The notes under the pieces: model-generated | Told to the model about the DNA's origin: nothing | The model's database searches: none | The model's input: the letters and a program-made list of their open reading frames with translations, nothing else | Made by a program: the position numbers and the translations under genes | Shown: positions 1 through 64,000 of the stretch, one piece after another | How positions within the stretch are numbered: position 1 is the stretch's first letter | Layout: every line of letters begins with the position of its first letter | Source: Bacteroidota bacterium | Lineage (GTDB): Bacteria > Bacteroidota > Bacteroidia > Bacteroidales > VadinHA17 | DNA: 64,000 nt | Assembly (NCBI GenBank): GCA_030618105.1 | Contig: JAUXED010000001.1 | Coordinates: 16,120-80,119, forward strand | Direction of reading: 5' to 3'

Positions 1-1100
1 CAGATATTGCTCTGATCATTCCTGTTCGTGACGGGATGAGTATGGTTGCCAAAGAGTTCATCGCATCAAAGTATAATGCCAGAGGGGTGCTGATCTTAAG
101 TGAAACTGCCGGTGCTATACACGAAATGAATGAGGCGTTGATTGTAAACCCTAATAATTTAGAAGAAATTGCAGAAGCTATTAAACAAGCAATATTAATG
201 CCTGTTGAAGAGCAGGAAAGAAGAAACAAAGTGCTTCAAAAACGATTGAAGCGTTATAATATTGACAGGTGGGCCAGGGATTTCATGAAAAGTCTGGTGG
301 ATGTAAAGAAGCTTCAACAAACACACCTTACTAAAAAGATCAATATTGAACGAAAGGAAAATATTATAAATGATTATCACAAAACAAAAAACAGGATCTT
401 TCTTCTCGATTACGACGGAACTCTTTCGGGTTTTAAGAAAAATCCGGCAGATGCAAAACCTGATCAGGAATTATACAGTATCCTTAAAAAATTAAGCACC
501 AACCCTCAAAACAGTGTTGTTATTATTAGCGGCCGAGATAAAGAAACTTTAGGTAAATGGTTCGTTGGAGACAGTAATATTTCATTTATTGCTGAACATG
601 GTGTATGGTTCAAAAACCCTGGAGAAGACTGGTCGATGTTGGAGCAAATTGATAATGAATGGAAAAAAATGGTTCACCCAATTCTGGAGTTTTATGTTGA
701 TCAGACTCCGGGGTCGTTCATTGAAAACAAGAACTTTTCCCTTGTCTGGCATTATAGAAAATCTGATCCTGATCTGGGTGTTCAAAGATCATGGGAGCTT
801 AAAGACCAGCTTATGGATTTGATTTCAAACCTTAATCTCCAGATCATGGACGGAGATAAGGTTATTGAAATAAAATATTCCGGCATAAACAAGGGTAGAG
901 CAGCAACTTATAAAATGGGAGATGAAAAATTCGATTTCATTCTCGCGATAGGTGATGACTGGACAGATGAATATACCTTTGAGGCACTGCCTGATTCAGC
1001 ATATACTATTAAAGTCGGAACTAAAAATACTAAAGCCAGATTTTATGTTGAATCAGTTAGTGATGTAAGAGAATTTCTACATCAGATTTCAGGTAAATAG
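1..1100 (+). CDS. Bifunctional trehalose-6-phosphate synthase/phosphatase, C-terminal part (5' end lies outside the window)
   Basis: The frame is open from nt 3 (DIALIIPVRDGMSMVAKEFIAS, GT20/OtsA-like). It continues into a HAD trehalose-phosphatase domain (LLDYDGTL, IISGRD, GDDWTDE). Stop at 1098-1100. Confidence 0.85.
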   Translation, partial: DIALIIPVRDGMSMVAKEFIASKYNARGVLILSETAGAIHEMNEALIVNPNNLEEIAEAIKQAILMPVEEQERRNKVLQKRLKRYNIDRWARDFMKSLVDVKKLQQTHLTKKINIERKENIINDYHKTKNRIFLLDYDGTLSGFKKNPADAKPDQELYSILKKLSTNPQNSVVIISGRDKETLGKWFVGDSNISFIAEHGVWFKNPGEDWSMLEQIDNEWKKMVHPILEFYVDQTPGSFIENKNFSLVWHYRKSDPDLGVQRSWELKDQLMDLISNLNLQIMDGDKVIEIKYSGINKGRAATYKMGDEKFDFILAIGDDWTDEYTFEALPDSAYTIKVGTKNTKARFYVESVSDVREFLHQISGK

Positions 1101-1168
1101 GTTTTTATGTGCTTCATTAAAAAAATGTCTATAATATCTTATTTCATTATACTTTGCATTTTTTAGTC

Positions 1169-1226
1169 TGCCCGCCCGTACCGAACGCCCGCCTGACCGG
1201 ACGGGCAGGGTACGTTCGGGCGGGCA
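1169..1226 (+). repeat. GC-rich extended hairpin containing the conserved 24-mer GCCCGCCTGACCGGACGGGCAGGG; probable bidirectional terminator between convergent genes
   Basis: TGCCCGCCC...GGGCGGGCA outer stem and CGAAC/GTTCG inner stem. The 24-mer at 1187-1210 is identical to 34980-35003 and to the reverse complement of 5373-5396. Confidence 0.7.
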
Positions 1227-1372
1227 ATCTTCAGTCCCCGAAAAACAGAGCTGCTTTTTGACTACCATTACAGTATTAATGATATTAATTTGAAGTTGGA
1301 TGAGCTTATTTTGAGATTTATTATTGATGGATTGACCAAAAACAAATCCAATGCATATCACCGGCACACATT

Positions 1373-2080
1373 TCAACTTTCAACTTTTCTCCTCTTGCGT
1401 TGCTTCAGCACCACTTCGGCATATTCGATATCAGCAAGGGTAGTTAATTTTATATTGAGTACATCACCCGCAACAATGTTAATTTTTTCACCACTTGCTT
1501 CAAACACGGTTGCATCATCAGTAAAATCCGGTTTATACTCCTGCATATATGCTTTCTTTATCAATGCAAGGGAAAACACCTGTGGGGTTTGCACCAGGTA
1601 AATATTTTTCCTGTCAAGAGGCTTGTTCCCTCCGGCAACAGTTATTCTTACTGATTCATTTGGGGAAATTGCCGGCAGAGCGTTTCCGTATTTCCTGGCA
1701 CTGTCAAAACATCTTGAAATAGTATCTACATTCACCAATGGCCTTACTGCATCGTGTATGGCAACCAGCCCGTCATTATTGTCAATTGCCTCCAGACCAT
1801 TTTTTACAGAATCAAATCTTGTTTCCCCGCCCTTAATAACTTTGTGAGGAACAGAACACGAGTATTCTTTACAAATAGAGTTCCACAGATCAAAATAATC
1901 TGCATGAAGAACAATTATGATTTTTAATTCCCTGTCAAATTCATGAAAAACATAAAGAGTGTGTAATAATACCGGCTGGTTTGCCAGTTTAATAAATTGC
2001 TTCGGCAAATCTGATTCCATCCGTTTGCCCGATCCTCCGGCAACGATAACAGTAAATCTGTTTGTTCTGCCTTGTTGCAT
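1373..2080 (-). CDS. ispD: 2-C-methyl-D-erythritol 4-phosphate cytidylyltransferase
   Basis: 235 aa. Has the N-terminal VIVAGGSGKRM...LPKQF nucleotide-binding motif and IspD-typical length and layout. Confidence 0.9.
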   Translation of the reverse strand: MQQGRTNRFTVIVAGGSGKRMESDLPKQFIKLANQPVLLHTLYVFHEFDRELKIIIVLHADYFDLWNSICKEYSCSVPHKVIKGGETRFDSVKNGLEAIDNNDGLVAIHDAVRPLVNVDTISRCFDSARKYGNALPAISPNESVRITVAGGNKPLDRKNIYLVQTPQVFSLALIKKAYMQEYKPDFTDDATVFEASGEKINIVAGDVLNIKLTTLADIEYAEVVLKQRKRRKVES

Positions 2081-2163
2081 GTTTAGATAATATTATTATG
2101 TTAAATTGAACGGGGATTTATATTATTATGTCAAAGTTTTGTTTTTAATTAGCGAAGGCTTAA

Positions 2164-2171
2164 TATTTTTG
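2164..2171 (+). promoter_or_regulatory. Candidate Bacteroidota -7 box TATTTTTG (orphan; no annotated + strand gene downstream)
   Basis: Matches TAnnTTTG. A TTTG lies ~23 bp upstream. Confidence 0.25.
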
Positions 2172-2514
2172 TTGTTTTTTATATTAATCGCAATAAAGAT
2201 AATTACAGGTATTAACTATTGATTGTTAATATTATTGTTACTATTAAGTGCCTTAAATTTAGAATGTCTTCTTATTTCCCTCTCTCTTCGTTTGTTGCGC
2301 CGGACACAATGCTTGTAGTTTTATTTAAACCCGATAGTTCCGGCGCTTTTGCTATACTTACCTGTACCTCTCTGGGATAATTGCTTTTTTATACAAATAT
2401 GGCCTTATAATATTAACCATCACGCTGTTATATTCTTTTGAAGACACCGGATAATAACCACTCTCAGAGTGGTTCTACAAGAATCGTTCTACATCGCCAC
2501 CGGTATAGTTCTTT

Positions 2515-2742
2515 ATTCTTTTCCCCTTACTCCATACTTTTTTTCTCCTCTTCTCACCTTCTCACTTTCTCATCTTCTCTTCCTTCTTCCCTTCCGCCTT
2601 CCTACTACCTACTATTTACTATTTACTTCTTACTTCATCTTCTCATCTTCTCATCTTCTCATCTTCTCCTATTCTCTTCTTCGCCCCCTCGTCCCCTCGT
2701 CCCCTCGTTCTTTCGTCCCCTCGTTTCTTCTCCCCTTCTCTT
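2515..2742 (-). repeat. ~230-bp strand-pure polypyrimidine (+) / polypurine (-) block made of at least 5 concatenated 7-8 bp word repeats
   Basis: Blocks include CTCACYTT, CTTCC runs, (TACTWYY)n, (ATCTTCTC)x4 and (CCCCTCGT)n. It starts 3 bp after the stop of the 131-aa ORF on the minus strand. Confidence 0.9.
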
Positions 2743-2744
2743 GT

Positions 2745-3140
2745 TTATATCACTAAATGGATCTGGTAAAATTTAGACAATAAAAATATTATTATTATAA
2801 GATTAATTCCGGAAAAGAAATAATTAAATATAACCCTGTTGTTTTTAAAATTTCGTCGCAATAGTATCCCTATATTGGGTGCGAAAAGAGATAAAATCGT
2901 AAATACATAATTAAACTCATCGATTTTTTCTTTAATTTCAATCTCTAAAAACACCAGATAATAAAAGAATGATAATGCAATTAACAGGTAAGCCAGGTAG
3001 CTGAATTTTAGCATATATGTCGAATTCCTGCGCTTTTTATTTACTCTGAAGGGGCGTAAAAATACTGCCGCCAGCATAAAAATCATAGAAAACCCCGTAA
3101 TAACAAGTATGCGGGAAAGAATTTGTCCAAATTGATTCAT
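2745..3140 (-). CDS. Hypothetical small multi-pass membrane protein
   Basis: 131-aa ORF with about 4 hydrophobic segments. It is co-directional with, and 31 bp downstream of, the ROK kinase gene. I recognise no family. Confidence 0.4.
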   Translation of the reverse strand: MNQFGQILSRILVITGFSMIFMLAAVFLRPFRVNKKRRNSTYMLKFSYLAYLLIALSFFYYLVFLEIEIKEKIDEFNYVFTILSLFAPNIGILLRRNFKNNRVIFNYFFSGINLIIIIFLLSKFYQIHLVI

Positions 3141-3171
3141 TTTTCAGATGATTCAAAGACGAAAAAACTTT

Positions 3172-4164
3172 TTAAATTGAAATTTTCTTTGCATCGCCGT
3201 TTTCAATATTATTCCAAACAAGAGCACTGGCACCAAGAACAGCGGCGTTTTGAGAGTTCAATTTTGAAAGAAGCAATTTTACCTTCCCTTTATAAACTGA
3301 TAACAAATTTTCTTCCATATACTTGCGGGTTGGTTCAAATATCAAATCTTTTGCCAGTGCAAGTCCGCCAAAAAGGAAAATGGCTTCAGGATTAGTGTGA
3401 GCAACCACATCAGCAAGTTTAAAGCCGAGCATTCTGCCCGTATGTTCAAATGCTCTTATTGCAATTTTATCTCCTTCTTTGGCTGCATCGCTTATCATTG
3501 ATGCGTTTAGATCATTAAAGCTGACCCCCTTAAGAGGGCTGTCGTCTATCATATCTCCCATCAGTTTAAACAGGGTCCTTTTAATACCAGTAGCAGAAAC
3601 ATATGTTTCCAGGCATCCTTTCCTCCCGCATCCACATTGCCGGTTACTTTCTCCGGGTCTTATCGTTGTATGTCCCAGCTCCCCAGCGAAACCATCATGT
3701 CCGTATACCAATTCACCATTTACAACAAACCCGCTTCCTAAACCGGTACCTAATGTAATTACCACAAAATTTTTCATCCCTTTGGCTCCGCCATATATCA
3801 TCTCACCAATAGCTGCTGCATTTGCATCATTGGTCACTATTACCGGCAGGTTAGTAAATTCTTTGAAGAGATCAGCAAGCGGGATTATCCCTTTCCAGGG
3901 CAAATCGGCTGAATATTCTATTGTGCCTTTATTTATATTGCCCATCGGAGCTCCTATACCAATTCCTTCAACTATTATTCTATTGTTAAGGTTCCGCAGG
4001 CTAAGTCTTATTTTTTCATTCAGGGCTGCAAGAAAAACTTCTATTTCCTGATGGTCTTTTGTTGGAATTTGTCCCTGAGCCAGAAAATTTCCCTCTCTGT
4101 CCAGGATACCATAAATAGTATTTGTCCCTCCTATGTCTATGCCAATAGATACTTTCTTTTTCAC
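3172..4164 (-). CDS. ROK-family sugar kinase (glucokinase / amino-sugar kinase type), copy 1
   Basis: DIGGTN ATP-binding start, TNDANAAAIGE, LGTGLGSG, and the ROK zinc motif CGCGRKGCLE. Confidence 0.85.
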   Translation of the reverse strand: MKKKVSIGIDIGGTNTIYGILDREGNFLAQGQIPTKDHQEIEVFLAALNEKIRLSLRNLNNRIIVEGIGIGAPMGNINKGTIEYSADLPWKGIIPLADLFKEFTNLPVIVTNDANAAAIGEMIYGGAKGMKNFVVITLGTGLGSGFVVNGELVYGHDGFAGELGHTTIRPGESNRQCGCGRKGCLETYVSATGIKRTLFKLMGDMIDDSPLKGVSFNDLNASMISDAAKEGDKIAIRAFEHTGRMLGFKLADVVAHTNPEAIFLFGGLALAKDLIFEPTRKYMEENLLSVYKGKVKLLLSKLNSQNAAVLGASALVWNNIENGDAKKISI

Positions 4165-4221
4165 TGGATATCAGATATTGTATCGGTTTAAAAAAAATAA
4201 ATCCAATACAAATCTACAAAA

Positions 4222-5238
4222 TTACCCGACAATGTACTCATTCCCTACTTTTCTAGCCCTTACCGGTTTGTCAAGATCAATCCCCAGTGCTATTCCAATT
4301 TCAACTAAAACATTCCATCCGGCTGCCAGCTCAATATAATTATGGTATTTTCCGCCATCCGGGATCTTTATAGTTGGAAATAATGTTTCCCTGGCAGAAA
4401 TTGAAATAACTTTCATTCCAACACCTTTTGCAAGGCATTCTTTAATTTTTTCTTCCTCACTTTCGAAAGGTTCGACCAAAATTACAACTTCGTTTTTATC
4501 CATAATTTCTTCAATCCCATGAAGCACATATGTTCCCTCAAGAAAATCTGATCTTTTTCTTGTTATCTCGTTGGTTTTTAATGTCAGCTCTTCAGCAACA
4601 CCTGTATTTCTGCCGGCAAAATATATAATGTCTGCATTCTTTAATTGTTCAATCATTCCGGATTCGATATTTTGCTTCATGGCTTTACCAACCTGTTCTG
4701 ATAGTTCATTTAACCCTTCCATTTTTTCATCAGCAAGATGATGTATAAGGCTATCGTAAAATAAAGCCTGTTCAACAACCGATTTCGTAGCAGCAACAGC
4801 TTTCTCCTTCCCGCAATTTAATACATGTGTATCCCTGCACATACTTTCGAGTGGTGTATCGCTATTTGCTGTTAGTCCAAACAGGGCATTATGCCCACTG
4901 TTTTTGAGTTTTTCGAACAATCTGACTATTTCTTTTGTCTTACCGGAATTAGAAGCTCCAAATACAGCATAATTAGTTAAAATATATTCAAGTGCCTGTG
5001 TTGCTCCCTCTGTTGAAACCGGTAACAGGTTTCCTTTTTTCAATGCCTCATAAATAGCTCTTTTTGCCGGGAATATTCTACTGCTTCCCTCGCCGGTAAA
5101 AAACAGCCTTCCTTTTTCACGAATCGGGAGAATAAACCTTTCTGTTACTGACGGATCAAAGTTTTTTATAACCTCTGTGATTTCAAGCATCTCTTCAACA
5201 AGAGCATATTTTGAATACTTCTTATTATTCTGTTCCAT
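4222..5238 (-). CDS. SIS-domain phosphosugar isomerase/deaminase-like protein (GlmS isomerase-domain-only type)
   Basis: 338 aa with two SIS-like segments (FFTGEGSSRIFPA; VFGASNSGKTKE). Size and layout resemble AgaS / NagB-II / archaeal GlmD proteins. Confidence 0.65.
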   Translation of the reverse strand: MEQNNKKYSKYALVEEMLEITEVIKNFDPSVTERFILPIREKGRLFFTGEGSSRIFPAKRAIYEALKKGNLLPVSTEGATQALEYILTNYAVFGASNSGKTKEIVRLFEKLKNSGHNALFGLTANSDTPLESMCRDTHVLNCGKEKAVAATKSVVEQALFYDSLIHHLADEKMEGLNELSEQVGKAMKQNIESGMIEQLKNADIIYFAGRNTGVAEELTLKTNEITRKRSDFLEGTYVLHGIEEIMDKNEVVILVEPFESEEEKIKECLAKGVGMKVISISARETLFPTIKIPDGGKYHNYIELAAGWNVLVEIGIALGIDLDKPVRARKVGNEYIVG

Positions 5239-5317
5239 AGTATTTTAAATTTTTGGGGATTTAACTTTGTTGAATAATATAATTCATATAAATAAGGTTC
5301 AAAGTTACTGGTTGTTT

Positions 5318-5396
5318 TTCCCCTTTATTCCCTCTATTCCCTCTATTCCCTTTATTCCACTATTCCACTATTCCCTGCCCGTCCGGTCAGGCGGGC
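5318..5396 (-). repeat. (ATTCCCTYT)/(ATTCCACT) tandem words plus the GC-rich 24-mer (reverse orientation)
   Basis: Direct reading. Overlaps the 3' end of the PIG-L ORF. Confidence 0.85.
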
Positions 5397-6161
5397 ATTC
5401 TTCACTATATATTCTTTTATATCGTCCTGTATTTGCGGTTCCTTTTGAAATCCCCCGCCAAGATGTTGCCAAAAAATTTCTGCATATTCAATTCCTACCA
5501 TCTTACCGTAATCCACGTTTGCCTTTTTCATCATGCCAAAAAAATTATCTATTTTATGCATATGCCTCATAAGTTCCATTTGAGATTTATGATAAGTAAG
5601 CATTTCCATTTTGGTGTCAATAACAGATGTAATATCCACAAAAAAATGAGGGGGGGGTATCTCAGAGCCCAATGGATCTGATAATGTTAAAGGGGCGGTA
5701 TGATATAGCAAGGGTGTTACTTCAAGCGGTGCTTCTTTACAAGGAACATTAGGCAATGATGATATCATTGCTGTTGTTTCAATAATATTGCAGGTGGTTC
5801 TATGGTCACTATGATAATCCATTGGCAGATGAGTAAATATAATTCCCGCCTTTACCTTCCTTATCAATTCAAGGGCTTTAATTCTTAATTCTTCAGTATC
5901 AAACAGGAAGCCATCTCTGCCATTAAAGCAATAATAGTCAGCATCAAGTACATCAGCCGCTTTACGGGCTTCGGTTTTTCTTGTTTCAATAGTTTTTTGC
6001 TCCGTTGAATTTATCCCTCCCATTCCACCTGCAGTCATAGTGGCAATAACAATCTTGTATCCTTTGTCCTTTAAAAGCTTCAGGGTTCCTGAGGCAAAGG
6101 CTTCCGTATCATCCGGATGTGCATGAAAAGCCAGCACAACTTTATTAAATTTTCGTTTCAT
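5352..6161 (-). CDS. PIG-L/LmbE-family N-acetylglucosaminyl deacetylase
   Basis: AFHAHPDDTE motif near the N-terminus and a later YHSDH motif. The last ~15 codons are read from intergenic-type repeat DNA. Confidence 0.8.
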   Translation of the reverse strand: MKRKFNKVVLAFHAHPDDTEAFASGTLKLLKDKGYKIVIATMTAGGMGGINSTEQKTIETRKTEARKAADVLDADYYCFNGRDGFLFDTEELRIKALELIRKVKAGIIFTHLPMDYHSDHRTTCNIIETTAMISSLPNVPCKEAPLEVTPLLYHTAPLTLSDPLGSEIPPPHFFVDITSVIDTKMEMLTYHKSQMELMRHMHKIDNFFGMMKKANVDYGKMVGIEYAEIFWQHLGGGFQKEPQIQDDIKEYIVKNARLTGRAGNSGIVE

Positions 6162-6198
6162 GTGTCTATAATTTAATTTTCAACGGTCACATAGCCAG

Positions 6199-6241
6199 TC
6201 CCGACATTGTCGGGATAGCTCACCCCGATTTTTTTCGGGGT
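6199..6241 (-). other. Two adjacent stem-loops (TCCCGACATTGTCGGGA; ACCCCGATTTTTTTCGGGGT) between the PFK and PIG-L genes
   Basis: Perfect 7-bp and 6-bp stems. The second belongs to a CCCCGAAAAAA(N)CGGGG family also seen at 26321-26336. Confidence 0.6.
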
Positions 6242-6251
6242 TCGGTTCATT

Positions 6252-7478
6252 CTATCCTTGTTTTATTGTTTTATTTTCCAGTTCAACAAACTCGGGCAGT
6301 TTTCCAATTAACGGTTTAATATACTCAATGAATTTTTTATTGACGAAATTGCCTTTTTTATTGAAATATTCCCGAGGCATTGGCTTTGCTTTAATAGCTA
6401 CATCACTGAGTAATACTTTGGTATATTTAATTTTATATGGATTATCCGATTTCCTTTCCAGGGCGATCATATATCCCGACCGGCCTTTTTCAGCCAGCTT
6501 AACCGCTTCAATACCACAAATAAAAGCTTCTCTACGGTCAAGATTCACAGTTCTGTCAGCATCACACATAATAAGCGATTCTGTAATTTGAAATTCTCCC
6601 CTGTATCCATATTCATCTGCTATCATTCTATGAAGGTTCATCCCAACGCTTGATCCACCCATTGCTCCAAATTCAACATTATTAAATTTGTCCTGTGTCT
6701 TTGATGCGCTTACCGGGGTACCATCTTCAAATTTCAATCCTTCTCCGCAAACAACTGAAACCCAACCATATTTATCAATGCATAACCCTGCATCTTTCAG
6801 GAATTCTTCCTTGTTGAAATAAAATTCGGGGGTATATATTAAATGCGGCGCATCTTCTTTTTTTCGTTTTGCCAATGCTGTTGCCGCAGCAAGCCATCCC
6901 GCATTCCTTCCTATTGTCTGATAAATTACAAATTTATCCACCTTTTGCATATCCCGTGCAAGAATTCCCGCATGCATAACATTCAGAATATTTGTTCGTG
7001 CAGCAGAGGGAAAGCCCGGTGTATGGTCTGTGCCATACAGATCGTTATCAACAGTTTTGGGTATTCCTGTTCCAACTATTTCATAACCATTATCATTACA
7101 GTATGATTCAATTCTGTTGATAGTATCCATTGTATCATTCCCGCCAATCATAAAAAAGTACCTGATATTATATTTTTTAAGCATTTTCATTATTTTGGGA
7201 AAATCCTGCTGCTGTAATTTATGTCTTGATGAACCAAGAGCAGAAGAGGGAGTAGTCCTTAGCCCTGAGATAATTCTATCAGTCTGATTTCCAAGATCAA
7301 TAATTTTCTCCTGCATAAAACCCTCAATTCCGAATTTCATGCCATATATATCCGCAATTTTTCCCGATTTCCGGGTTTTTTCTATCACACCTGCAAGACT
7401 GGCATTTATAACAGCTGTGGGTCCGCCCGATTGTCCTATAATAGCATTGCTTTTCATGTTGATTTTTATTTTAGTCAA
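6252..7478 (-). CDS. 6-phosphofructokinase, PPi-type signature (GGND / PKTVDND)
   Basis: PFK family motifs SGGPTAVINA, IGGNDTMDT, IPKTVDNDL. Lys in PKTxDND and Asp after GG(N) match PPi-dependent enzymes. Confidence 0.85.
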   Translation of the reverse strand: MTKIKINMKSNAIIGQSGGPTAVINASLAGVIEKTRKSGKIADIYGMKFGIEGFMQEKIIDLGNQTDRIISGLRTTPSSALGSSRHKLQQQDFPKIMKMLKKYNIRYFFMIGGNDTMDTINRIESYCNDNGYEIVGTGIPKTVDNDLYGTDHTPGFPSAARTNILNVMHAGILARDMQKVDKFVIYQTIGRNAGWLAAATALAKRKKEDAPHLIYTPEFYFNKEEFLKDAGLCIDKYGWVSVVCGEGLKFEDGTPVSASKTQDKFNNVEFGAMGGSSVGMNLHRMIADEYGYRGEFQITESLIMCDADRTVNLDRREAFICGIEAVKLAEKGRSGYMIALERKSDNPYKIKYTKVLLSDVAIKAKPMPREYFNKKGNFVNKKFIEYIKPLIGKLPEFVELENKTIKQG

Positions 7479-7553
7479 ATATTCATTAGCTATATATTTT
7501 TGTTTCTGCTACTAACTTTTAAAAATAATTTATTTTGTGGAGAAAAAAAAACA

Positions 7554-8207
7554 TCAACAAAATTTAATTTCTCCAAAAAAATCAGGCTGGTGAAAATCAG
7601 GGTTGTTGGTTTCAACCCTGTTCCATGTTAAATAATGCATTTCGGAAAGTTTGTCACCGCATTTATAAAAATTAGCCCTGAATTTTTTTCCTTTTAATTC
7701 GGATATTTGATGGTCAATAAAGGATTCCAAAGGAATTGCTATTGTCAGCTCCCAGTAAAACTTTCCTGATCTTTCTTCAAATGGCTGATTTCCGAGGGTG
7801 GAAATCCTTCGGATTCCTTCAATCACTCCCGGATCTAAAATTTTGCTGTCATTACGCGATCTGCCCTTACCAAGTAAACATGTACCAATACAATTAAATT
7901 CAAAATTGTAATAAACACCATCGTTTGAAGGAGAAACAAAAAACTCAACACAACTATCTTCACACATCATCTGATTTGATTTATCATGTTTTGCCCGTAT
8001 GTAATTTTCAGTTACATAGTACTTCAGATACAACTCCTTTTCTCTATAGGCAATATTAAATCTTACATCCGGTTGATATGAAAAATCCTTCCAGGGCAAC
8101 TGGTTAATTTCATAACCCTGTCCCAGTTCATCCAATAGTTTTGATATTTTTTCCAGGGCTGGTTTTTCATCGTCAATATCCAATCGCTTAACTTTTAAGC
8201 TTTTCAT
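7554..8207 (-). CDS. Carbohydrate-binding family 9-like (DOMON-like) domain protein
   Basis: 217 aa. The C-terminal pattern FRANFYKCGD...HYLTWN...PDFHQPDFFG resembles CBM9-like proteins. Family assignment is by recollection only. Confidence 0.45.
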   Translation of the reverse strand: MKSLKVKRLDIDDEKPALEKISKLLDELGQGYEINQLPWKDFSYQPDVRFNIAYREKELYLKYYVTENYIRAKHDKSNQMMCEDSCVEFFVSPSNDGVYYNFEFNCIGTCLLGKGRSRNDSKILDPGVIEGIRRISTLGNQPFEERSGKFYWELTIAIPLESFIDHQISELKGKKFRANFYKCGDKLSEMHYLTWNRVETNNPDFHQPDFFGEIKFC

Positions 8208-8218
8208 ACAGGTGCCAA

Positions 8219-9205
8219 CTATTTATTCAATATTTCATGCCATGCAAGTGCACTCGCCCCCATCACTGCACCTTTACTTTCGGGTATTTCGGATGGTAAT
8301 AATTTTACCGTTCCCTTAAACATAATCTGAAGTGTTTCTTCCATATATTTCCTGGTGGGTTTGAAAATCAGGTCTCCCGCATTTGCCAGTCCTCCAAAAA
8401 GAAAAACAGCTTCCGGGCTTGAAAAAGCTACTGCATTAGCAATTGACAGTGCCAGTATTTTGGCAGTATCATCAAAAGCTTCAAGTGCAATTTTGTCACC
8501 TTCATTTGCAGCTTCAGCAATTTGTTTTGAATCCAGGTCTTCGCAGGGTATTTTTCGCAATTTGCTTTCATCTCTTCTTTTACCAAGAAGTTCGTGCGTT
8601 GTTCTTACTAATCCGGTTGCTGACGCATAGTTTTCCAAACAGCCTTGTCGCCCGCATCCACAATCTCTTCCTCCGGGTTTCATAATAATATGTCCTATTT
8701 CCCCTGCAAATCCTGTATGTCCGTAGAGAATTTCACCATTAATTACAATTCCGCTTCCAAGACCTGTTCCAAGAGTATATTCTATAAAATGCTTCATGCC
8801 CCGGGCACCTCCAAAAATCATCTCACCCATAGCTGCCGCGTTTGCATCATTGGTGACTACAACCGGAACGTCAAAATATTTTTTGAACAAATCAGCCAGT
8901 GGTATAATCCCTTCCCAGACAAGATTGGGTGGATGTTCTATTGTTCCATTATAGTAATTCGTGTTTGGTGCTCCAATCCCAACTCCCATGATTTTTACTT
9001 CTTCACTTAAAGATTCTTTCAGCTTTTGCATGGTAAAATAGCATGCCTCAACAAAATCTTCAACAACCGGATATTTTCTGGTTGACACTGTGTTTTCAGC
9101 AAGTATTTGTCCTTCTCTGTCTACAATTCCAATAACACTATTGGTTCCACCAATATCGAGTCCGTATGTTACTTCTTTCATGTTTACAATAATTTTATTA
9201 TCCAT
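8219..9205 (-). CDS. ROK-family sugar kinase, copy 2 (paralogue of 3172-4164)
   Basis: DIGGTN, TNDANAAAMGE, LGTGLGSG, CGCGRQGCLE. Long stretches are shared with copy 1. Confidence 0.85.
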   Translation of the reverse strand: MDNKIIVNMKEVTYGLDIGGTNSVIGIVDREGQILAENTVSTRKYPVVEDFVEACYFTMQKLKESLSEEVKIMGVGIGAPNTNYYNGTIEHPPNLVWEGIIPLADLFKKYFDVPVVVTNDANAAAMGEMIFGGARGMKHFIEYTLGTGLGSGIVINGEILYGHTGFAGEIGHIIMKPGGRDCGCGRQGCLENYASATGLVRTTHELLGKRRDESKLRKIPCEDLDSKQIAEAANEGDKIALEAFDDTAKILALSIANAVAFSSPEAVFLFGGLANAGDLIFKPTRKYMEETLQIMFKGTVKLLPSEIPESKGAVMGASALAWHEILNK

Positions 9206-9280
9206 CTTAAATATTTTTAGTTCACTTATAACTTCTTCTCAACTTTAGTTCACTTTAAGTGCTTGTTAATTACCGATCCA

Positions 9281-9288
9281 CAAATTTA
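9281..9288 (-). promoter_or_regulatory. Candidate -7 box TAAATTTG upstream of the ROK copy 2 / sugar cluster
   Basis: CAAATTTA on the + strand, 76 bp from the ATG at 9205. Confidence 0.3.
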
Positions 9289-9358
9289 AAATATTTTCTC
9301 AATACACAGTAACCCTCTGTAATTGATCACAGGCATTGTTATTCGGGTTAAAAATCCG

Positions 9359-9391
9359 AAAAAAAACAGCTCCGATTCGGAACCGGAGCTG
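9359..9391 (-). terminator. Rho-independent terminator downstream of the M16 peptidase gene
   Basis: On the minus strand: CAGCTCCG-GTTCCGAAT-CGGAGCTG followed by T8. Confidence 0.75.
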
Positions 9392-9404
9392 CTTAAATTA
9401 TTTT

Positions 9405-12338
9405 CTAGTGCCCGAATATCTCTTCGAGTTTTATTTCTCTGATCGTACCCAGTTCTTTCAGCATGTTCATATCCACCGCATCTCTGTCGCCCAGTACCAG
9501 GAAAGTATAATTCTTCCCCGCGATATGTTCCATAAAGAATTTATCCAACTCATCCAGGGTCATCGTTTTCATAGCTTCATATACATCTTTCCTTGTATCA
9601 TAATTCACACCACGATCGAGATTTCTAATATATGTAGAATATATATTTGTCTTGGTAATCCGTTCCGATTCTATCTTTTTCATGATTGATTCTTTTGCCA
9701 GGTTAAATTGTTTTCCGGCTTTGGGCATATCATTCATCAGGTCGAGCAGTGCATGTATTGCCATTTGTAGCTTATCTGCCTGGGTTCCCACAAATCCGTA
9801 AGTAAAATGAGACCGTTCCTGTTTAGCTGGAATATTGAAAGCGGCAAACACCGAATAAGCCAGTGCTCTTGACTCTCTGATCTCCTGAAACACTATGGAT
9901 GACAATCCTCCACCAAAATATTCATTAAATAATGTTGCCTCGGGCAATAACGACATGTTCAGTTTTTCATCCTTAGACATCATAATTATGTTTACCTGAA
10001 CCATATCATAATCTACAAAATAGACTTTGTTTTCATTGGTTTCCAGTTCAACAAATTTCACAGGGTCAGGGTAAGTTTTTGGTTCTTCAGGAACTTTATG
10101 ATGCTTTTCAATAACCTGCATAATTTTTGTTAACGGCATGCTTCCATAATAAAAAACTTTGTGTTTATACGAATACAGGTCCTTTAGTAACTCTGTCAGT
10201 TCTTCCGGATCCTGGGCTTTCAGGTTATCTTCAGAAATAAGGTGTGTATAGGGTGATTTTTCTCCGTACATACCATAATTAAACAACCCACCCCACAGGA
10301 TGGAAGATTTACTCAGTTTCCTGTCCTTTCGCTTTTTCAAAATTCCTTTAACATACTCATCGTAGGCATTTTTATCGGGCTCTACATTTGCAATAACATG
10401 TTCAAGTAATTCCAATCCGGGATCAAGGGACTTTTGCAGTCCGGTAATATATACATAAGACCGGTCGTTCCCTGCATAAACACCCATACTTATACCCAGC
10501 TTGAAAAACTCCTGTTGCAGTTCGGCAGGCGTGTATTTTTCAGTCCCCAGAAAAGGAAGATAATTTACAGCAAGCGGAAGTTTCAGATCATGATTTTTTC
10601 CCATTTCCAGAATATACTGCAAAGTAAAAAGTTCATTTGTTTTATTCTCAATATATTCAATCTTTATCCCGTTATCCAGGTGATTTTGTACAATCGCTTT
10701 TTCAAAATCCACAAATACCGGTTTTATCGGCTCGGGTTGATCTTTAATAAACTCTTTATAGAATTCCGATTGCTTATCGCGGTTAATGGGGATGGGGGTA
10801 ATTTCAGGTTTTTCCACTTTTACCAGTTCATCGTTTGCTCCTGTCCGCTTATATACTACCACATAATTATCATTGTAATGTGTTTTCGCAAAATTCATCA
10901 GTTCTTCTTTGGAAATACTTTCGAGTTCATCCAGGAATTTTACTCTGTCAACGTAAGGAATATCCTTTATAAACGCATCGATATACCCCCAACTCCGGCT
11001 GAAATTATTCTCATTCCGGCGTATCCCGGATAGTTTCATATCATTAATCACCGCCTCGATCATCCACTCTTCAAACTCGCCATTTTTTATCTTTTCAACT
11101 TCATCAAGTAAAAGGTTTTTAACTTCCTCAAGTGTCTGCCCCTGTCTTGGTATTCCATAAAACCTGTGAATACTATGATCTCTCATGAAATTCGGACTAC
11201 ATCCTGCATTTATTACTTTTTGTTGCTGAACAAGGTTAAGGTCAATCAGTCCTGCCTGTCTATTGCTCAGTATCATATCTATCAGCGTTACATATCTGTA
11301 ATCTTCACTGTTATCGGCATCAAAGCGGTAAGCGAACATCAGATTGGCGGCTGATGGCCCGGTAATTTCACAAACAACCGGGCCTATAACCGGTTCTTCT
11401 TTGGGTTGGTTAATTTCAGGTAATTCGCCTGGTTCCAGTTTTCCAAAATATTTATCCAGCACTTTAATTGTCTTTTCATAATCCAGATCGCCGGATAATG
11501 CTATAGCTATATTATTGGGAACATAAAATGTTTCGGCGAATTCATAAATATTGACCATAGAAGGATTTTTAATATGTTCGGGCAACCCTATCACATCCCT
11601 GCCATACGGATGATTCGGAAACAAGTTTTTCATCAGCATCTTGTTAGCCCGGCTGTTATCACTATCCTGATACATGTTGAATTCTTCATATACGGTTTCC
11701 AGTTCGGTATGAAAGATCCGCAGAACCATATCAGCAAAACGTTCCGATTCAAGACGTGCCCATTTTTCCAATTCGTTAGATGGAATATTATTGATATATA
11801 CAGTAAAATCGTATGAGGTACCGGCGTTAGTCCCTTTCGCACCAATGCTTGAAGCCATTTTATCATATTCGTTTGTAGCTACATATTTCGCCGCTTCGTA
11901 TGATAAGCTGTCAATTTTGTAATACAACACCTCTTTCATTTTCGGATCTTCAGTCTCCCGCCTCTTTTCAAACATATCGGATATTTCCTGCAGGAGTATT
12001 TTCTCTTTTTCCCAGTCGAGTGAGGCAATTTCATCTGTTCCTTTGAACATCATGTGTTCAAAATAGTGGGCTAACCCCGTGGTTTCGACAGGATCATATG
12101 TTGAACCGGCATGGACCCCGGTAAGGGTTTGTATCCTGGGTTCGTCCTTATTAACAGAAAGATAAACCTTTAACCCGTTTTCAAGAGTGTAAATACGGGT
12201 TTTAAGAGGATCGTTTGTAATGGTTTCATACGAATACCCATTTTCATCAATGCTTTCTTTTACTTTATATTTTTCCCCTGCGCACCGGGAAAACAAAATA
12301 AAGACAAGCAACAGAATTAAAGATTGTAGTGTTTTCAT
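9405..12338 (-). CDS. M16 (insulinase/pitrilysin) family zinc peptidase, lipoprotein-type signal
   Basis: 977 aa. Has the inverted zinc motif HYFEHMMFKGT and an N-terminal signal ending FSRC. Confidence 0.85.
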   Translation of the reverse strand: MKTLQSLILLLVFILFSRCAGEKYKVKESIDENGYSYETITNDPLKTRIYTLENGLKVYLSVNKDEPRIQTLTGVHAGSTYDPVETTGLAHYFEHMMFKGTDEIASLDWEKEKILLQEISDMFEKRRETEDPKMKEVLYYKIDSLSYEAAKYVATNEYDKMASSIGAKGTNAGTSYDFTVYINNIPSNELEKWARLESERFADMVLRIFHTELETVYEEFNMYQDSDNSRANKMLMKNLFPNHPYGRDVIGLPEHIKNPSMVNIYEFAETFYVPNNIAIALSGDLDYEKTIKVLDKYFGKLEPGELPEINQPKEEPVIGPVVCEITGPSAANLMFAYRFDADNSEDYRYVTLIDMILSNRQAGLIDLNLVQQQKVINAGCSPNFMRDHSIHRFYGIPRQGQTLEEVKNLLLDEVEKIKNGEFEEWMIEAVINDMKLSGIRRNENNFSRSWGYIDAFIKDIPYVDRVKFLDELESISKEELMNFAKTHYNDNYVVVYKRTGANDELVKVEKPEITPIPINRDKQSEFYKEFIKDQPEPIKPVFVDFEKAIVQNHLDNGIKIEYIENKTNELFTLQYILEMGKNHDLKLPLAVNYLPFLGTEKYTPAELQQEFFKLGISMGVYAGNDRSYVYITGLQKSLDPGLELLEHVIANVEPDKNAYDEYVKGILKKRKDRKLSKSSILWGGLFNYGMYGEKSPYTHLISEDNLKAQDPEELTELLKDLYSYKHKVFYYGSMPLTKIMQVIEKHHKVPEEPKTYPDPVKFVELETNENKVYFVDYDMVQVNIIMMSKDEKLNMSLLPEATLFNEYFGGGLSSIVFQEIRESRALAYSVFAAFNIPAKQERSHFTYGFVGTQADKLQMAIHALLDLMNDMPKAGKQFNLAKESIMKKIESERITKTNIYSTYIRNLDRGVNYDTRKDVYEAMKTMTLDELDKFFMEHIAGKNYTFLVLGDRDAVDMNMLKELGTIREIKLEEIFGH

Positions 12339-12364
12339 TGTATAAAATTTAAAGGGTTAATTAA

Positions 12365-14209
12365 TTATTCGGTTTCCAAATCCCAGTTGATTTCCAAATC
12401 CCAGTTAGCTCTGACATCCAATTCTTTTTTGAAAAAAATCACTTTTTCAGGTTGTCTTTTCTCCTCATAGTTTCCTGTATCCCATTTCCCGTTTTTATTC
12501 CTGTCATAAATTGCTTTTAGCCTGTATTTTCCCGGGTGTAAAAAAGAAAATTCAACCCGGTTATTTTTCCAGCCGGTTTTTTCCTTACTTACTTCGCCCT
12601 TATTATCAAACAATTGAATAATCAGGCTATCCGGTATTTCTTTTAAAGTTACAATGATTTTACCATAGTAATCCAGTTTACGCATTCTGAAATCCAGCAG
12701 AAGGGTATCGTTACTGTAACCATATATGCCGGTAAAAGCCCCGGGTTCAAAAAACAATTGGTATTTGGCAGCTTCCTGCCATTTTGTACTAAATCTGAAC
12801 TTCCGGATTTGCAGGGAATCTTTTTCCAGGATATACCCGGTATTGATTTTTAATGAATCCTCAAAAAGAAACAGTTTGATTTTTGAGGTATCTATCATCT
12901 TTACCGGTGTTTCTGTCTCAATAACAATTTTCTGATTTAATTCAACTTGAGCGTTTTTTCTTATCGACGGAGTTAGTACAAGTGTTTTCTCTGTTTTGTC
13001 AGCAATCTCTCCGTTGCCTCTTTTTTTTCCGGTAGGAGCTATGTATCTTAATAAAGAGGTGTCGGTAAACGAAATATAGTTCCCTGTAGAATCTTCTTTC
13101 ATGTATTCCAACTTAAGGGTTACTAAATCAGAGCCGGACACAATAGTATCTGTAATCCAAATATTTACAGTGTCTCCAATAACGAATTTCTCCTTGATAA
13201 ACCATTCGCTTTTTGTATCAATATCTATCGGTGTTATCTCAAGTTTTCTCTCTTTTAATGGCATATTAAAAACCAGTTGTATATATTCCCTGGTTTCTCG
13301 TGTCGAATTTTTAAGGTATTGAATTGAATGGTCTTCCATAAAAAGAAATAACCGGGCATCCGGTTTTATTTCTTCTTTGTCAATTTCTGCTATATCGGCG
13401 CCTATTATATCAGCATTTGTTGTATCAGCATCTGTCGTGTCTGTATCTATTGTGTTTATATCTATTGTGTCAGCACCTATTGTATCTTTTCTCATAGTAT
13501 CCGCAAAAAATTCAGGGGGGGCGCTAACTAACAGGGTTGAATCCAGAAATGCAAATGCCTCGCCAGCCTGGTCAAAATAATGATTGCGATTGCCGTCTTT
13601 TATTGCAAATATCCTGAATGTATCTGCCTTAACATTATTTATCCTGAATTTTCCTTCTTTGTCCGGTTTTCCAATATACAAAGGAGGGGTTGTTTGTGGA
13701 ATGGTATCATCCAAAAGATCATATAATAACACCTCCACCCCTTCTTCTTCCGGCTCAAGATCAAACGCCCTTAGTACAATGCCATTTACTGATAATGAAT
13801 CCAGCCGGTTTCCTGTAGAAAAAACAAACTCGTAATCTTCAATCGGATTTCCCTCATTGTTATCTATTATGGCATCATAAAAAGAAAAAGTATAAGTTGT
13901 ATTTTTCTTTAGTTCCTGTTTACCCAGCTCAATAATAATACTCTTTCCCCTGACAAATATTTCAGGTTTTTCATCAAGCGGTGGTGAAATAACCAGTTTT
14001 TGTTGCAGATTATCAAAACGTACAAATTCATTAACCTCTATTTCTATTTTGTCTGATCCAAAATTCTTTGAATAATTATTCGGAGTGCTCTCAATTATTT
14101 CAGGTGGCAAAATATCTTTTTTGCCTCCGACCGGCGATCCGACTCGTGCACAATTTATTGTACTTAAAAGAATAATTGAGATTAATATCAGGAAAACCGG
14201 TTTGTTCAC
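12365..14209 (-). CDS. Ig-like (SbsA/Big_5-type) domain lipoprotein
   Basis: Signal plus lipobox (LLSTINC). The N-terminal PPEIIESTPNN...IEIEVNEFV resembles Big_5 domains. Lies 26 bp upstream of the M16 gene on the same strand. Confidence 0.6.
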   Translation of the reverse strand: MNKPVFLILISIILLSTINCARVGSPVGGKKDILPPEIIESTPNNYSKNFGSDKIEIEVNEFVRFDNLQQKLVISPPLDEKPEIFVRGKSIIIELGKQELKKNTTYTFSFYDAIIDNNEGNPIEDYEFVFSTGNRLDSLSVNGIVLRAFDLEPEEEGVEVLLYDLLDDTIPQTTPPLYIGKPDKEGKFRINNVKADTFRIFAIKDGNRNHYFDQAGEAFAFLDSTLLVSAPPEFFADTMRKDTIGADTIDINTIDTDTTDADTTNADIIGADIAEIDKEEIKPDARLFLFMEDHSIQYLKNSTRETREYIQLVFNMPLKERKLEITPIDIDTKSEWFIKEKFVIGDTVNIWITDTIVSGSDLVTLKLEYMKEDSTGNYISFTDTSLLRYIAPTGKKRGNGEIADKTEKTLVLTPSIRKNAQVELNQKIVIETETPVKMIDTSKIKLFLFEDSLKINTGYILEKDSLQIRKFRFSTKWQEAAKYQLFFEPGAFTGIYGYSNDTLLLDFRMRKLDYYGKIIVTLKEIPDSLIIQLFDNKGEVSKEKTGWKNNRVEFSFLHPGKYRLKAIYDRNKNGKWDTGNYEEKRQPEKVIFFKKELDVRANWDLEINWDLETE

Positions 14210-14237
14210 AGTAAATATAATGTTGTGGTGTAAACAG

Positions 14238-14245
14238 CAAACTTA
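14238..14245 (-). promoter_or_regulatory. Candidate -7 box TAAGTTTG for the Ig-like lipoprotein / M16 operon
   Basis: CAAACTTA on the + strand, 29 bp from the ATG at 14209. Confidence 0.35.
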
Positions 14246-14431
14246 CAAACTTTACAAATATTTTCACCAATAATACATGAGGAGATATTAATATTTTTTA
14301 GTTTTGCCGTTAATATTAGTGTTTGTCTATAATGTAAGAATAATAGAAATATTTTGAATATCGAATTATTCATCATAACAACTGTGTAATTAATGTATTG
14401 TCAAGTACGAAACATAAGTTAATAATTCATT

Positions 14432-15238
14432 ATGACACTTTTAGATATACCCTGGAATGTAAATCCTGAAATTTTTAACATTGGTAAATTTGCTATTCGC
14501 TGGTACGGACTCCTGTTTGCTTCCTCTTTTTTCTTTGGTTACCTTATTATGGCTAGGTTTTTCAAAAAAGAAAAAATACCGGAAGAAGTTCTTGACAGGC
14601 TAACTTTATATATGGCACTTGGTACTATAATCGGAGCCCGTTTTGGACATTGCCTGTTTTATGAACCTGGTTATTATCTCGCTCATCCTCTTGAAATACT
14701 TAAGATATGGCACGGTGGTCTTGCAAGTCACGGTGCCGGAATAGGCATTTTTATCGCGTTATATCTGTTTTCTAAAAAATCAAAAAAATCTTATCTGTGG
14801 ATTCTTGACAGGATAGCTGTTGTAGTGGCTCTTTCCGGTTTATTTATCAGAACAGGAAATCTGATGAATTCAGAAATATACGGTGTTGAAACCAGCCTCC
14901 CCTGGGGGTTTGTTTTCCTAAGGAACGGAGAAACATTGCCAAAACACCCAACACAGATATATGAGGCACTTGCTTACTTTTTAATCTTTATTCTCCTTTA
15001 CTTCATATATAAAAGAAACCAGGGGGTATTTAAATCCGGATTATTATTCAGCTTGTTCATGATATTTGTTTTCACTTTCAGGTTTTTTGTTGAATTTATA
15101 AAAACCGATCAGGTAGCCTTTGAGTCGGGAATGATGTTAAATATGGGTCAGTGGCTTAGTATTCCATTTGTTCTGTTTGGTATTATTCTGTTCATTTTTG
15201 TTCTGAAAAAACCAATGCCCGAAAAATTAGACATTTAG
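14432..15238 (+). CDS. lgt: Prolipoprotein diacylglyceryl transferase
   Basis: 268 aa polytopic protein with WYGLLFA, GGLASHG and NSEIYG-type Lgt motifs. Confidence 0.9.
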   Translation: MTLLDIPWNVNPEIFNIGKFAIRWYGLLFASSFFFGYLIMARFFKKEKIPEEVLDRLTLYMALGTIIGARFGHCLFYEPGYYLAHPLEILKIWHGGLASHGAGIGIFIALYLFSKKSKKSYLWILDRIAVVVALSGLFIRTGNLMNSEIYGVETSLPWGFVFLRNGETLPKHPTQIYEALAYFLIFILLYFIYKRNQGVFKSGLLFSLFMIFVFTFRFFVEFIKTDQVAFESGMMLNMGQWLSIPFVLFGIILFIFVLKKPMPEKLDI

Positions 15239-15462
15239 CTTAAACAAATAATTTAGCCGAATTGCTTCGTGCTTCTCGTCCGCATGCTGTCGCTGAATCT
15301 TTAGCATAGGCGCCCGAAGCGGAACGCAAAGGAGGATTAATTTTAATTACGTTATTAATAACGTTATTCTTTTATACAAAACCATCGTAAGTCAAAAAAT
15401 CTTAAATTACAGAGGATTTATTAACTTAAAAATTTCTATAAAACCAATAACCCGGATTTTAT

Positions 15463-15558
15463 ATGACAAAAACTACTGAAAAAAGATTGATTATCTTTCT
15501 AACCGGAGTACGTTTGCTTTTAGTATGCGGTATTAGTGTTTGGTTCATTGTTTTTTAG
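15463..15558 (+). CDS. Possible 31-aa single-TM micro-protein (MTKTTEKRLIIFLTGVRLLLVCGISVWFIVF)
   Basis: ATG-to-TAG ORF below the ORF-track cutoff in an otherwise empty 430-bp spacer. It has one hydrophobic helix. No other support. Confidence 0.2.
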   Translation: MTKTTEKRLIIFLTGVRLLLVCGISVWFIVF

Positions 15559-15633
15559 AAGCTTTATATTAGCAGCATAGCGCTATAAAATATTACCTTA
15601 TTCTATAGGTGTAGTTAATTAAGTTTAATTAAA

Positions 15634-15641
15634 TATATTTG
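15634..15641 (+). promoter_or_regulatory. Candidate -7 box TATATTTG
   Basis: 26 bp upstream of the ATG at 15667. Confidence 0.4.
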
Positions 15642-15666
15642 CATTAAACCGATTTGATATCAAGTA

Positions 15667-16581
15667 ATGAAAAAAGATAATATACAACCTGTTGTTGAAA
15701 AGGAACCTTTAAAACCCGGAATTACTATACTCATTATTTCTGTAGTAGTTCTTTTCCTGGCTTTTAGCGGACTTATTTACCTGTATTTTAACCAAAAAGC
15801 AGACATGGTTGAGATGGAGATTGTGCTAACTGCTGAAAAAGATTCGCTTACAAACGAATTACAAGAAATGATTATTGGTTATGATACACTGAAAACATCG
15901 AATGATACTCTTAACATAAAACTTCAGGAAGAACAAAATAAAATAAAAAGGCTTATCCAAATACAGGCTTCCAATGCCCGGAAAATACAGTTATACAAAA
16001 AAGAACTGGGTACTCTTCGTAGTGTTATGAAAAGTTATATTGTTCAAATCGACTCTCTTAATACAAAAAACAAACAGTTAATAGCCAGTAATGCTGAATT
16101 TCAAATAAAGCTTGAATCTGCCGAACGAACAAATAAACAATTGTCTGAGATAAAAGATGAACTCTCATCTAAAGTTGAAAAAGCTTCAGTTATTATGGCT
16201 AAAAACATTCACGCTGCGCCATTGAGTAACAGGGGAAAGGAAAAAGACAAAATTGATAAAATAGAAAAAATCCGTGTCTGTTTTACACTAAGGGAAAATC
16301 CTATAGTTGAACCGGGAAAAATGGACATTTATCTGCGAATAATGCGTCCCGATTCCCTTGTATTAGCTCTTTCTGCTGAAAATATTTTTACATTTCAGGA
16401 TAAACAAATGATTTATTCTGCAATGAGAACTGTTGAATACCTTAATAAAGATATTGATGTGTGCATTTATTTCAACGACAATGAACATTTTATAGTTGGA
16501 AAATATTCTGTTGATCTCTTTCTTAAAAATACCAAAATAGGCACAACCACTCTTACCCTCAGGGAGTCGGGTTGGTTTTAA
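15667..16581 (+). CDS. Hypothetical membrane-anchored coiled-coil protein with a C-terminal beta-rich domain
   Basis: 304 aa: N-terminal TM helix, ~130-aa heptad-rich segment, then a distinct C-terminal domain. A TATATTTG -7 box lies 26 bp upstream. Confidence 0.6.
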   Translation: MKKDNIQPVVEKEPLKPGITILIISVVVLFLAFSGLIYLYFNQKADMVEMEIVLTAEKDSLTNELQEMIIGYDTLKTSNDTLNIKLQEEQNKIKRLIQIQASNARKIQLYKKELGTLRSVMKSYIVQIDSLNTKNKQLIASNAEFQIKLESAERTNKQLSEIKDELSSKVEKASVIMAKNIHAAPLSNRGKEKDKIDKIEKIRVCFTLRENPIVEPGKMDIYLRIMRPDSLVLALSAENIFTFQDKQMIYSAMRTVEYLNKDIDVCIYFNDNEHFIVGKYSVDLFLKNTKIGTTTLTLRESGWF

Positions 16582-16621
16582 TTATAGGCAAATATATTGT
16601 TTAATCAATTAACTAATTCAC

Positions 16622-17911
16622 ATGAAAATAGGTGTTATTATTGGTAGAATTGGTGGGGTTGACGGGGTAGCACTTGAAGCAGAAAAATGGATCCAGGTAT
16701 TAAAAAAAATGGGGCATGAAATTTTTATTCTTTCCGGTCAGTTTCAGGATTGGAAAATTGATCGCACACACGACACCCTGGTTCCCGAAATGTCATTCTT
16801 TTCGCCTGAAAGTTTCTGGGGGCAAAAAAAGGCTTTTTTTCATCCCGACACCAATACTGCAGATTTGATTGAACATGTTTCACTTTACTCCAGAATTATC
16901 TCCGAAAAAATTATCAAGTGGGCAATCCATAATAAAATTGATGTTCTTATCTCCGAAAACGCTTCTGCACTTCCCTCCCATCTTGAAATGGGTATAGGAA
17001 TTAAACTGGCTGTTGAAACCCTGGGTCTTCCTACTATTACACATGATCATGATTTTGCATGGGAAAGAGGTGACAGATATATTTCTCCACATAAAGAAAT
17101 TAATAAGTTCGTTGAAAATGCATTTCCCTTGAGGCTTCCTAACACATACAATGCTGTTATTAATTTAAATGCGCAAAAAACCCTTAAAGAGAAATATAAC
17201 AGAAGTTCTATTGTTGTTCCTAATGTAATGAACTTTAATGTTCCGTTCGGAAAAATAACCTCAAAAAATAAAAATTTGCGAGCCGATCTGGGCCTTGAAG
17301 AAGATGATTTTTTGCTTTTTCAGATAACACGTATTGTTGAGAGAAAAGGAATTGAAGTTGCTATTAACCTTATTGACAAACTTGATAATAAAAAAATAAA
17401 GCTTGTTATTACCGGAAATTATAAAGATGATGAGGGTAGTATATACTATGATATGCTTGTCAACCTGATCCATGAATTGAAAATAAGCAGACAAATTATT
17501 TTTGCTTCTCATATTATACACAATAAGGGTCTTTCAGGAGACGGAAGTGATACACGCTATTCACTATCCGATGCTTACGCAAATGCATCTGCTTGTACAT
17601 ATTTCAGTACTTATGAGGGTTTTGGTAATGCTTTTATTGAAGCTGTTCTGGCAAAACGTCCTATTTTTGTTAATAATTACAAGCCCGTATACTGGCCTGA
17701 TATCGGCAGTAAGGGATTTAAAGCAGTAATGCTTGAAGATAATGTACTTACCGATGATGCTGTTGAACAAATGAGAGAGGTAATATTTAATAAAACACTA
17801 AACCGCGAAATTGCTGAATTTAATTATACTCTCGGAAAAAAGCACTTTTCTTACGAGACACTTGAACAAAAATTGGAGGAGTTGCTTGAAGAAGTAAGTA
17901 GTAAAAAGTAA
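16622..17911 (+). CDS. GT4-like retaining glycosyltransferase (GT-B fold)
   Basis: 429 aa with an E-x7-E motif (YEGFGNAFIEA). The N-terminal GGVDGVALEAEKW and HDHDFAWERG motifs are shared with the N-terminal half of the 1405-aa protein. Confidence 0.8.
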   Translation: MKIGVIIGRIGGVDGVALEAEKWIQVLKKMGHEIFILSGQFQDWKIDRTHDTLVPEMSFFSPESFWGQKKAFFHPDTNTADLIEHVSLYSRIISEKIIKWAIHNKIDVLISENASALPSHLEMGIGIKLAVETLGLPTITHDHDFAWERGDRYISPHKEINKFVENAFPLRLPNTYNAVINLNAQKTLKEKYNRSSIVVPNVMNFNVPFGKITSKNKNLRADLGLEEDDFLLFQITRIVERKGIEVAINLIDKLDNKKIKLVITGNYKDDEGSIYYDMLVNLIHELKISRQIIFASHIIHNKGLSGDGSDTRYSLSDAYANASACTYFSTYEGFGNAFIEAVLAKRPIFVNNYKPVYWPDIGSKGFKAVMLEDNVLTDDAVEQMREVIFNKTLNREIAEFNYTLGKKHFSYETLEQKLEELLEEVSSKK

Positions 17912-17973
17912 GTAGTAGGAAGGAAGAGGTGATGAGGTGATGAGGTGATGAGGTGATGAGGTGATGAGGTGAT
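17888..17973 (+). repeat. (GTARRNA)n heptamers followed by (GGTGATGA)x6 octamers, overlapping the GT gene stop
   Basis: Direct reading. Lies between the convergent GT and hemW genes. Confidence 0.9.
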
Positions 17974-17992
17974 TTGCCTTCGGCTTTCCGCT

Positions 17993-19117
17993 TTACATCA
18001 TTAATTCAGAGATGATATTATCCGCTATTAATTTTCCCTGGTCTGTAAGAATAAGGTTATCTTTTTTTTTCTTAATCATTCCATAATCAATAAATCTTTT
18101 CGAAAGTCCTGTGCAATAATCCATTGCTTCTTTACTGTAGTTTTCTTCAAGGAATTTAAGATCAATACCCCATATTGTCCTCAATGATGTTAATATATAT
18201 TCATTATATTTTTTCCTGTTATCCAGGTATTCTTTTTCAAATGGAACTTTGTTTTTGCTAATAGAATCCATATACATTTTATTGTCTGCTACATTCCACC
18301 GGCGTATTTTCCCGTTATATGAGTGAGCAGATGGTCCTAATCCAAGATATTTTACCTGTTTCCAGTAATTTGTGTTATGTTTTGAAAAAAAATTATCCAG
18401 GCAAAAATTTGAAATTTCATAATGAATAAATTCGTTTTCTCCTGCTTTTTTTATCAGAACCCTGAATTGTTCAATACTTATATCTTCTTCCGGTATTTTT
18501 ATACGTCCTTCTTTTATATACCGGAAAAAAACCGTATCAGGTTCTATTGTAAGATGGTAAGCCGAAATGTGGTTGATCTCCATTTGAAAAGCAATATCAA
18601 TATTGTTCTCCCATGTTTCCATGCTCATTCCCGGAATTCCGTATATCAGATCTACGTTTATATTTTCAAAGCCTGCATCTTTACTATCGTACACAGCTTT
18701 TATTCCTGTTTTACTTTGGTGCCTTCTGTTCAATAATCTAAGATCCCGGTCAGAGAATGATTGCAATCCTATACTTAACCTGTTTATTCCTGTTTTTACT
18801 AATTTATTCAAATACTGTTTTGTCAGGTCATCAGGATTTGCTTCGTAAGTAATTTCAGCATCTTTTGATATTTTGAAATACTTGTAAAGACCCTCAAATA
18901 TTATCATTATTTCCTCGTAATTAAGAACCGATGGGGTTCCTCCACCAAAATAGATTGTTTCAACCTGTTCCGACTCAAGAAATCCGTTTTCCAGCTCCAT
19001 CTCTTTCACCAGTGCTTTTATCATTCTACCTTTATCTTTCAGGTTTAATGACTTGTGAAAATCACAATAATGGCAAAGTTTCTTACAAAAGGGAATATGT
19101 ATGTAAATACCAGCCAT
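17993..19117 (-). CDS. hemW: Radical SAM HemN-like protein (heme chaperone HemW / coproporphyrinogen-III oxidase family)
   Basis: HIPFCKKLCHYCDF (CxxxCxxC), GGGTPS, 374 aa. Confidence 0.85.
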   Translation of the reverse strand: MAGIYIHIPFCKKLCHYCDFHKSLNLKDKGRMIKALVKEMELENGFLESEQVETIYFGGGTPSVLNYEEIMIIFEGLYKYFKISKDAEITYEANPDDLTKQYLNKLVKTGINRLSIGLQSFSDRDLRLLNRRHQSKTGIKAVYDSKDAGFENINVDLIYGIPGMSMETWENNIDIAFQMEINHISAYHLTIEPDTVFFRYIKEGRIKIPEEDISIEQFRVLIKKAGENEFIHYEISNFCLDNFFSKHNTNYWKQVKYLGLGPSAHSYNGKIRRWNVADNKMYMDSISKNKVPFEKEYLDNRKKYNEYILTSLRTIWGIDLKFLEENYSKEAMDYCTGLSKRFIDYGMIKKKKDNLILTDQGKLIADNIISELMM

Positions 19118-19140
19118 GTGTTTTAATGCTATTTATGTTC

Positions 19141-19188
19141 TATTATTCCATTATTCCCCTTTATCCCCTTTATCCCCTTTATCCCCTC
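19141..19188 (-). repeat. (CCCCTTTAT)x3 9-bp repeat encoding the GDKGDKGDKGE tail of the 1405-aa ORF
   Basis: Direct reading. Confidence 0.85.
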
Positions 19189-22100
19189 TACTCCGTTCTT
19201 CCAGTACAGCCAACACTGCATTCGATACAGCTCTTGGTTCCGGCGACATTGAATAAACATTTTTTTCATACTGACTATTATACGGAGAAATATTCAGCGG
19301 TATTCCATCAACTACAATTGTACTACTTCCCCCGGGGTCAAACCCCATTGCTTTTTCTATTCCCTGGTTAATTAAGATTTCAGCCATATCAAGGTGTGTA
19401 GCCCCAACTGATTCCCTTATTCTTCCGTTAACCGCAAGAATATACATATTTCCATTCTTATCCAATCCGGCAGCAATTTTTGGTCCTCTCATATCTGTAT
19501 AGTCTATTCTTGCTGCTTGTGTCTTTATTGAGTTTTCCGTTTTCCATCCTTCTTTTTGCATATCTAAACATGGCTTGTTTCTTTCTACCAACATAGGTCC
19601 GGCTTCGATACCATGTATATATTTTTCCAGTCCTTTTATTTTTATGCTTAATTTTCCTTCTTTTTCTTTCATTACTTCGGGAACTGATCCTGCCGGAAAC
19701 GAAAGCGTAATTCCCACCGGTATTATTTCAACCCTTTCTCCTTTTTTAGTGCTGATAATCTCTTTAATTGTATTTCCGGCAATTCTTATAATAGTACGAC
19801 CATTTCCTATAATATGTTTTTTAACAAAATTCAGATCATAATAACATGCTTTATCACCAGGTACGGATAAATTATATTGCTTTTCTGTAAAGTCGATTTT
19901 CTCTTCACCTTTAATAATTTCTATTCCCTTTGAACAGTTTACTCTTTGCATATAAAGTGTTCCGTCTTGTTTAACCAGAAATGCGGCTTTATTGAATAGT
20001 GGAAGACTTTTCACTTTCCCTTTTTCAATTAAAAGACCCATTGGCGAGCCAATGTAGGATTCCGGCAAACCAAGTTTTCCAACTAGTTCAGGATTTAAAA
20101 TATATCCTCCATTCCATCCTGCCTGCACTTTTTTCTTTTCTCTTTTTTCAAATTCTTTAATAAAATCTGTCACTTTTTTCGGTTGACTTTTAGTAAGAAC
20201 CGTAATAAACGACCATTTCTTTCCCTGTAAATTTGTTGCGATTCTTACCATCACACCATTCCATGGATGTCCGTCATTATAAACACCTGTTAGATATGAA
20301 TAATTAACCGGCTGTAAGACATCCTGTTTTTTACTTTTTAATTTATTCAAAACAAACTTCACCGGCGATCCGTTTTGTTCTGCATCATTTTTCAGTTCCT
20401 TAAGCACTTTTTCCTTTCCTTTTTCCTTGCATAAATTCTTAAACAAGTTTCCTTTTAGCTCTTCGCTAAAATCTTTTGCTGTTTGAATTGGTGTTGGATA
20501 TGCAAGAGTGGGGCGCATTCCCGCAGGCACAAATTGTATATACCCTGTTCCTTTTGGTATACCCATAATGTTTGCAGTTGTATCCTCTCTAACTCTTCCT
20601 ATATGAAATCGGTCAATATCAAGAATATCAGTCATTACTATCGCGTTCTTACGATTAGAAATTAAAAACCCCTTACCATTTTTTATTTGCCCAAGAATTT
20701 TTAATGCCTTTTCTCCCAACTGGGAGAAATGAATACCCACACATAATTGTTTTGTTCTTACAATCTGTAAAATTTTCTTTTCGTAAAGCAGTTTTAGTTC
20801 TCTGTCACCACTATTTTTAATATATTTTATTATCTCGTTAGCGTCAGCCCATTGTCTTATTGATTTTTCCTGTGCAAAAAGAAAAACCGGCTCAATTTCT
20901 GCTTCACGTCCATTGAGTTTTTCTTTTGTAAGTTCTTCTTCAATTTTTAAGTTAAGCCTTGATCTTACAGATTGGAGCGCAAAGAATTCCAGTTCATACA
21001 TGATATGTTTTCCGGAAAAAATTCCAATAGGTACATTTGCATGCATTCTATCCAGAAGCTCTTCCCTGTCGTCTATTGCAAGATGTTTGCTTGATGTAAG
21101 CTGTGAAAGAGCCAGGTTCCAGTCGGTAAAAAAATGAGAGCCTGTATCAACGCGGTAGGTTGTTGTTGGCCGTATAATTTCATGGTAAATAAGATTTATC
21201 AGTCCTGTTATTTCCTGAATTGTAAAATCCCTGTATGGATAATGGTATTTGTTCCTGTGCCGGTATGACATTGAGTGGTCATGTCTTATTTTTATTTCAC
21301 CTTCGCGATAGCGAAAAATATTATCAACCGTGTTATAAAATTTTACTATTTTTTCTTCTGCAATAAATACGTGGTCCGGATCATCATTAACCAGGTCTTT
21401 TGCAAACATAAAGGCCATACCCCTAACTTCCTGTTCCTCAACTCTGAAATAGCTGGGATCAATAAGTGATTTCAGTTTAAGCATAAATAACAATCTTCCA
21501 TATCCCGGTAAATAATGCCTTTTTTCTGTTTTAATAATTTCTTCTAATCCTTCATTATTATTATTTATCAAATCCCGGTATTTATTGAAGCTGTCTTTTG
21601 CCTTTTCCATGCACAGGACATTTGTTTCCAACTGATTATATAACCTGAAGTTAATCTCTCTAATATTTTGGTAAAGAGTTTCCAGACTGTATCTTTTATC
21701 AACCGCATTTATGTTCTGTTCGTATTCATCACTAAAATTGTGTGGAAAAAAGACTCTTTCAAAAATGTTATTAACATGTTCCTTATTAATATTCTTCCCG
21801 TCAAATTCGATTACTTTTAGTCTGTCTTCCTCGGGCAGATTCTCTCCTATTACATCTGAATAAACATTTTCGGGATAATACCTGCTGCAAAATATTGGAA
21901 CACCACATGCTGCTGCCTCAATAATAGGTAAACCCCTCCCCTCGGTTTCGCTTGGGAGAAGCACAAGTGATGCAACATTATATAATTCCGGTATCCCCAC
22001 GGGGTTTTTAAACCGTTTCAGAAATTTTTCTTTATCCAGTTCACTAAATAAAAATGCCAGGTAAATTTTCTCCTTCAGGTCTTTATCAATTGATCTTAGT

Positions 22101-23368
22101 AATTCTGAAAATTTCTTTAATATTTTGTTAAAATAGCTAAACTGACCATTTGCTATAGGTCCGGTTACCAGCAAAGTAATTTTAAGATGTTCGGTTTCTC
22201 TGAATTTCTCAATTATTTCTTTATTCAAAAGCATTTTATTGATCAGGCGAAACCCGGTTTCAATCCTTTTCCTGGCTATAATCCGTGTGGGCTGCAGAAA
22301 AATAATGTTCTCGGCCAGGAAATTTGCTTTCGCATTTGTTTTGTTTCCAATAAGTATTGGTCTGGGATTACTTTTAATAACCAGCCTGTTTTCAATAACA
22401 TCTTTTACCGAATAACCTATCAGTGTATTTTCATACCTGCTTAATATTTTTTCAAACTGGTAATAAGTATTGATCTTTATTCTCTTGCTGGGATTTTTAT
22501 ATTCTTCCGTATCAATTGCTGTTCCTATCAAATCTATATTTGCCGGATTATGCCCGTTTTTTTCAATAAGGTGATCGCTTTGTCTTTGGTTAATATTGAC
22601 GGAAAGCCATGATCTTGATTCCCAAGGGAATAATATTTCAATAATGCTAAAAAACTCACCAATATGTGAATTAGTGAAGAAAAAATCTCTTGGTCCTTTT
22701 TCCAGACCCTTTTCTCTGATATCTATTTCTCTATTACCTCCCTCCCAATAAAAATCATGATTATTGCAGATTACCGGTATCCCCATAATTTCCGATACCA
22801 GTACGTTTGCCAATGCAAATGATACATTTCCCGGGTTTGAACATATATTAACAATGAATAGTAATTTAATGTTCCTTCTTTCTATGTATTTTCCCAGTTT
22901 TTCGGAAATTACAAGTACTTCATTCCAAAATTTCAGGATAAGGTTGTTATACACCCTGCTTCCTCTTTCCAATTTAGTATGGAAAAAATCATTGTACAAT
23001 GGCCAGCTATCAAAGCTTTTCGCTTCCTTTATTACAAATATTCTGGTTTCAGGATCTATAATTTTTTTTGCTTCCGGCTTAAACCCACCACCAATATAAT
23101 GTATTGGTATACCAGCCATATTTTTCCTGTATAGTTTTGCATATTTTTCAATTTCAATAGTCACACCATCAATTGAATAACCAAATGTCACAAACCCAAT
23201 TCCTTCTTCTTTTAATTCATTCCTGAAATCCTTAAAACTATTGTTGTATTCAATTGTTGGAACTGGATTATTTTCTTTCAATTCATCTAGAAACAAACCC
23301 AGGTCAAACCAGGTTTTTATTTTTTCCCGGTTTAAGAACTTCATCATTTCTGTAGCTGTCTTTTTCAT
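19151..23368 (-). CDS. 1405-aa multidomain protein: GT4-like glycosyltransferase + unassigned central region + C-terminal phosphodiester glycosidase (NAGPA/DUF2233-like) domain
   Basis: The N-terminal half has IDGVTIEIEKY, NNHDFYWEGG and ETEGRGLPIIEAAACG (E-x7-E). The C-terminal ~300 aa has NGGY...SPMGLLIEKG...AAGLDKNGNMYILAVNGR...GFDPGGSSTIVVDG. The tail GDKGDKGDKGE is encoded by a 9-bp repeat. Confidence 0.8.
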   Translation of the reverse strand: MKKTATEMMKFLNREKIKTWFDLGLFLDELKENNPVPTIEYNNSFKDFRNELKEEGIGFVTFGYSIDGVTIEIEKYAKLYRKNMAGIPIHYIGGGFKPEAKKIIDPETRIFVIKEAKSFDSWPLYNDFFHTKLERGSRVYNNLILKFWNEVLVISEKLGKYIERRNIKLLFIVNICSNPGNVSFALANVLVSEIMGIPVICNNHDFYWEGGNREIDIREKGLEKGPRDFFFTNSHIGEFFSIIEILFPWESRSWLSVNINQRQSDHLIEKNGHNPANIDLIGTAIDTEEYKNPSKRIKINTYYQFEKILSRYENTLIGYSVKDVIENRLVIKSNPRPILIGNKTNAKANFLAENIIFLQPTRIIARKRIETGFRLINKMLLNKEIIEKFRETEHLKITLLVTGPIANGQFSYFNKILKKFSELLRSIDKDLKEKIYLAFLFSELDKEKFLKRFKNPVGIPELYNVASLVLLPSETEGRGLPIIEAAACGVPIFCSRYYPENVYSDVIGENLPEEDRLKVIEFDGKNINKEHVNNIFERVFFPHNFSDEYEQNINAVDKRYSLETLYQNIREINFRLYNQLETNVLCMEKAKDSFNKYRDLINNNNEGLEEIIKTEKRHYLPGYGRLLFMLKLKSLIDPSYFRVEEQEVRGMAFMFAKDLVNDDPDHVFIAEEKIVKFYNTVDNIFRYREGEIKIRHDHSMSYRHRNKYHYPYRDFTIQEITGLINLIYHEIIRPTTTYRVDTGSHFFTDWNLALSQLTSSKHLAIDDREELLDRMHANVPIGIFSGKHIMYELEFFALQSVRSRLNLKIEEELTKEKLNGREAEIEPVFLFAQEKSIRQWADANEIIKYIKNSGDRELKLLYEKKILQIVRTKQLCVGIHFSQLGEKALKILGQIKNGKGFLISNRKNAIVMTDILDIDRFHIGRVREDTTANIMGIPKGTGYIQFVPAGMRPTLAYPTPIQTAKDFSEELKGNLFKNLCKEKGKEKVLKELKNDAEQNGSPVKFVLNKLKSKKQDVLQPVNYSYLTGVYNDGHPWNGVMVRIATNLQGKKWSFITVLTKSQPKKVTDFIKEFEKREKKKVQAGWNGGYILNPELVGKLGLPESYIGSPMGLLIEKGKVKSLPLFNKAAFLVKQDGTLYMQRVNCSKGIEIIKGEEKIDFTEKQYNLSVPGDKACYYDLNFVKKHIIGNGRTIIRIAGNTIKEIISTKKGERVEIIPVGITLSFPAGSVPEVMKEKEGKLSIKIKGLEKYIHGIEAGPMLVERNKPCLDMQKEGWKTENSIKTQAARIDYTDMRGPKIAAGLDKNGNMYILAVNGRIRESVGATHLDMAEILINQGIEKAMGFDPGGSSTIVVDGIPLNISPYNSQYEKNVYSMSPEPRAVSNAVLAVLEERSRGDKGDKGDKGE

Positions 23369-23430
23369 AAAGCTATATCTCCATTTTATAACAGTGAAAT
23401 ATGGCAGGCATTTTACATTCTTCTAAAAAG

Positions 23431-23527
23431 TTACTGGGTGCTGGGTGCTGGTTACTGGTTACTGGCCTGATCTTTAACCTTGAATTCTTAATTCTTCCTT
23501 ACTCAACTACTCACCCTACTTAACTAC
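23431..23527. repeat. (CTGGGTG/CTGGTTA)n heptamers (23431-23465) and the YACTCAAC-type word block (23494-23527) in a divergent intergenic region
   Basis: Same words as 48600-48643 (reverse complement) and 30879-30923 / 50261-50349. Confidence 0.85.
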
Positions 23528-23676
23528 AAATTCTGATTAGTTACTAAATATAAGAATTTATCATCTAATTATTTGTTTTGTTTGTTTTTTTAGCTTTGTA
23601 TTGTTTAATCATTCTTAGAAATCCACCTTTTTTGATGGTGGTCGTGTTTTTTTTGTTCTGTTAATTTTTTTATTTA

Positions 23677-24045
23677 ATGTTCATAAAATCCTTCTGGCCG
23701 GCTATTATCTGGGGAATTTTTATTTTCATTATATGTTCCTTTCCTGGTGATGACATTCCAAAATCGTTTATTATCAACATTCCTTTCGTAGATAAAATTA
23801 TTCACTTTTTTTTGTATTTCCTGCTGGCGATACTAATTATGTTTGGTACTTTAAAAAAAGCTAAAACCACTTTAACCATCCGGCATTTTCTTTTTACTTT
23901 TTTTATTTCTCTCTTCTATGGAGTTTTACTGGAGGCTTTGCAGGATTTTCTATTTATAATGCGAAGTGGTGATTTTATGGATATTGCAGCTAATGCAACC
24001 GGTTCTTTTGTTGGATTAGTAGTTTTCTATTTTTTTAGGAATTAA
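23677..24045 (+). CDS. VanZ-like family membrane protein
   Basis: 122 aa with 4 TM segments and a DKxxHFxxY-type motif (VDKIIHFFLYFLL). Confidence 0.6.
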   Translation: MFIKSFWPAIIWGIFIFIICSFPGDDIPKSFIINIPFVDKIIHFFLYFLLAILIMFGTLKKAKTTLTIRHFLFTFFISLFYGVLLEALQDFLFIMRSGDFMDIAANATGSFVGLVVFYFFRN

Positions 24046-24061
24046 TGATATTCTTTTTTAA

Positions 24062-24508
24062 TTATACGCTTTTTACAGGAATTTTTTTTATCCTTCTTTC
24101 GTGTCTTCCTCCGTCAAACTGAGTATTCAGAAATACTTTAATTATTGCAATTGCTTGTGCCTGATTAATAAATCTTCCCGGAAGAGCGCAAATATTTGCA
24201 TTATTGTGTGATCTTGCCAATTCCGCTATTTCAATATTCCAGCACAGAGCTGATCTTATTCCAGGATATTTATTAGCAACCATATTTATTCCGTTTCCAC
24301 TACCACAAACAGTTATTCCATAATCATATTCTTTATTTTCAACAGATCTTACCATAGGATGACCATAATCAGGATAATCTACACTTTCTTCCGAATCAGT
24401 TCCATAATCTCTTATTTTATATCCCTCCTTTATCAGGTATTCAATCAGTATTTCTTTTATATAAAATCCTGCATGATCACAAGTAATAGCAATATTTATT
24501 TTTTTCAT
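24062..24508 (-). CDS. rpiB: Ribose-5-phosphate isomerase B
   Basis: 148 aa. CDHAG, CGSGNGI and the RpiB/LacAB fold pattern. Confidence 0.9.
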   Translation of the reverse strand: MKKINIAITCDHAGFYIKEILIEYLIKEGYKIRDYGTDSEESVDYPDYGHPMVRSVENKEYDYGITVCGSGNGINMVANKYPGIRSALCWNIEIAELARSHNNANICALPGRFINQAQAIAIIKVFLNTQFDGGRHERRIKKIPVKSV

Positions 24509-24551
24509 TTTAAATAATTATTAATTTTTAAAATTTATTTTTCCTGCTTTA

Positions 24552-24733
24552 TTTACAATTTATGTATACCCATAAAGCATAATAAGTATACCGGTTTTGC
24601 GATCCGCCAGCTGGCGGAGAAGCAATCTTCCCTGGCTTTTCGTAAAGCTTATAATAGTCTATTTATTTGACATTCTGGTTGTTTTTGGTAGTTTACTTCG
24701 TCGTTTCACTCCTCGCAAAATCTTTTTTCAACC
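24552..24733 (-). mobile_element. ~182-bp MITE-like palindromic element, full copy 1 (inverted relative to copy 2)
   Basis: Its reverse complement aligns by eye end-to-end with 36897-37078. Shared features are the GATTTTGCGA / TCGCAAAAYC arms, GAAGCAATCT / AGATTGCTTC inner arms and the TCCGCCAGCTGGCGGA palindrome. Confidence 0.75.
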
Positions 24734-25119
24734 AATAAAATCCATTATTAATAATATGTTCATTATTTGTTAAATTAGATAAATAAAAATTTATTAAATA
24801 TTTTTCTTTATCATTTATTAATAAAAAAAATGTTTTATCAAAAAAAAGTTATTTACTAAATAACGCCATAAAATGAACAAAAATTTTAAATTTTTTATAA
24901 AATATTTATTAAATTATAACTTATTATTTTCCTTTCAACAGTTGTTAATTTTTATAATAATACATTGAATCACAACCTGTTTTTTTTGTAATATTGTTGA
25001 AATTTTGTTCCTAACTTTTTAAAAACATAATATACAACAATTATGTATATTATTTTTTAACACAATTAACAATACATTATTAATAACATAAATAATAATT
25101 AAATATATAATATATTAAT

Positions 25120-26118
25120 ATGAATGTTAATAAATACAATATAAAAGAAAAGGGATTTGTTGATATAAAAATAGATAATGAATTGAATATAAACGATGAA
25201 ATTGATAAGTTAAGAAAAAGAAAAAATGCTATTATACTAGCTCATTTTTATCAAAATAGTGAAATACAAGATATTGCAGATTTTGTAGGAGACAGTCTTG
25301 CTTTATCACAACAAGCAACAAAAACAAATTGTGATATAATTGTTTTTGCCGGTGTTCATTTTATGGCTGAAACTGCAAAAATATTGTCACCAGAAAAAAA
25401 AGTATTATTACCGGATTTAAATGCTGGTTGTTCATTAGCAGAATCTTGTCCGGCTAATGAATTTGCTAAATTTTTAAAAAAATTTCCTGATCATACTGTT
25501 ATATCATATATTAATACAACTAAAGAAATAAAGGCTTTAACAGATATTACATGTACTTCATCAAATGTTTTAAAGATAATAGAATCATTGCCATCCGATG
25601 AAAAAATATTATTTGCACCAGATAAAAATCTTGGTAATTATGTAAAAAGTAAAACAGGGAGAGAAATGGTTATTTGGGATGGAGCCTGTCATGTACATGA
25701 ACAATTTTCATTAGAAAAAACACTTAAAATAAAAGAGGAACACCCACAAGCAAAGATAATTGCACATCCTGAATGTGAAAAACAGGTGTTACTGGTAGCT
25801 GATCATATAGGATCAACATCATCTTTACTAAAATATACAATTGAAGATAATTCAAAAGAATATATTGTTGCAACAGAATCAGGAATTATTCATCAAATGA
25901 AAAAAAATAATCCGGGAAAGATATTTTTTATTGCTCCGCCAAAAGATTCAACCTATGGATGTAATGATTGTAATTTTATGAAACTCATAACAATAGAGAA
26001 GATTTATAATACTCTGAAATATGAAATACCTGAAATAAAAATTGATGAAAAATTAAGAAAGAGAGCCGAAAGAAGTATTATAAAAATGTTAAAAATAAGT
26101 GAAGAATTGGGATTATAA
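25120..26118 (+). CDS. nadA: Quinolinate synthase
   Basis: 332 aa. ILAHFYQ, VHFMAETAKIL, INTT..IKA, HPEC motifs. Confidence 0.9.
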   Translation: MNVNKYNIKEKGFVDIKIDNELNINDEIDKLRKRKNAIILAHFYQNSEIQDIADFVGDSLALSQQATKTNCDIIVFAGVHFMAETAKILSPEKKVLLPDLNAGCSLAESCPANEFAKFLKKFPDHTVISYINTTKEIKALTDITCTSSNVLKIIESLPSDEKILFAPDKNLGNYVKSKTGREMVIWDGACHVHEQFSLEKTLKIKEEHPQAKIIAHPECEKQVLLVADHIGSTSSLLKYTIEDNSKEYIVATESGIIHQMKKNNPGKIFFIAPPKDSTYGCNDCNFMKLITIEKIYNTLKYEIPEIKIDEKLRKRAERSIIKMLKISEELGL

Positions 26119-26122
26119 GAAA

Positions 26123-26444
26123 GTTGGCAGTCGGCAATCAACAGTCAGCAAGAAAATAAAAACTCAAATAACAAGCACCAAATAACAAATAAAAAACAAG
26201 ATTCAAAAAAAGAAAATTGGAAGAAAAAAAAATAAAATATTGGTAAATTCTATATTGAATTTTTATTTTTTTGTTAATTGGATATTATTTACTCACAAAA
26301 TAATTAATTTTAAAGGTGTTCCCCGAAAAAACGGGGCAAGCTGTGAGATCACTTCGTTAAGTTGTTTTTTGAGATTTGTTATTTATTTATAAATTGACAC
26401 TAAGTAGTTCAGTCTTCAGATTGCTGACTGAAGGCTGCCGACTT
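26123..26444. repeat. Long imperfect inverted repeat with AGTCGGC/AGTCAGC words at both ends in opposite orientation, and an internal CCCCGAAAAAACGGGG hairpin
   Basis: 26123-26150 compared with the reverse complement of 26410-26444. The A-rich inner arms (AAATAACAAAT...) are also mirrored. Hairpin at 26321-26336. Confidence 0.45.
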
Positions 26445-26534
26445 ATAAACGCAAAGCATAATGAGATTAGTAATTTTAGCAATAAAAAAATTAAGACACT
26501 GCATAGTTACAGAGTTTTATTAAGGTTATAAATA

Positions 26535-28109
26535 ATGAGAAGAAATATAGTTTATTCTATTTTATTTATTTTTCTGATAACTGGAAATTTATCTTTAAAA
26601 GGACAGGAAAACATATTAAATCAAAATGGATTTAACAGGTTTTTTTATCCAAATGGTCAGGTATCAAGTGAAGGAAATATGGTAGATGGAAAACCGGATG
26701 GATACTGGCAAACGTATTATGTTTCCGGAGTAATAAAATCAGAAGGTAACAGAAAAAATCATTTATTAGATAGTGTATGGGTATTTTATAGCCTGTCTGC
26801 AGATACTTTAAAAAAGATAAACTATCTATATGGGAAGAAAAATGGGTTTTATTATACATATAACTATGAAAATATTAATAAACCCGAGGGTTATATATAT
26901 TCTAAGGAATTGTTTGTAAATGATAAAAGAGAAGGGAAAGCATATTATTACTATGATAATAATAAAGTAAAAATGGAGGTAAATTATTTAATGGGAAAAA
27001 AGAATGGAAGGGCATTTGAATATAATAAAGAGGATATAATAATTACAATATTTGAATATAATAAAGACAGGCTTATTAATAGGGAGCGGATAAACAGAAT
27101 AGATGAAAAAGGAGACAAACAAGGTATTTGGAAAGAATTTTATGAAGATGGTAAAGTAAACATTGAGAAAGGTTACAAGAATAATAAACTGGAGGGATAC
27201 TATAAAAAATATGACAGAAAAGGAAACCTTATACTTACTTTACGTTACGAAAAGGGTATAATTGTTGAAGATAATGCTGTTGATGATCAGGAAGAGATTG
27301 AAATAAGAAAAGAATATGATAATGATGGGAATCTTAAGTTTAGCGGACCATACAAAAGAAATACCCCTATTGGCATTCACAGGGAATATTCAAAGGATAG
27401 AGAGGTTATTAATTCAAAAATATATGATAATAACGGTAACATAGTTTCAGTTGGAATTGTTAATGAAAAAGGAGAAAAACAAGGGAAATGGAAAAATTAT
27501 TATACTAAAGACAAATTACTTTCAGAAGGACAATACGTGGATAATGAAAAAACCGGAACATGGAAATACTGTTTCAAAAATGGAAGAATTGAGCAAACTG
27601 GGAAATACAGAAACGGAAAGCCTAATGAAATATGGAAGTGGTATTATAATAACGGAAAATTAATAAAAGAAGAAGAATATTTTAATGGTAAAAGAGATGG
27701 TGTTTATACTGAATATTCTGAAAATGGAGATGTTATTTCTGAAGGTCATTTTCTTGATGGTGAAATGGATGGATCATGGAGAACAAAAATTGGGGATCAC
27801 AGTGAAGTAGGCAAGTATATTGTGGGATTAAAAAGCGATATATGGAAACATTTTTATGAAGATGGATCGCTGAAATACAAAGGAAAATTTATAAATGGCA
27901 ACCCTGAAGGAAAACACCAGATTTTCTGGCAAAACGGAAATACGAAAGAGGAGAGATATTATGATAACGGGCGTAGAGAAAAAACGTGGAAAAAATATAA
28001 TGAAGATGGAAACCTTATATTAACAATAACATACAAAGATGATAAGGAATACAGAGTAAATGGTGTGAAACTTGACCTGCCCGAAAGCGATGTAAAACTC
28101 ATAAAATAA
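26535..28109 (+). CDS. Secreted MORN-variant repeat protein (YwqK-like)
   Basis: Signal peptide followed by many ~23-aa repeats of the G.W..YY.NGk....g.y..gk..G type. Confidence 0.75.
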
Positions 28110-28119
28110 CCACCCACGG

Positions 28120-29145
28120 ATGGATGAAAAAATTAATATTAGAAAAGAAAAGCTTTCAAAGGGAGAAAATGAATATGAACAAAAACTTCGCCCCCTGGAA
28201 TTTAGAGATTTCAAAGGGCAGAATAAGATAATTGACAATCTTAAAGTATTTGTAGAAGCTGCCAGGCAAAGATCAGAAGCATTGGATCATGTTTTGTTGC
28301 ACGGTCCGCCAGGACTTGGTAAAACAACTCTTGCTTACATAATTTCAAACGAGATGGATGTAAATATGAAAATCACCTCAGGCCCTGTTCTTGATAAACC
28401 CGGTGATCTTGCGGGTTTACTTACCAATCTTGAAAAATCAGATGTGCTTTTTATTGATGAAATACATCGTTTAAGTCCTGTTGTGGAAGAATACCTGTAT
28501 TCTGCAATGGAGGATTACTTTATTGATATAATGATAGATAAAGGCCCGGGAGCCAGATCGGTTCAATTAGAACTTAATCCGTTTACCCTAATAGGCGCCA
28601 CAACAAGATCCGGATTGCTTACAAGTCCGTTAAGATCAAGATTTGGAATTAGCTTTCACCTGGAATATTATGATAAAAATGTTCTAACAACAATTGTAAA
28701 AAGATCAGCCGGAATACTTAAAATAAATATTTGTGAGGATGCTGCAGTAGAAATTGCTTCAAGAAGCAGGGGGACTCCCAGAATAGCAAATATCTTGCTT
28801 AAAAGAGTAAGAGATTTTGCACAGGTAAAAGGAAGTGGCGAGATAGATCTGGAAATTTCTAAATATTCTCTTAAAGCGCTGAATATTGACAGGCATGGGC
28901 TGGATGAGATGGATAATAAAATTTTATTTACCATTATTGAAAAATTTGAAGGTGGTCCTGTAGGAATATCTACTATTGCAACAGCTGTTGGTGAAGATGG
29001 CGGGACCATTGAAGAGGTATATGAACCATTCTTAATAAAAGAAGGATATATTAAAAGAACACAAAGAGGACGTGAGGTAACAGAGAAGGCCTATCTGCAT
29101 ATTGGTAAAAAAAATACAGGAAGAACAGGATTGTTATTTAGATGA
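28120..29145 (+). CDS. ruvB: Holliday junction branch migration DNA helicase
   Basis: LRP..F.DF.GQ, Walker [28 protein letters not shown]. Confidence 0.95.
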
Positions 29146-29311
29146 TGTTGTTTTGGCTGGCAAATTTGTATATATTTGAAGCTTTAAATATTGATGCGAT
29201 AACAACTATATTGCATTGATTATTAACACCATAGAACAAAAAAAGCAATAAATTTAAAAAAATCAGATAAACCAAACATGAAGAAATTTATAAATAAAAA
29301 ATTTTAAACAC

Positions 29312-29482
29312 ATGAAAGAATATTTTAAACGTTCTGGTCTTATTTTTATTATTGCAGGGGTAGTTACACTTGCAATATCCGAATTTGGAAAGGTTGAAAG
29401 TAATAAAATGTTGATTATCAGTGGTGGACTAATAGTATTTGGTTTAATTGTGTATGTAATTTTAAATAACATACTTGATTAA
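29312..29482 (+). CDS. Possible 56-aa two-TM micro-protein
   Basis: ATG...TAA ORF (MKEYFKRSGLIFIIAGVVTLAISEF...LIVFGLIVYVILNNILD) with two clean hydrophobic helices. It is more plausible than the antisense 69-aa track ORF. Confidence 0.3.
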   Translation: MKEYFKRSGLIFIIAGVVTLAISEFGKVESNKMLIISGGLIVFGLIVYVILNNILD

Positions 29483-29546
29483 CCGGAAGAAAGAGCGTAA
29501 AAGAAACAGACAATTAATAAAAGGGCAAGACAAAATTTATGTTTAA

Positions 29547-30251
29547 CTAAAACAGGTTAACAATTCTTGTAAGTTCCTGTTCCTCAAGAATTTTAATTTG
29601 TCTGCCGTTTAATTCAATTAACGAATCAGTTTTAAATTCAGACAATAATCTGATAACAGATTCTGTAGCTGTTCCTACAATATTGGCAAGTTCTTCACGG
29701 GTAAGATAGATTTTCAAAACACCATCGTCATTAACACCAAATTCATTTTTAAGATGGATAAGAATTTCGGCAAGTCGCGCCCTGACGGTTTTTTGTGCAA
29801 TATCAGTGATATAAGAGTTTGCTTCGCCCAGTTCAAGGCATATTAGTTTAATCAATTCTAACGAAAAATCACCATTATTTTTTATAAGGGAAACCAGGGT
29901 CTTACCAGAGATAAAACAGAATACTGCATCTTCAATTACCTTTGCCGAAGTACATGCAACCTCGTTGCTTAATACTGAACGATAAGCAATTATTTCACCC
30001 TTTTTAGCAAAACGGATAATTTGTCCCTTACCATCTACACCTGTTTTGTAAATTTTAATAATACCTTTATTAATACAATAAAAACCGTTAATACGATCTC
30101 CCTCATTATATATTATTTTTCCTCTTTTGTATGAAAAACATTCTTTTTCATAATTAACCCGGTCAAGCTCCTCTTTTTTCAGATATTTAAATAATGAATT
30201 ATACAACAAAGAACAATCATTACAATCTGGTATATATGAACTATTATTCAT
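29547..30251 (-). CDS. Crp/Fnr-family transcriptional regulator
   Basis: cNMP-binding beta-barrel plus a C-terminal HTH (TREELANIVGTATESVIRLLSEF). Confidence 0.85.
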   Translation of the reverse strand: MNNSSYIPDCNDCSLLYNSLFKYLKKEELDRVNYEKECFSYKRGKIIYNEGDRINGFYCINKGIIKIYKTGVDGKGQIIRFAKKGEIIAYRSVLSNEVACTSAKVIEDAVFCFISGKTLVSLIKNNGDFSLELIKLICLELGEANSYITDIAQKTVRARLAEILIHLKNEFGVNDDGVLKIYLTREELANIVGTATESVIRLLSEFKTDSLIELNGRQIKILEEQELTRIVNLF

Positions 30252-30315
30252 TTATAGATAGTTGGGATAATTACAAAGATGGAAATAAATATGAAATAAT
30301 TTGTTACTAAAATAT

Positions 30316-30323
30316 TAATTTTG
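30316..30323 (+). promoter_or_regulatory. Candidate -7 box TAATTTTG for the OsmC-family gene
   Basis: 32 bp upstream of the ATG at 30355. Confidence 0.35.
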
Positions 30324-30354
30324 TCGATATACGATAATAATAAAAATCTAATCA

Positions 30355-30801
30355 ATGAAAGAAACTGTAAATGTATTACTTAAGAAAAAAATGGTTTTTG
30401 AAGTTGAAGTAAACGGGCATAAAATTATTATAGATGCAGACAAGAAGGCTGGAGGAGGGAATAAAGGACCCAGGCCAAAACCATTAATGCTTGCTGCCCT
30501 TGGCGGATGTACAGCCATGGATGTAGTTTCTATTTTAAGGAAAATGAGAGTAAATTTCGTAGCAGTTAATGTAAAAGTTGATGGTGAATTGACGGAGGAA
30601 CACCCAAGGCATTTCTATAAAATGCATGTAACATACGAATTTACAGGGAAGGACCTGCCTTTGGAGAAGCTGGAAAAAGCCGTAAATCTTTCACAAGACA
30701 GATATTGTGGCGTAAGTTATAGTTACGCGAAAGCAATGGAAATAACACACGAAATAAAAATAAAAGAGTCGGCAGTCGGCAATCGGCAGTCGGCAATTTA
30801 A
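30355..30801 (+). CDS. OsmC/Ohr-family peroxiredoxin-like protein
   Basis: 148 aa. GPRPKPLMLAALGGCT and DRYCGV motifs. The last ~11 codons are read from the AGTCGGC heptamer repeat. Confidence 0.85.
   Translation: MKETVNVLLKKKMVFEVEVNGHKIIIDADKKAGGGNKGPRPKPLMLAALGGCTAMDVVSILRKMRVNFVAVNVKVDGELTEEHPRHFYKMHVTYEFTGKDLPLEKLEKAVNLSQDRYCGVSYSYAKAMEITHEIKIKESAVGNRQSAI
30767..30797 (+). repeat. (AGTCGGC)x4 heptamer repeat forming the 3' end of the OsmC ORF
   Basis: Direct reading. Confidence 0.9.
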
Positions 30802-30821
30802 AGACAAACTTTTTCTTATTT

Positions 30822-30923
30822 CCTCATCACCTCATCACCTCATCACCTCATCACCTCATTGGTCTTTTATTCTGCATCTTCCTTACTCAACTACTTAACT
30901 ACTCAACTATTAAACCACTCAAC
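30822..30923 (-). repeat. (TCATCACC)x4-5 and the YACTCAAC word block downstream of pheS (purine/G+T-rich on the pheS sense strand)
   Basis: Direct reading. Confidence 0.9.
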
Positions 30924-30927
30924 TTTT

Positions 30928-31968
30928 TTATATAGAGGATTGAAACTGACTTAGAAAACGAACATCATTTTCAAAATATAAACGTAGATCGTTTACTTTA
31001 TACTTAAGCTGGGCAATTCTTTCAACACCCATACCAAAAGCAAAACCGGTATATTTTTTGTTGTCTATGTTGCAATTTTCTAAAACATTAGGGTCAACCA
31101 TTCCACAACCCAGAATTTCAACCCATCCGGTATGTTTACAGACAGCACAGCCTTTGCCGCCACATATTAAGCATGAAACATCCATTTCTGCAGAGGGTTC
31201 CGTAAAGGGGAAGTAAGACGGTCTTAAACGGATTTTAATGCCTTGACCGAACATTTCCTTTGCGAAATATAATAATGTCTGTTTAAGATCAGCAAAAGAG
31301 ACATTGGTGTCAATATATAAGCCTTCAACCTGGTGAAAAATACAATGCGCCCTTGCACTTATTGCTTCATTGCGAAAGACCCTGCCCGGAGAAATAGTCC
31401 TGATCGGAGGTTTTGAATTTTCCATATCCCTGACCTGAACAGATGAGGTGTGAGTTCGAAGTAATATATCAAGATTATTACTGTTTTCAGATTCTTCTTT
31501 TTCTATAAAAAAAGTATCCTGCATATCACGGGCAGGATGTTCGGGAGGGAAATTTAATTTTGAAAAAACATGATTATCATCTTCAATTTCAGGACCTTCC
31601 GAAATTATAAAACCAATACGTGTAAAAATATCTATTATATTATTTCTTACAATAGATATGGGATGACGGGAACCAACAGAAAATGAATCTCCGGGAAGAG
31701 TTAAATCGATATTTGATACAGAATAAGATTTTTCTTCAAGGATAGTTTTTAAGCAGGTGAACTTTTCAATAGTTAAATTTTTAAGATCATTTATAAGTTT
31801 TCCATATTGACGTTTTTGATCAGGAGAAACAGACGCAAAATCAGAAAAGAGAAGAGAAATAAAACCTTTCTTCCCAAGAAAACGAACCCTGAAATTTTCC
31901 AGATCATTAATATTATCAGTAGTAAAACTATCAACCTCTGATTTTAATTTTTTTATTCTTTCCAGCAT
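30928..31968 (-). CDS. pheS: Phenylalanine--tRNA ligase alpha subunit
   Basis: HPARDMQDTF, FRNEA, GFAFGMGVERIA class II motifs. Confidence 0.95.
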   Translation of the reverse strand: MLERIKKLKSEVDSFTTDNINDLENFRVRFLGKKGFISLLFSDFASVSPDQKRQYGKLINDLKNLTIEKFTCLKTILEEKSYSVSNIDLTLPGDSFSVGSRHPISIVRNNIIDIFTRIGFIISEGPEIEDDNHVFSKLNFPPEHPARDMQDTFFIEKEESENSNNLDILLRTHTSSVQVRDMENSKPPIRTISPGRVFRNEAISARAHCIFHQVEGLYIDTNVSFADLKQTLLYFAKEMFGQGIKIRLRPSYFPFTEPSAEMDVSCLICGGKGCAVCKHTGWVEILGCGMVDPNVLENCNIDNKKYTGFAFGMGVERIAQLKYKVNDLRLYFENDVRFLSQFQSSI

Positions 31969-32005
31969 GATTTATGGATATAATTAGAAAAAGTGTTAAA
32001 GAAAG

Positions 32006-32836
32006 CTAAAACCAGGAACGAGACAACTTCATCTTATTAATAAAAACATCTACCAAAGGCTTGTCGCTGTCAGAAGTTTTTACACCGGCAATTTTGTCAA
32101 TAATTTCAATACCTTCCAAAACCTCACCGAAAACAGTATAAGAATCATCAAGATGTGGTGTTCCGCCAAGAGATTTATAAACATCCCTTTGTTCGAAAGG
32201 GATAGAGAAAACCGGTAAATTTTTAATATCTTTTTGAAGACGAAGGGTCGCCACCTGTTGAATTTTAGCGTAATCAATTACCTCCTCATTAGCAAAAGCC
32301 TTTTCTTTTTCTTCATTGATATATTTAAAGAATAAAGTTTGTTTATTTTGATCGTTAATGCGCTTCTCAATTTGATCAAGTTCAACACCGGTAAAAATTT
32401 TGCCTTGAACTATATAAAATTGTGAACCGGAAGATTTTTTCTCAGGATTAACATTATCGCCTTCGCGGGCTGCAGCAATAACACCTTTTTTATGAAATAA
32501 TGAAGGATTGAATTCAGCAGGAATAGTATATCCGGGACCATGATTCTCCTTTTCTTCCGGGGAAGAATTGGTTCTGGTAGCAGGATCGCCTGCCTGTATC
32601 ATGAAATCGTTAATAACCCTGTGGAACAATTGTCCGTTATAATAACCTTCTTTAACAAGCTTAATAAAATTATCACGGTGTAAAGGAGTTTCGTTATAAA
32701 GCTTTATCCTGATAGTGCCCAGGGTTGTTTCAATAATAATAATTTTTTCTTTTGATCCGTTATGGGAAAAAGAACAGGAAGAAGAGAAAAAAAGGATAGT
32801 TAAAAATATTAAAAAAGCGAATACAAATCTTTTCAT
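32006..32836 (-). CDS. Cyclophilin-type peptidyl-prolyl cis-trans isomerase, lipoprotein
   Basis: FHRVI..FMIQAGDP, SQFYIV, plus an insertion. Signal ends FSSSC. Confidence 0.9.
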   Translation of the reverse strand: MKRFVFAFLIFLTILFFSSSCSFSHNGSKEKIIIIETTLGTIRIKLYNETPLHRDNFIKLVKEGYYNGQLFHRVINDFMIQAGDPATRTNSSPEEKENHGPGYTIPAEFNPSLFHKKGVIAAAREGDNVNPEKKSSGSQFYIVQGKIFTGVELDQIEKRINDQNKQTLFFKYINEEKEKAFANEEVIDYAKIQQVATLRLQKDIKNLPVFSIPFEQRDVYKSLGGTPHLDDSYTVFGEVLEGIEIIDKIAGVKTSDSDKPLVDVFINKMKLSRSWF

Positions 32837-32862
32837 TATTTTTAAAGTTTCTATTTACAGTG

Positions 32863-32870
32863 CAAAATTA
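32863..32870 (-). promoter_or_regulatory. Candidate -7 box TAATTTTG for the cyclophilin-pheS operon
   Basis: CAAAATTA on the + strand, 27 bp from the ATG at 32836. Confidence 0.4.
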
Positions 32871-32900
32871 AGATATATTATTAATAATTAAGTTTTTATT

Positions 32901-34376
32901 TTGGAGCAAATACGCAAACTAGCCGGGCAAACTGCTATTTATGGTTTAGGAACAATTGTACCCAGGTTTCTGAACTATGCTCTTCTAACGCCTTTTTATA
33001 CAAGGATATTTGAAACAGGAGAATATGGCATAGTAACAGAGCTATATGCATATATGGTAGTTTTGCTGGTTATTCTGACCTATGGAATGGAGACAGGATA
33101 TTTCAGATTTGCTTCAAGGGAAAATCAGCCCGAAAAAGTTTATAGTACAGCCCTGGGCTCCATATTGATAACATCTTCATTATTCATTTTAGCAATTATC
33201 CTGTTTAACCAGCAGATTGCTGATGTAATGAAATATTATGATAACAAAGAATATATTTTGTTCTTTTCATTGATAATATCAATAGATGCCTGTACCGCAA
33301 TCCCCTTTGCAAAACTAAGACGAGAAGAAAGGGGTTTAAGATTTGCCTTGATAAAAATTATTAATGTTGTTGTAATTATTGGATTGGCGTTGTTTTTCTA
33401 TGTCTTGGCCCCAAAAATATATTCTAAAGACCCAAATGGTATAATAAATTTGATCTATTCACCGGAGGTGGGTGTTGGATATGTATTTATAGCAAATCTC
33501 ATGGGTAGTATAGTAACAATTATACTCTTGTTACCTGAAATAATAGGTATTAGAATAAAAATAGATAAGGCACTATGGAAAAAAATGATAAAATACAGTT
33601 ATCCATTGCTAATTGCCGGATTGGCAGGAACAATAAATGATGTTGTAGATAAAATAGCATTGAAACACCTGCTAACAGACCAAAATACAGCAATGAATCA
33701 ACTTGGGATATACGGCGCAAGTTATAAAATAGGAGTAATAATGGCATTGTTTATACAAATGTTCCGGTATGCTTTTGAACCATTTGTTTTTGCAAATTCT
33801 AATGACAAAAATGCAAGAGAAATATATGCTGTAGTGATGAAGTATTTCGTATTTTTTGGATTGTTTATCTTTCTTGGAGTTATGTTTTATCTGGATATTA
33901 TTGTAAAATTATTACTGGGAAATAATTTTATAGTAAGCCGGGCACTGGAAGTGGTACCAATAATTTTAATAGGGTATTTACTTTATGGAATTTTCGTAAA
34001 TCTTTCTGTATGGTATAAGATAAATGAACTTACAAAATTTGGTGCGATTATTACAGGAGTAGGTGCATTAATTACGGTGGTTATAAATGTGAGCCTGGTA
34101 CCTGTTTTTGGATATCATGCTTCTGCGTGGGCACATATTGCATGTTACCTCACAATGGTTATAATGTCTTATTTTATTGGCAAGAGATATTATAAAATAC
34201 CTTATGAAACAGTAAAAATTATAATATATTTTGTGTTTGGACTGGCACTGTATTGGATTTCTAAAATAATAAGAACGGATAATGAAATGATTAATATAGT
34301 TATGAATACCGGGTTTTTGATACTGTTTGTTGTTGTTATTTCATGGAAAGAAAAAATAAAATGGAAAACAAAATAA
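32901..34376 (+). CDS. Polysaccharide/oligosaccharide flippase (MOP/Wzx-like)
   Basis: 491 aa with about 12-14 TM segments. TTG start as in the ORF track; the true start is uncertain. Confidence 0.7.
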   Translation: MEQIRKLAGQTAIYGLGTIVPRFLNYALLTPFYTRIFETGEYGIVTELYAYMVVLLVILTYGMETGYFRFASRENQPEKVYSTALGSILITSSLFILAIILFNQQIADVMKYYDNKEYILFFSLIISIDACTAIPFAKLRREERGLRFALIKIINVVVIIGLALFFYVLAPKIYSKDPNGIINLIYSPEVGVGYVFIANLMGSIVTIILLLPEIIGIRIKIDKALWKKMIKYSYPLLIAGLAGTINDVVDKIALKHLLTDQNTAMNQLGIYGASYKIGVIMALFIQMFRYAFEPFVFANSNDKNAREIYAVVMKYFVFFGLFIFLGVMFYLDIIVKLLLGNNFIVSRALEVVPIILIGYLLYGIFVNLSVWYKINELTKFGAIITGVGALITVVINVSLVPVFGYHASAWAHIACYLTMVIMSYFIGKRYYKIPYETVKIIIYFVFGLALYWISKIIRTDNEMINIVMNTGFLILFVVVISWKEKIKWKTK

Positions 34377-34422
34377 GTGAGGAAATGAGGAGAAGAAAAA
34401 CACGCTTTTATATAATGAAATG

Positions 34423-34480
34423 GGATTTTGCGAGGAACGAAGTGACGAAGCAATCTACCAAAACAACAAGAATAATAAAT
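34423..34480 (+). mobile_element. Partial (left-arm) copy of the 182-bp element
   Basis: GGATTTTGCGAGGAACGAAGTGACGAAGCAATCTACCAAAACAACAAGAAT matches the left half of the copies at 36897 and 24733 (reverse complement). Confidence 0.65.
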
Positions 34481-34514
34481 AAAAAATATTAGTCTTTAAT
34501 AATAAAAGAAACGA

Positions 34515-34949
34515 ATGATAATAAAAATAGTAAACAAATCAAATAATGAACTACCGGAGTATAGTACGGAACAATCTGCAGGAGTAGATCTAAGAGCAAG
34601 TATTTTAAAAAAGATTAATCTTAAACCGTTAGAAAGGACCCTGGTACCAACGGGATTATTTATTGAACTACCGGATAGATATGAGGCACAAATTCGACCG
34701 AGAAGCGGATTGGCAATAAAGAAAGGGATTACTGTATTGAATACACCCGGAACAATAGACGCTGATTACAGGGGAGAAATAATGGTAATTCTTATTAACC
34801 TGTCAAATGAAAATGTGGAAATAAATAATGGAGACAGAATATGTCAAATGGTTATTAACAGGCATGAGAAAGCAAGTTTTAAGGAGGTAAAAGTGCTAAA
34901 TAAAACTAAAAGAGGAAAAGGCGGATTCGGACATACAGGAAGTAAATAA
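34515..34949 (+). CDS. dut: dUTP diphosphatase
   Basis: [32 protein letters not shown]. Confidence 0.95.
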
Positions 34950-34975
34950 AGTATAAACAACCCGTTCTTCAGTTT

Positions 34976-35021
34976 GCCCGCCCGCCTGACCGGACGGGCA
35001 GGGACGGGCCGACTGCCGACT
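34976..35021 (+). repeat. GC-rich 24-mer copy 3 followed by a GCCGACT word, downstream of dut
   Basis: 34980-35003 is identical to 1187-1210. Confidence 0.85.
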
Positions 35022-35067
35022 TAAAAACGAAATAATAATGAAGTTTATCATTTTAATGTTACAATAT

Positions 35068-36855
35068 ATGAAGAGAGAAAGGAAAATAGCATTTGGATTA
35101 TTGATTTTAACTGTTTTGCTTACAGGATGCTTAGGAAAAGAGTATCCTAAAAAGACAAAGGGAGATGAAAAAGCAGTAAAGATTGAAGAAAGGGATACAG
35201 AATATAGATATTTTTTCGCTGAAGGGATAAAGCAAAAAATGCTTGGAAATTTAGGACAAGCAGTAAGATATTTTGAAAAGGCGATGGAGCTTAATAAAAA
35301 AAGTTCAGCTGGTTGTTATGAGTTATCAAGTATTTATACAATAACAAGAAATTATAACGAAGCAATTAAATATGCCGGAAGAGCGGAAAAACTGGACGAG
35401 AAGAATATTTGGTATAAATTACATCTTGGTAATTTATATCATATTACAAAAAAAGTTGATAGTACAATAGTAATATATGAAAAAATATGTGAAAATTACC
35501 CTGATAGAAATGATTTAGCTTTTAATCTAAGTGAATTATATAAAGAAAAGGGAGAAAAAGAAAAGGCATTAAGAATATATGAAAAATTAGAAGAGAGGGT
35601 TGGGATAAACAAACACGTGGGACTGGCGAAGGAAGATATTTATGAAAAAGAAGGAAAATTCGAATTGGCGAAAAATGAATTGGATAAATTGTTGAGAATA
35701 TATAAAAATGATGTGAATATTATGGGTGTACTGGCAGAATTATATCATAATAACGGATATGATGATAAAGCAAAAGAGACATATGAAAAAATGTTAATGA
35801 TTGAACCAGATAAATACAACACAAAGGTTTCATTATTAGGGTATTATAGAAAAAAGAATGAATACACAAAAGTTTTTGAAATTGTAAGAGAAATTATAGA
35901 AAATAGTGAGATAAAGGTTAATGAGAAAGTACAAATGATGTTGTCGTTCATATCAAACCAAGAGGAAATGAGAAACTATATAACAAATATTGAACTATTT
36001 ATTAGAAAACTTGAAGAACAATACCCGGATGACCATAAAGTAAAAGCAATAGCTGCAGATTTGTGCATAAGGACAGGTAAATTGGAGGAAGCAAGAAACA
36101 AGTTAAAATATATAATAGAAAAGGGTAAAGGGAATATTGTTTTATGGGAGCAGTTTCTGCTAATTGAAAATAGCATGGGAAATTATTCAGAGCTTTATAT
36201 GGAGAGTGAGAGAGCTATAAAAATTTACCCGGAAAGACCAACATTTTTTCTGTTAAAAGGAATTTCGGCAAGTGAGTTGAAGAAATATGAAATATCAATT
36301 AAAGCACTGGAAGAAGGGTTGAAATTCGTGAAAAATGACAATCAATTAATAATACAGTTTTATTTACTAATAGGAGATGGTTACAGAAGTATGGGTTTGC
36401 ACAAGAAATCGGATGAAGCAATGGAAAAGGCTCTGGAAATTGATTCAGAAAACCAAATTGTATTAAATAATTATGCATACTATTTATCCGAGAGAGGGTG
36501 CCGGTTGAGGAAAGCCCTTAAAATGAGTGGTATATGTATAAAAACGGAGCCAATAAATGCAATATATTTAGATACATATGGTTGGATACTTTTTAAAATG
36601 GGCAAAACGAATGAGGCAAAAGTATATTTGGAAAAAGCAATGAATAATTCCGGGGTAAACGATCCGGAAATAACAGAACATTATGGAGATATACTTTATG
36701 AGATGAAAGAATATACAAGAGCTGCTGAAACCTGGAAAGATGCAATTATTTTGGGTGGAGAAAAGATAAAAATTGAAAAGAAAATTAATGAAGCGAAAGA
36801 AAAGAAAAAAGGTCAAAAGTCGAAGGGCCAAAGAGTAGAAGGAGTAAGAGATTAG
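35068..36855 (+). CDS. TPR-repeat lipoprotein
   Basis: I prefer the ATG at 35068 (MKRERKIAFGLLILTVLLTGC lipobox) over the track start at 35038. Multiple TPR units. The C-terminal KKGQKSKGQRVEGVRD is read from purine-rich repeat DNA. Confidence 0.75.
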   Translation: MKRERKIAFGLLILTVLLTGCLGKEYPKKTKGDEKAVKIEERDTEYRYFFAEGIKQKMLGNLGQAVRYFEKAMELNKKSSAGCYELSSIYTITRNYNEAIKYAGRAEKLDEKNIWYKLHLGNLYHITKKVDSTIVIYEKICENYPDRNDLAFNLSELYKEKGEKEKALRIYEKLEERVGINKHVGLAKEDIYEKEGKFELAKNELDKLLRIYKNDVNIMGVLAELYHNNGYDDKAKETYEKMLMIEPDKYNTKVSLLGYYRKKNEYTKVFEIVREIIENSEIKVNEKVQMMLSFISNQEEMRNYITNIELFIRKLEEQYPDDHKVKAIAADLCIRTGKLEEARNKLKYIIEKGKGNIVLWEQFLLIENSMGNYSELYMESERAIKIYPERPTFFLLKGISASELKKYEISIKALEEGLKFVKNDNQLIIQFYLLIGDGYRSMGLHKKSDEAMEKALEIDSENQIVLNNYAYYLSERGCRLRKALKMSGICIKTEPINAIYLDTYGWILFKMGKTNEAKVYLEKAMNNSGVNDPEITEHYGDILYEMKEYTRAAETWKDAIILGGEKIKIEKKINEAKEKKKGQKSKGQRVEGVRD

Positions 36856-36896
36856 AGGTGAGAATAGGGAGGGAACAGTTTTAACCAGAGTTTAAA

Positions 36897-37078
36897 GTTT
36901 GAAAAAGGATTTTGCGAGGAGCGAAGCGACGAAGCAATCTCACAAGAACAACTGGGATGCCAAAGCAATAGACTGTCTTGAACTTTACGAAAAGTCTTGA
37001 AAGATTGCTTCTCCGCCAGCTGGCGGATCGCAAAATCCGTATACTTTTTATGGTTTAAAGATATACATAAATTGTAAA
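36897..37078 (+). mobile_element. ~182-bp MITE-like palindromic element, full copy 2, ending 7 bp before the DUF4292 gene ATG
   Basis: See 24552-24733. It sits inside the conserved TPR-DUF4292 gene pair. Confidence 0.75.
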
Positions 37079-37084
37079 CGAAAC

Positions 37085-37903
37085 ATGAAATATAGGAAGA
37101 TAAAAGCATTAATTATTTGTATATGTTTAATATATACAGGATTGCCGGGATGTAAAACTACAAAAAGCAGTGTTGGTTTATTTATTGAAAGCAATGAAGA
37201 AAGTGTAGAAAGGGTTAGGGAAAGTCTTATTGAAAACAAGATAGAGGTTAAAAATATTTGGGTAAAAAAATATAATTGTGAGATAAGAGAAAATTGGAAA
37301 AGAAAAGATTTTTATGGGGATATAAAAATTGTAAAAGGCGAAAAAATATTGATAACTGTTAAAAGCGGATTAGGAATAGAAACTGCAAGAGTATTGCTAA
37401 CAAAAGATTCTGTGAAAATTGTTGATAGAATGAATAAGGAGGTTTTTTGTGGAGGGTATGAGGAAATGAAAAGATATTTTGGTTTGATAGATTGTTATAA
37501 AAAGGCAGAAGATTTAATGATAAGCAATAATTCGATTGTTATAGAAGAGATGGGAAATAAATACGGAAATAAATATGAAATAAAAAAGGGAGAGAAGAAG
37601 GATGAAATAATTATTAGTGAAAAAGGGGTCAAAACGACTGGAAATAAGCAATTTACTATAAGAGTGGATAATTACAATATAGTTGAATACAGCGAAGAAA
37701 ATGGAAAAAATGAAATGCTGAAAGTTAATTATTTGAATTGGATTGATTTTGGAAAAATAAAATTTCCGGAAGAGTTAAAAATTGAAATACATAAAGGCGG
37801 TGAGAAAAGGATATCAATATTAAAGTATGAGAGAATTGAAATTGATGGAAAGATGAATACTAAATTCAGAATACCTGATGGATATAAAGTAATAAAATTA
37901 TGA
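37085..37903 (+). CDS. DUF4292-like (LolB-fold) lipoprotein
   Basis: Lipobox LPGC. Sits in the conserved Bacteroidota position between the TPR protein and the M23 peptidase. Overlaps the next gene by 4 nt (ATGA). Confidence 0.6.
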   Translation: MKYRKIKALIICICLIYTGLPGCKTTKSSVGLFIESNEESVERVRESLIENKIEVKNIWVKKYNCEIRENWKRKDFYGDIKIVKGEKILITVKSGLGIETARVLLTKDSVKIVDRMNKEVFCGGYEEMKRYFGLIDCYKKAEDLMISNNSIVIEEMGNKYGNKYEIKKGEKKDEIIISEKGVKTTGNKQFTIRVDNYNIVEYSEENGKNEMLKVNYLNWIDFGKIKFPEELKIEIHKGGEKRISILKYERIEIDGKMNTKFRIPDGYKVIKL

Positions 37904-39108
37904 TTTGGAAAAAGGATAGTAGATATTGGGGTATGTTATTGATATTGTGGGTCATAATGTTTGGGGGGGAATGTTTGTGCCAGGCAAGAAAAGAACTTGA
38001 AGAAGAAAGAGCGAAAACAATGAGGGAGATAGAATTAACAAATTTAATACTCAAAAAAACTGAAAAATCAAGAAAACAATCATTAAATCAGTTAATTATA
38101 CTAAGACGAAAAATTGAAAACAGGAACAAATATGTAAATACGCTGGAAAAGGAAATAATTTTGGTTGATAAAAAGATTGAGGAAAATAGCTGGGTAATGA
38201 ATTCACTGGAAAATGATTTAAAGAAAATAAAAAAGGAATATGAAAAAATAATTATTAGCAGCAATAAGAAATCTAAAAATCAGGATAATATTATATATTT
38301 TTTGGCATCAAAGAATTATGGACAGGCATACAGAAGAATAAAGTATTATCAGCAATATGCGGCATATAGAAAAAGGCAGGCAAAGAAAATTATAGCAATA
38401 AATAAAGTTCTGGAAATAAAGGAAGCCGAATTGGAAATGGAAAGAGATAAAAAGCAAGATCTATTAAGAATTAGGAAAACAGAAAAGGAAAAACTGAATG
38501 CAGAAAAAGATAAAAAAAACAGAATGGTTTTAAGCCTTAGGAAAAAGGAAAAAAAACTTAGGAATGAGATAAAGACAAGGGAAAGAATTTCAAGAGAGCT
38601 GGAGAAAGAAATAGTAAGAATAATTGAAGAAGAAAGAGAAAGGGAAAGAGGAAAAGGGATGTTGAAATTAACACCGGAGGAAGAAATTATTGCAATAAAT
38701 TTTTCAAGTAATAAAGGAAAACTTCCATGGCCGGCGGAAAGAGGTGTTGTAATTGAAAAATTTGGAGAACATATGCATCCGGTATTAAAAAACGTAAGAA
38801 TAAAAAATAACGGTATTGACATTGCAACAATTGATAAAGCGGAAATTAGAGCAATATTTGATGGAGAAGTAAGAAAAATTGTGGCAATAAAAGGAGCAAA
38901 TAATACTGTATTGATAAAACATGGTAATTTCTTTTCGGTATATCAGAATTTGGTTGAAGTAAGTGTAAAAAAAGGAGATAAAGTAAAAACAAAACAAAAA
39001 ATTGGAATAGTGTATTCTGATAAAGAATCAGAGAGAGGCAATGTGATTCATTTAGAAATATGGGAAAATAATGTTAAGATGAATCCTGAAACATGGATTG
39101 CAAAATAA
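37900..39108 (+). CDS. M23-family peptidase with a long coiled-coil (EnvC-like murein hydrolase activator)
   Basis: K/E-rich coiled coil followed by a LytM domain (NNGIDIAT...GNVIHLEIW). Confidence 0.8.
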   Translation: MIWKKDSRYWGMLLILWVIMFGGECLCQARKELEEERAKTMREIELTNLILKKTEKSRKQSLNQLIILRRKIENRNKYVNTLEKEIILVDKKIEENSWVMNSLENDLKKIKKEYEKIIISSNKKSKNQDNIIYFLASKNYGQAYRRIKYYQQYAAYRKRQAKKIIAINKVLEIKEAELEMERDKKQDLLRIRKTEKEKLNAEKDKKNRMVLSLRKKEKKLRNEIKTRERISRELEKEIVRIIEEERERERGKGMLKLTPEEEIIAINFSSNKGKLPWPAERGVVIEKFGEHMHPVLKNVRIKNNGIDIATIDKAEIRAIFDGEVRKIVAIKGANNTVLIKHGNFFSVYQNLVEVSVKKGDKVKTKQKIGIVYSDKESERGNVIHLEIWENNVKMNPETWIAK

Positions 39109-39174
39109 AATGGTAAATTGTAACCCGAAGAGGAAAAAGAAAGTATAAAGAAAAGAGAGAAAACATTATGTAAA

Positions 39175-39570
39175 ATGAGAAACGTGGTTAAAATAGCGTC
39201 AATAAAAGAAAACCTGAGAGAAATTGAGAAATTAATAGATGAATTTAATGAAATAGAGGAATTAAATGAAGGCCTGTATGGGAAAGTAATGCTTGCAACA
39301 ATAGAAGCAGCAAATAATGCAATAGTACATGGAAACAAGCTTGATCCGGAGAAAGAAGTTAAAGTAGAAATAATAAAAAGAAAAGAAAGAATTGAAGTTT
39401 ATATTGAAGACCAGGGAAATGGATTTGATTATATGAGAATTCCGGATCCGACAGCACCGGAAAACATTGAAAATATTCACGGAAGAGGTGTTTTTTTAAT
39501 GAAGCAGTTGTCAGATGAAGTAAATTTTTATAAAAATGGAACTAAAGTGCAGATACTGTTTAAAATATAG
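39175..39570 (+). CDS. HATPase_c-type anti-sigma regulatory factor (RsbW/SpoIIAB-like Ser kinase)
   Basis: 131 aa. EAANNAIVHGN (N-box), DQGNGFD (G1), GRGVFLM (G2). Confidence 0.7.
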   Translation: MRNVVKIASIKENLREIEKLIDEFNEIEELNEGLYGKVMLATIEAANNAIVHGNKLDPEKEVKVEIIKRKERIEVYIEDQGNGFDYMRIPDPTAPENIENIHGRGVFLMKQLSDEVNFYKNGTKVQILFKI

Positions 39571-39571
39571 T

Positions 39572-39593
39572 AACTCACGACTCACGACTCAAG
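39572..39593 (+). repeat. (ACTCACG)x3 heptamer repeat after the anti-sigma kinase gene
   Basis: Direct reading. Confidence 0.8.
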
Positions 39594-39652
39594 ATTCTAC
39601 AATTTTAGTCACTTCTTTTATTAGTCACTGAATAGTTGCAAAATATAAATTG

Positions 39653-40066
39653 ATGGAAATTTTTTTTCATAACGAAGATGTTAAAATTGAAGTAAAAGAA
39701 AAAGAGAGAATTAGGAAATGGATAGAGGATACAGTAAAAAGTGAAGGAAAAAAAGGAGAAACAATAAATATAATTCTTACAAGCAATAGTAATATACTGT
39801 CTTTAAATAAAAAGTATCTGAACAGAAACTATATGACGGATATTATTGCTTTCAATTATAACAGGGAGAACATTATATCAGGAGACCTGTTTCTGAACCC
39901 GGATACAATTAAGAAAAATGCGAAAAAATATAAAACAATATTTGCAGAAGAAATTAACAGGGTTATTATTCATGGAGTTCTGCACCTGATTGGTTATGAT
40001 GATAAGAAAGAGGAGGAGAAAAAAGTGATGAGAGAAAAGGAGAATTTTTACCTGGATAGATTTTAG
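39653..40066 (+). CDS. ybeY: rRNA maturation endoribonuclease YbeY
   Basis: The HGVLHLIGYDD zinc motif. ATG at 39653 (the track starts one codon earlier at a TTG). Confidence 0.9.
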   Translation: MEIFFHNEDVKIEVKEKERIRKWIEDTVKSEGKKGETINIILTSNSNILSLNKKYLNRNYMTDIIAFNYNRENIISGDLFLNPDTIKKNAKKYKTIFAEEINRVIIHGVLHLIGYDDKKEEEKKVMREKENFYLDRF

Positions 40067-40321
40067 ACACTTCCTGAGCTTACCTATAGAAGAAAAGAAT
40101 AAATTTGTAAATGTTTTATTCAATCTTAGAAATCAAACTTCTTTGTTGTTGGTCATTATTTTTTGTTAAAAATGATATATATTGTTGGAATACTGGAATA
40201 TTGGAATGTTTGTAATAGTAATCCATTTTCTTATCATCATTAAACTATTCAATTTTTCCATATTTCCTTTAATTGATTTTAGCTGGTTGTTATTAGGCGG
40301 CAAGAATAATAATATAGGATA

Positions 40322-42193
40322 ATGAAAGAATATGATGTAATTGTTATTGGAGGGGGACATGCGGGTTGTGAAGCAGCAGCATCAGCAGCAAATATGGGTT
40401 CTGAGGTGTTGCTGATTACAATGGATATGACAAAAATTGCAGAAATGTCATGCAATCCGGCTATGGGAGGGATTGCAAAAGGACAAATAATTAGGGAGAT
40501 AGATGCTTTGGGAGGGTATAGTGGAATAGTTACTGATGAAAGCATGATACAGTTCCGAATGCTTAACAGGTCGAAAGGTCCGGCAATGTGGAGCCCAAGG
40601 GCACAAAACGACAGAATGAAATTTACGAAAATTTGGAGGGAGAAACTTGAAGGAATTGAAAACCTGGATTTTTGGCAGGATACTGTAGAAATAATTATGA
40701 TAAAAAATAACAAGGTTGTTGGTGTAAAGACAAATATGGGAAGGGCAATAAAAGGGCAAAGTGTTATTATTACAAGCGGGACGTTTATGAATGGAATTAT
40801 GTATGTTGGAAAAGTGAGAAATAAGGGAGGAAGAGCCTCAGAACCTGCATCATATGGATTGTCAAAGCAATTAATGAATATTGGTTTTGAGGTTGGAAGA
40901 ATGAAAACAGGAACACCGGCAAGAATTGATGGAAGAACGATAAATTTTAAAAAATTAAAGGAGCAAAAAGGAGATGGAGAAGGGAAATGTTTTTCATTTA
41001 TGAATGATAAAGTTGTTATAGGAAATGAAAAAAGCTGCTTTATTACATATACAAACAAGGAAGTTCATAATATTCTTAATAGAGGTCTTATGGATTCGCC
41101 TTTATATGATGGTTCGATAAAAAGTATTGGACCAAGGTATTGTCCGAGTATAGAAGGAAAAATAGTAACATTTGCGGGGAAAGATATGCATCAGTTATTC
41201 CTTGAACCGGAAGGAGAAAATACTGTAGAATATTATATTAACGGGTTTTCGTCCAGTTTATCAGTGGAAATACAATATGAAGCAATGAAAAAAATCGAAG
41301 GACTGGAAAAAGTAAAAATATTCAGACCGGGCTATGCAATAGAATATGATTACTTTCCACCAACACAAATAAAACATACACTGGAGACGAAAAGAATAGA
41401 GAACCTCTATTTTGCCGGACAGGTAAATGGAACAACGGGATATGAAGAGGCTGGTGCACAGGGTTTAATGGCAGGAATAAATGCTCATTTAAAGTTAAAT
41501 AACAAAGAAGAAATAATTCTTAAACGTAACGAAGCTTATATAGGAGTACTTATTGACGACCTTATTACAAAGGGAGTTGATGAACCATACAGAATGTTTA
41601 CATCAAGAGCAGAGTACAGAATTTTGTTAAGACAAGATAATGCTGATAAAAGACTTACAGGTATAGGATATAAAATTGGGTTGGCATCTGAAGAAAGAAT
41701 GGAAAAAGTAAGGAAAAAGTATAAAGAAAGAGATGAAGTAATTAAATGGATTAAAAAGGAATCAATAAGACCGGAAGAAATAAACAAGATATTAGAAAAG
41801 CACGGAACAAGAAAAATTAAGCAAAGCAGAAAACTGGATCAAATATTATTAAGACCGGAAATTAAAATTAATGACCTGGAAAAGGGATTAGAAAAAGTTA
41901 AAAAGAGATTTGGTGAAATAGGTGTAATGAAAGAGGAGATATTAGAATCAGCAGAAATTGAGATTAAATATGAAGGTTACATTGAAAGAGAAGACAAAAT
42001 TGCAAAAAAGATACAACGGCTGGAAAATATAAAATTGAAAGGAGAAATTAATTATAATGAAATGTTATCAATATCGACAGAGGGCAGGCAAAAACTTTCA
42101 AAAATCAGACCGGAGACAATTGGACAAGCATCAAGAATAAGTGGTGTATCTCCTTCGGATATTAATGTATTGCTCGTATTTATGGGAAGGTGA
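40322..42193 (+). CDS. mnmG: tRNA uridine-5-carboxymethylaminomethyl synthesis enzyme MnmG (GidA)
   Basis: YDVIVIGGGHAGCEAA FAD motif, 623 aa, GidA-associated C-terminal domain. Confidence 0.95.
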   Translation: MKEYDVIVIGGGHAGCEAAASAANMGSEVLLITMDMTKIAEMSCNPAMGGIAKGQIIREIDALGGYSGIVTDESMIQFRMLNRSKGPAMWSPRAQNDRMKFTKIWREKLEGIENLDFWQDTVEIIMIKNNKVVGVKTNMGRAIKGQSVIITSGTFMNGIMYVGKVRNKGGRASEPASYGLSKQLMNIGFEVGRMKTGTPARIDGRTINFKKLKEQKGDGEGKCFSFMNDKVVIGNEKSCFITYTNKEVHNILNRGLMDSPLYDGSIKSIGPRYCPSIEGKIVTFAGKDMHQLFLEPEGENTVEYYINGFSSSLSVEIQYEAMKKIEGLEKVKIFRPGYAIEYDYFPPTQIKHTLETKRIENLYFAGQVNGTTGYEEAGAQGLMAGINAHLKLNNKEEIILKRNEAYIGVLIDDLITKGVDEPYRMFTSRAEYRILLRQDNADKRLTGIGYKIGLASEERMEKVRKKYKERDEVIKWIKKESIRPEEINKILEKHGTRKIKQSRKLDQILLRPEIKINDLEKGLEKVKKRFGEIGVMKEEILESAEIEIKYEGYIEREDKIAKKIQRLENIKLKGEINYNEMLSISTEGRQKLSKIRPETIGQASRISGVSPSDINVLLVFMGR

Positions 42194-42230
42194 AGAAGTA
42201 AGAAGTAAGAAGTAAGTAGTATGTAGTAAG
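42191..42230 (+). repeat. (GTAAGAA/GTAAGTA)n heptamers starting at the mnmG stop codon
   Basis: Direct reading. Confidence 0.9.
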
Positions 42231-42269
42231 ATGTCACGTGAGAAGGCGATAAGGCAAAGGCTTTCTATT

Positions 42270-42285
42270 TGTTCCACGTGGAACA
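42270..42285. promoter_or_regulatory. Perfect 16-bp palindrome TGTTCCACGTGGAACA, copy 1
   Basis: Identical 17-mer (…ACAT) at 42354-42370. A third CACGTG-core palindrome, TCACGTGA, lies at 42234-42241. Confidence 0.5.
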
Positions 42286-42310
42286 TGTTTTGGTTTTAGT
42301 AAATATGTAT

Positions 42311-42349
42311 TTTAACTTTTAACTTTATAACTTTATAACTTTTAACTTC
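42311..42349. repeat. (TTTAACTT/TATAACTT) A/T-rich tandem words between the two palindromes
   Basis: Direct reading. Confidence 0.7.
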
Positions 42350-42353
42350 ATTG

Positions 42354-42369
42354 TGTTCCACGTGGAACA
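42354..42369. promoter_or_regulatory. Perfect 16-bp palindrome TGTTCCACGTGGAACA, copy 2, 14 bp upstream of the ade ATG
   Basis: Direct reading. Centre-to-centre spacing to copy 1 is 84 bp. Confidence 0.5.
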
Positions 42370-42382
42370 TTATTAATATAGC

Positions 42383-44020
42383 ATGAAAGAAAAAAAATAT
42401 TTATTATTTGGGAAATTAGTTGATCCGGTAAACAGAACGATACTGAATGCTGGTATTTCTGTGGAAAACGGGAAAATAGCAAAAATAGAGTCTGTTAAAG
42501 AGCAAAGCGGAAAATATATTCTGCCTGGTTTTGTTGATGCTCATGTGCATATTGAAAGCTCAATGCTTACTCCGGGTGAGTTTGCCCGACTGGCGGTCAG
42601 ACACGGAACAGTTGCAACAGTGTCAGATCCACACGAAATAGCAAATGTGTGCGGGAAAGAGGGATTGAGATTCATGATTGAGGATGGAAAAACGGTGCCG
42701 TTGAAATTTCATTTTGGGGTACCGTCATGTGTTCCGGCTACAGATTTTGAAACATCAGGTGCAACTCTGAATGCTGAAATTGTTGGTGAGCTGTTAAAAA
42801 GCGATGATTATTTTTTCCTGGCCGAGATGATGAACTTCCCGGGGGTAATAGATAATGATACGGAGGTTTGGGGAAAGATAAGAACTGCAATAAAGTTAAA
42901 CAAACCCATTGATGGGCATGCGCCGGGAGTTACAGGTGAAAGATTAAAAAAATATGCTGGTGCAAACATCTCTACTGATCACGAATGTTCAACTATTGAT
43001 GAAGCTATTGAAAAAATTGAGAATGGAATTAAAATACAGATAAGGGAAGGTAGTGCAGCAAAAAACTTTAATGCTCTCTGTTCTTTAATAAAAAAGTATC
43101 CTGAAAAGGTTATGTTATGTACTGATGATTGCCATCCTGACGATCTGGTAAAAGGACATATTAACCTGCTTATTAAAAGAGGTCTTGAAAAGGGGATTGA
43201 CCTGTTTGACCTGCTGACAGCTGCTTGTGTTAACCCGGTTAAACATTACAATCTGAATATAGGATTACTGCAGACTGGAGATCCTGCTGACTTTATCATT
43301 GTAGATAATCTGAATGATTTCAATATCCTTGAAACATATATTAACGGAAAAAAAGTATATGATAACGCAAAAATTTTATTTGAATATAAAACAGATAAGC
43401 AGGTTAATAATTTCAAAAGGAAGGAAATATTGAAAAATGATCTGCTGGTAAAAGATAAAGGAAAGAATATAAGGGTTATTAAGTGTTTTGACGGACAATT
43501 ATTTACTAACTCAATAGTGGTAAAACCAAATACCAGGAGCGGGCATGTAATTCCGGATGTTGAAAATGATATATTGAAACTTGTTGTTGTAAACCGTTAC
43601 AATAATTCCGAACTTGCAATTGGATTTATTCATGGCATTGGATTTAAAGATGGTGCTGTGGCTCAAAGCATTGCTCACGACAGTCATAATATTATTGCTG
43701 TAGGAGCAAATGATAAAGATTTGCTAAAAGCGATAAATACAGTAATTTCTTTAAAAGGTGGTATTGCAATTAGTGAAAATGGAAATATTCATCAATTACC
43801 TCTGGAAATTGCCGGATTAATGTCTTCTGAAAGCGGAGAAAAAACAGCTTTAAGGTATGCTGAACTAAACGAATTAGCAAAATCCCTGGGATCTTCATTC
43901 AAATCACCCTTAATGACACTCTCGTTTATGGCTCTTTTAGTTATTCCTGAACTAAAACTGAGCGATAAAGGTCTTTTTGATGTTAACGCTTTTTCACCGG
44001 TATCATTGTTTGTTGAATAA
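42383..44020 (+). CDS. ade: Adenine deaminase
   Basis: PGFVDAHVHIESSM metal-binding motif, 545 aa, amidohydrolase plus Adenine_deam_C layout. Confidence 0.9.
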   Translation: MKEKKYLLFGKLVDPVNRTILNAGISVENGKIAKIESVKEQSGKYILPGFVDAHVHIESSMLTPGEFARLAVRHGTVATVSDPHEIANVCGKEGLRFMIEDGKTVPLKFHFGVPSCVPATDFETSGATLNAEIVGELLKSDDYFFLAEMMNFPGVIDNDTEVWGKIRTAIKLNKPIDGHAPGVTGERLKKYAGANISTDHECSTIDEAIEKIENGIKIQIREGSAAKNFNALCSLIKKYPEKVMLCTDDCHPDDLVKGHINLLIKRGLEKGIDLFDLLTAACVNPVKHYNLNIGLLQTGDPADFIIVDNLNDFNILETYINGKKVYDNAKILFEYKTDKQVNNFKRKEILKNDLLVKDKGKNIRVIKCFDGQLFTNSIVVKPNTRSGHVIPDVENDILKLVVVNRYNNSELAIGFIHGIGFKDGAVAQSIAHDSHNIIAVGANDKDLLKAINTVISLKGGIAISENGNIHQLPLEIAGLMSSESGEKTALRYAELNELAKSLGSSFKSPLMTLSFMALLVIPELKLSDKGLFDVNAFSPVSLFVE

Positions 44021-44094
44021 TGAGCAGAAAGTAAGGAATAGAAATATAGATTTTTCCTCTTGCAAGGCTATTTAAAAAATGAGTAATGAATACA

Positions 44095-44235
44095 GTTCTT
44101 TTCTTTGTGGAACTCTGTATTTTCTTTGTGGTCCTTTGTGTAATAACTATTTAAGAGCTAGCCACAGAGAAACACAAACCTGCCCGCCGCTTTGCTTTGG
44201 CAGGCGGGGAAGTCACAAAGAGCCACAAAGACTTT
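44095..44235. repeat. Composite palindromic element: CTTTGTGG words (left), GC hairpin CCCGCC...GGCGGG (centre), CCACAAAG words (right)
   Basis: 44103-44140 compared with the reverse complement of 44162-44231. Central stem at 44183-44208. Confidence 0.6.
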
Positions 44236-44361
44236 TCAAACTGAGTTCAAAGTTCAAAGTTAACCCGCAACTCGTAACCCGAAACTCTTTTACACTGCAA
44301 CACAATTACTAAACTCTTTTATTCTTAAACTTATAAACCTCTCAACTTATAAACTATTCAA

Positions 44362-44382
44362 CACCTCATCACCTCATCACCC
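44362..44382. repeat. (TCATCACC) word pair upstream of uvrC
   Basis: CACCTCATCACCTCATCACCC. Confidence 0.8.
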
Positions 44383-44411
44383 ATATTACATAAATTTACT
44401 ACATTTCGGGA

Positions 44412-46238
44412 ATGATACGGTCAGAAAATAAATCTGCACATATTGAATCTCTGCTATCGGTAATGCCTGGTAAGCCCGGTGTATACCAGTATTTTGATAA
44501 TAATGGTATTTTGATATATGTTGGGAAGGCAAAAAATCTGAAAAAGCGGGTTTCTTCATATTTTACCGGGAGAAACTATGGTAAAACGAAGATCCTGGTC
44601 AGTAAAATTGCTGAAATAAAACATATTGTTGTTGATTGTGAAGCAGATGCATTATTGCTTGAAAACAACCTGATTAAGAAATACCAGCCCAGGTATAATA
44701 TAATGCTTAAGGACGATAAAACTTTCCCATGGATATGTATTAAAAATGAACCTTTTCCAAGGGTTTTTTCTACAAGGAATATTATTCATGACGGATCAGA
44801 TTATTTCGGTCCGTATACTACCGGAGGAATGGTAAAAACTTTATTGGAACTAATAAAAAAGCTATATCCGCTCAGAACATGTTCCTATAAACTTACTCCG
44901 GAAAACATTAAAAAAAGAAAAATAAAAGTTTGTCTTGAATATCACCTTGGGAATTGTAAAGGTCCTTGCGAGGGCTTACAAAGTGAAGAAAAATATGAAA
45001 AATTGATTAAACAAGTGAAAAATATCCTGAAGGGAAATATTCAGGAAGTTATCGGATACCTGAAGAAGTTAATGGATGAATATGCAACCGGATTAAAATA
45101 TGAAAGGGCGGCTATTATAAAAGAAAAAATTAAAACGCTTGAGAAATACCGGAGCCGTTCAACTATTGTTAGTTTACGCATCAAAGATGTGGATGTTTTT
45201 TCAATAATTGATGATAAAAAGCGTGCATATGTTAATTATTTAAAAGTGATAAAAGGAGCAGTAATTCAGTCACATACGGTAGAAATCAAGAAAAAACTTG
45301 AAGAGACAAAAGAGGAAATATTGCCGATAGTTATTATTGATATAAGAAAGCGTTTTTCGAGTAAAGCAAAAGAAATAATTCTGCCATTTATCCCGGAGAT
45401 TGAACTTAAAGAGGCAAATGTTATTGTTCCTCAAAGAGGTGATAAGAAGAAATTGCTGGATCTTTCAAAAAGAAATGCATGGTATTATCGAAGAGGGATT
45501 CAAAAACTTTTGGAAGGAAGCAAAAAGTCAGTACGCCAGGAAAAGAAACTGGAACAATTACAAAAAGACCTGAGAATAAAAAAATTACCAATACATATAG
45601 AGTGTTTTGATAATTCAAATATTCAGGGAACAAGTCCTGTAGCAGCTTGTGTAGTGTTCAAAAACGGGATGCCTTTAAAACGGGAATACAGGCATTATAA
45701 TATTAAGACTGTGCAGGGGGCAAATGATTATGCTTCAATGGGCGAGGTGGTATATCGAAGGTACAGCAGGTTATTAAACGAAAATAAATCACTGCCTCAA
45801 TTGGTTATAATTGATGGCGGGAAAGGTCAGTTAAATGCAGCAGTTGAAAGTCTGGATAAACTAAATATTAAAAAACAACTTACAATAATTGGAATAGCAA
45901 AACGACTGGAAGAAATATTTTTTCCATCTGATCCGGTTCCTCTCTATCTTGACAAAAATTCATATTCGTTAAAAATTATCCAGAATCTGAGAAATGAAGC
46001 ACACCGGTTCGGAATCTCATTTCACCGGCAAAAACGATCAAATAAATTTTTGGGATCAGAAATTGATCAGATAAAAGGAATTGGTCCGGAGACTTTAAAA
46101 AAACTATTTGAAAAATTTAAAAGTGTTGACCGGATAAAAAAAGCCGGTAGTGAAGAATTGAAAAAACTTGTTGGTAAGGCAAAAACAAAGATTTTAATGG
46201 AATATTTAAAAAACTATCCTGGATCAGGGAAAAGTTAA
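44412..46238 (+). CDS. uvrC: Excinuclease ABC subunit C
   Basis: GIY-YIG (PGVYQY...IYVGKAKNLKKR), UVR domain, C-terminal (HhH)2. Confidence 0.95.
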   Translation: MIRSENKSAHIESLLSVMPGKPGVYQYFDNNGILIYVGKAKNLKKRVSSYFTGRNYGKTKILVSKIAEIKHIVVDCEADALLLENNLIKKYQPRYNIMLKDDKTFPWICIKNEPFPRVFSTRNIIHDGSDYFGPYTTGGMVKTLLELIKKLYPLRTCSYKLTPENIKKRKIKVCLEYHLGNCKGPCEGLQSEEKYEKLIKQVKNILKGNIQEVIGYLKKLMDEYATGLKYERAAIIKEKIKTLEKYRSRSTIVSLRIKDVDVFSIIDDKKRAYVNYLKVIKGAVIQSHTVEIKKKLEETKEEILPIVIIDIRKRFSSKAKEIILPFIPEIELKEANVIVPQRGDKKKLLDLSKRNAWYYRRGIQKLLEGSKKSVRQEKKLEQLQKDLRIKKLPIHIECFDNSNIQGTSPVAACVVFKNGMPLKREYRHYNIKTVQGANDYASMGEVVYRRYSRLLNENKSLPQLVIIDGGKGQLNAAVESLDKLNIKKQLTIIGIAKRLEEIFFPSDPVPLYLDKNSYSLKIIQNLRNEAHRFGISFHRQKRSNKFLGSEIDQIKGIGPETLKKLFEKFKSVDRIKKAGSEELKKLVGKAKTKILMEYLKNYPGSGKS

Positions 46239-46358
46239 GCAAAACAACATGCCCTGTAATATATTAATAATCAGCCAGCAATACTGTATTTCATGTGTTT
46301 TTGAGCTTGTTTCCTTGTAATATATATTTTTTCTATTCTAATACCCTGTGTAAATGCT

Positions 46359-46470
46359 AAGGAGGAAAGGAAGTGAAGAGAATTAAAAATTAGAAATTTG
46401 AAATTAAAAAGTGAAGAGGAGGAAATGTGGAGATGGGGAAATGAGGAAATGAGGAGATGAGGAAATAGGA
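46359..46470 (+). repeat. Purine-rich degenerate word block (GGAAATGAGG / GTGAAGAG) downstream of uvrC
   Basis: Almost C-free on the + strand for ~110 bp. Confidence 0.75.
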
Positions 46471-46591
46471 TAAAGAAGTTTCATCCCTTGGTAAATAAAA
46501 TGTTTTAAGATCGCAAATTGCTGCCTTAAAGGAATAAAATATTTTTAATACCGGAATCAGGAGAGTATATAATTAAATAGCGTAATTTTAT

Positions 46592-46927
46592 TTATACTTG
46601 TATTGAAATATTCACTTTCCCACCTAATCCCTTCTCAACAATGTCAAAGAGAGTTTTTAGTGTAATGTTGCTTCCATCATTTTCTACACGTGATATATAA
46701 CTTCTCTTTTTTGAAATGATTTCAGCAAGATCCTCTTGTGTCAGGTTCTTTTTCTGTCGAGCTTTCCGCAACAATATTCCTATTTTAAATGCATCAAATT
46801 CTCTGTCAAGTTCATCTCTAAGAGCAGTCCCTTTCTTCCCGAATTGTTCGTCTTTAATTTGTGACCAGGTTTTAATATTTCCATTTTTCTTTTTCATTGC
46901 TTTTTCTCCTTGTAAATATTCGTTCAT
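46592..46927 (-). CDS. XRE-family HTH antitoxin (HigA-like partner of Gp49/RelE-type toxins)
   Basis: 111 aa. FKIGILLRKARQKKNLTQEDLAEIISKKRSYISRVENDGSNITLKTL is the HTH_3 pattern. Confidence 0.8.
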   Translation of the reverse strand: MNEYLQGEKAMKKKNGNIKTWSQIKDEQFGKKGTALRDELDREFDAFKIGILLRKARQKKNLTQEDLAEIISKKRSYISRVENDGSNITLKTLFDIVEKGLGGKVNISIQV

Positions 46928-47067
46928 TAATTTAACTGCTTTATTAATTTCCTTCTGAGGAGCTTTTGAAGAATTTTATAAATTTTCGCTTTTACTTTGG
47001 CCGGTTGAGCTTTAAGAAAGTTCTCAAAATAATGTTTGTACGCAACAATCTGTCGTATCTTATTCAA
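46927..47067 (-). pseudogene. Truncated RelE/ParE (HigB, Gp49-like) toxin remnant, 46 codons
   Basis: A TTG-started ORF (M)NKIRQIVAYKHYFENFLKAQPAKVKAKIYKILQKLLRRKLIKQLN* matches only the N-terminal ~35 aa of ~105-aa toxins of this family. Its TAA overlaps the antitoxin ATG (TAATG). Confidence 0.55.
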
Positions 47068-47088
47068 TTCAATAAGTTTAATACAAAT

Positions 47089-47104
47089 GTAACTTAAAAG
47101 TTAC
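47089..47104. promoter_or_regulatory. 16-bp palindrome GTAACTTAAAAGTTAC, candidate toxin-antitoxin operator
   Basis: Perfect 7-2-7 inverted repeat 22 bp upstream of the toxin-remnant start. Confidence 0.45.
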
Positions 47105-47355
47105 GATTCAACAAGGATTATTTTAACTTTTTTAATTTCTCAAATTTTCCAAAACCCCGTCAGCGGTTATAAACCCTGACGGTGGTTAGGTATAAAAAAC
47201 ACGGGTTTGATTTAAAATAACAGGAATTATATATTATTTGGGTTTATTGGTAAGTGATTGAAAATAAAATTGAAAATCAAGCCGTATTTCTAATATGTAG
47301 TTTAAATACATTAAAAAATAATATAGAATGTTGTTTTGAAACAACAAAATATTAA

Positions 47356-47363
47356 TATATTTG
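47356..47363 (+). promoter_or_regulatory. Candidate -7 box TATATTTG for the AAA ATPase gene
   Basis: 22 bp upstream of the ATG at 47385. Confidence 0.4.
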
Positions 47364-47384
47364 CATTATGTAAAATGCAATATT

Positions 47385-48578
47385 ATGGAAAAGCTTTTTG
47401 AAAAAGCATTAAAAAAAACAAAATCTGTTTCTCTTAAATTCAAAAGATATCTTTTTGATGAAATAGATTGGAACAGCAGGCTTATAGGAATTAAAGGGGC
47501 TCGTGGCACAGGTAAAACAACTATTTTAATCCAGAAATTAAAGAGTGTTTTTAGTGATAATTATGTTGCTCTTTATATAAGCATGGATGATATTTATTTC
47601 TCAGCGAATAAACTGATTGATTTAACGGACACATTTGTAAAAAATGGTGGAAAGTTCCTGTTTATTGACGAGGTTCATAAATATAAAAACTGGTCACAGG
47701 AATTGAAAAATATATATGATGACCATCCTGAACTTTCAGTTGTTTTTACCAGTTCATCTGCCCTTGAAATTCATAAAGGAGAATATGATTTAAGCAGGCG
47801 TGCAATTATTTATAATTTGCACGAATTATCGCTGAGAGAGTATATAAACTTGAGCCTTGGTATGCAGTTGCCTGTTTTTTCTTTGAATGATATCTTAGAA
47901 AAACATATAGGGTTAAGCGGCGAAATAAATCAGTTGGTAAAACCTATTGTATTATTTAATGAATTTATTCAATATGGAGCGTATCCATTTATTAATGAGG
48001 GGAAAATGAAATATTATGAACGACTTGAAACCATAATTAATCTGATTATTGAGATCGATCTACAATCAATAACAGATATTGAATACCAGACGATCCTTAA
48101 AATTAAAAAACTTTTATTTATAATATCCGGGATTGTTCCATTTAAACCTAATATTGCTGAACTTAGCCGAAAAGTAGGAACTACACGCGATGTATTATTA
48201 AAATACCTGAATTATCTGAATCGTGCTAATTTAATTCTATCATTACATTCCGATACAAAAGGTATAAGTTACATGGCTAAACCTGAAAAGATTTTCTTAA
48301 ACAATACAACACTTATGTATGCATTGAACCAGAATAATATAAATTTAGGAAGCATTAGGGAAACATTTTTTGCAAATCAACTGGTTTGCAAACACACGCT
48401 TACTTATCCTAAAAAAGGAGATTTTATAATTGATGGTAAATATATAGTTGAGATTGGGGGTAAAAACAAGTCAAACGAACAAATTAAAGGAATACCAAAT
48501 TCTTTTATTGCTGCCGATGGGATTGAATATGGATTTAACAATAAAATTCCGCTCTGGTTATTTGGGTTTTTATATTAA
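47385..48578 (+). CDS. AAA-family ATPase with DUF4143-type C-terminal domain
   Basis: Walker A GARGTGKTT and Walker B FLFIDEVH. I prefer the ATG at 47385 because the track TTG (47361) overlaps a TATATTTG -7 box. Confidence 0.8.
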   Translation: MEKLFEKALKKTKSVSLKFKRYLFDEIDWNSRLIGIKGARGTGKTTILIQKLKSVFSDNYVALYISMDDIYFSANKLIDLTDTFVKNGGKFLFIDEVHKYKNWSQELKNIYDDHPELSVVFTSSSALEIHKGEYDLSRRAIIYNLHELSLREYINLSLGMQLPVFSLNDILEKHIGLSGEINQLVKPIVLFNEFIQYGAYPFINEGKMKYYERLETIINLIIEIDLQSITDIEYQTILKIKKLLFIISGIVPFKPNIAELSRKVGTTRDVLLKYLNYLNRANLILSLHSDTKGISYMAKPEKIFLNNTTLMYALNQNNINLGSIRETFFANQLVCKHTLTYPKKGDFIIDGKYIVEIGGKNKSNEQIKGIPNSFIAADGIEYGFNNKIPLWLFGFLY

Positions 48579-48599
48579 ACCCGCATAAGTGAAAACCTA

Positions 48600-48643
48600 C
48601 CCAGCACCCAGCACCCAGTACCCAGTACCCAGTACCCAGTACC
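48600..48643 (-). repeat. (CCAGCAC)x2(CCAGTAC)x4 heptamers between the convergent ATPase and polyprenyl synthase genes
   Basis: Direct reading. Reverse complement of the words at 23431-23465. Confidence 0.9.
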
Positions 48644-48647
48644 TAAA

Positions 48648-49622
48648 TTACTTAACTCTGCAGGTAGTGTACAAGGCAAGTTTTTGCAAAGAAGACCTTG
48701 ACTCGCTTTCAGGAAATTCATTTAAAATATCAAGCGCTTTGTTTTTATATTCATGCATTTTTTCTTTTGAATACTCCATACCTCTATTATCCCTGACGAA
48801 ACGAATTACTTCATTAACCTTGACAGACTTCTTGTTATGATGTCTTACAAGTCTGAGCATCTTTCTCCTTTGGGCCGGATTAGTGTTTTTCAGAGCATGG
48901 ATCAAAGGAAGTGTAAGTTTTTTCTCTTTGATATCATTCCCGGTTGGCTTACCCAAAAGTCCATTTTTCTCATAATCAAACAGATCGTCCCTGATCTGAA
49001 ACGCAATTCCTATATATTCTCCAAATTGCTTCATTTTACTGATGGCTTCAGGATCATCTGTTACCGATTTGGTCCCGGAAGCACAACAGGCAGCAATAAG
49101 AGCAGCAGTTTTTTTACGGATTATTTCAAAATACTCATCTTCGGTAATATTTAACTTTCGGGATTTTTGTATCTGTAATAATTCACCTTCACTCATCTCC
49201 TTTACCGCGAAAGAAACAATCTCAAGAATTTCATAATCCTTGTTTTTTACTGATAAAAGTAATCCTTTTGCTAACAGGTAATCTCCAAGCAAAACAGCTA
49301 CTTTTGATTTCCATAGGGCATTTATTGAAAAAAACCCTCTCCTTTCAAATGATTCATCCACCACATCATCATGCACGAGTGTTGCAGTATGAAGAAGTTC
49401 AATAAGAGCTGCCGCAGTAAAACTGGATTCATTTATATCGCCTGATAATTTAGCTGAAAGAAAAACAAACATTGGTCTCATTTGTTTTCCCTTCCTTCTT
49501 AGGATATAGTTTGTGATAATACTAAGAAGCGGCACCTTGCTTTTCATAATTGTGTTGAAATAACCGGAGAACCGCTTCATTTCTGTTTCTATGGGCGCTC
49601 TTATTTCCTTAACTGCAGACAT
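48648..49622 (-). CDS. Long-chain polyprenyl diphosphate synthase (octaprenyl/IspB-like)
   Basis: FARM LVHDDVVDES and SARM QIRDDLFD motifs, 324 aa. Confidence 0.9.
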   Translation of the reverse strand: MSAVKEIRAPIETEMKRFSGYFNTIMKSKVPLLSIITNYILRRKGKQMRPMFVFLSAKLSGDINESSFTAAALIELLHTATLVHDDVVDESFERRGFFSINALWKSKVAVLLGDYLLAKGLLLSVKNKDYEILEIVSFAVKEMSEGELLQIQKSRKLNITEDEYFEIIRKKTAALIAACCASGTKSVTDDPEAISKMKQFGEYIGIAFQIRDDLFDYEKNGLLGKPTGNDIKEKKLTLPLIHALKNTNPAQRRKMLRLVRHHNKKSVKVNEVIRFVRDNRGMEYSKEKMHEYKNKALDILNEFPESESRSSLQKLALYTTCRVK

Positions 49623-49806
49623 ACAAATGTTTATGATATCATACCTGCCGGCATAAACCTATTTATAGATAAAACAAAAGGCAAAAATAACAGGTGTCAA
49701 AAGGTGAATTAATTTTATTTGCTCAAAGATAGGAAAATATATATTAGTCGGTTTTAGGTCAGTAATTTATTGTAACGGAAGTTTAAAAATGCATAATAAA
49801 TATACT

Positions 49807-49860
49807 GATTTTGCGATCCGCCGGTTAGCGGAGAAGCAATCTTTCATGACTTTTCGTAAA
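49807..49860 (-). mobile_element. Partial (right-arm) copy of the 182-bp element, with variant palindrome TCCGCCGGTTAGCGGA
   Basis: GATTTTGCGATCCGCC..GCGGAGAAGCAATCTTTCATGACTTTTCGTAAA matches 24595-24647. The left flank GCATAATAAATATAC is also shared. Confidence 0.65.
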
Positions 49861-49923
49861 CCAGGGATTCTCCCGGAAACCATAAATATGATAACTCTCG
49901 TTGTTTTAGAATTAACATATGTA

Positions 49924-49931
49924 TATATTTG
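49924..49931 (+). promoter_or_regulatory. Candidate -7 box TATATTTG for the ArsR-family gene, flanked by ACATATGT / CATATG palindromes
   Basis: 32 bp upstream of the ATG at 49963. Palindromes at ~49915-49922 and ~49940-49947. Confidence 0.35.
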
Positions 49932-49962
49932 TTAATCCTGCATATGTAAATATATAGAAAGT

Positions 49963-50259
49963 ATGAAAATAAAAGATTTATCCTCTGAACAGCTTGAAAG
50001 AGCAGCTAATATGTTGAAAGCAATTGCCCATCCGATGAGAATAGCAATTCTAAATTATCTGGATGACGGAAAGAAACTTAATGTTACAGAGATTCATGAA
50101 CTGCTTAATATTGAACAATCTACAACTTCTCATCATCTGGGTATTTTGAAAGATAAAGGAGTTTTATCATCCCGGCGACAAGGCAAATACACCTATTATT
50201 ACCTGAAGTACGATAATATTGCGAATATTATAGAATGCGTAAATAAATGTTCCGGGTGA
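49963..50259 (+). CDS. ArsR/SmtB-family metalloregulatory transcription factor
   Basis: 98 aa. LKAIAHPMRIAILNYL...SHHL winged-helix pattern. Confidence 0.85.
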   Translation: MKIKDLSSEQLERAANMLKAIAHPMRIAILNYLDDGKKLNVTEIHELLNIEQSTTSHHLGILKDKGVLSSRRQGKYTYYYLKYDNIANIIECVNKCSG

Positions 50260-50350
50260 AGAAAAAGTTGAGTAGTTGAGTGGTTGAGTAAGGTGAGTAA
50301 GGAAGAAAGAAAAAGTTGAGTAGTTGAGTGGTTGAGTAAGGAAGAAAGAA
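50259..50350 (+). repeat. 48-bp tandem duplication built from GTTGAGTR octamers, starting at the arsR-family stop codon
   Basis: Unit 1 is 50261-50308. Unit 2 is 50309-50349 and lacks a 9-bp GTGAGTAAG. Confidence 0.9.
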
Positions 50351-50406
50351 TAAAAGAAGTTATATATTGGAAAGAGTAAATATTTCAGGAATATAGGGAA
50401 AAAATT

Positions 50407-50856
50407 ATGGCTATAGTACGTGTTACAAAGGAATTCCGTTTTGAAATGGCTCATGCCTTGTGGAATTATGACGGACCATGCAGAAATATTCACGGGCATT
50501 CATACAAATTGCTGGTAACCGTAAAGGGCGAGCCGTTAAATGACCCTGGTAAACCCAAGCATGGAATGATAATTGACTTTGGTGACCTGAAAAAGATTGT
50601 AAAAAGCATAATTATAAACAGGTTTGATCATACAGTTGTTGTTAATAAACAAGCACCATATGAAATGTTACAGAAAATGGGGCAAATGTTTGAAAAATAT
50701 GAGGTAATGGATTTCCAGCCAACCTGTGAGAAACTTGTTATATATTTTGCTGATAAAATTAAAGAGAAATTACCTGAAAGCGCACAACTTCAGCGACTTA
50801 GATTGTATGAAACGACAACATCATTTGCAGAATGGTACGAGGAGGATAATAAATAA
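50407..50856 (+). CDS. queD: 6-carboxy-5,6,7,8-tetrahydropterin synthase
   Basis: 149 aa. F.F.MAH, NIHGHSY, DH..VV motifs of the PTPS/QueD family. Confidence 0.9.
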   Translation: MAIVRVTKEFRFEMAHALWNYDGPCRNIHGHSYKLLVTVKGEPLNDPGKPKHGMIIDFGDLKKIVKSIIINRFDHTVVVNKQAPYEMLQKMGQMFEKYEVMDFQPTCEKLVIYFADKIKEKLPESAQLQRLRLYETTTSFAEWYEEDNK

Positions 50857-50857
50857 A

Positions 50858-50955
50858 GGCAGAAGGCAGAAGGCAAAAGAGAAGAAAGAAGAAGTAAGAA
50901 GTAGGGAGTAAGGAGACAGCCTCATCACCTCATTTCCCCATTACCTCATCACCTT
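50858..50955 (+). repeat. (GGCAGAA)n + (GTARGRA)n heptamers followed by inverted-orientation TCATCACC words, between queD and polA
   Basis: Direct reading. Confidence 0.85.
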
Positions 50956-50995
50956 ATTACTTCACTGCAACACAATTTATATTAAAACACAAACA

Positions 50996-53776
50996 ATGAC
51001 TGGTAATAAAAAGCTTTTTCTTCTTGATGCTTATGCATTGATATACAGAGCATATTATGCATTTATCCATAATCCTGTAATAACATCAAAAGGATTAAAT
51101 ACTTCTGCAATTTATGGATTTGTTAATACATTAAATGATATAATTAAAAACCAGACACCATCACATATCGCAGTGGTTTTTGATCCTCCTTCTCCTACAT
51201 TCAGACACAAAATGTATAATGAATACAAAGCCAACAGGGAAGCGACTCCTGAAGATATTAAGAAATCGGTTCCGTATATAAAAAAAGTAATTTCAGCTTA
51301 TAATATACCGATTCTGGAAGTGGAAGGATATGAAGCAGATGACACTATCGGAACGATTGCAAAAAAAGCAGAAAGTAAGGGTTTTAAGGTTTATATGATG
51401 ACTCCGGATAAGGATTTTGCACAGCTTGTGTCTGAAAATATTTTTATTTATAAACCTGGAAGAGGCGGAGATAAAGCTGTTATTTGGGATAAGGAAAAAG
51501 TCAGAGAGAAATTTATGGTAGAGAGCCCGGAACAGGTAATTGAAGTGCTTGCTCTTTGGGGTGATGCTTCAGATAATATACCCGGAGCCCCGGGGATAGG
51601 AGAAAAAACGTCAAAAAAGCTTATATCAAAATATGGCTCAATAGATGAGATATTCAAAAATATTGAACACTTTAAAGGAAAGCAAAAAGAGAACCTGATT
51701 GAATACAGGGAACAGATTGAATTATCCAGGAAGTTGGTTGAAATCCCATTGGATGTTCCGGTTGATTTCGATGAGGAAGCAATGAAATCCAAAGATCCGG
51801 ACAAGGAAAAACTCCAGGAAATATTTCAGGAACTGGAATTCAAAAGTTTCCTTTTCCGGTTGAATAATGGGATTGAAATACCGGCAAAAAAAGAAGAAAT
51901 AGCAGCACAGGGATCATTGTTTTCCGGACCTGATACAGGAATAGAGAAAACAGGTAATCTCAGGAAAAACATTAAGTCAACCCCGCATAATTATATTTTG
52001 GTTGATACATCCGAAAAACAAGATGCGCTTATAAGCAAACTAAATAAACAAAACCGGTTTTGTTTTGATACTGAAACAACAGGATTGGATACTGTTAAAG
52101 ATGAACTGGTTGGTATTTCTTTTTGTTGTGAAAGTCATGAAGCATATTGGCTCCCTGTGGAAAGCGATAAAAAGATATCTGAAAAAGTACTTGAGAAATT
52201 CAAACCGGTATTTGAAAACGAAAAGATTGAAAAAATAGGTCAGAACCTGAAATTTGATATAAAGGTTTTACGGAAAAGGGGAATTGTTGTGAAGGGTGTT
52301 TTATTTGATACAATGATTGCACATTATCTTATTAAACCCGAAGGAAGACACGGACTGAACGATCTGGCAGAGGACTATCTGAATTATACTCCTGTTAAAA
52401 TTGAAGAATTGATAGGGGTAAAAGGGAAAAATCAGGCGAATATGCGATTAGTACCACAGGAAAAAATTAAGGAATATGCAGCGGAAGATGCAGATCTGAC
52501 ATGGCAGATAAAAGAAATTCTTGAAAAGGAACTTAAAGAAAAAAACCTTGAAACACTTGCCGGAAAAATTGAAATGCCACTGATATATGTATTATGTGAC
52601 ATGGAAATGGAAGGATTTAAAGTAAATGTTGATGTGTTGAAAAAATACTCAGTAATATTAAAAACTGAATTGCTGGATATTCAGACCAGGATCTATAAAC
52701 TTGCTGATACGGAATTCAATATTTCCTCTCCGAAACAACTGGGCGAAATATTGTTTAATAAAATGAAAATTGATTCCAAAGCAAAAAGAACAAAAACAGG
52801 ACAATATTCTACAAGCGAGGATGTACTTCAAAGACTAACCGATAAACATGAAATAGTTTCCAAAGTATTAGAATTCAGGTCAGTTAGCAAATTGCTTTCC
52901 ACTTATGTTGAAAAACTTCCGGAGTTAAAAAATAGTGAAACCGGGAAAATTCATTCTTCTTTCAACCAAACAATTACAGCTACGGGACGCTTGAGTTCCA
53001 ATAACCCGAATTTACAGAATATCCCGATAAGGGAAGACAGAGGCAGGGAGATAAGGAAAGCATTTATCCCCTCGGATGTACAACATATTCTGATCTCGGC
53101 TGATTATTCACAGATAGAGTTAAGATTAATGGCACATATGAGTGGCGATAAAAATATGATTGAGGCTTTTAATGCAGGTGAAGATATTCATGTCTCTACA
53201 GCAGCAAAAATATATAGAATTTCACAAGGGGATGTTACAAAAGAAATACGCGGAAGAGCAAAAACCGCTAATTTTGGTATCATATATGGAATTTCTGCTT
53301 TTGGACTAAGCCGGAGGATGAATTTGTCTCTGTCTGATGCTAAGGAATTTATAGAGGAGTATTTTAAAACTTATCCGGGGGTTAAAAAATATATGGACGA
53401 GAGCATAAAAGGAGCAAGGGAAAAGGGATATGTGCAAACCATTATGGGCAGAAAAAGATATCTTCCTGATATACTATCACGTAATTCTGTTGTAAGGGGA
53501 TTTGCAGAGAGAAATGCAATAAATGCACCTATTCAGGGATCTGCAGCTGATATTATCAAAATAGCAATGATCAATATTCACAACAGGATAGAGGAAAAAC
53601 AATTGAAATCCGGAATGATATTACAGGTTCATGACGAACTGGTTTTTGATGTCCCGGAAAAAGAAATTGATGTACTTAGTGATATTGTGGTTAATGAAAT
53701 GCAGAATGCTGTAAAGCTGGATGTGCCTCTTACAGTTGAATGGGGTACAGGAAGAAACTGGCTTGAAGCACACTGA
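50996..53776 (+). CDS. polA: DNA polymerase I
   Basis: 926 aa: 5'-nuclease, 3'-5' exo-like and family A polymerase domains (DYSQIELR, RRxAKxxNFGxxYG, QVHDELVF). Confidence 0.95.
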   Translation: MTGNKKLFLLDAYALIYRAYYAFIHNPVITSKGLNTSAIYGFVNTLNDIIKNQTPSHIAVVFDPPSPTFRHKMYNEYKANREATPEDIKKSVPYIKKVISAYNIPILEVEGYEADDTIGTIAKKAESKGFKVYMMTPDKDFAQLVSENIFIYKPGRGGDKAVIWDKEKVREKFMVESPEQVIEVLALWGDASDNIPGAPGIGEKTSKKLISKYGSIDEIFKNIEHFKGKQKENLIEYREQIELSRKLVEIPLDVPVDFDEEAMKSKDPDKEKLQEIFQELEFKSFLFRLNNGIEIPAKKEEIAAQGSLFSGPDTGIEKTGNLRKNIKSTPHNYILVDTSEKQDALISKLNKQNRFCFDTETTGLDTVKDELVGISFCCESHEAYWLPVESDKKISEKVLEKFKPVFENEKIEKIGQNLKFDIKVLRKRGIVVKGVLFDTMIAHYLIKPEGRHGLNDLAEDYLNYTPVKIEELIGVKGKNQANMRLVPQEKIKEYAAEDADLTWQIKEILEKELKEKNLETLAGKIEMPLIYVLCDMEMEGFKVNVDVLKKYSVILKTELLDIQTRIYKLADTEFNISSPKQLGEILFNKMKIDSKAKRTKTGQYSTSEDVLQRLTDKHEIVSKVLEFRSVSKLLSTYVEKLPELKNSETGKIHSSFNQTITATGRLSSNNPNLQNIPIREDRGREIRKAFIPSDVQHILISADYSQIELRLMAHMSGDKNMIEAFNAGEDIHVSTAAKIYRISQGDVTKEIRGRAKTANFGIIYGISAFGLSRRMNLSLSDAKEFIEEYFKTYPGVKKYMDESIKGAREKGYVQTIMGRKRYLPDILSRNSVVRGFAERNAINAPIQGSAADIIKIAMINIHNRIEEKQLKSGMILQVHDELVFDVPEKEIDVLSDIVVNEMQNAVKLDVPLTVEWGTGRNWLEAH

Positions 53777-53900
53777 TGAAGAAGTAGGAAGTAAGAAGTA
53801 AGTAGTAAATAGGAAGAAAGAGGTGATGAGGTGATGAAGAGAAGAGGTGATGAGGTGATGAAGAGAAGAGGTGATGAGGTGATGAGGTGATGTGGTGTGA
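53774..53900 (+). repeat. (GTARRNA)n heptamers + (GGTGATGA)n/AAGAGAAGA 24-bp superrepeat starting at the polA stop
   Basis: Direct reading. Confidence 0.9.
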
Positions 53901-53954
53901 AGATCAAAATAACTAAAATTTTAGGCCAATCTCATTATACTTTGCATTTTTGAT

Positions 53955-53993
53955 GACTGTCGACTGCCGACTGTGGACTGCCGATTGCCGACT
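53955..53993 (-). repeat. (GACTGYC)x5 heptamers; reads AGTCGGC on the sense strand of the S41 peptidase gene, which ends at 53999
   Basis: Direct reading. Confidence 0.9.
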
Positions 53994-53998
53994 TATTT

Positions 53999-55672
53999 TT
54001 ATTGATCAGAAGGATTGAGAATGGCAGTGTATATGTTTTTATCTTCAAGTAGTTCACATGCTTTTTCTATTTGTTTATCATAAGCCAGTGAAGACTGTAT
54101 CATACCGGAACGGTAATAATAGCGGTCAACAATAAATTCTTCAAGAAGAATTTTAATCTCCTTGCTAAAGGTATTCATGTCCTGTTCAAGATTGTGCGAA
54201 AGTTTTTTTGAAAGCGCTGTGAATTCATTCTCGGAAAGCTGGTAATATTTTTCTTTTTTTGCAGTTTCTTCCAGCGTACGTAATACCTGTTCGGTTTTAG
54301 TTTTATAATTAAAGTTTTGATCTTTAACAAAAGCGATAAAATCAAGATAAATATCGTCAGTAAGCTCAAAATCACCAGGAGGAAGTAGTGAATCGTGTGT
54401 TAAATAATAGCGGGTTGAAAAGTCGAAAAACAAAAAACCGGTAAAAAGTTCAATAGTAAGCTGGCTATAATTATCCTTTTTAATTTCAATATCAGGAGAA
54501 ATACCACCGCCGTCATAAACCAATCGACCATTTTTGGTTTTATATTCTGAAATCAGGGAATCCGGTATATGACCAACGCTTCCGTCCTCATTACGATTGG
54601 AGTAATCCAGCGCCTGGATACAACGCCCGCTGGGGATATAATACTTTGCTGTTGTCACCTTAAGTCTTGAATTATAGCTTAAAGGACGGGTGGTTTGAAC
54701 AAGACCCTTTCCAAAGGTACGGGTACCGACAATTACTGCCCTGTCAATATCCTGAAGAGCGCCGGCAACGATTTCTGATGCTGATGCAGAACCCCGGTCT
54801 ACAAGAACAACAAGGGGTGTTTGAGTATCAACCGGAAGATTCCTTGCCCTGTATGTTTCATCGAATTGTTTTACCTTGCCTCTGGTACTGACTATTTCCT
54901 GTCCTTTGTCAACAAAAAGATTTGAAACGTTAACTGCCTCGATAAGTAAACCACCCGGATTTCCTCGCAAATCAAGAATTAACGATTTTAAAGAATATGT
55001 TTTTTTAAGATCAGAAAGAGCGTTTTTAACATCTTTAAAGCAGTCCTGTGTGAAGTTTGAAAGACGGATATAGCCAATATTCTCATTCAGCATACCATAA
55101 TAAGGAACACCGGTGATATGGATTTTTTTGCGGATAAGAGTAAATGTAAAGGGTTCATCAATTCCATATCGTTTAATGGTTACTCCAACTTCGGTGTCAG
55201 GCAGGCCTTTTAACAGGTCACTTACTTTGTGAAGAGCCAATCCCTCAATAGATTTACTATCTATCTCCCGGATAATATCTCCGGCTTTCAGTCCTGCTAA
55301 ATCTGCCGGGAAATCTTTATATATCTCAGAAATAACAGCAAAATCACCACTTTTCCTGATTAACGAACCAATACCTCCGTATTTACCTGTTGTTGCAAAA
55401 TTAAAATCGTCAATACCTGATTCTGGAATATAAACAGTGTAAGGATCAAGTGATTGGAGCATTTCATTAATACTTATTTCAATCAGTTTTTCCGGTTCAA
55501 TATCATCGACATAAAAGACATTAAGCTCACGGAAGAGGGAATAATAAATATCAAGATTTTTTAAAAGCTTAAAATCCCTGTCTTCATTAAATGAAACAAG
55601 ACCGGCAGTAAACGCGATGACAATAAGTGTAATAATCCCTGCTTTCTTAAATCCAATCCGTGTTAGTTTCAT
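53999..55672 (-). CDS. S41-family C-terminal processing peptidase with PDZ domain
   Basis: ILDLRGNPGG, GSASASEI, TFGKG motifs. I prefer the ATG at 55672 (MKLTRIGFKKAGIITLIVIAF signal/anchor) over the track start at 55747. Confidence 0.85.
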   Translation of the reverse strand: MKLTRIGFKKAGIITLIVIAFTAGLVSFNEDRDFKLLKNLDIYYSLFRELNVFYVDDIEPEKLIEISINEMLQSLDPYTVYIPESGIDDFNFATTGKYGGIGSLIRKSGDFAVISEIYKDFPADLAGLKAGDIIREIDSKSIEGLALHKVSDLLKGLPDTEVGVTIKRYGIDEPFTFTLIRKKIHITGVPYYGMLNENIGYIRLSNFTQDCFKDVKNALSDLKKTYSLKSLILDLRGNPGGLLIEAVNVSNLFVDKGQEIVSTRGKVKQFDETYRARNLPVDTQTPLVVLVDRGSASASEIVAGALQDIDRAVIVGTRTFGKGLVQTTRPLSYNSRLKVTTAKYYIPSGRCIQALDYSNRNEDGSVGHIPDSLISEYKTKNGRLVYDGGGISPDIEIKKDNYSQLTIELFTGFLFFDFSTRYYLTHDSLLPPGDFELTDDIYLDFIAFVKDQNFNYKTKTEQVLRTLEETAKKEKYYQLSENEFTALSKKLSHNLEQDMNTFSKEIKILLEEFIVDRYYYRSGMIQSSLAYDKQIEKACELLEDKNIYTAILNPSDQ

Positions 55673-55763
55673 ATGTTTATTATTTAGCAATATTTTTATT
55701 TTCAATAGTAAGTATTTTTGGAATACTGGAATGCTCGATAAAGTCATCTATTTCTTCCCATTT

Positions 55764-55782
55764 TTCCACTATTCCATTATTC
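55764..55782 (-). repeat. TTCCACTATTCCATTATTC word pair (same family as 5318-5372)
   Basis: Direct reading. Confidence 0.6.
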
Positions 55783-55892
55783 TAATTAATACTTAATTAT
55801 TCTCCTGTGGATCAAAATTTTTATTATCGATGTTTCATCTGTCTGAAATTTGTTTTATATCTGTTTATATAAAAACGGAGCAAAGATAAAAA

Positions 55893-56138
55893 TCATTTCT
55901 TTATGAAAGAGAATTGATCAGGAACCGGGTCATAACCATGACCACCCCATGGATTACAACTAATTATTCTTCTAATTGCAAGCCAGCTTCCTTTAAGTGG
56001 GCCATGCTTTTTAAGTGCATCGATGCTATATGCTGAGCAAGAAGGTGTATACCGGCATGAGGAAGGAAATAACGGTGAAATTAACCGCTGGTAGATTTTT
56101 ACTGATCCAATGAGTATATTAATTATTAATGTTCTCAT
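55893..56138 (-). CDS. yidD: Membrane protein insertion efficiency factor YidD
   Basis: YQ..ISP....CR..P.CS.Y...A....G...G.....RI.RC.P pattern, 81 aa. Confidence 0.9.
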
Positions 56139-56512
56139 AGGGTTTTAATGAAATATTGAAATGAGGATATAATACCTTTTTCAATTGAATGATAATCAGC
56201 AATTTGTTTTTCACGGTATACGATAATAAAAATAAGTCCAATATTTTTACTCTCCAGAAAGTCATAAAGTTCATATTTGTTAAGACGATATGCCTCAAGG
56301 GTTCTTCTTTTGATAATATTCCTGTCAATAGCACGCTTAAATAACTTTTTCGATACACTGACAGCTACTTGAGCGGGATACTTTTCTTCCGGATTTGTTT
56401 TTTTCCAGATAATAAGAAAGGGATGAGAATAGAAAGACCTGCCAAGTTTAATTAATTCGTTGAAAGCTTTTTTGCTTCTGAGTTTCTCCCTTTTTTTAAA
56501 AGTAGTTTTCAT
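56135..56512 (-). CDS. rnpA: Ribonuclease P protein component
   Basis: 125 aa basic protein with the RNR-like motif ([10 protein letters not shown]). Overlaps yidD by 4 nt, the classic rnpA-yidD order. Confidence 0.9.
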
Positions 56513-56517
56513 AAACT

Positions 56518-56543
56518 AAAAGTCAAAAGTCAAAAGTCAAAAG
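56518..56543. repeat. (AAAGTCA)x3.5 heptamer repeat between hemD and rnpA
   Basis: Direct reading. Confidence 0.85.
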
Positions 56544-56582
56544 ACCCCCGGATTTATAAGTTATCTTTCTGATTAAAACTAA

Positions 56583-57332
56583 TTAATTATTTTTATTATA
56601 ATTTTCAATATATTGTTCAAGGGCCATAGTCATAGATGGGGCTTCGGGACTTGGGGCTTCAATATCCAACCTCAATCCGGCATCCTTAGCGGCTTTTGCA
56701 GTAGTTGATCCAAAAGAAGCAATTTTTGTATTATTTTGTTTAAAATCAGGGAAGTTTTCGAATAAAGATTTAATTCCGGAAGGACTGTAAAAAACAAGCA
56801 CATCGTAATTTACATTATTTAAATCTGACAAATCACTGCAAACAGTCCGATAGAGTACGGCTTTGGTATATTTGATCTTGTTAATATCAAGAACTTTTGA
56901 AATATCTTTTTTGTGATGATCAGATACAGGGAAAAAATATTTTTCATCCTTGTGTTTATTAATTACATCCATTAAATCAATCAGGCGGCGTTTCCCGAAA
57001 AATATTTTTCTTTTCCTGTAAACAATATATTTCTGAAGGTAATAAGCCGTTGATTCTGAGGTGCAGAAGTATTTCATCGAATCAGATATTGTAACTCTCA
57101 TTTCCTCACAAATTCTGAAAAAATGGACAATAGCGGTTCTGCTGGTAAAAATTACAGCCGTAAAATCGGATATATCAATACGGGTTTTTCGAAACTCTTT
57201 TGCATGAACTGATTTTACATGAATGAAAGAACGAAAATCAATTTTAAGGTTGTTTTTCTTTGCCAGATCATAAAAGGGTGATTTCCCATTCTCAGGCTCA
57301 GGCTGCGATACTAAAATCCTTTTTATTTTCAA
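56583..57332 (-). CDS. hemD: Uroporphyrinogen-III synthase
   Basis: 249 aa two-lobed HEM4-like pattern (ILVSQP...FTS...SIG.TTA). Typical Bacteroidota neighbour of DUF4271. Confidence 0.75.
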   Translation of the reverse strand: MKIKRILVSQPEPENGKSPFYDLAKKNNLKIDFRSFIHVKSVHAKEFRKTRIDISDFTAVIFTSRTAIVHFFRICEEMRVTISDSMKYFCTSESTAYYLQKYIVYRKRKIFFGKRRLIDLMDVINKHKDEKYFFPVSDHHKKDISKVLDINKIKYTKAVLYRTVCSDLSDLNNVNYDVLVFYSPSGIKSLFENFPDFKQNNTKIASFGSTTAKAAKDAGLRLDIEAPSPEAPSMTMALEQYIENYNKNN

Positions 57333-57380
57333 AATGCTAAGTTTTTAATATTTTCGTTACTATATTACAAATCAAGCTTT

Positions 57381-58538
57381 TTAAAAAATTCTGAGGTATT
57401 TAAAGAAAACCAGAATCGGTATGAATTCGAGCACACAAAGGTATAAAAACAAATATAATAGAGAAAATTTTCTTAAAGTAAATATTTTTATTCCCCTGAT
57501 AATACGAAGTATGTAACTTAAAATTATTACACCGGCACCTGCAAAAATAGCAACAGGCGTTATCCGGTAGTCAGTATAAGGAATAGCTATCAATAATGGC
57601 AATAAAACAAGTCCTGTTACTCTGGTATGAATAAAAATATTATGAAGATATTCTGCAAAGGTTTTTTGGGTGAGAGAGACATATCCGGCTATTTTACTGG
57701 TAATATATCGAAGCAGATAAACAGCAAATACAAAACCGGTAAATAAAAGGAATGCTTTAATCCCCTTTGGATGGATAAGTGTTAAGTTAAAATGGTTGGC
57801 TGACAGGTAAATAAAAAGACCGACATTTAAATAAAAAACAAAATCCATAATCAGGAAAGCCTTTTGTGTCAGGCTGCTTTTATCGAGAAAGAGATTATGA
57901 GAAACCTGGTAGTTGAAAATGGAATTAGTAGTAGCAGATATCACTTTATTGTAAAATAATTTGATCCATACAAGGAGTATAAAAGAGAAAATAATTATCC
58001 CAAGAACCCAATCACTCCAAAGGGCAGGAGTTTCTTCCATGGAATGGTAATTGTCCGGTTTTTTATCGGGAACCTCAGTTCCGATACGGGTTGACTTATT
58101 ATCAATTGTTTTTTCCGATGTAATAAACAGATGATCTTTCCGGGAACCCATTTTATAACTGTGTTCCCACATGTTTTTAAAGAACAGGGGTTTAATGCCT
58201 TGGTTTTCACCTATTGTAATAATAATATCTGATGAATCGGGCTGAAACACAGGGGTAATTTTTTCAGGGATGATACTTTTTGGCTCAGATTTTATTAAGG
58301 AGATTTTGTGTATAGAATCTACTTTTTCCCGGTGTTGTTGTTCTCTCTCGAAAATTTGCAGAGCCTCCCGAATGGAGTATTGAATAATATCAGATCCGGA
58401 GATAGTATCTTCAGAAATCACAGTGTCCTGAATGAGAACTGCTGTTGTATCCTGATTTATAATTATTGGGATAGTATCAACAAGTGGGCGGATTTGTGTA
58501 GTATCCTGATGCTGTTTATTGTCTGTGTTGTTTCCCAT
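57381..58538 (-). CDS. DUF4271-like polytopic membrane protein
   Basis: 385 aa: soluble N-terminal half plus ~6 TM in the C-terminal half. Synteny with hemD. Confidence 0.55.
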   Translation of the reverse strand: MGNNTDNKQHQDTTQIRPLVDTIPIIINQDTTAVLIQDTVISEDTISGSDIIQYSIREALQIFEREQQHREKVDSIHKISLIKSEPKSIIPEKITPVFQPDSSDIIITIGENQGIKPLFFKNMWEHSYKMGSRKDHLFITSEKTIDNKSTRIGTEVPDKKPDNYHSMEETPALWSDWVLGIIIFSFILLVWIKLFYNKVISATTNSIFNYQVSHNLFLDKSSLTQKAFLIMDFVFYLNVGLFIYLSANHFNLTLIHPKGIKAFLLFTGFVFAVYLLRYITSKIAGYVSLTQKTFAEYLHNIFIHTRVTGLVLLPLLIAIPYTDYRITPVAIFAGAGVIILSYILRIIRGIKIFTLRKFSLLYLFLYLCVLEFIPILVFFKYLRIF

Positions 58539-58609
58539 TTACCACCCGTATTATAAAAACACGATGCAAAGATAAAGAAATTAGGGATCATTTTTTTAAG
58601 CTTTTAAAA

Positions 58610-59416
58610 TCAAAAATAAGGAACAACCTCTTTTCCCGGATTTTCCAATAGTGATATTTCCTTAAGAATGTTGTTTGCCAGCCTGCTTGCCCCGATACGA
58701 AAAAGATCCGGTGTTATCCAGTTTTCACCCAGAACCTCTTTTACAATTTCAAGGTATTTAACAGCTTGTTTTTCTGTGGAGATTCCACCGGCGGGTTTGA
58801 TCCCTGTCTTCCTTCCGGTTTTTGTTGCAAAGTCGCGGATTGATTCTGCCATGATCCTGAATGCTTCTGTGGTTGCAGCCGGTTGAAGTTTGCCTGTAGA
58901 AGTTTTAATGAAGTCGGCTCCCGATTCCATGGCAAGGATAGACGCTTTACTTATTTGATGGGGGTTAAGGGCGCCTGTTTCAAGTATAACTTTCAGGGGA
59001 TGATTCCCCATTATTTTTTTGATCTGATAAATTTCAGAAGAGACTTCTTTTTCTTTACCGGACAAAAACTTACCAAGAGAGATAACGATATCTATCTCAT
59101 CAGCTCCTGCTTCCAGTGCCATTATTGTTTCTCTTTTTTTAATTTCGGTAAAAGTTTGTGATGATGGAAAACCTGCCGAAACGGATACAATTTTTACCCC
59201 GGGGGATTTAAGGGTTTTTCGAACAATATTAACCAATGAAGGATAAATACAAATTGCCGCCACATTGGGAATGTCGGGATACTGTTTGTTGAAGCCATTC
59301 ACTTTCAGACACATATTCATTATATTTTCTTCTGTATCTGTTGAATTAAGACTTGTAAGATCAATAAGCCCAAACAGGGTTTTTAAATTACCAATGGAGT
59401 ATAATTCTTTTTTCAT
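58610..59416 (-). CDS. deoC: Deoxyribose-phosphate aldolase
   Basis: DLT.L, EIDIVI, Schiff-base FIKTSTGK, KPAGGI motifs. Confidence 0.9.
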   Translation of the reverse strand: MKKELYSIGNLKTLFGLIDLTSLNSTDTEENIMNMCLKVNGFNKQYPDIPNVAAICIYPSLVNIVRKTLKSPGVKIVSVSAGFPSSQTFTEIKKRETIMALEAGADEIDIVISLGKFLSGKEKEVSSEIYQIKKIMGNHPLKVILETGALNPHQISKASILAMESGADFIKTSTGKLQPAATTEAFRIMAESIRDFATKTGRKTGIKPAGGISTEKQAVKYLEIVKEVLGENWITPDLFRIGASRLANNILKEISLLENPGKEVVPYF

Positions 59417-59448
59417 AGGGAAATTTATTTATTGTATAATATAAAGGA

Positions 59449-59520
59449 GTGCCTAAAATGTCTAAAGTGCCTAAAATGCCTAAAGTTATAACTTCTTCTC
59501 TTACCAACTTTAAGCACTTT
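59449..59520. repeat. (GCCTAAAAT/GTCTAAAGT) words + a TTATAACTTCTTCTC...AACTTTAAG module (also at 9228-9262)
   Basis: The 15-mer TTATAACTTCTTCTC is shared between the two loci. Confidence 0.7.
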
Positions 59521-59975
59521 TAGTAATCTTTATTTTTAGTGTCGATGATTATGGTAACAGGACCATCGTTGACCAGCGAGACCTGCATCAATGCCCCGAA
59601 TTCACCTGTTTTTATTTCCTTCACCAGGTAAAAGCCAAGTTTTTCTAAAAATTTCTCATATAAAGGAATAGCAACATCAGGTATGGCAGCTTTAATATAA
59701 GATGGCCTGTTTCCTTTTTTTGTTTTTGCATGAAGCGTAAACTGACTGATGACCAGTATCTCGCCATTAATATCAGCAACAGACAAATTCATTACACCAT
59801 CTTTATCATCGAATATCCTTAACTGGATAATTTTTTTACAAAGCCAGTTAATATCCTCTTCGCCATCATCATTTTCAATACCAAGAAAAACAAGCAATCC
59901 TTGTCCGACAGAAGAATGAAGTTTATTCCGGATTTCAACGGTAGCACTTTTAACTCTTTGTATTACAACACGCAT
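59520..59975 (-). CDS. dtd: D-aminoacyl-tRNA deacylase
   Basis: MRVVIQRV..., SQFTL, GPVT motifs, 151 aa. Confidence 0.95.
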   Translation of the reverse strand: MRVVIQRVKSATVEIRNKLHSSVGQGLLVFLGIENDDGEEDINWLCKKIIQLRIFDDKDGVMNLSVADINGEILVISQFTLHAKTKKGNRPSYIKAAIPDVAIPLYEKFLEKLGFYLVKEIKTGEFGALMQVSLVNDGPVTIIIDTKNKDY

Positions 59976-60225
59976 AATAGAAATATTTGATTCCAGAAAG
60001 ATTTAATACATGCCTAAAACATGGGAGAAGAGTTTCGTGAATTCCATAATTTTGGTTAGTATCAAAAATAGTGAAAAAGAGCAAATGAAAAAAAAGAACA
60101 GAAGGCATATGAGTAGATTGCTATTTTTATTATCTTGAAAATAATTTAAACGGGAACAAAATGTGCTTAAAATTATTAATTTAGCTTTATAATACCATTA
60201 TTAATCAAAACAAAAAATTTTAACC

Positions 60226-61329
60226 ATGAGCAACAAAAAATTTAGTTTTCAGAAATTTATTGAGGATTCAAAAAACGCTATTTTGAATCCCAAAGAGCAT
60301 TTTGCTACACTAAGTACTACCGGTGGCTTTGGCGAACCGGTAATTAAAGCGGTTATTTATGGGTTTATCGCAGGTGTTTTTGTTTTATTGTGGAGTCTAC
60401 TCAATATCTCCGGCGGGACAGGGCTTGGGAGTTTATTTGGCGGAGCTGTTGGTATAATGGCTTTTATAGGTTCAATTATAGGTGCCCTTATTGGGCTGTT
60501 TATAGGCGGAGTTATTGTATTAATTATTTCTTCTATTTGCAGTGGATCAAATGATTATGAAGCAAACGTAAGGGTGGTAGCAGCGATGATGGTACTTACC
60601 CCTATTAATGCTTTTTTGAATGTATTCAATGGTGTTAGCCCGGTGCTTGGGATATTATTTGGATTAGTAGTAAACCTTTATGGGTTATGGATGCTGTACC
60701 ACGCACTTAACCAGACACTGAAGGCAAAAGAGGAAACGTCAAAAATAATTGCAATAGTTTTAGGGGCTTTGGTTTTGTTATTTGCAATTATTGGTTTTGG
60801 TACACGAAAGAAATTGCGTAGTTTGGAGACAAGGTTTGGAGATTATGAAAAGATATCAAAAGATTATGAAAAAGCTGCATTAAAAATGGCTGAGAACTAT
60901 GAGGAAGTAGCAAAAGAATTAGTAGAAGGAATAGCAGAAGGAATAGCAGAAACAACTGAAGAAATGACAGAAGAAATATCAGAAATGTATGGGGGTACCG
61001 AAGAGGGTTATGAATTTGAAATGGCAAACGGTGAAACAGTGAAAAAAATTAACCCTGTTTCAGTAACCATGGCATTAAAAAGTCTTGATGAAGACAACAA
61101 CTTTGCTGTATTAAGTAAAGGTGATTTCTTTATACAAACTGCTCTGGAGGAGAATGGTTATGTTGTTGAATACAACGATGATTCAGGATACTACAGAAGT
61201 GTTGAATCAGATATACCCTATAAAAAAGTTGTTGCTATATTCATGGGATTTATTAATGAAGAAACTTCGTGGAAGGAGATAGTAGAATGGGAAGCAGCAA
61301 CATGGACTGTAGCAAAATGGGGGGAATAG
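60226..61329 (+). CDS. Yip1-like polytopic membrane protein with acidic linker and C-terminal soluble domain
   Basis: 367 aa: ~5 TM (G/I/L-rich), an E-rich repeat EGIAEGIAETTEEMTEEISE, then a ~110-aa C-terminal domain. Family assignment is tentative. Confidence 0.5.
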   Translation: MSNKKFSFQKFIEDSKNAILNPKEHFATLSTTGGFGEPVIKAVIYGFIAGVFVLLWSLLNISGGTGLGSLFGGAVGIMAFIGSIIGALIGLFIGGVIVLIISSICSGSNDYEANVRVVAAMMVLTPINAFLNVFNGVSPVLGILFGLVVNLYGLWMLYHALNQTLKAKEETSKIIAIVLGALVLLFAIIGFGTRKKLRSLETRFGDYEKISKDYEKAALKMAENYEEVAKELVEGIAEGIAETTEEMTEEISEMYGGTEEGYEFEMANGETVKKINPVSVTMALKSLDEDNNFAVLSKGDFFIQTALEENGYVVEYNDDSGYYRSVESDIPYKKVVAIFMGFINEETSWKEIVEWEAATWTVAKWGE

Positions 61330-61343
61330 TTATAATTTATTTA

Positions 61344-61378
61344 GAAAAAACCTGAAGTTTAGGCTTCAGGTTTTTTTG
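61344..61378. terminator. Bidirectional rho-independent terminator between the convergent Yip1-like and PFK genes
   Basis: A6-CCTGAAG-TTTAGG-CTTCAGG-T7. Confidence 0.85.
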
Positions 61379-61396
61379 TTATTAATTATTGCCCGG

Positions 61397-62602
61397 TTAC
61401 GTATCAGAAGTCATTATAAATAACGGCTTCATTTCAAAGCTGTGATAATATGGGCGAAGCCTTTTTTTATTGTAAAAGGCATCAACATTCACAACCTTTT
61501 TTGTGCTTGTAACGAGATCAATAGGAACATTGTCATATCTTCCGTTATTGAGGACTACAAGACGACCGTGAATGTTTTTCAAGATCAGATCGAATGCCAG
61601 ATTGCCGTAAGCCATTGGGACAATAGAATCGGTAGCATCAGGATCACCGCCACGCACCATATAACCGAGTTTCTGGGTAATAGTGCTGATGGTCTTTCCT
61701 TTGTTGTATTTTGCAGAAAGATTTTTAAGCTCTAATGAAACAAGATCGCCGATACCACCAAGTTTAGCATGCCCGAAAGCATCTTTTTCAGCATTTTTGA
61801 AAGTCATTTCCCCACCTTTAAACATTGCTCCTTCTGAAACCAGAACAACAGCATATTTACTGGGATTTTGATTACGGTCTTCAACAAGAAGTCTGGTGAG
61901 GTTATCGATATCAAATTTATATTCCGGAATTACACAACGGTTGGCAGCGCCTGCCATGGTAGGAAGCATGGCGGTAAAACCTGCATATCTGCCAAACACT
62001 TCCAATACTAAAAACCGTTCATGAGACCCGGCAGTGGTCCGCAGGCTGTTAGTCATCTGAATGGTCCTGGTCACACAAGTGCTAAACCCTATGCAATAAT
62101 CGGTTCCGGGGACGTCATTATCCATGGTTTTCGGCATGGCGACAATCTTAACGCCTTCCTTGTATAGCCGCACTGCATAACTTAAAGTATCATCTCCGCC
62201 AATGGGTATCAGGTAATCAATTCCCAGCCACTCAAGGTTTTTTATTACTTCAGGAGTAAGATCATTTATCTCCTTGTTATATGTGTCTTTTAAGTGATCA
62301 GGCACCTCCTCCTTTTTCATATGACTTGGCCGGGTACGGGATGTATGAAGAAACGTACCACCGGTTCGGCCTGCTTTATTAACAATATCATCGGTAAGGA
62401 TCATGTAGGAATCTTTATTGTTTGCTTTTTTGTCGCGGACCAGATCAATTATTCCCCTCCATCCTCTTCGTAAACCGATCACTTTGTATCCTTCGCGGTT
62501 AGCACGGATTGTAATTGCACGAATTGCCGGGTTCAGCCCGGGAACATCACCACCACCGGTAAGAATACCAATTGTTCCATTTGATTTATTTATGTTTATC
62601 AT
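61397..62602 (-). CDS. 6-phosphofructokinase, PPi-type signature (GGDD / PKTMDND)
   Basis: TGGGDVPGLNPAIR, IGGDDTLSYA, MPKTMDNDV, GYMVRGG. Confidence 0.9.
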   Translation of the reverse strand: MININKSNGTIGILTGGGDVPGLNPAIRAITIRANREGYKVIGLRRGWRGIIDLVRDKKANNKDSYMILTDDIVNKAGRTGGTFLHTSRTRPSHMKKEEVPDHLKDTYNKEINDLTPEVIKNLEWLGIDYLIPIGGDDTLSYAVRLYKEGVKIVAMPKTMDNDVPGTDYCIGFSTCVTRTIQMTNSLRTTAGSHERFLVLEVFGRYAGFTAMLPTMAGAANRCVIPEYKFDIDNLTRLLVEDRNQNPSKYAVVLVSEGAMFKGGEMTFKNAEKDAFGHAKLGGIGDLVSLELKNLSAKYNKGKTISTITQKLGYMVRGGDPDATDSIVPMAYGNLAFDLILKNIHGRLVVLNNGRYDNVPIDLVTSTKKVVNVDAFYNKKRLRPYYHSFEMKPLFIMTSDT

Positions 62603-62818
62603 ACTTAGTATTTTAATGTTTCGACAAATCTGTTTTAATACGCAAAACGGGTAAAAATATAAAAAGTAGTTTTATTTTAAACAAATATTCAAACAAATAA
62701 ATAAAAAATAATGCTGAGAGTAATTAATACCTGGAGTCCATTTTAAATTCAATGTTATATAATACAGATTGTATTTGATTGAAAGTGTAGAAAACCGGAG
62801 AATTCTTTTTATAAAAAC

Positions 62819-63460
62819 CTAATCATCTTGTGAAATTTGTATAAATTCCTCTTTATAATTGTTATTAGCGTTCTTTAATTGCTTTAATCCATTGTAAAAT
62901 AAAACAACACCATTTATAATACAAAACAAAAAAAACAGGAGATATAGAATAAGCAGTATTATTTGCGAAAGTATAAACGTGTTTTGATATTTACTATCTG
63001 ATTGTATAAGTCTAAGGTCCAGGTCGGTTTTATTAAAAGTTTTCATCATACCGATAAGCAAATTTGAACTCTCACGAAACAACAAATTAAGAGAATCAAC
63101 CATTTTTTCATGAACAATTATTTCATTATCATACATCATCCTGACAGAATCCAATAATTGTGTTTGACCCTGGGCTTTAACAAGCAAATTACTCATTGCC
63201 TCATTGGTTTCATTCGATTTTACTATAGCATTGTTCAATTGCCGGTTAAATGCATCCACATTAAAACTAAGATCTTCCACTTCCCTGTTGATAAGATCGT
63301 GGTTAATGGATTGAAATTTTTCTTTTGCTGTGATTTTGCTTTTTATAGTCATTTGATCGAAATATGACGCTGATATCTTTTCGAGTTTATATGGCAAATA
63401 GGTCATGCTGAAAATCATAAGCAAAAGTCCTGATACAATAGCATAATTGAATTTTCTCAT
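62819..63460 (-). CDS. Hypothetical bitopic membrane protein with a central helical region
   Basis: 213-aa ORF with an N-terminal TM and a C-terminal TM pair. I recognise no family. Confidence 0.4.
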   Translation of the reverse strand: MRKFNYAIVSGLLLMIFSMTYLPYKLEKISASYFDQMTIKSKITAKEKFQSINHDLINREVEDLSFNVDAFNRQLNNAIVKSNETNEAMSNLLVKAQGQTQLLDSVRMMYDNEIIVHEKMVDSLNLLFRESSNLLIGMMKTFNKTDLDLRLIQSDSKYQNTFILSQIILLILYLLFFLFCIINGVVLFYNGLKQLKNANNNYKEEFIQISQDD

Positions 63461-63502
63461 TTTATTTTGCGATTAATTAATTATTATTTATGATCGTGTC
63501 TG

Positions 63503-64000
63503 TTACCGTCCCTCAACATTAAATAGGTTTGTTTTTTTCTCAATAGTTCTGACTATAAGCCATATAATTAACCCGGTGAGGAAAATAATAATCCATCTTA
63601 ATTCGGGATAACAGTTTCCGGTAATGCGATAATTTCTAAAAATGGCAAGAATGGTAAAAGCAAAAATTATATTCCCAAAACCATTATATTCCCTTTTAAA
63701 GATGTTTTTCCAGGAGAATGGTAAATTACCGGGGGACCATTTGGAAAAATCCGGGAAAAAAGGAGTGGTTTTTATAGCCCATTCTTCATATTCCTTTCCA
63801 AACTTTCTTCTTAGGAATTGTTCTTCGGCAAACATAATCCGTTCATAATACAGCCAGAATGCAAGGATAAAAATTACAATAAAAAACAGAGATTCGGTAA
63901 AAAGAGCCAAACCAAGCCAGATAACAAAATTGCCTAAATAAAGCGGATGTCTGACAATTGAATAAATACCGGAAGTATTAACAACCTCGGCTTTTTGACC
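63503..64000 (-). CDS. Isoprenylcysteine carboxyl / phospholipid methyltransferase-family membrane protein (5' end outside the window)
   Basis: The frame stays open upstream of the track Met to the window edge and encodes VRHPLYLGNFVIWLG followed by EE..L...FG..Y..W, the ICMT/PEMT-type motif. Confidence 0.65.
   Translation of the reverse strand, partial: GQKAEVVNTSGIYSIVRHPLYLGNFVIWLGLALFTESLFFIVIFILAFWLYYERIMFAEEQFLRRKFGKEYEEWAIKTTPFFPDFSKWSPGNLPFSWKNIFKREYNGFGNIIFAFTILAIFRNYRITGNCYPELRWIIIFLTGLIIWLIVRTIEKKTNLFNVEGR

Follow-up and report, generated by a model that had tools for sequence, protein, structure and literature searches.

A compound tandem-repeat tract directly after a stop codon in an uncultured Bacteroidales genome: probably a recent, slippage-driven insertion under little selection

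The window, which is the whole stretch of DNA analysed here, covers 64,000 nt from a Bacteroidota bacterium (GenBank assembly GCA_030618105.1, contig JAUXED010000001.1, positions 16,120 to 80,119). It contains a compound repeat tract (2515..2742, minus strand), called the block in the following. The last gene before the block (2745..3140, minus strand) codes for a predicted membrane protein of 131 aa and ends with a TAA codon at 2745-2747. The protein has no Pfam match, and its gene is conserved in the related contigs L003, L004 and L005. Beyond it lie genes for ROK kinases, SIS, a PIG-L deacetylase, PFK and CBM9, all encoded on the minus strand. The sequence-only reading had placed the block 3 bp from the stop codon of this sugar cluster; the two are indeed adjacent, but the distance is 2 nt, the block ending at 2742. 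A terminator scan returned none between this stop codon and the block. Given this and the gap of 2 nt, any transcript of the 131-aa gene enters the block as purine-rich RNA.

The next gene downstream is ispD (2-C-methyl-D-erythritol 4-phosphate cytidylyltransferase; 1373..2080, minus strand), which is 434 nt away from the block. The region upstream of ispD (2081..2232, minus strand) is conserved, and in L005 hardly anything separates it from the stop codon of the 131-aa gene. It is adjoined by a lineage-specific segment of about 200 nt (2233..2430, minus strand) with a GC-rich hairpin (GCGCCGGA...TCCGGCGC). This segment was considered as a dispersed element, which was rejected, as the window holds no second copy. 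A strain-specific insert of 74 nt (2440..2513, minus strand) carries the hairpin ACCACTCT-GAG-AGTGGT and is bounded by a 9-nt direct repeat, AAAAGAATA (2431-2439 and 2514-2522). The insert is found in the window and partly in L085, and is missing from L083 and L003. A spacer of about 430 bp had been described as ORF-free. Its length is correct, but + strand ORFs of 53-112 aa (2219..2380, 2438..2776 and 2469..2756) overlap 2081-2514 and the block; they are unsupported as genes. Because Pfam gives no match for the 112-aa ORF and allele lengths between the block-end anchors differ mostly by non-multiples of 3, which breaks the frame, non-coding DNA is the best reading of this region.

The + strand of the block consists of 107 T, 94 C, 20 A and 7 G (88.2% pyrimidine). 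This is the maximum among all 228-nt frames of the window, for which the mean is 48.6% (sd 9.4%). Its sense (minus) strand accordingly has 47% A, 41% G, 9% T and 3% C. At least five arrays with units of 7-8 nt abut each other head-to-tail, and TRF reports periods of 7, 8, 12 and 16 (copy numbers 3.8-6.0, matches 80-90%). In + strand reading, these are CTTCTCAC (3.8 copies, 2550-2579), a CTTCC-rich 12-mer (2 copies, 2573-2602), TACTACT (4.6 copies, 2603-2634), TCATCTTC (6.0 copies, four of them perfect, 2635-2682) and TCGTCCCC (5.5 copies, or alternatively 3.7 copies of a 16-mer, 2679-2736). The description of a strand-pure C/T block made of at least five stacked arrays is thus borne out, and all five arrays that had been named were found by TRF.

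Read on the minus strand, the array nearest to the stop codon (2679..2736) is built from the octamers GAGGGGAC, GAAAGAAC and GAGGGGGC with a super-period of 16 nt, and it includes a run of G clusters, GGGGACGAGGGGACGAGGGGG (2684-2704). The adjoining octamer array (2635..2682, minus strand) has four perfect copies of GAGAAGAT and two variants (GAGAATAG and GAAGAAGA). Then follows a heptamer module of about 40 nt, GAAGTAAGAAGTAAATAGTAAATAGTAGGTAGTAGGAAGG (2597..2636, minus strand), which has no counterpart in the short alleles of L003 and L083. A GGAAG-rich run (GGAAGGCGGAAGGGAAGAAGGAAGA; 2573..2602, minus strand) forms the transition from heptamers to octamers, and such a GGAAG transition recurs at 17918-17926 and 53811-53819. 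The last octamer array (2550..2579, minus strand) contains GAGAAGAT, GAGAAAGT, GAGAAGGT and GAGAAGAG.

A search with the ROK protein beside the block returns uncultured Bacteroidales MAGs. The amino acid identity of this neighbour to the window is 91% in L005, 93% in L004 and 97% in L003. At the orthologous locus, both the block and the segment of about 200 nt are absent from L005 and L004. The distance from the stop codon to the conserved region upstream of ispD (...ATATTAACAAT..ATAGTTAATACC...) amounts to a few bases in L005 and to about 45 in L004. L003 has the segment, as do the window, L083 and L085, but its purine tract is only about 100 nt long. Further contigs were obtained through exact look-ups of the 131-aa and IspD proteins. 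The anchor-to-anchor distance is 340 nt in the window, 249 nt in L085, 130 nt in L083 and 122 nt in L003, and the window, L085 and L083 encode an identical 131-aa protein.

At least five alleles, from about 100 to 228 nt long, are found among strains whose flanking protein is identical. Between alleles, the GAGGGGAC and GAGAAGAT arrays vary in whole steps of 8 or 16 nt. There are one, two or three copies of GAGGGGAC and one to four copies of GAGAAGAT (one in the short alleles). The 16-mer GAAAGAAC-GAGGGGAC, the 40-nt heptamer module and the 74-nt insert with its AAAAGAATA repeats are each either present or absent. L085 resembles the window allele minus 91 nt. Four short-read contigs (L001, L002, L086 and L087) end within the block. 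All of these comparisons are between metagenome assemblies, in which repeats may collapse, so some of the alleles could be partly assembly errors. They are not all collapses, because point substitutions also distinguish some of them (L003, L086 and L087).

An assembly artefact, or a low-complexity protein encoded on the + strand (2438..2776 or 2469..2756), would be a more trivial account of the block. The stop-distal part of about 90 nt (2515-2600) occurs only in the window's own assembly, and two + strand ORFs (95-112 aa) run through the whole block. Against this, the stop-proximal 116-170 nt are reproduced exactly by three separate assemblies (L001, L002 and L085), and the + strand ORF lacks a Pfam match. 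Furthermore, the units are 7-8 nt long, and no frame survives the differences in allele length of 8, 91 and 218 nt. We hold this account to be hardly credible.

The expansion and contraction that had been predicted for related loci is what the alleles beside the identical flanking protein show. The same reading had named, as counter-evidence to a structural role, a locus that is absent or entirely different in near-identical strains. This is largely what was found, as there is no block at 91-93% identity and the block differs strongly among near-identical strains. Judged from these sequence comparisons, the block is an unstable insertion that arose recently and that the ancestral state lacked.

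The block, which had been called the clearest example of stacking, is extreme in composition within the window. It is, however, not a singular object but one of many such tracts in the 64 kb. The window has 39 short-period arrays (0.61 per kb), a higher density than in any of 80 related loci (0-0.5 arrays per kb), and the arrays of other lineages use different words. Several sister tracts on the + strand lie at gene ends. One (17889..17973) overlaps the stop codon of 16622..17911 and consists of AAGAAGT/AAGTAGT (5.6 copies), GGAAGGAA and GAGGTGAT (6 copies). Another (53779..53897) begins 2 nt past the stop codon of 50996..53776 and has AAGAAGT (4.3 copies), then GGAAGAAA, then GAGGTGAT (9.8 copies). 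A tract of AAGAAGT (5.6 copies; 42193..42231) starts from the last base of the stop codon (TGA, 42191-42193) of the gene 40322..42193, and one composed of AAGGCAG, AAGAAG and AAGAAGT (50856..50912) starts from the stop codon of 50407..50856. On the minus strand, a tract of AATAGAGGG and AATAGTGG (5321..5376) is found at the PIG-L stop codon. Between the PIG-L and SIS genes, the gap is 16-33 nt in six relatives, which is the ancestral state. It is 155 nt in the window, with the AATAGAGGG/AATAGTGG arrays, and 136 nt in L003, with a different insert.

The heptamer module of the block is 88-96% identical to the tracts at 17889, 42195, 50886 and 53788, all four of which follow a stop codon in the same orientation as the block. 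The BLAST significance of this sharing is inflated by the common periodicity. Sharing was therefore judged by the irregular junction (GTAGTAGGAAGG followed by the GAGNNGAT array) and by word counts compared to shuffles. With one mismatch allowed, AAGAAGTAAGWAGT has 11 matches at 5 loci of the window, while 0.13 are expected from shuffles; the exact pattern, with no mismatch, was not found in 207 other loci. The block and the tracts at 17889 and 53779 have the same order, a heptamer array followed by GGAAG and by an array of the octamer GAGNNGAT. A metagenome scan for (GAGGTGAT)3, which covered this single word and was used for breadth rather than for enrichment, gave at least 120 stretches, and the listed contigs range from 30 to 72% GC. 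Among the listed matches, (GAGGTGAT)n arrays are often located beside degenerate variants, often followed by inverted (ATCACCNC)n arrays. A sorting of 80 metagenome (GAGGTGAT)3 loci into context classes was discarded as unreliable: the reverse strand of GAGGTGAT lacks stop codons, which produces false long ORFs in high-GC contigs.

The position of the tracts relative to genes follows a rule. Within 6 nt of a stop codon, or overlapping one, are 11 of the 21 intergenic array blocks, compared to 3.6 expected when each block is placed randomly in its own intergenic space with curated gene ends. A count of 11 was never reached in 200,000 simulations. Near start codons, the array blocks of the window are not enriched (1 versus 1.1 expected). 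The strand is also biased. The sense strand of the 11 stop-abutting tracts has 3.5% C, 40% G, 40% A and 17% T, and C is at 0% in six of them; coding sense strands have 14% C and 20% G. Among other lineages (L003-L082), there are 16 stop-abutting arrays with unrelated words, of which 15 have more G than C and none has more C than G (p=6e-5). By manual count in the window, tracts occur at 5 of 9 convergent junctions and at about 6 of 35 tandem junctions. An automated classification of the arrays over all loci gave only weak biases, as spurious ORFs that run through arrays mis-assign blocks; it was replaced by the curated placement test and the stop-abutting subset.

The RNA of the block is nearly devoid of structure. 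Over the 228 nt, the MFE is -2.4 kcal/mol for the sense and -0.5 kcal/mol for the antisense strand, and on neither strand is the folding energy below that of shuffles (z -0.54 and -0.52). Rfam has nothing at the gathering threshold in the whole window, and only chance-level matches at a permissive threshold (1100-3200).

It had been proposed that the block forms H-DNA, an intramolecular triplex that stalls replication or transcription. A strand purity of 88% over 228 nt, with pure pyrimidine runs of 23, 19 and 19 nt, speaks for this idea, and the purine/pyrimidine asymmetry is shared with H-DNA mirror repeats. The block is, however, interrupted by 27 purines (12%), and it has no uninterrupted mirror repeat whose arms reach about 12-15 nt. 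Its best mirror-repeat arm has 10 nt with one mismatch, compared to 10.6 +/- 1.6 nt in composition-matched shuffles, of which 80% equal or beat the block. H-DNA requires mirror symmetry. The arrays are direct repeats, and there is no specific triplex signal because tandem direct repeats are not mirror repeats. The proposal is not upheld by these results, and we regard a triplex as very improbable.

R-loops or G-quadruplexes (G4s) are another alternative. The non-template strand is G-rich directly after the stop codon, where the RNA is naked, and RNA:DNA hybrids or G4s could form there, as in immunoglobulin switch regions, which have G-rich tandem repeats on the non-template strand. Such structures would make RNA polymerase pause or terminate, or would lend stability to the 3' end of the mRNA, and fork stalling would drive instability. 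The G-cluster run GGGGACGAGGGGACGAGGGGG (2684-2704, minus strand) is followed by 170 nt with 36-37% G and about 1% C. The usual rule for R-loops, of the QmRLFS type, asks for a G-cluster zone and, after it, a stretch of 100 nt or more in which G makes up 40% or more; the G content of the elongation zone lies below this threshold. G4 motifs appear in the block only when loops of up to 12 nt are admitted; no canonical G4 was found with loops of up to 7 nt. Because the allele of L003 carries only three G-tracts, the capacity to form a G4 is not conserved. In addition, most sister tracts (AAGAAGT, GAGGTGAT and AGTTGAGT) are devoid of runs of three or more G. It does speak for this alternative that both transcription and folding into G4 in vitro are reported for similarly placed G-rich heptamers from Xanthomonas and Nostoc (PMC4692102). 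On balance, we consider it quite unlikely that such structures account for the block.

The + strand RNA of the block had been called an extreme C/U-rich site for the loading of Rho. This is supported as far as composition goes: with 41% C, 3% G and an MFE of -0.5 kcal/mol, this RNA is essentially unstructured and has the compositional signature of a Rho loading site. Like rut sites, it is C-rich, G-poor and unstructured over more than 80 nt. The + strand is, however, antisense to both flanking genes, and it is the purine-rich minus strand that has to be transcribed together with the upstream gene. On compositional grounds, loading of Rho onto + strand RNA is plausible only for an antisense transcript. 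The block could then be a directional insulator at the 3' end of the gene. The sense RNA (about 3% C) would be invisible to Rho, while the antisense RNA (about 40% C, about 3% G) would load it, so that antisense or convergent read-through would end before entering the gene. The asymmetry is common to all stop-abutting tracts, and their frequency at convergent as compared to tandem junctions is in line with this function. Hairpin-plus-U terminators are not enriched in the window, where terminator-like sites number 23 versus 14.6, 9 versus 10.1 and 17 versus 12.3. An insulator is, on the other hand, difficult to reconcile with a block that is missing in close relatives and highly variable in length. 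No promoter is known that would cause + strand transcription at 2081-2514, and a passive filter of tolerance predicts the same asymmetry. We consider a Rho-dependent insulator unlikely.

Dispersed tandem repeats with short units have been described in other bacteria. STRR are dispersed tandem heptamer families, e.g. CCCCAGT, in the non-coding DNA of heterocystous cyanobacteria. The block likewise has tandem heptamers that are dispersed, but phylum and consensus words differ, and none of its TRF units (CTTCTCAC, TACTACT, TCATCTTC and TCGTCCCC) is a CCCCAGT-type word. LSSR, as summarised in PMC4679880, are prokaryotic repeats with units of 5-11 nt, heptamers being the commonest, with a phylogenetically patchy distribution; their origin is attributed there to polymerase slippage (Mrazek, Guo & Shah 2007). 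Like them, the block has tandem units of 7-8 nt, is intergenic, uses one unit at several loci and is patchily distributed. It has at least three head-to-tail copies of a unit of at most 11 nt, is longer than expected by chance, and lies in non-coding DNA (units that are not a multiple of 3, between the stop codon at 2745 and ispD). Its copy number varies by whole units between strains, as seen in metagenome assemblies. It differs from LSSR by having at least five different arrays in one strand-pure tract of 228 nt, and by its host, an uncultured member of the Bacteroidales.

Heptamer assemblages, among them TAACTGA, have been reported from Beggiatoaceae, cyanobacteria and five Bacteroidetes (MacGregor 2015, PMC4679880). 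Gramella, Aequorivita and Elizabethkingia have several different heptamer arrays per intergenic region, their close relatives have short intergenic regions without heptamer arrays, and contigs end in the repeats (PMC4679880). Stacked arrays, array-free close relatives and contigs broken in repeats are all found here as well. TAACTGA arrays, however, are mainly located just upstream of start codons, while the block follows a stop codon and uses other words; TAACTGA arrays were not seen here. The closest match in position and orientation is with the G-rich heptamers GGGAATC from Xanthomonas and GGGGA(C/T)T from Nostoc (Rehm et al. 2015, PMC4692102). These are found on the coding strand within 0-50 bp of the stop codon, some overlapping it, and their copy number is variable; they form G4 in vitro and most of them are transcribed (PMC4692102). 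The block shares with them a G-rich coding strand near the stop codon (2 nt past it, i.e. within 50 bp, with 41% G and 3% C), variable copy numbers and similar G-rich cores (GAGGGGAC, GGGGATAAA and GGGAATAGA). It does not share the preference for four units or the canonical G4, lacking four or more tracts of at least three G with short loops, and most of its words are purine-rich without G-runs. Another difference is that the tracts in the window are enriched at convergent and not at aligned junctions.

We consider it rather probable that the block is a near-neutral compound tandem repeat, driven by slippage and tolerated directly after a stop codon only when its G-rich, C-poor strand is the sense strand. 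It would have grown recently in the intergenic spacer, just past the stop codon with which the sugar cluster ends. In the ancestral state, this stop codon is followed almost at once by the conserved region upstream of ispD, and the block is an insertion between them. The alleles change in length in register, by whole units of 8 or 16 nt, which is the signature of replication slippage, and slippage is the process that we infer. Point mutations in single units, followed by re-amplification, may have generated the adjoining arrays of related words (GAGAAGAT, GAGAAAGT, GAGAAGGT, GAGAATAG and GAGGGGAC). The heptamer module is inside the octamer array and is common to at least four other tracts that follow stop codons. 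It was probably imported by template switching or ectopic recombination through GAAG microhomology. Since the module is absent from the short alleles and sits inside an octamer array, import is the simplest reading, and it would explain the stacking. The tracts would then persist at the places and in the orientation in which they do little harm, i.e. after the stop codon and with the G-rich strand as sense strand. This is what the placement and strand statistics show, and tolerance is the suggested cause. The untranslated sense RNA would then offer neither a C-rich loading site for Rho nor hairpins within the operon transcript. We judge the block to be close to selectively neutral because neither its sequence nor its length is conserved, nothing is encoded, and its RNA is unstructured.

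Neutrality alone does not explain several features. One is the near-absence of C from the sense strand, another is the exact abutment to stop codons. The same holds for the order of heptamers, GGAAG and GAGNNGAT at three loci, and for (GAGGTGAT)n arrays across contigs of 30-72% GC. These features could point to a function or to a specific generating mechanism. It is tempting to speculate that the C-free, stop-abutting tracts with a G-rich sense strand are a class of orientation-specific 3'-end elements, which would spread as a heptamer-GGAAG-GAGNNGAT module by some copy mechanism; we think that this is rather improbable. If it were so, sense transcription would pass, or pause via R-loops, and antisense and convergent transcripts would be forced into Rho-dependent termination. 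The commonest word, GAGGTGAT, has a GAGGTG core, which is complementary to CACCUC, the anti-Shine-Dalgarno sequence of 16S rRNA. This core, and the presence of the arrays in contigs of such different GC content, leave room for a ribosome-related role.

By unit size, position, orientation, instability and dispersal, the block fits a kind of short tandem repeat that has already been described in bacteria. The block adds a new host clade and new words, together with a new degree of stacking and of strand purity and evidence that several gene ends have a composite module in common. The rules for position and orientation are strong enough to allow for a functional or mechanistic cause, be it a directional effect related to Rho or one of R-loops or G4s, although we hold either to be unlikely. 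For the organism, the block represents a hypermutable repeat rather than a conserved device, and is thus useful as a strain marker; its hypermutability also explains why short-read contigs break at gene ends. With it, an uncultured clade of Bacteroidales joins the few bacterial groups with dispersed repeats of 7-8 nt. The rule seen in Xanthomonas and Nostoc, by which such repeats follow the stop codon with the G-rich strand as sense strand, applies here too, both to these 64 kb and to independent lineages of the clade that use different words.

Two further segments lie on the ispD side of the block of stacked tandem repeats. A 74-nt insert (window 2440-2513) contains a hairpin, ACCACTCT-GAG-AGTGGT, together with imperfect inverted ends, and has a copy of the 9-nt direct repeat AAAAGAATA on either side (2431-2439 and 2514-2522). 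The window carries it and so, partly, does L085, a contig coding for the identical 131-aa protein; it is missing from another such contig (L083) and from the relative's locus L003. In appearance, the insert is a miniature mobile element that has duplicated its target site. Between the block and ispD lies a segment of about 200 nt (2233-2430), which is restricted to the lineage of the window (L003, L083, L085) and lacking in the more distant relatives L004 and L005. Within it, a GC-rich 8-bp stem, GCGCCGGA...TCCGGCGC, looks terminator-like because it is followed by TTTTGC on the + strand. The minus strand of 2225-2520, which includes the 74-nt insert, folds better than shuffled sequences (z -2.3). 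The segment may be either a gene for a small RNA or what is left of an insertion.

The junction of the PIG-L/SIS operon was compared between the window (5321-5376), L003 (8790-8925) and the relative's locus L005 (8809-8833). Six relatives have a junction of 16-33 nt, whereas it has grown to 155 nt in the window and to 136 nt in L003, and the inserted sequences of the two expanded junctions differ from each other.

A GC-rich palindromic element, CGCCCGCCTGACCGGACGGGCAGGG, occurs in three copies at gene ends (1186-1210, 5372-5396 in inverted orientation, and 34979-35003) and is also found at 44180-44210; the genome has a GC content of 35%. The copy at 5372 is directly next to a repeat tract. The element resembles REP elements or U-less terminators. 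A second, dispersed intergenic element of 70-207 nt (24536-24742, 36888-37094 in inverted orientation, 49788-49860 and 34407-34483; 81-90% identity) has the core TTTTGCGA-hairpin-AGCAATCT. It had no match to Rfam at the gathering score and could represent an RNA of no known family or a MITE family.

Arrays were also found upstream of genes. Two reverse-word arrays (CCTCATCA / TCATCACC; 44358-44381 and 50920-50954), which are G-free on the sense strand, each precede a start codon by 30-41 nt. Near both is an identical 14-mer, CACTGCAACACAAT (two occurrences, zero expected), on the upstream side of the first array (44293-44306) and just downstream of the second (50963-50976). Upstream of the gene at 42383..44020, a TTTTAAC x5 array has a perfect copy of the palindrome GTTCCACGTGGAAC on each side (42271-42284 and 42355-42368); the two copies are probably a transcription-factor operator pair.

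Among the metagenome matches listed (L088-L167), the contigs with (GAGGTGAT)n arrays range from 30 to 72% in GC content. Stacking of these arrays with the one-base variants GAGGTGGT, GAAGTGAT and GGGGTGAT is frequent, and the complementary word often forms an array of its own, (ATCACCNC)n, a little further downstream, so that the two arrays together are potential long imperfect hairpins. In L138 (37% GC), the order AGTTGAGT, AAGGAAGA, GAGGTGAT matches that of the window.

Skews track gene orientation throughout the window, and the coding strand of 34001-42000 is very strongly purine-loaded (GC skew 0.34-0.47, AT skew 0.21-0.33). The tandem repeats within ORFs 12365..14209 and 60226..61329 (13402-13483 and 60840-60984; periods of 15, 12 and 11 nt) are probably coding repeats, separate from the intergenic 7-8-nt arrays, because most periods are multiples of three.

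At the ends of two genes (42191 and 53777), TGA is followed by AGAAGT. A further TGAAGAAGT lies at 17887, but not in the reading frame of the gene at 16622..17911, which has its stop codon (TAA) at 17909-17911. This ORF and 19151..23368 run into repeat tracts, so that repeat units encode their last 6-12 codons (e.g., ...EEVSSKK*); the C-termini and stop codons that the two genes once had may thus have been replaced by the tracts.

Follow-up and report, generated by a model that had tools for sequence, protein, structure and literature searches.

In the Thermococcales, chitin and GlcNAc are processed by a pathway comprising the diacetylchitobiose deacetylase Dac, the exo-beta-glucosaminidase GlmA, an ADP-glucokinase and GlmD. 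The system of Shewanella and Xanthomonas consists of NagP, NagK, NagA and NagB-II, the LNB/GNB pathway of Bifidobacterium employs NahK, a GalT-type uridylyltransferase and a GalE-type epimerase, and the Aga pathway of Escherichia coli and Shewanella relies on a kinase or PTS, AgaA, AgaS, a tagatose-6-P kinase and KbaY.

We compared these systems with a gene cluster in a 64-kb stretch of DNA (hereafter, the window). ORF calling across the window yields seven co-directional minus-strand ORFs at 2745–9205, in the order ROK kinase, CBM9-like protein, PPi-type phosphofructokinase (PFK), PIG-L/LmbE protein, SIS protein, ROK kinase and a protein with four transmembrane segments, with intergenic gaps of 11, 75, 90, 113, 57 and 31 bp. 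A preliminary description of this DNA had reported seven co-directional genes with gaps of 11–113 bp; the same ORFs and gaps were recovered, and all of its domain calls stand, as Pfam matches were obtained for ROK, CBM9_2, PFK, PIG-L and SIS.

As in the Thermococcales, a PIG-L/LmbE deacetylase and a predicted double-SIS GlcN-6-P deaminase occur in one cluster; among solved structures the former is closest to Dac enzymes, and in fold comparison the latter matches Pyrococcus GlmD-type proteins best. In contrast, the host here is bacterial, identity is only about 22–23% for the SIS protein and the PIG-L match reaches 73 bits, ROK kinases take the place of the ADP-dependent kinase, the cluster has no GlmA-type glucosaminidase, and it adds a dedicated PPi-PFK and a CBM9-like protein. 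With the Shewanella and Xanthomonas system it shares a SIS-type enzyme in place of classical NagB, the catalytic Ser/Ser/Glu/His set and, in some related loci, a related MFS permease, but it carries PIG-L and no NagA, it includes PFK and CBM9-like genes, its SIS protein misses the NagB-II equivalog score and the allosteric-site Arg is not conserved. The likeness to Bifidobacterium lies in two related loci, L022 and L082, which encode a strong NahK homologue, and in L082 GalT-like and epimerase genes also lie beside PFK, PIG-L, SIS and CBM9_2; however, no GH112 phosphorylase was found, PIG-L, SIS and PFK stand in for NagA and NagB, and the window lacks the NahK, GalT-like and epimerase genes. 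The Aga system likewise clusters a kinase, a deacetylase, a SIS protein and a ketose-6-P kinase, although its deacetylase belongs to another superfamily, the SIS protein described here is farther from AgaS than from GlcN-6-P enzymes, and the present cluster has no aldolase gene.

Predicted enzymes encoded by the cluster

The SIS protein (4222–5238, minus strand; 338 aa; SIS PF01380 at 51 bits) is a putative double-SIS sugar-phosphate deaminase/isomerase of the GlmS-isomerase type. In SdNagBII, residues Ser52, Ser97, Glu227 and His243 correspond to GlmS residues 303, 347, 488 and 504 (PMC10201695). The SIS protein keeps equivalents of this Ser/Ser/Glu/His set and of the GlmS Lys, and these positions (S52/S53, S96, E224, H240 and K330) are invariant in an alignment of 22 homologues. 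NagB-II, GlmS and GlmD are its best family and PDB matches, and 49 of the top 50 Foldseek matches to its structural model (pLDDT 89) are annotated as GlcN-6-P deaminases or synthases, the 50th being 3g68, a 'putative phosphosugar isomerase'. The top ranks are held by P. furiosus GlcN-6-P deaminase and P. horikoshii PH0510, which was deposited as a hypothetical protein and is treated here as a member of the GlmD family. The C-terminal P-x4-K Lys presumably corresponds to Lys603 of GlmS. The protein nevertheless stays far under all curated equivalog cut-offs, including those for NagB-II (46 versus 430 bits) and GlmD (41 versus 580 bits), and Ala208 occupies the position of the NagB-II allosteric Arg211. 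With the SIS-family profile (three E. coli SIS-family references), E. coli AgaS scores 7 bits, GlmS 15.8 and GlmD/NagB-II 32; a family-model search gave no AgaS match, and no PGI or PMI model or structure matched at the thresholds used. Catalytic residues and predicted fold thus support placement in the GlmS/GlmD/NagB-II group, as the preliminary description had claimed, and in the comparison that it had proposed we reject assignment to the KpsF/GmhA or AgaS type.

The predicted LmbE/PIG-L zinc de-N-acetylase (5352–6161, minus strand; 269 aa; PF02585 at 86 bits) carries an HxDD+H zinc site composed of H15-P-D17-D18 and H117-S-D-H120, and the spacer of 102 residues is inside the family range. 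Among solved structures, it is most similar to diacetylchitobiose deacetylases of the Thermococcales (Dac 8bgn, 73 bits); TT1542 and BshB (49 bits) rank lower. The best-scoring NCBIfam model is BshB1, but the score of 109 bits is under the cut-off of 182.5; we therefore rejected BshB1 equivalog status, and the Dac-like reading proposed earlier is supported. A 9-bp tandem repeat overlaps the 3′ end of the gene.

The PPi-type PFK of the PRK14072 subfamily (6252–7478, minus strand) has 408 aa when read from a TTG. Orthologue comparison points to an ATG at 7457 as the likely true start, which would widen the upstream gap from 75 to 96 bp. The protein matches PF00365 at 149 bits and the diphosphate-PFK subfamily model NF010675 at 404.7 bits, above the cut-off of 273, and it matches 3hno at 232 bits. 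It carries the Asp/Lys PPi signature in GGNDT (N114/D115; present in 62 of 66 orthologues) and PKTVDND (K141), in agreement with the earlier claim that it is PPi-dependent. In our alignment, the usual H249/R252-type Fru-6-P motif is missing from the cluster PFK subfamily, where a conserved ESL(I/N)M(C/S) stands in place of YLQR of 3hno. Because this motif is replaced and the same organism encodes another PFK bearing the PPi signature (61397–62602), the cluster enzyme may act on a ketose phosphate other than Fru-6-P.

Two ROK-family sugar kinases bracket these genes on the minus strand: the glucokinase-like ROK_a (8219–9205; 328 aa; no HTH domain) and ROK_b (3172–4164; 330 aa), which match PF00480 at 224 and 205 bits and find glucokinases 3vgk (167 bits, the best PDB match of ROK_a) and 2qm1 (157 bits). 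That they are paralogues, as noted earlier, is borne out by 54% identity across 320 residues and a common CGCGR(K/Q)GCLE; they fall into two distinct paralogue groups, both conserved, the ROK_a group also in position. The CBM9-like protein (7554–8207, minus strand; 217 aa) matches CBM9_2 (PF16011) at 242 bits and 4JPQ at 178 bits, and its model (pLDDT 92.8) has a CBM9 fold with a target-normalised TM of 0.68 to 7nwn/1i82. It is predicted to be cytoplasmic and probably binds a free reducing sugar. The preliminary description called the domain correctly but gave the protein no functional role, although the gene is a core conserved member kept in ROK-type and NahK-type versions of the cluster alike. 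The six enzymes look cytoplasmic: none begins with a hydrophobic N-terminus, and no membrane-spanning segment is predicted in any of them, the one exception being a borderline stretch inside the SIS protein (residues 302–320).

Conservation and variant loci

The gene grouping is not due to chance. Dozens of species-level genomes, many of them from uncultured Bacteroidales, share it, so the coincidental association raised earlier as an alternative is not borne out. As the co-occurrence comparison suggested in the preliminary description reveals, the six enzyme genes are co-conserved: among 59 related loci with enough flank, all from MAGs, the full six-gene order is kept in 28, and the SIS gene is neighboured by PFK in 53 (the most persistent pair), by PIG-L and CBM9_2 in 48 each, by ROK_b in 46 and by ROK_a in 41. 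Roughly 25 different neighbour families occur upstream and 24 downstream. Conservation partly reflects shared ancestry, because the genes on either side are the same in about half of the related loci, namely in 33 of 69 on the upstream side and in 42 of 75 on the downstream side. PFK–SIS pairs with a ROK gene nearby, without PIG-L, also occur in loci labelled Spirochaete and Acidobacteriota.

The preliminary description had stressed the lack of a transporter or glycoside hydrolase. This is correct for the present lineage, as neither was found in the window cluster, but not for the module: a gluP/fucP/NagP-like MFS transporter adjoins the cluster in seven loci (directly upstream in six), GH92 lies directly downstream in six, GH125 is present in five, and L022 carries GH20 and an SSS transporter. 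NahK homologues (273 bits to 4ocu) replace the ROK kinases in L022 and L082. Several related loci place the cluster beside Polysacc_synt flippase and GT4 genes. The description of the module as independent of NagA and NagB fits the window, in which neither nagA nor nagB was found (nor was nagA within 10 kb on either side of the related loci), but one locus, L053, has a classical nagB within the cluster; there, either nagB duplicates the role of the SIS enzyme or the latter works on a different substrate.

Proposed pathway and competing interpretations

We favour, with moderate confidence, a cytoplasmic catabolic operon that would feed an N-acetyl-hexosamine, most likely GlcNAc from chitin-like or N-glycan-like material, into glycolysis via non-standard enzymes. 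This amino-sugar reading is supported by the SIS and PIG-L matches, by co-conservation and by the MFS, GH92, GH125, GH20 and NahK genes of variant loci. The LmbE/PIG-L enzyme would remove the N-acetyl group, a ROK kinase would add the 6-phosphate before or after deacetylation, the double-SIS enzyme, built like GlmD, NagB-II and the GlmS isomerase, would convert GlcN-6-P into Fru-6-P and ammonia, and the co-encoded PFK would make the 1,6-bisphosphate. The other ROK kinase may phosphorylate an accompanying hexose or hexosamine, for instance Man, Glc, GlcN or GlcNAc. To our knowledge, every LmbE enzyme characterised so far acts on GlcNAc glycosides that are not phosphorylated; a PIG-L protein replacing NagA would therefore be unprecedented. 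The Thermococcales-like order, in which the free sugar is deacetylated and GlcN is then phosphorylated, is slightly favoured.

The persistence of PFK–SIS with a nearby ROK as the minimal unit, including where PIG-L is missing, would also suit general hexose entry, in which ROK forms Glc- or Man-6-P, the SIS protein is a PGI/PMI-like isomerase, PFK yields FBP, and PIG-L is an add-on with NagB elsewhere. The alpha-mannosidases GH92 and GH125 and sugar MFS transporters flanking several loci, as well as nagB in L053, point the same way, and the Glu/His/Lys catalytic set is common to SIS-type isomerases generally. We regard this as rather unlikely, as 49 of the top 50 structural neighbours are annotated as GlcN-6-P enzymes and none is a PGI or PMI, neither family gave a model or structure match at the thresholds used, the C-terminal P-x4-K motif presumably matches GlmS Lys603, PIG-L adjoins SIS in 48 of 59 loci, and variant loci contain NahK and GH20. 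A GalNAc/GalN route with logic parallel to E. coli agaS-kbaY, in which ROK would be a GalNAc kinase, PIG-L a GalNAc(-6-P) deacetylase, and an AgaS-like SIS protein would supply tagatose-6-P to PFK as its kinase, would explain a dedicated SIS-linked PFK despite a housekeeping PFK elsewhere in the window, and the divergent sugar-phosphate motif would fit it. It would also suit the presence of NahK in L022 and L082, as NahK acts on GlcNAc and GalNAc alike. Such a route is unlikely given that AgaS scores lowest with the SIS-family profile, the SIS protein has no AgaS family match, no tagatose-bisphosphate aldolase gene was found in the cluster or the related loci inspected, and the GalT-like and epimerase genes of L082 point towards conversion into the gluco series.

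The module might also serve anabolism or salvage, with the flow reversed, from FBP through Fru-6-P and, with ammonia, to GlcN-6-P, and with PIG-L and the ROK kinases recycling cell-wall GlcNAc to build the envelope rather than to yield energy. The PPi-PFK and GlcN-6-P deaminase reactions are both reversible; salvage would also fit the flippase and GT4 genes beside the cluster in several loci and, in this lineage, a cluster that encodes neither transporter nor glycoside hydrolase. It is quite improbable, however, as other lineages flank the cluster with periplasmic glycoside hydrolases and sugar importers, UDP-GlcNAc can be made from salvaged GlcNAc without a deacetylase, and no glycosyltransferase, GlmM or GlmU gene is co-conserved. 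That PIG-L is a deacetylase of bacillithiol (BshB-type) biosynthesis, or of the synthesis of another thiol or a glycoconjugate, placed here by coincidence is very improbable, even though BshB1 is its top-scoring NCBIfam model and Bacteroidota make bacillithiol. Beyond the subthreshold score and the closer match to Dac, its association with SIS in 48 of 59 loci spans varied flanks and NahK-type versions, and Pfam searches of about 40 window ORFs (every ORF of plausible size) found no BshA- or BshC-like gene; of two window glycosyltransferase genes compared with NCBIfam, one gave only a 20-bit partial BshA match.

Boundaries of the transcription unit

Membership of the 131-aa protein with four predicted transmembrane segments (2745–3140, minus strand), which has no family match, is uncertain. 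Its gene is present in 49 loci overall, and in 42 of 75 it is the first gene on the downstream side of the cluster; it is missing from GH92-flanked and NahK-type versions, and its conservation follows general lineage synteny.

A scan of the cluster found no minus-strand terminator within it. A candidate promoter box, TAAATTTG (9281–9288, minus strand), matches the Bacteroidota -7 motif TAnnTTTG and precedes the ROK_a start codon (ATG at 9205) by about 76 nt; because TAnnTTTG is not enriched in the window (79 matches versus 99.6 expected), what argues for this box is its position. The 5′ boundary of the cluster transcription unit is marked by an intrinsic-terminator-like hairpin (9364–9394, minus strand) with a 14-bp stem and a T-run, which closes the upstream M16 peptidase transcript.

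Layout and conservation of the cluster

Seven consecutive ORFs lie on the minus strand at positions 2745–9205 with gaps of 11–113 bp, as first described, and Pfam and NCBIfam searches returned all of the domain assignments made in the preliminary description. In transcription order, the cluster encodes a ROK-family sugar kinase (ROK_a, 8219–9205), a 217-aa CBM9-like protein of family PF16011 (CBM9_2, 7554–8207), a phosphofructokinase (PFK, 6252–7478, for which orthologues suggest that the real start is the ATG at 7457), an LmbE/PIG-L protein (PIG-L, 5352–6161), a double-SIS protein (SIS, 4222–5238), a second ROK kinase (ROK_b, 3172–4164) and a 131-aa protein with four hydrophobic segments (2745–3140). 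An N-terminal hydrophobic segment is absent from all six enzymes, suggesting that they are probably cytoplasmic.

The upstream M16 peptidase gene is terminated by a strong hairpin and T-run (9394–9364, minus strand), which is also the sole convincing signal from scans that otherwise performed at chance level for sigma-70 promoters (30 found versus 26.1 expected) and terminators (6 found versus 5.4 expected). A TAAATTTG box is located at 9288–9281 (minus strand), about 76 nt ahead of the first ATG, and no terminator-like sites were seen on the minus strand within the cluster. More TAnnTTTG boxes reside in the PIG-L/SIS and SIS/ROK_b gaps, which makes internal promoters possible. An Rfam scan of the whole window detected no family at its gathering score.

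Relatives of the SIS protein form 5693 clusters at E ≤ 1e-5 (among 8000 candidates scored), and a profile scan found them in at least 584 species-representative genomes. The best 80 genome matches are all MAGs (80/80), mostly labelled Bacteroidales or Bacteroidota, with no cultured host among them; one locus (L008, Bacteroidota CSMAG_1436) is 97% identical and represents essentially the same organism as that of the window. When the seven window proteins were used as tblastn queries against the 59 loci with enough flank, PFK was found adjoining SIS in 53, PIG-L and CBM9_2 were each present in 48, ROK_b in 46 and ROK_a in 41, and the complete six-gene order was preserved in 28. The gene order recurs in many uncultured Bacteroidales; its co-occurrence across Bacteroidota had been proposed as a check on the preliminary description.

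Part of this conservation is lineage synteny, because the same outer neighbours are common to about half of the loci: a Big_5 protein upstream (33/69) and the small membrane protein downstream (42/75). Membership of the small membrane gene in the module is uncertain, since it follows this lineage synteny and is missing from other versions of the cluster. Outside the cluster, the neighbours fall into about 25 families upstream and 24 downstream, and the PFK–SIS pair is kept amid unrelated surroundings in loci labelled Spirochaetes, Acidobacteriota and Brevinema.

The two ROK proteins are indeed paralogues (54% identical, with zinc motifs in both). In loci with both flanking copies, the upstream one is always closest to ROK_a and the downstream one to ROK_b, a pattern that points to old paralogues with fixed positions.

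Predicted functions of the encoded proteins

The best NCBIfam matches of SIS are NagB-II (46 bits), GlmS (42 bits) and GlmD (41.4 bits), and all three scores lie far below the equivalog cut-offs (430 bits for NagB-II, NF046059; 580 bits for GlmD, NF041128). A profile of 22 SIS homologues places the Pyrococcus furiosus GlcN-6-P deaminase, Shewanella NagB-II and PH0510 on top in the PDB, and scores the Escherichia coli proteins in the order GlmS (15.8 bits), FrlB and AgaS (7.0 bits). The AlphaFold model (pLDDT 89.3) has a double-SIS fold of the GlmS isomerase type, whose top Foldseek matches are 2dec and 2cb0 (TM 0.72–0.78), with GlmS isomerase domains and 7kqa next in rank. Of its 50 best PDB neighbours, 49 are GlcN-6-P deaminases or synthases, and PH0510 and the P. 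furiosus deaminase head the list. A KpsF/GmhA-type identity was rejected on the KpsF score (18.9 versus 203.7 bits) and on these fold neighbours, and thus the expected grouping with amino-sugar enzymes held.

In SdNagBII and GlmS, residues Ser52/303, Ser97/347, Glu227/488 and His243/504 act in phosphate binding, ring opening and enolization (PMC10201695). SIS residues S52/S53, S96, E224 and H240 align with Ser52, Ser97, Glu227 and His243 of SdNagBII and are invariant in the 22 homologues, as is K330, which aligns with the lysine of the GlmS P-x4-K motif. We take this lysine to be Lys603 of GlmS. At the allosteric GlcNAc-6-P site of NagB-II, Arg211 is not conserved and aligns to Ala208 of SIS. 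We conclude that SIS represents a separate subfamily among GlmS-isomerase-type enzymes, and its chemistry is most likely the conversion of GlcN-6-P to Fru-6-P.

Members of the LmbE/PIG-L superfamily carry an HXD1D2 motif and a further histidine for metal binding and general base function, with a spacer of 97–148 residues (PMC4101496). PIG-L (86.2 bits to PF02585, cut-off 28.2) contains H15-P-D17-D18 and H120 (within HSDH, 117–120); HPDD is found in 60/60 orthologues, and the spacer is 102 residues long in 59 of these. Its nearest PDB relatives are the Dac structures 8bgn, 3wl4 and 3we7 (62–73 bits), with the Thermococcales diacetylchitobiose deacetylases (73 bits) ranking above TT1542 (56 bits) and BshB (49 bits).

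PFK exceeds the cut-off for NF010675, the PRK14072 diphosphate-PFK subfamily (404.7 bits, cut-off 273), and the structures that it matches best, 3hno and 3k2q, are both of PPi-PFKs. Residues D115 and K141 align with E. coli G104 and G124, where Asp and Lys, respectively, constitute the signature that separates PPi-dependent from ATP-dependent enzymes. The GGNDT motif is found in 62/66 orthologues and PKTVDND in 65/66. In E. coli PFK, R162, R243, H249 and R252 bind the 6-phosphate of Fru-6-P. K or Q aligns at the position of R162, and the Arg of a conserved RGEFQ motif is probably the counterpart of R243. A conserved ESL(I/N)M(C/S) replaces E. coli H249-I-Q-R252 (YLQR in 3hno) in a region where the alignment is uncertain, which leaves Fru-6-P plausible but not secure as the substrate.

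The window encodes a second PfkA-family PFK (401 aa; 61397–62602, minus strand) that shares no more than 28% identity with the cluster enzyme over 185 residues and lies just over the cut-off of an NCBIfam ‘ATP-dependent PFK’ subfamily (259 versus 253). This protein carries GGDD and PKT, a PPi-type signature, so both this PFK and that of the cluster appear to depend on PPi.

The PF00480 domain (205 and 224 bits) spans the entire 328–330 aa of both ROK proteins, which contain the CxCGxxGCxE zinc motif (CGCGRKGCLE and CGCGRQGCLE) and have no HTH or other N-terminal DNA-binding domain. Both are nearest to bacterial glucokinases, with scores just under the glucokinase subfamily cut-off of TIGR00744 (224.9 and 236.7 bits versus 260.35).

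CBM9_2 matches PF16011 with 242 bits and is 41% identical to BACUNI_03838 (4JPQ). Its model (pLDDT 92.8; TM 0.94 to 4JPQ and 0.60–0.68 to the CBM9 structures 7nwn and 1i82) predicts a CBM9 beta-sandwich, the fold of reducing-end-sugar-binding modules. We found no description of a function for PF16011 or 4JPQ in the full-text literature. In gut Bacteroides and in gut- or rumen-derived contigs, CBM9_2 homologues end PUL-like GH loci. Two metagenome contigs with close relatives of Bacteroides uniformis BACUNI_03838 (L088 and L090), whose hosts we infer are probably Bacteroides or Prevotella, carry the PF16011 homologue as the last gene, behind a GHL10 (PF02638) protein, and have GH20 nearby. One is a SusC/SusD PUL with GH9, and the other contains two GH92 genes and an ECF-sigma/anti-sigma pair. 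The GHL10 and CBM9_2 pairing may be a functional unit.

Genomic context and a proposed amino-sugar route

A gluP/fucP/NagP-like MFS transporter gene adjoins the cluster on its upstream side in seven related Bacteroidales loci, GH125 precedes this transporter in five loci, and GH92 lies immediately downstream of the cluster in six. Two other loci retain PFK–PIG-L–SIS–CBM9_2 and carry a strong homologue of N-acetylhexosamine 1-kinase (NahK; 273 bits to 4ocu) at the ROK position; L022 then carries an SSS transporter and a GH20 hexosaminidase, and L082 has additional GalT-like, GFO-type oxidoreductase, LacI and epimerase genes. Together with the PUL-like contexts, these arrangements tie the cluster core to N-acetyl-hexosamine- and mannose-rich glycans. 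The reported lack of a transporter or glycoside hydrolase stands for the window cluster, but not for other loci, where MFS, GH92, GH125 and GH20 genes are found. No exo-beta-D-glucosaminidase, the kind of enzyme with which Dac works, occurs near PIG-L in the window cluster, and none of the GH92, GH125 and GH20 proteins of related loci belongs to a known glucosaminidase family. PUL membership was rejected, as SusC/SusD is absent from the window cluster and the inspected close relatives and occurs only next to gut Bacteroides CBM9_2 homologues.

No NagA-, NagB-, BshA- or BshC-type protein is present among the roughly 40 window ORFs scanned (of 52 of at least 100 aa), and E. coli NagA and NagB probes and Pfam likewise found neither nag gene in the window; the ORF at 42383–44020 is an adenine deaminase. 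With the same probes and Pfam, related loci yielded no NagA and a single NagB, in L053. The insertion that carries this nagB supports the amino-sugar link, and it means that independence of NagB is not a constant property of the module. The designation ‘NagA/NagB-independent’ may fit the window and, for nagA, the related loci, but fails where nagB lies inside the cluster.

The L053 insertion (11109–15849, between SIS and ROK_b) consists of HMGL-like, classical nagB (60% identity to E. coli NagB) and DUF4954/DUF6819 genes, the last encoding a 661-aa left-handed beta-helix protein with GlmU-like hexapeptide repeats. Five Spirochaete-labelled loci (L024, L030, L035, L042 and L085) have a DUF4954 protein, about 24–30% identical to the L053 copy, downstream of a minimal PFK–SIS–ROK, making DUF4954 a second uncharacterized family linked to the SIS gene. 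Upstream in L042 are KDPG-aldolase and DHDPS/NanA-like genes. On a Spirochaetia chromosome (L063, 6242–8524), a 760-aa MGH1-like (mannosylglycerate/glucosylglycerate hydrolase-type) GH is encoded directly upstream of PFK–SIS.

We consider it reasonably probable that the cluster carries out a general scheme in which deacetylated and phosphorylated GlcNAc passes through SIS and PPi-PFK to the bisphosphate. GlcNAc would be imported, PIG-L would strip the acetyl group and a ROK kinase would add the 6-phosphate, in either order. The SIS enzyme would then free ammonia and yield Fru-6-P, from which PPi-PFK would yield the bisphosphate, and the second ROK would handle a companion sugar. We slightly favour a Thermococcales-like order (deacetylation, then phosphorylation), because the GlcNAc derivatives used by the known LmbE enzymes are not phosphorylated and GlcN is often accepted by glucokinase-like ROKs.

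In its logic the cluster comes closest to the Dac/GlmD pathway of Thermococcales and to the proteobacterial NagB-II pathways, and the variant loci share with the LNB/GNB pathway of bifidobacteria its entry through NahK. Non-orthologous replacements in the amino-sugar pathways of gut microbes were surveyed in 2017; NagB1/NagB2, NagK1/NagK2 and AgaS/AgaI are included there, and none for NagA (PMC5583593). We found no description of this gene combination in the full-text literature. For these reasons, we class the widely distributed, uncharacterized cluster as known logic in a new arrangement.

Among rival explanations, PIG-L might be a BshB deacetylase or the grouping coincidental. PIG-L does score against the BshB models, but falls short of their cut-offs (109.1 versus 182.5 bits for the BshB1 equivalog TIGR04001; 51 versus 195 for BshB2). 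BshA and BshC were not found in the window (Pfam, about 40 ORFs; NCBIfam, the first ten ORFs and two glycosyltransferases), where the sole BshA-like trace is a 20-bit partial match in a 1405-aa protein. The BshB reading was rejected on score, PDB ranking and synteny. The nagB gene of L053 leaves room for another SIS substrate. A hexose-entry module with a PGI/PMI-like SIS is unlikely, since GlcN-6-P enzymes dominate the SIS fold neighbours, and so is an Aga-like tagatose route, as NCBIfam gave no AgaS model match to SIS at E ≤ 0.01. An anabolic or salvage direction of the module is likewise improbable.

We judge it unlikely that the LmbE protein is a NagA analogue acting on a phosphorylated substrate, the cytoplasmic CBM9-like protein an obligatory new component of the pathway and PFK a non-Fru-6-P enzyme, all at once, and we know of no precedent for any of the three parts. 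In that case, the LmbE substrate would be GlcNAc-6-P in ROK-type clusters and GlcNAc-alpha-1-P in NahK-type clusters; in the latter, housekeeping GlmM could offer a way in for the resulting GlcN-1-P. The CBM9-like protein might, among other roles, serve as an anomerase, deliver substrate or have a regulatory function, and the GGNDT PFK subfamily would act on a ketose phosphate other than Fru-6-P.

If the amino-sugar route through SIS and PPi-PFK is correct, many uncultured Bacteroidales of sediment, peat and freshwater use amino-sugar catabolic enzymes that are invisible to standard annotation. Because such annotation seeks nagA and nagB, the turnover of chitin, peptidoglycan and N-glycans would be underestimated in metagenomic surveys. 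The route would also extend the Thermococcales Dac/GlmD logic to bacteria, adding a PPi-linked, energy-saving exit step, and would offer a first clue to what the widespread PF16011 family does, for which structure 4JPQ is solved. Six small soluble proteins suffice to test all of these claims.

Other features of the window

The 1405-aa protein (19151–23368, minus strand) has both a GT4-type glycosyltransferase region and, at its C-terminus, a NAGPA phosphodiester-glycosidase domain. A 429-aa glycosyltransferase encoded nearby (16622–17911, plus strand) resembles mannosylglucosylglycerate synthase (218 bits versus a cut-off of 640), and an OtsA/OtsB fusion fragment is located at 36–1100. The sequences of these proteins hint at synthesis of compatible solutes or an unusual glycoconjugate.

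Short-period (7–9 bp) tandem repeats occur at many gene ends and spacers of the window, for example at 2550–2736, 5321–5376, 17889–17973, 30822–30924, 42193–42231, 46419–46470, 48598–48643, 50266–50350 and 53779–53897. Their units include GAGGTGAT, CCTCATCA, AAGAAGT, TACCCAG, TCATCTTC and CCCTCTATT, some of which are shared by several sites. About 190 bp of purine-rich repeats lie downstream of the small membrane gene, and the repeat at 5321–5376 shares sequence with the 3′ end of the gene for PIG-L, giving the protein a tail of about 13 aa that is missing in orthologues.

Follow-up and report, generated by a model that had tools for sequence, protein, structure and literature searches.

Tandem arrays of heptamers and octamers have been known from bacteria since 1990 and have no accepted function. 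The STRR heptamers of heterocystous cyanobacteria, reportedly described by Mazel et al. in 1990, are said to form dispersed tandem families in non-coding DNA; to our knowledge, a rule of position and strand is not part of that original description. The G-rich heptamers GGGAATC and GGGGA(C/T)T of Xanthomonas and Nostoc are arranged head-to-tail, are strongly intergenic and are scarce between divergent genes (Rehm et al. 2015, PMC4692102). Their G-rich strand is the coding strand and they lie within 50 bp past a stop codon, overlaps included; they vary strongly in length and sequence between close relatives, and their neighbour genes belong to no particular functional class (PMC4692102). TAACTGA repeats, which are also intergenic, have a patchy cross-phylum distribution that includes Beggiatoaceae, Cyanobacteria and some Bacteroidetes (MacGregor 2015, PMC4679880). 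Spacers of Bacteroidetes combine them with further heptamers, contigs break inside them and they are missing from spacers of close relatives; the sets of Beggiatoa lie mostly just upstream of start codons in the forward orientation (PMC4679880).

Here we analyse a 64-kb stretch of DNA (hereafter the window) from a low-GC Bacteroidota genome, whose short arrays belong to this known class of intergenic heptamer and octamer repeats (STRR, Rehm 2015, MacGregor 2015). A literature search found no paper containing their exact words. Like the heptamers of Rehm et al., the arrays are intergenic, carry the G-rich strand as sense within 50 bp past a stop, are fewer in divergent spacers and are variable. 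They differ in that most words are unable to form three-tetrad G-quadruplexes (GGTGATGA, AAGAAGT and AGTTGAGT are without GGG), in the number of words, the presence of octamers and the composite blocks, and in their host. As with TAACTGA repeats, words are mixed within a spacer, contigs break and relatives show gaps, but the robust association here is with stop codons, unlike that of the Beggiatoa sets, and no TAACTGA was seen in the window. As in STRR families, few words are reused at many loci, although the phylum and the words are others. The pattern of stop-abutting arrays with a G-rich sense strand is real, widespread and partly described already. What goes beyond Rehm et al. (2015) is that the rule is independent of the word, is short-range and is accompanied by the rewriting of protein C-termini.

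Results

Short arrays of many unrelated words occupy intergenic DNA

Arrays with a period of 6 to 10 nt and at least three copies were sought in the window with TRF. The resulting 22 rows cover 854 of 8,789 intergenic nucleotides (9.7%) and only 62 of 55,053 coding nucleotides (0.11%), whereas dinucleotide shuffles (n = 30) gave a mean of 0.03 rows. Units with periods of 7, 8 and 9 nt are joined head-to-tail without spacers, in 2.5 to 9.8 copies with 71 to 100% matches. About 15 unrelated words, octamers as well as heptamers, are found within this one window and are joined into composite blocks, and some recur: GGTGATGA at five sites, AAGAAGT at four, AGTTGAGT at three to four and AGTCGGC at four to five. 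As a fraction of base pairs, array density is 0.248 in convergent spacers, 0.104 in tandem spacers and 0.075 in divergent spacers. Logan contigs terminate inside arrays.

The arrays fall outside several familiar repeat classes. Their spacer-free periods of 7 to 9 nt differ from the repeats of 23 to 47 nt with unique spacers that define CRISPR. Similarities to REP/BIME elements include a dispersed distribution at gene 3′ ends, where REP elements share a transcript with the preceding gene and differ from strain to strain, and the pairing of some arrays in other phyla with a downstream complementary array into long hairpins. In contrast to REP/BIME units, which are imperfect palindromes of 20 to 40 nt, they are direct tandem repeats of 7 to 9 nt, and no palindromic partner occurs in the window: no complementary array was found near the GGTGATGA, AGTTGAGT, AGTCGGC/GGCAGTC or CTGGGTA arrays. 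No GGG runs were scored in the focal GAGGTGAT, AAGAAGT, AGTTGAGT, AGTCGGC and CTGGGTA arrays, which therefore do not fit a G-quadruplex pattern (at least four runs of at least three G with short loops); by sequence only, this pattern is present in the arrays of AATAGAGGG (5321–5376), TAAAGGGGA (19155–19187) and GGGGACGA (2681–2724). A scan of the whole window against Rfam 15 gave no match at the gathering score, scans of the window for tRNA and tmRNA found nothing, and E. coli-type DnaA boxes are not enriched in the AT-rich spacer at 24509–25119.

Arrays abut or overlap the stop codons of upstream genes

An earlier note on this DNA had listed 12 genes with arrays at or near their stop codons, with the C-poor strand as the sense strand. 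With gene identities verified by Pfam, all 12 arrays are present and oriented as described. At the focal site, an AAGAAGT/AAGTAGT-type heptamer array (17889–17927, plus strand) spans the stop codon of a glycosyltransferase (GT) gene (TAA, 17909–17911) and encodes its last seven residues, EEVSSKK. It is followed by six perfect copies of GAGGTGAT (17926–17973, plus), which are lineage-specific and do not occur in relatives of 95%, 89% and 86% HemW identity. A homologous module, (GAGGTGAT)x9.8 preceded by (AAGAAGT)x4.3 (53779–53897, plus), starts 2 nt past the polA stop (53774–53776), and the same type of composite is present at the mnmG end, where (AAGAAGT)x5.6 (42193–42231, plus) begins at the final base of the stop codon (−1). 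Arrays of AAGGCAG, AAGAAG and AAGAAGT (50856–50912, plus) also start at −1 of the queD stop, and two AGTTGAGT arrays (50266–50338, plus) start 6 nt from the stop of an ArsR-family gene. Within the last 35 nt of the OsmC gene, (AGTCGGC)x4.1 (30767–30795, plus) encodes the tail ESAVGNRQSAI.

The minus strand carries the remaining members of this group. A four-array composite of GTGAGAAG, AGTAGTA, GAAGATGA and GGGGACGA (2550–2736) begins about 8 nt past the stop of a 131-aa ORF (2745). The (AATAGAGGG)x6.4 array (5321–5376) overlaps the PIG-L stop (5352) and encodes the PIG-L tail, and (TAAAGGGGA)x3.7 (19155–19187) overlaps, in frame, the stop of a 1405-aa gene whose C-terminal RGDKGDKGDKGE it encodes. 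Three further arrays lie a few nucleotides past their stops: (AGTTGAGT)x5.1 (30884–30924) at +3 from pheS, which is common to the loci L242, L115 and L116; (CTGGGTA)x6.6 (48598–48643) at +4 from polyprenyl synthase, whose word is free of stops on both strands; and (GGCAGTC)x5.6 (53955–53993) at +5 from the S41 protease. Not flush with a stop are (GGTGATGA)x4.8, also written (GAGGTGAT)x4.8, on the pheS sense strand (30822–30859, minus), and (GAGGAAAT)x6.6 (46419–46470, plus) in the convergent spacer between uvrC and an HTH gene, 180 nt from the uvrC stop.

The exceptions given in the same note are real. Arrays of TAAACTTA and TCATCACC (44326–44381, minus), with a C-rich sense strand, lie 30 to 56 nt upstream of the uvrC start; (CCTCATCA)x4.4 (50920–50954, minus) lies 41 nt upstream of the polA start; and GTTACTG/GGTGCTG and TACTCAAC arrays (23430–23527) occupy a divergent spacer. 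One more was absent from that list, (ACTCACG)x2.7 (39573–39591, minus), which has a C-rich sense strand 2 nt past the stop of an HATPase_c_2 gene.

It had also been proposed that the sense words close all three reading frames. This is arithmetically correct for GGTGATGA, AAGAAGT and AGTTGAGT, but AGTCGGC, CTGGGTA and AAGGCAG contain no stops at all, and closure is seen in only 18 of 34 arrays, compared with 18.8 expected from composition-matched shuffled units. Stop codons are thus not enriched beyond composition in these arrays, and three-frame closure follows incidentally from composition and period. The accompanying statement that the stop-free, C-rich antisense strands give rise to spurious ORFs holds both in the window (2438–2776, 5267–5572, 18931–19371 and 50167–50499) and outside it.

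Orientation follows the upstream gene within about 30 nt of the stop codon

Among window arrays no more than 60 nt from the nearest stop, the C-poor strand is sense in 13 cases and antisense in 3 (p = 0.02, with arrays of the same spacer not being independent). Five arrays are associated with genes that oppose the local GC skew, and all five follow the gene rather than the skew; a replication-strand cause of orientation was rejected on these grounds.

The rule was then assessed across many phyla in more than 230 loci, using (GGTGATGA)n together with a control, (GGATGTGA)n, whose word was arbitrary and chosen beforehand, with stops assigned from a long sense ORF. Over the stop or up to 30 nt past it, the ratio of sense to antisense orientation among the matches listed is 50:3 for (GGTGATGA)n and 60:4 for (GGATGTGA)n; at 31 to 100 nt, the matches listed give 12:11 and 7:8, respectively. 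Other arrays in those loci behave likewise, with 46:14 within 10 nt falling to 5:8 at 61 to 100 nt among the matches listed. The tie between array orientation and the strand and 3′ end of the upstream gene is replicated outside the window, with a ratio far from 1:1 within 30 nt and random orientation beyond. The control (GGATGTGA)x3 occurs in at least 120 contigs and is as widespread as GGTGATGA.

Several features of these loci bear on how the rule arises. When arrays are extended, 31 of 113 (GGTGATGA)n and 35 of 122 (GGATGTGA)n matches listed contain the stop codon of a sense ORF that is 150 aa or longer, and distances from stop to array keep register with the 8-nt unit. Words without stops on either strand, when flush, have G>C on the sense strand in a ratio of 20:6 among the matches listed. 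Cyanobacterial loci show flush sense orientation as well (5:0 up to 30 nt from the stop and 8:2 up to 100 nt, among the matches listed). Period 7 is in excess (134) over periods 6 (10) and 9 (36) among the matches listed. These loci, 1.66 Mb in all, contain only 12 tRNA genes, none of which lies near an array. Viral contigs were uninformative as a frequency yardstick, with 1 versus 0 matches, the count for (GGTGATGA)x3 being 1 in 2.9 million. Culturable carriers include Hymenobacter spp., among them H. aerophilus DSM 13606 and H. saemangeumensis JCM 17923, as well as Myroides sp. WP-1, Cloacibacterium normanense and Stutzerimonas stutzeri JZ20.

Composition alone is a plausible cause of orientation in the window lineage, where sense-strand GC skew is +0.22 in coding sequences and, even with arrays masked, +0.24 to +0.31 over the 20 nt that follow stops (G/C of about 1.9). 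This cause fails elsewhere, because G/C past stops is only 1.04 to 1.33 outside the lineage, too weak to yield a ratio of 17:1.

Arrays turn over among close relatives and rewrite C-termini

The same sites were compared in relatives at 97%, 95%, 94%, 90%, 89% and 86% identity. Copy number and word differ between close relatives at orthologous sites, and some sites are arrayless. Where the window carries 4.8 units at 30822–30859, L242 (97% PheS identity) has a single degenerate unit within identical flanks. The focal site holds (AGTAAAT)x5 in L244 and a degenerate AAGTAGT block in L248; in L245 to L247, which include a relative of 89% identity, it is an 11-nt spacer with no array. Overall, arrays are missing from the same gene ends in relatives whose spacers measure 11 to 25 nt. 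The flush arrays past pheS and in the OsmC tail are common to relatives, whereas the non-flush GGTGATGA array is not. Purine-rich 3′ flanks are kept across relatives although the words differ, a persistence that could reflect selection on 3′-UTR composition.

Arrays also reach into coding sequence. OsmC orthologues share ...THEIKI and then diverge into tails encoded by AGTCGGC or AGTGCCTAA arrays, with a deletion reaching deeper in L242. In the GT protein, EEVSSKK stands in place of IATGKK, 21 nt of coding sequence having been swapped for array sequence with no change in length, and the 1405-aa protein ends in the array-encoded GDKGDKGDK. Arrays advance to the upstream ORF and intrude on its dispensable 3′ end; they arise and change size in place, with turnover within a few percent of protein divergence. 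The comparison shows that they are dispensable, and that they expand in place, erode and rewrite protein C-termini.

Discussion

The observation made in the earlier note is confirmed, and its interpretation is supported in part. The three functions that it offered were a translational backstop, the capture of Rho by antisense transcripts and a protein-binding platform; to these can be added elements acting in the sense transcript and modules copied between loci. A backstop against readthrough or frameshift at gene ends would account for the all-frame stops of most flush words and for a short-range association with the stop codon itself, and would be more valuable at 62% GC and above, where chance stops are rare and from where many matches come. 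It receives no specific support from closure frequencies, however, and we regard it as very doubtful: stop-free flush words (AGTCGGC, CTGGGTA and AAGGCAG in the window, others elsewhere) share the orientation, arrays far exceed the three units needed, L245 to L247 have no array at the focal gene end, and a 2019 survey of bacteria found no selection for additional stops (Ho & Hurst, PMC6764699). The orientation of stop-free words is in line with a G-rich, C-poor RNA that acts in the mRNA directly past the stop, where it could block 3′-to-5′ exonucleases, resist Rho or supply the 5′ arm of a hairpin. That the bias is limited to the first 30 to 60 nt past stops, as expected of a transcribed 3′ flank, is consistent with such an element, as is the persistence of purine-rich flanks through word changes in relatives. 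In other phyla, complementary arrays accompany 22 to 40% of flush arrays, predicting long hairpins, and always lie downstream (14:0 and 30:0), both among the matches listed; where one follows, a repeat-built hairpin could serve as a REP-like stabiliser or terminator. Of the six convergent spacers of at least 60 nt in the window, five hold arrays but lack a canonical terminator, and the other has a terminator but no array. A terminator-like site is present at only 2 of 17 array-bearing 3′ ends in the window, and none lies in 17912–17992. Even so, a role in the sense 3′-UTR seems unlikely. No window array has a complementary partner, the fold of the focal 3′ UTR is not significant (z = −1.4), and the same gene ends are arrayless in relatives with 11 to 25-nt spacers. 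Nor do arrays and terminator-like hairpins exclude one another overall (Fisher p = 0.69, a test of low power), so that arrays as substitutes for intrinsic terminators were set aside.

The antisense strand offers a different reading, in which transcripts that run into a gene from the 3′ direction would be rut-like, load Rho and terminate, thereby insulating convergent or neighbouring genes. Like rut sites, the antisense strand is C-rich, G-free and unstructured; in the focal antisense RNA, C makes up about 50% and folding is negligible (−7 kcal/mol over 121 nt, z = +0.2). Array density is also highest in convergent spacers (24.8% of bp, compared with 10.4% in tandem and 7.5% in divergent spacers), and canonical intrinsic terminators are scarce (7 of 45 3′ ends in the window). 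The proposal is weakened by range and distribution: rut sites are non-periodic and should work anywhere in a 3′ flank, whereas these tandem repeats obey the rule only within 30 nt of stops, with orientations near 1:1 at 31 to 100 nt. We know of no Rho in Cyanobacteria, which nonetheless share the flush sense orientation. The amount of array per 3′ end is similar in convergent and tandem spacers by arithmetic on spacer counts, antisense RNA of coding sequences is already C>G in the window (skew 0.22), and relatives dispense with arrays, which together leave Rho recruitment improbable. We give about as little credence to purine-rich composites, headed by TGA or TAA, being copied by template switching, gene conversion or a MITE-like mechanism and landing preferentially at stops. 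Copying is suggested by a 30 to 70-nt composite module with the same words at unrelated ends (GT, polA, mnmG, queD and non-orthologous L114 sites), by the common TGAAGAAGTAAGAAGTAAGTAGTA...GGAAGnAAGAGGTGATGAGG of the GT, polA and mnmG ends, where the module starts at the stop, and by a 24-nt block, GAAGAAGTAAGAAGTAGGGAGTAA, common to queD|polA in the window and PST|dut in L114. Moreover, a dispersed element of about 350 nt, whose presence varies between relatives, has AGTCGGC arrays as its inverted ends, and the GT replacement is of equal length. Yet no transposase, target-site duplication or defined ends were found for the purine-rich modules, in-place growth from a resident proto-unit is directly visible (30822–30859 compared with L242), convergence can produce low-complexity similarity, and viral contigs hold a single match to (GGTGATGA)x3. 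Most improbable of all, in our estimation, is a periodic platform to which the ribosome or an RNA-binding protein of the S1, cold-shock or RRM type would bind. A single OB-fold or cold-shock domain does have a footprint that matches the periods of 7 to 8 nt, and GAGGTGAT, each unit of which also carries AUG-AGG-UGA, has 8-nt complementarity to the anti-Shine-Dalgarno sequence, GAGGUGAU being the exact complement of what we take to be the 16S 3′ end, AUCACCUC. But Shine-Dalgarno pairing is little used by Bacteroidota, and the control octamer is equally widespread and behaves identically, so GGTGATGA is not special and a decoy reading of GAGGTGAT was dropped. Orthologous sites bear different words or none, which makes a sequence-specific binder unlikely, as do some 15 unrelated words in 64 kb. 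Binders of the OB-fold or cold-shock type have been proposed for heptamer repeats (MacGregor 2015, PMC4679880).

We tentatively prefer an explanation in which arrays are born by slippage and retained at ORF ends by a selective filter, with no dedicated function needed. An array beside a gene end would persist only if its sense strand stops translation quickly or adds a harmless tail, which would probably be hydrophilic and built of purine codons. In an array that provides the stop and final codons, a seed would be preserved by purifying selection on the gene, and from it the array could expand again, a putative stop-capture ratchet. Elsewhere in a spacer, arrays of either orientation would form and then be lost. 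In the window lineage, the strong sense-strand G>C and purine bias that extends about 60 nt past stops would reinforce the bias in orientation. Some observations fit this filter poorly. Stop capture offers no explanation for the stop-free flush words, with their 20:6 preference among the matches listed, and the same words and module at unrelated gene ends argue for copying between loci or selection for particular words. In addition, antisense arrays just past stops are at background density, where a pure filter with spacer erosion predicts a pile-up, and the filter gives no account of the excess of period 7 over periods 6 and 9.

A broader proposal, which we consider rather unlikely, is that flush purine- or G-rich arrays are a general cross-phylum 3′-end module, built convergently from many words and exerting its effect in the sense transcript no more than about 30 nt from the stop. 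Its possible roles include a 3′ exonuclease barrier, Rho shielding and a context for termination or ribosome recycling, as well as the 5′ arm of a hairpin where a complementary array follows. If this were true, ordinary proteins would have their C-terminal tails continually rewritten as a side effect.

Whether slippage with a filter or a functional module is the better account, the rule itself can be put to the test: arrays of any word, in many phyla, are flush with stop codons and have their G-rich strand as sense, with an effect that fades beyond about 30 nt. Culturable carriers make orientation-swap experiments feasible. In practical terms, arrays cause spurious antisense ORFs and broken short-read assemblies. 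Finally, the stops that arrays supply and the tails that they rewrite, as in OsmC, the glycosyltransferase and the 1405-aa enzyme, matter for gene calling and for the evolution of protein ends.

Arrays at gene ends in the window

A degenerate AAGAAGT/AAGTAGT heptamer array (17889–17927) spans the TAA stop codon (17909–17911) of a group-1 glycosyltransferase (GT) gene (16622–17911, Pfam), and alongside it lie six copies of GAGGTGAT, all perfect (17926–17973). Nineteen bases separate the GAGGTGAT array from the end, at 17993, of a convergent hemW-like radical-SAM gene. The host genome is a low-GC (~34%) Bacteroidota MAG, and the PheS encoded in the window shares 94% identity with its counterpart in GCA_015222065.1 (‘Bacteroidetes bacterium C2.bin.40’).

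When arrays in the window were called with TRF (period 6 to 10, at least three copies), they covered 854 of 8,789 nt of intergenic DNA and 62 of 55,053 nt of coding DNA, and the 22 rows observed compare with a mean of 0.03 in 30 dinucleotide-preserving shuffles. Their share of spacer DNA was 24.8% between convergent genes, 10.4% between tandem genes and 7.5% between divergent genes. The earlier note had placed arrays at the stop codons of 12 genes, in the orientation that makes the C-poor strand sense for the gene. Indeed, at all 12 ends the array overlaps the stop or begins no more than 8 nt away, and Pfam confirmed the gene names. For arrays with strong G/C asymmetry that lie no more than 60 nt from the nearest stop, the C-poor strand is the sense strand in 13 cases and the opposite holds in 3 (p = 0.02, where arrays in the same spacer are not independent). 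The exceptions already listed are real, and a further one is (ACTCACG)x2.7 at 39573–39591, whose sense strand is C-rich and which has a stop 2 nt before it.

Genes in the window diverge from a GC-skew minimum near 24–26 kb, and thus gene strand and skew direction are confounded there; all five arrays on counter-skew genes (17889, 17926, 30822, 30884 and 48598) follow the gene. Purine loading of the coding strands is strong in this lineage (G 20.2%, C 12.9%, GC skew +0.22), and in 2-kb windows at 36–42 kb the skew reaches up to +0.47, with A exceeding T as well. In the first 20 nt after stops, the skew is +0.31 (+0.24 after array masking) and reaches zero by ~80–100 nt, and ahead of starts in the window there is none. 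Canonical hairpin-plus-T-run terminators are present at only ~7 of the window's 45 3′ ends.

The orientation rule across phyla

Searched for (GGTGATGA)x3, 185,579 species genomes yielded at least 112 stretches, and the matches listed include Bacteroidota, Cyanobacteria, Acidobacteriota, Gemmatimonadota, Planctomycetota, Cloacimonadota, Proteobacteria and others. GAGGUGAU exactly complements the 16S 3′ end, but the proposal that GGTGATGA is special through this complementarity was rejected, because a composition-matched control octamer, picked in advance and scanned in metagenomes as (GGATGTGA)x3, likewise gave at least 120 stretches. The control thus becomes an independent replicate of the rule.

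The arrays among the matches listed were extended through degenerate units, giving 113 (GGTGATGA)n and 122 (GGATGTGA)n, and were compared with sense ORFs of at least 150 aa. The sense-ORF stop lies within the array in 31/113 and 35/122 cases, respectively, and 0–30 nt upstream of it in a further 19/113 and 25/122; antisense ORF stops within 30 nt number 3 and 4. For stops 31–100 nt away, the sense-to-antisense counts are 12:11 and 7:8. The orientation bias, examined against stop distance at matched loci from many phyla, is therefore far from 1:1 within 30 nt and random at 31–100 nt, and so is limited to the immediate surroundings of the stop. Distances from stop to array are in register with the 8-nt unit.

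Non-target arrays at the matched loci give 46:14 at no more than 10 nt from the stop, falling to 5:8 at 61–100 nt, and have periods of 7 (134 arrays), 8 (52), 9 (36), 10 (17) and 6 (10). Words that are stop-free on both strands carry more G than C on the sense strand when the array lies over or directly beside the stop (20:6). In loci with less than 50% GC, for which ORF calls are reliable, the count is 13:0 in favor of sense within 30 nt, and cyanobacterial loci give 5:0. With arrays masked, G/C after stops at these loci is merely 1.04–1.33, and thus background composition cannot yield ~17:1. Wherever a complementary-word array accompanies a G-rich one, it follows downstream without exception (14:0 and 30:0), and long hairpins formed by the two occur in 22–40% of cases flush with the stop; no window array has a complementary partner array.

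Stop codons within the arrays

The claim that arrays close all three reading frames is arithmetically right for stop-bearing words, but 18 of 34 arrays, counted on the C-poor strand, close all frames against 18.8 expected for arrays made from shuffled versions of their own units. Any C-poor word of period 7 or 8 would thus yield such stops, which are a by-product of composition and period. AGTCGGC, CTGGGTA and AAGGCAG abut stops yet carry no stop codon. The long spurious antisense ORFs are explained, as had been suggested, by the stop-free C-rich strands.

Turnover and encroachment on coding sequence

Syntenic loci from relatives reveal rapid array turnover. After the GT gene, the window carries the AAGTAGT-type array plus (GAGGTGAT)x6, L244 (HemW 95%) carries (AGTAAAT)x5, and L248 (HemW 86%) carries a degenerate AAGTAGT block. 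In L245–L247 (HemW 89%) the spacer is 11 nt and the array is absent, indicating that it is dispensable for the GT and hemW genes. The pheS/OsmC spacer of L242 (PheS 97%) matches that of the window except for a single degenerate unit, GGGTAATG, in place of (GAGGTGAT)x4.8, a difference that is in-place expansion or collapse. In this spacer, a AGTTGAGT array flush after pheS is common to 4/6 genomes, and a non-flush GGTGATGA array occurs in 1/6. The GT, polA and mnmG ends have in common a composite module, TGAAGAAGTAAGAAGTAAGTAGTA...GGAAGnAAGAGGTGATGAGG, starting at the stop, which reflects some inter-locus copying, or convergence, as well.

OsmC orthologues have a common ...THEIKI followed by an array-encoded tail, derived from AGTCGGC arrays in the window and L242 and from AGTGCCTAA arrays in L114–L116; the L242 protein has lost eight more codons. 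The tail of the GT protein, EEVSSKK, comes from array sequence and replaces I(D/A)I(A/T)TGKK, and the 1405-aa protein has a C-terminal RGDKGDKGDKGE encoded by (GGGGATAAA)n, with different tails in relatives.

In L115, the 90%-identity relative, the OsmC gene (11214–11653) adjoins an array-bearing spacer and is split by in-frame stops into 68-aa and 78-aa calls, probably through pseudogene formation or sequencing error. In L245 (5541–6000, related to window 19118–19150), an inserted 114-aa gene of the 23S_rRNA_IVP family separates the 1397-aa gene from hemW, and identical array-containing sequence, AAAAGTTTGTAAAGTTGAAAGTT, on both flanks suggests that an array was the site of insertion or recombination. 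Unlike array-bearing spacers, which turn over, the 66-nt spacer that separates the M23 peptidase gene from the HATPase_c_2 gene (39109–39174), which is purine-rich and non-repetitive, is 82–91% conserved in L114, L115 and L116. Same-species short-read contigs from Logan with the GT and hemW genes (L001, L240, L241) end within (GGTGATGA)n and GGGGATAAA arrays. Arrays thus break de Bruijn assemblies and are expected to leave array-rich spacers under-represented in metagenome assemblies.

Dispersed elements and other intergenic features

A dispersed element of ~330–400 nt occurs at 26123–26452, again at 35006–35029, and in the L116 PPI|PST and L114 dut|TPR spacers. Inverted heptamer arrays mark its boundaries, (AGTCGGC)n ... 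(GCCGACT)n, and TTATAAACGCAAAGCATAATGAGATT follows. The nadA/MORN-gene spacer contains it in the window (416 nt) and lacks it in L114 (78 nt) and L115 (123 nt), and relatives have it inserted at other sites. The element looks MITE-like, and may explain why AGTCGGC always reads in one direction after genes and in the opposite direction before them. A second repeat of ~200 nt (24536–24731, 36899–37094 inverted, and 49792–49860; copies 82–90% identical) contains the hairpin TTTTGCGATCCGCCAGCTGGCGGAGAAGCAATCTT, to which motif GATTTTGCGAGGAnCGAAGnGACGAAGCAATCT at 34424 and 36908 is related; the repeat has no Rfam match.

The 611-nt spacer at 24509–25119 (26% GC) sits at the cumulative GC-skew minimum, where genes diverge, with mnmG 15 kb off. 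Unlike other spacers, ~400 nt of it are 83–88% conserved in relatives. This spacer may be oriC; DnaA boxes of the E. coli-type consensus are not enriched in it. Between ruvB and a Crp-family gene, a conserved 56-aa ORF (29312–29482, + strand) with hydrophobic, membrane-like sequence receives a gene call in every relative; it is shorter than the usual ORF length cut-off.

Discussion

The arrays belong to the class of repeats that comprises the STRRs of cyanobacteria, the GGGNATC heptamers of Xanthomonas and Nostoc, and the TAACTGA arrays of Beggiatoaceae, Cyanobacteria and Bacteroidetes, an already known class. GGGNATC heptamers obey the same positional rule as the window arrays: their G-rich strand is the coding strand, up to 50 bp past the stop and overlaps included, and they are rare between divergent genes and variable among close relatives (Rehm et al. 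2015, PMC4692102). TAACTGA is mixed with other heptamers in Bacteroidetes spacers (MacGregor 2015, PMC4679880), and surveys find some genomes with an over-representation of 6–11-bp tandem repeats in intergenic sequence (PMC4060949).

Although the earlier note described the arrays correctly, none of its three functional ideas is supported. A three-frame translational backstop gains nothing from stop content beyond composition, and a survey in bacteria did not find selection for extra stops (PMC6764699). Recruitment of Rho to rut-like antisense transcripts fits an antisense RNA that is G-free and unfolded, but the bias is short-range and also present at cyanobacterial loci, which weakens this idea. 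Word turnover sits poorly with a sequence-specific binding platform.

As slippage-type repeats, the arrays grow in place and turn over fast; they are dispensable, encroach on ORF 3′ ends and often provide the stop. We tentatively favor the reading that arrays at gene ends need no dedicated function. An array would persist against a gene end only if its sense strand quickly ended translation or encoded a harmless purine-codon tail. Once an array had captured the stop, selection on the gene would keep a seed that could re-expand, and arrays elsewhere would take either orientation and be short-lived. This reading leaves unexplained the G-over-C preference of stop-free words, the repeated use of particular words and modules, the excess of heptamers and the absent pile-up of antisense arrays just past stops. 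Given these gaps, a role for the G-rich 3′ UTR of the sense transcript as an exonuclease barrier, Rho shield or hairpin arm stays a serious rival, if an unlikely one.

What is added here to the known class is that the rule is word-independent, cross-phylum and short-range, that stop content comes with composition and period, and that arrays rewrite protein C termini.
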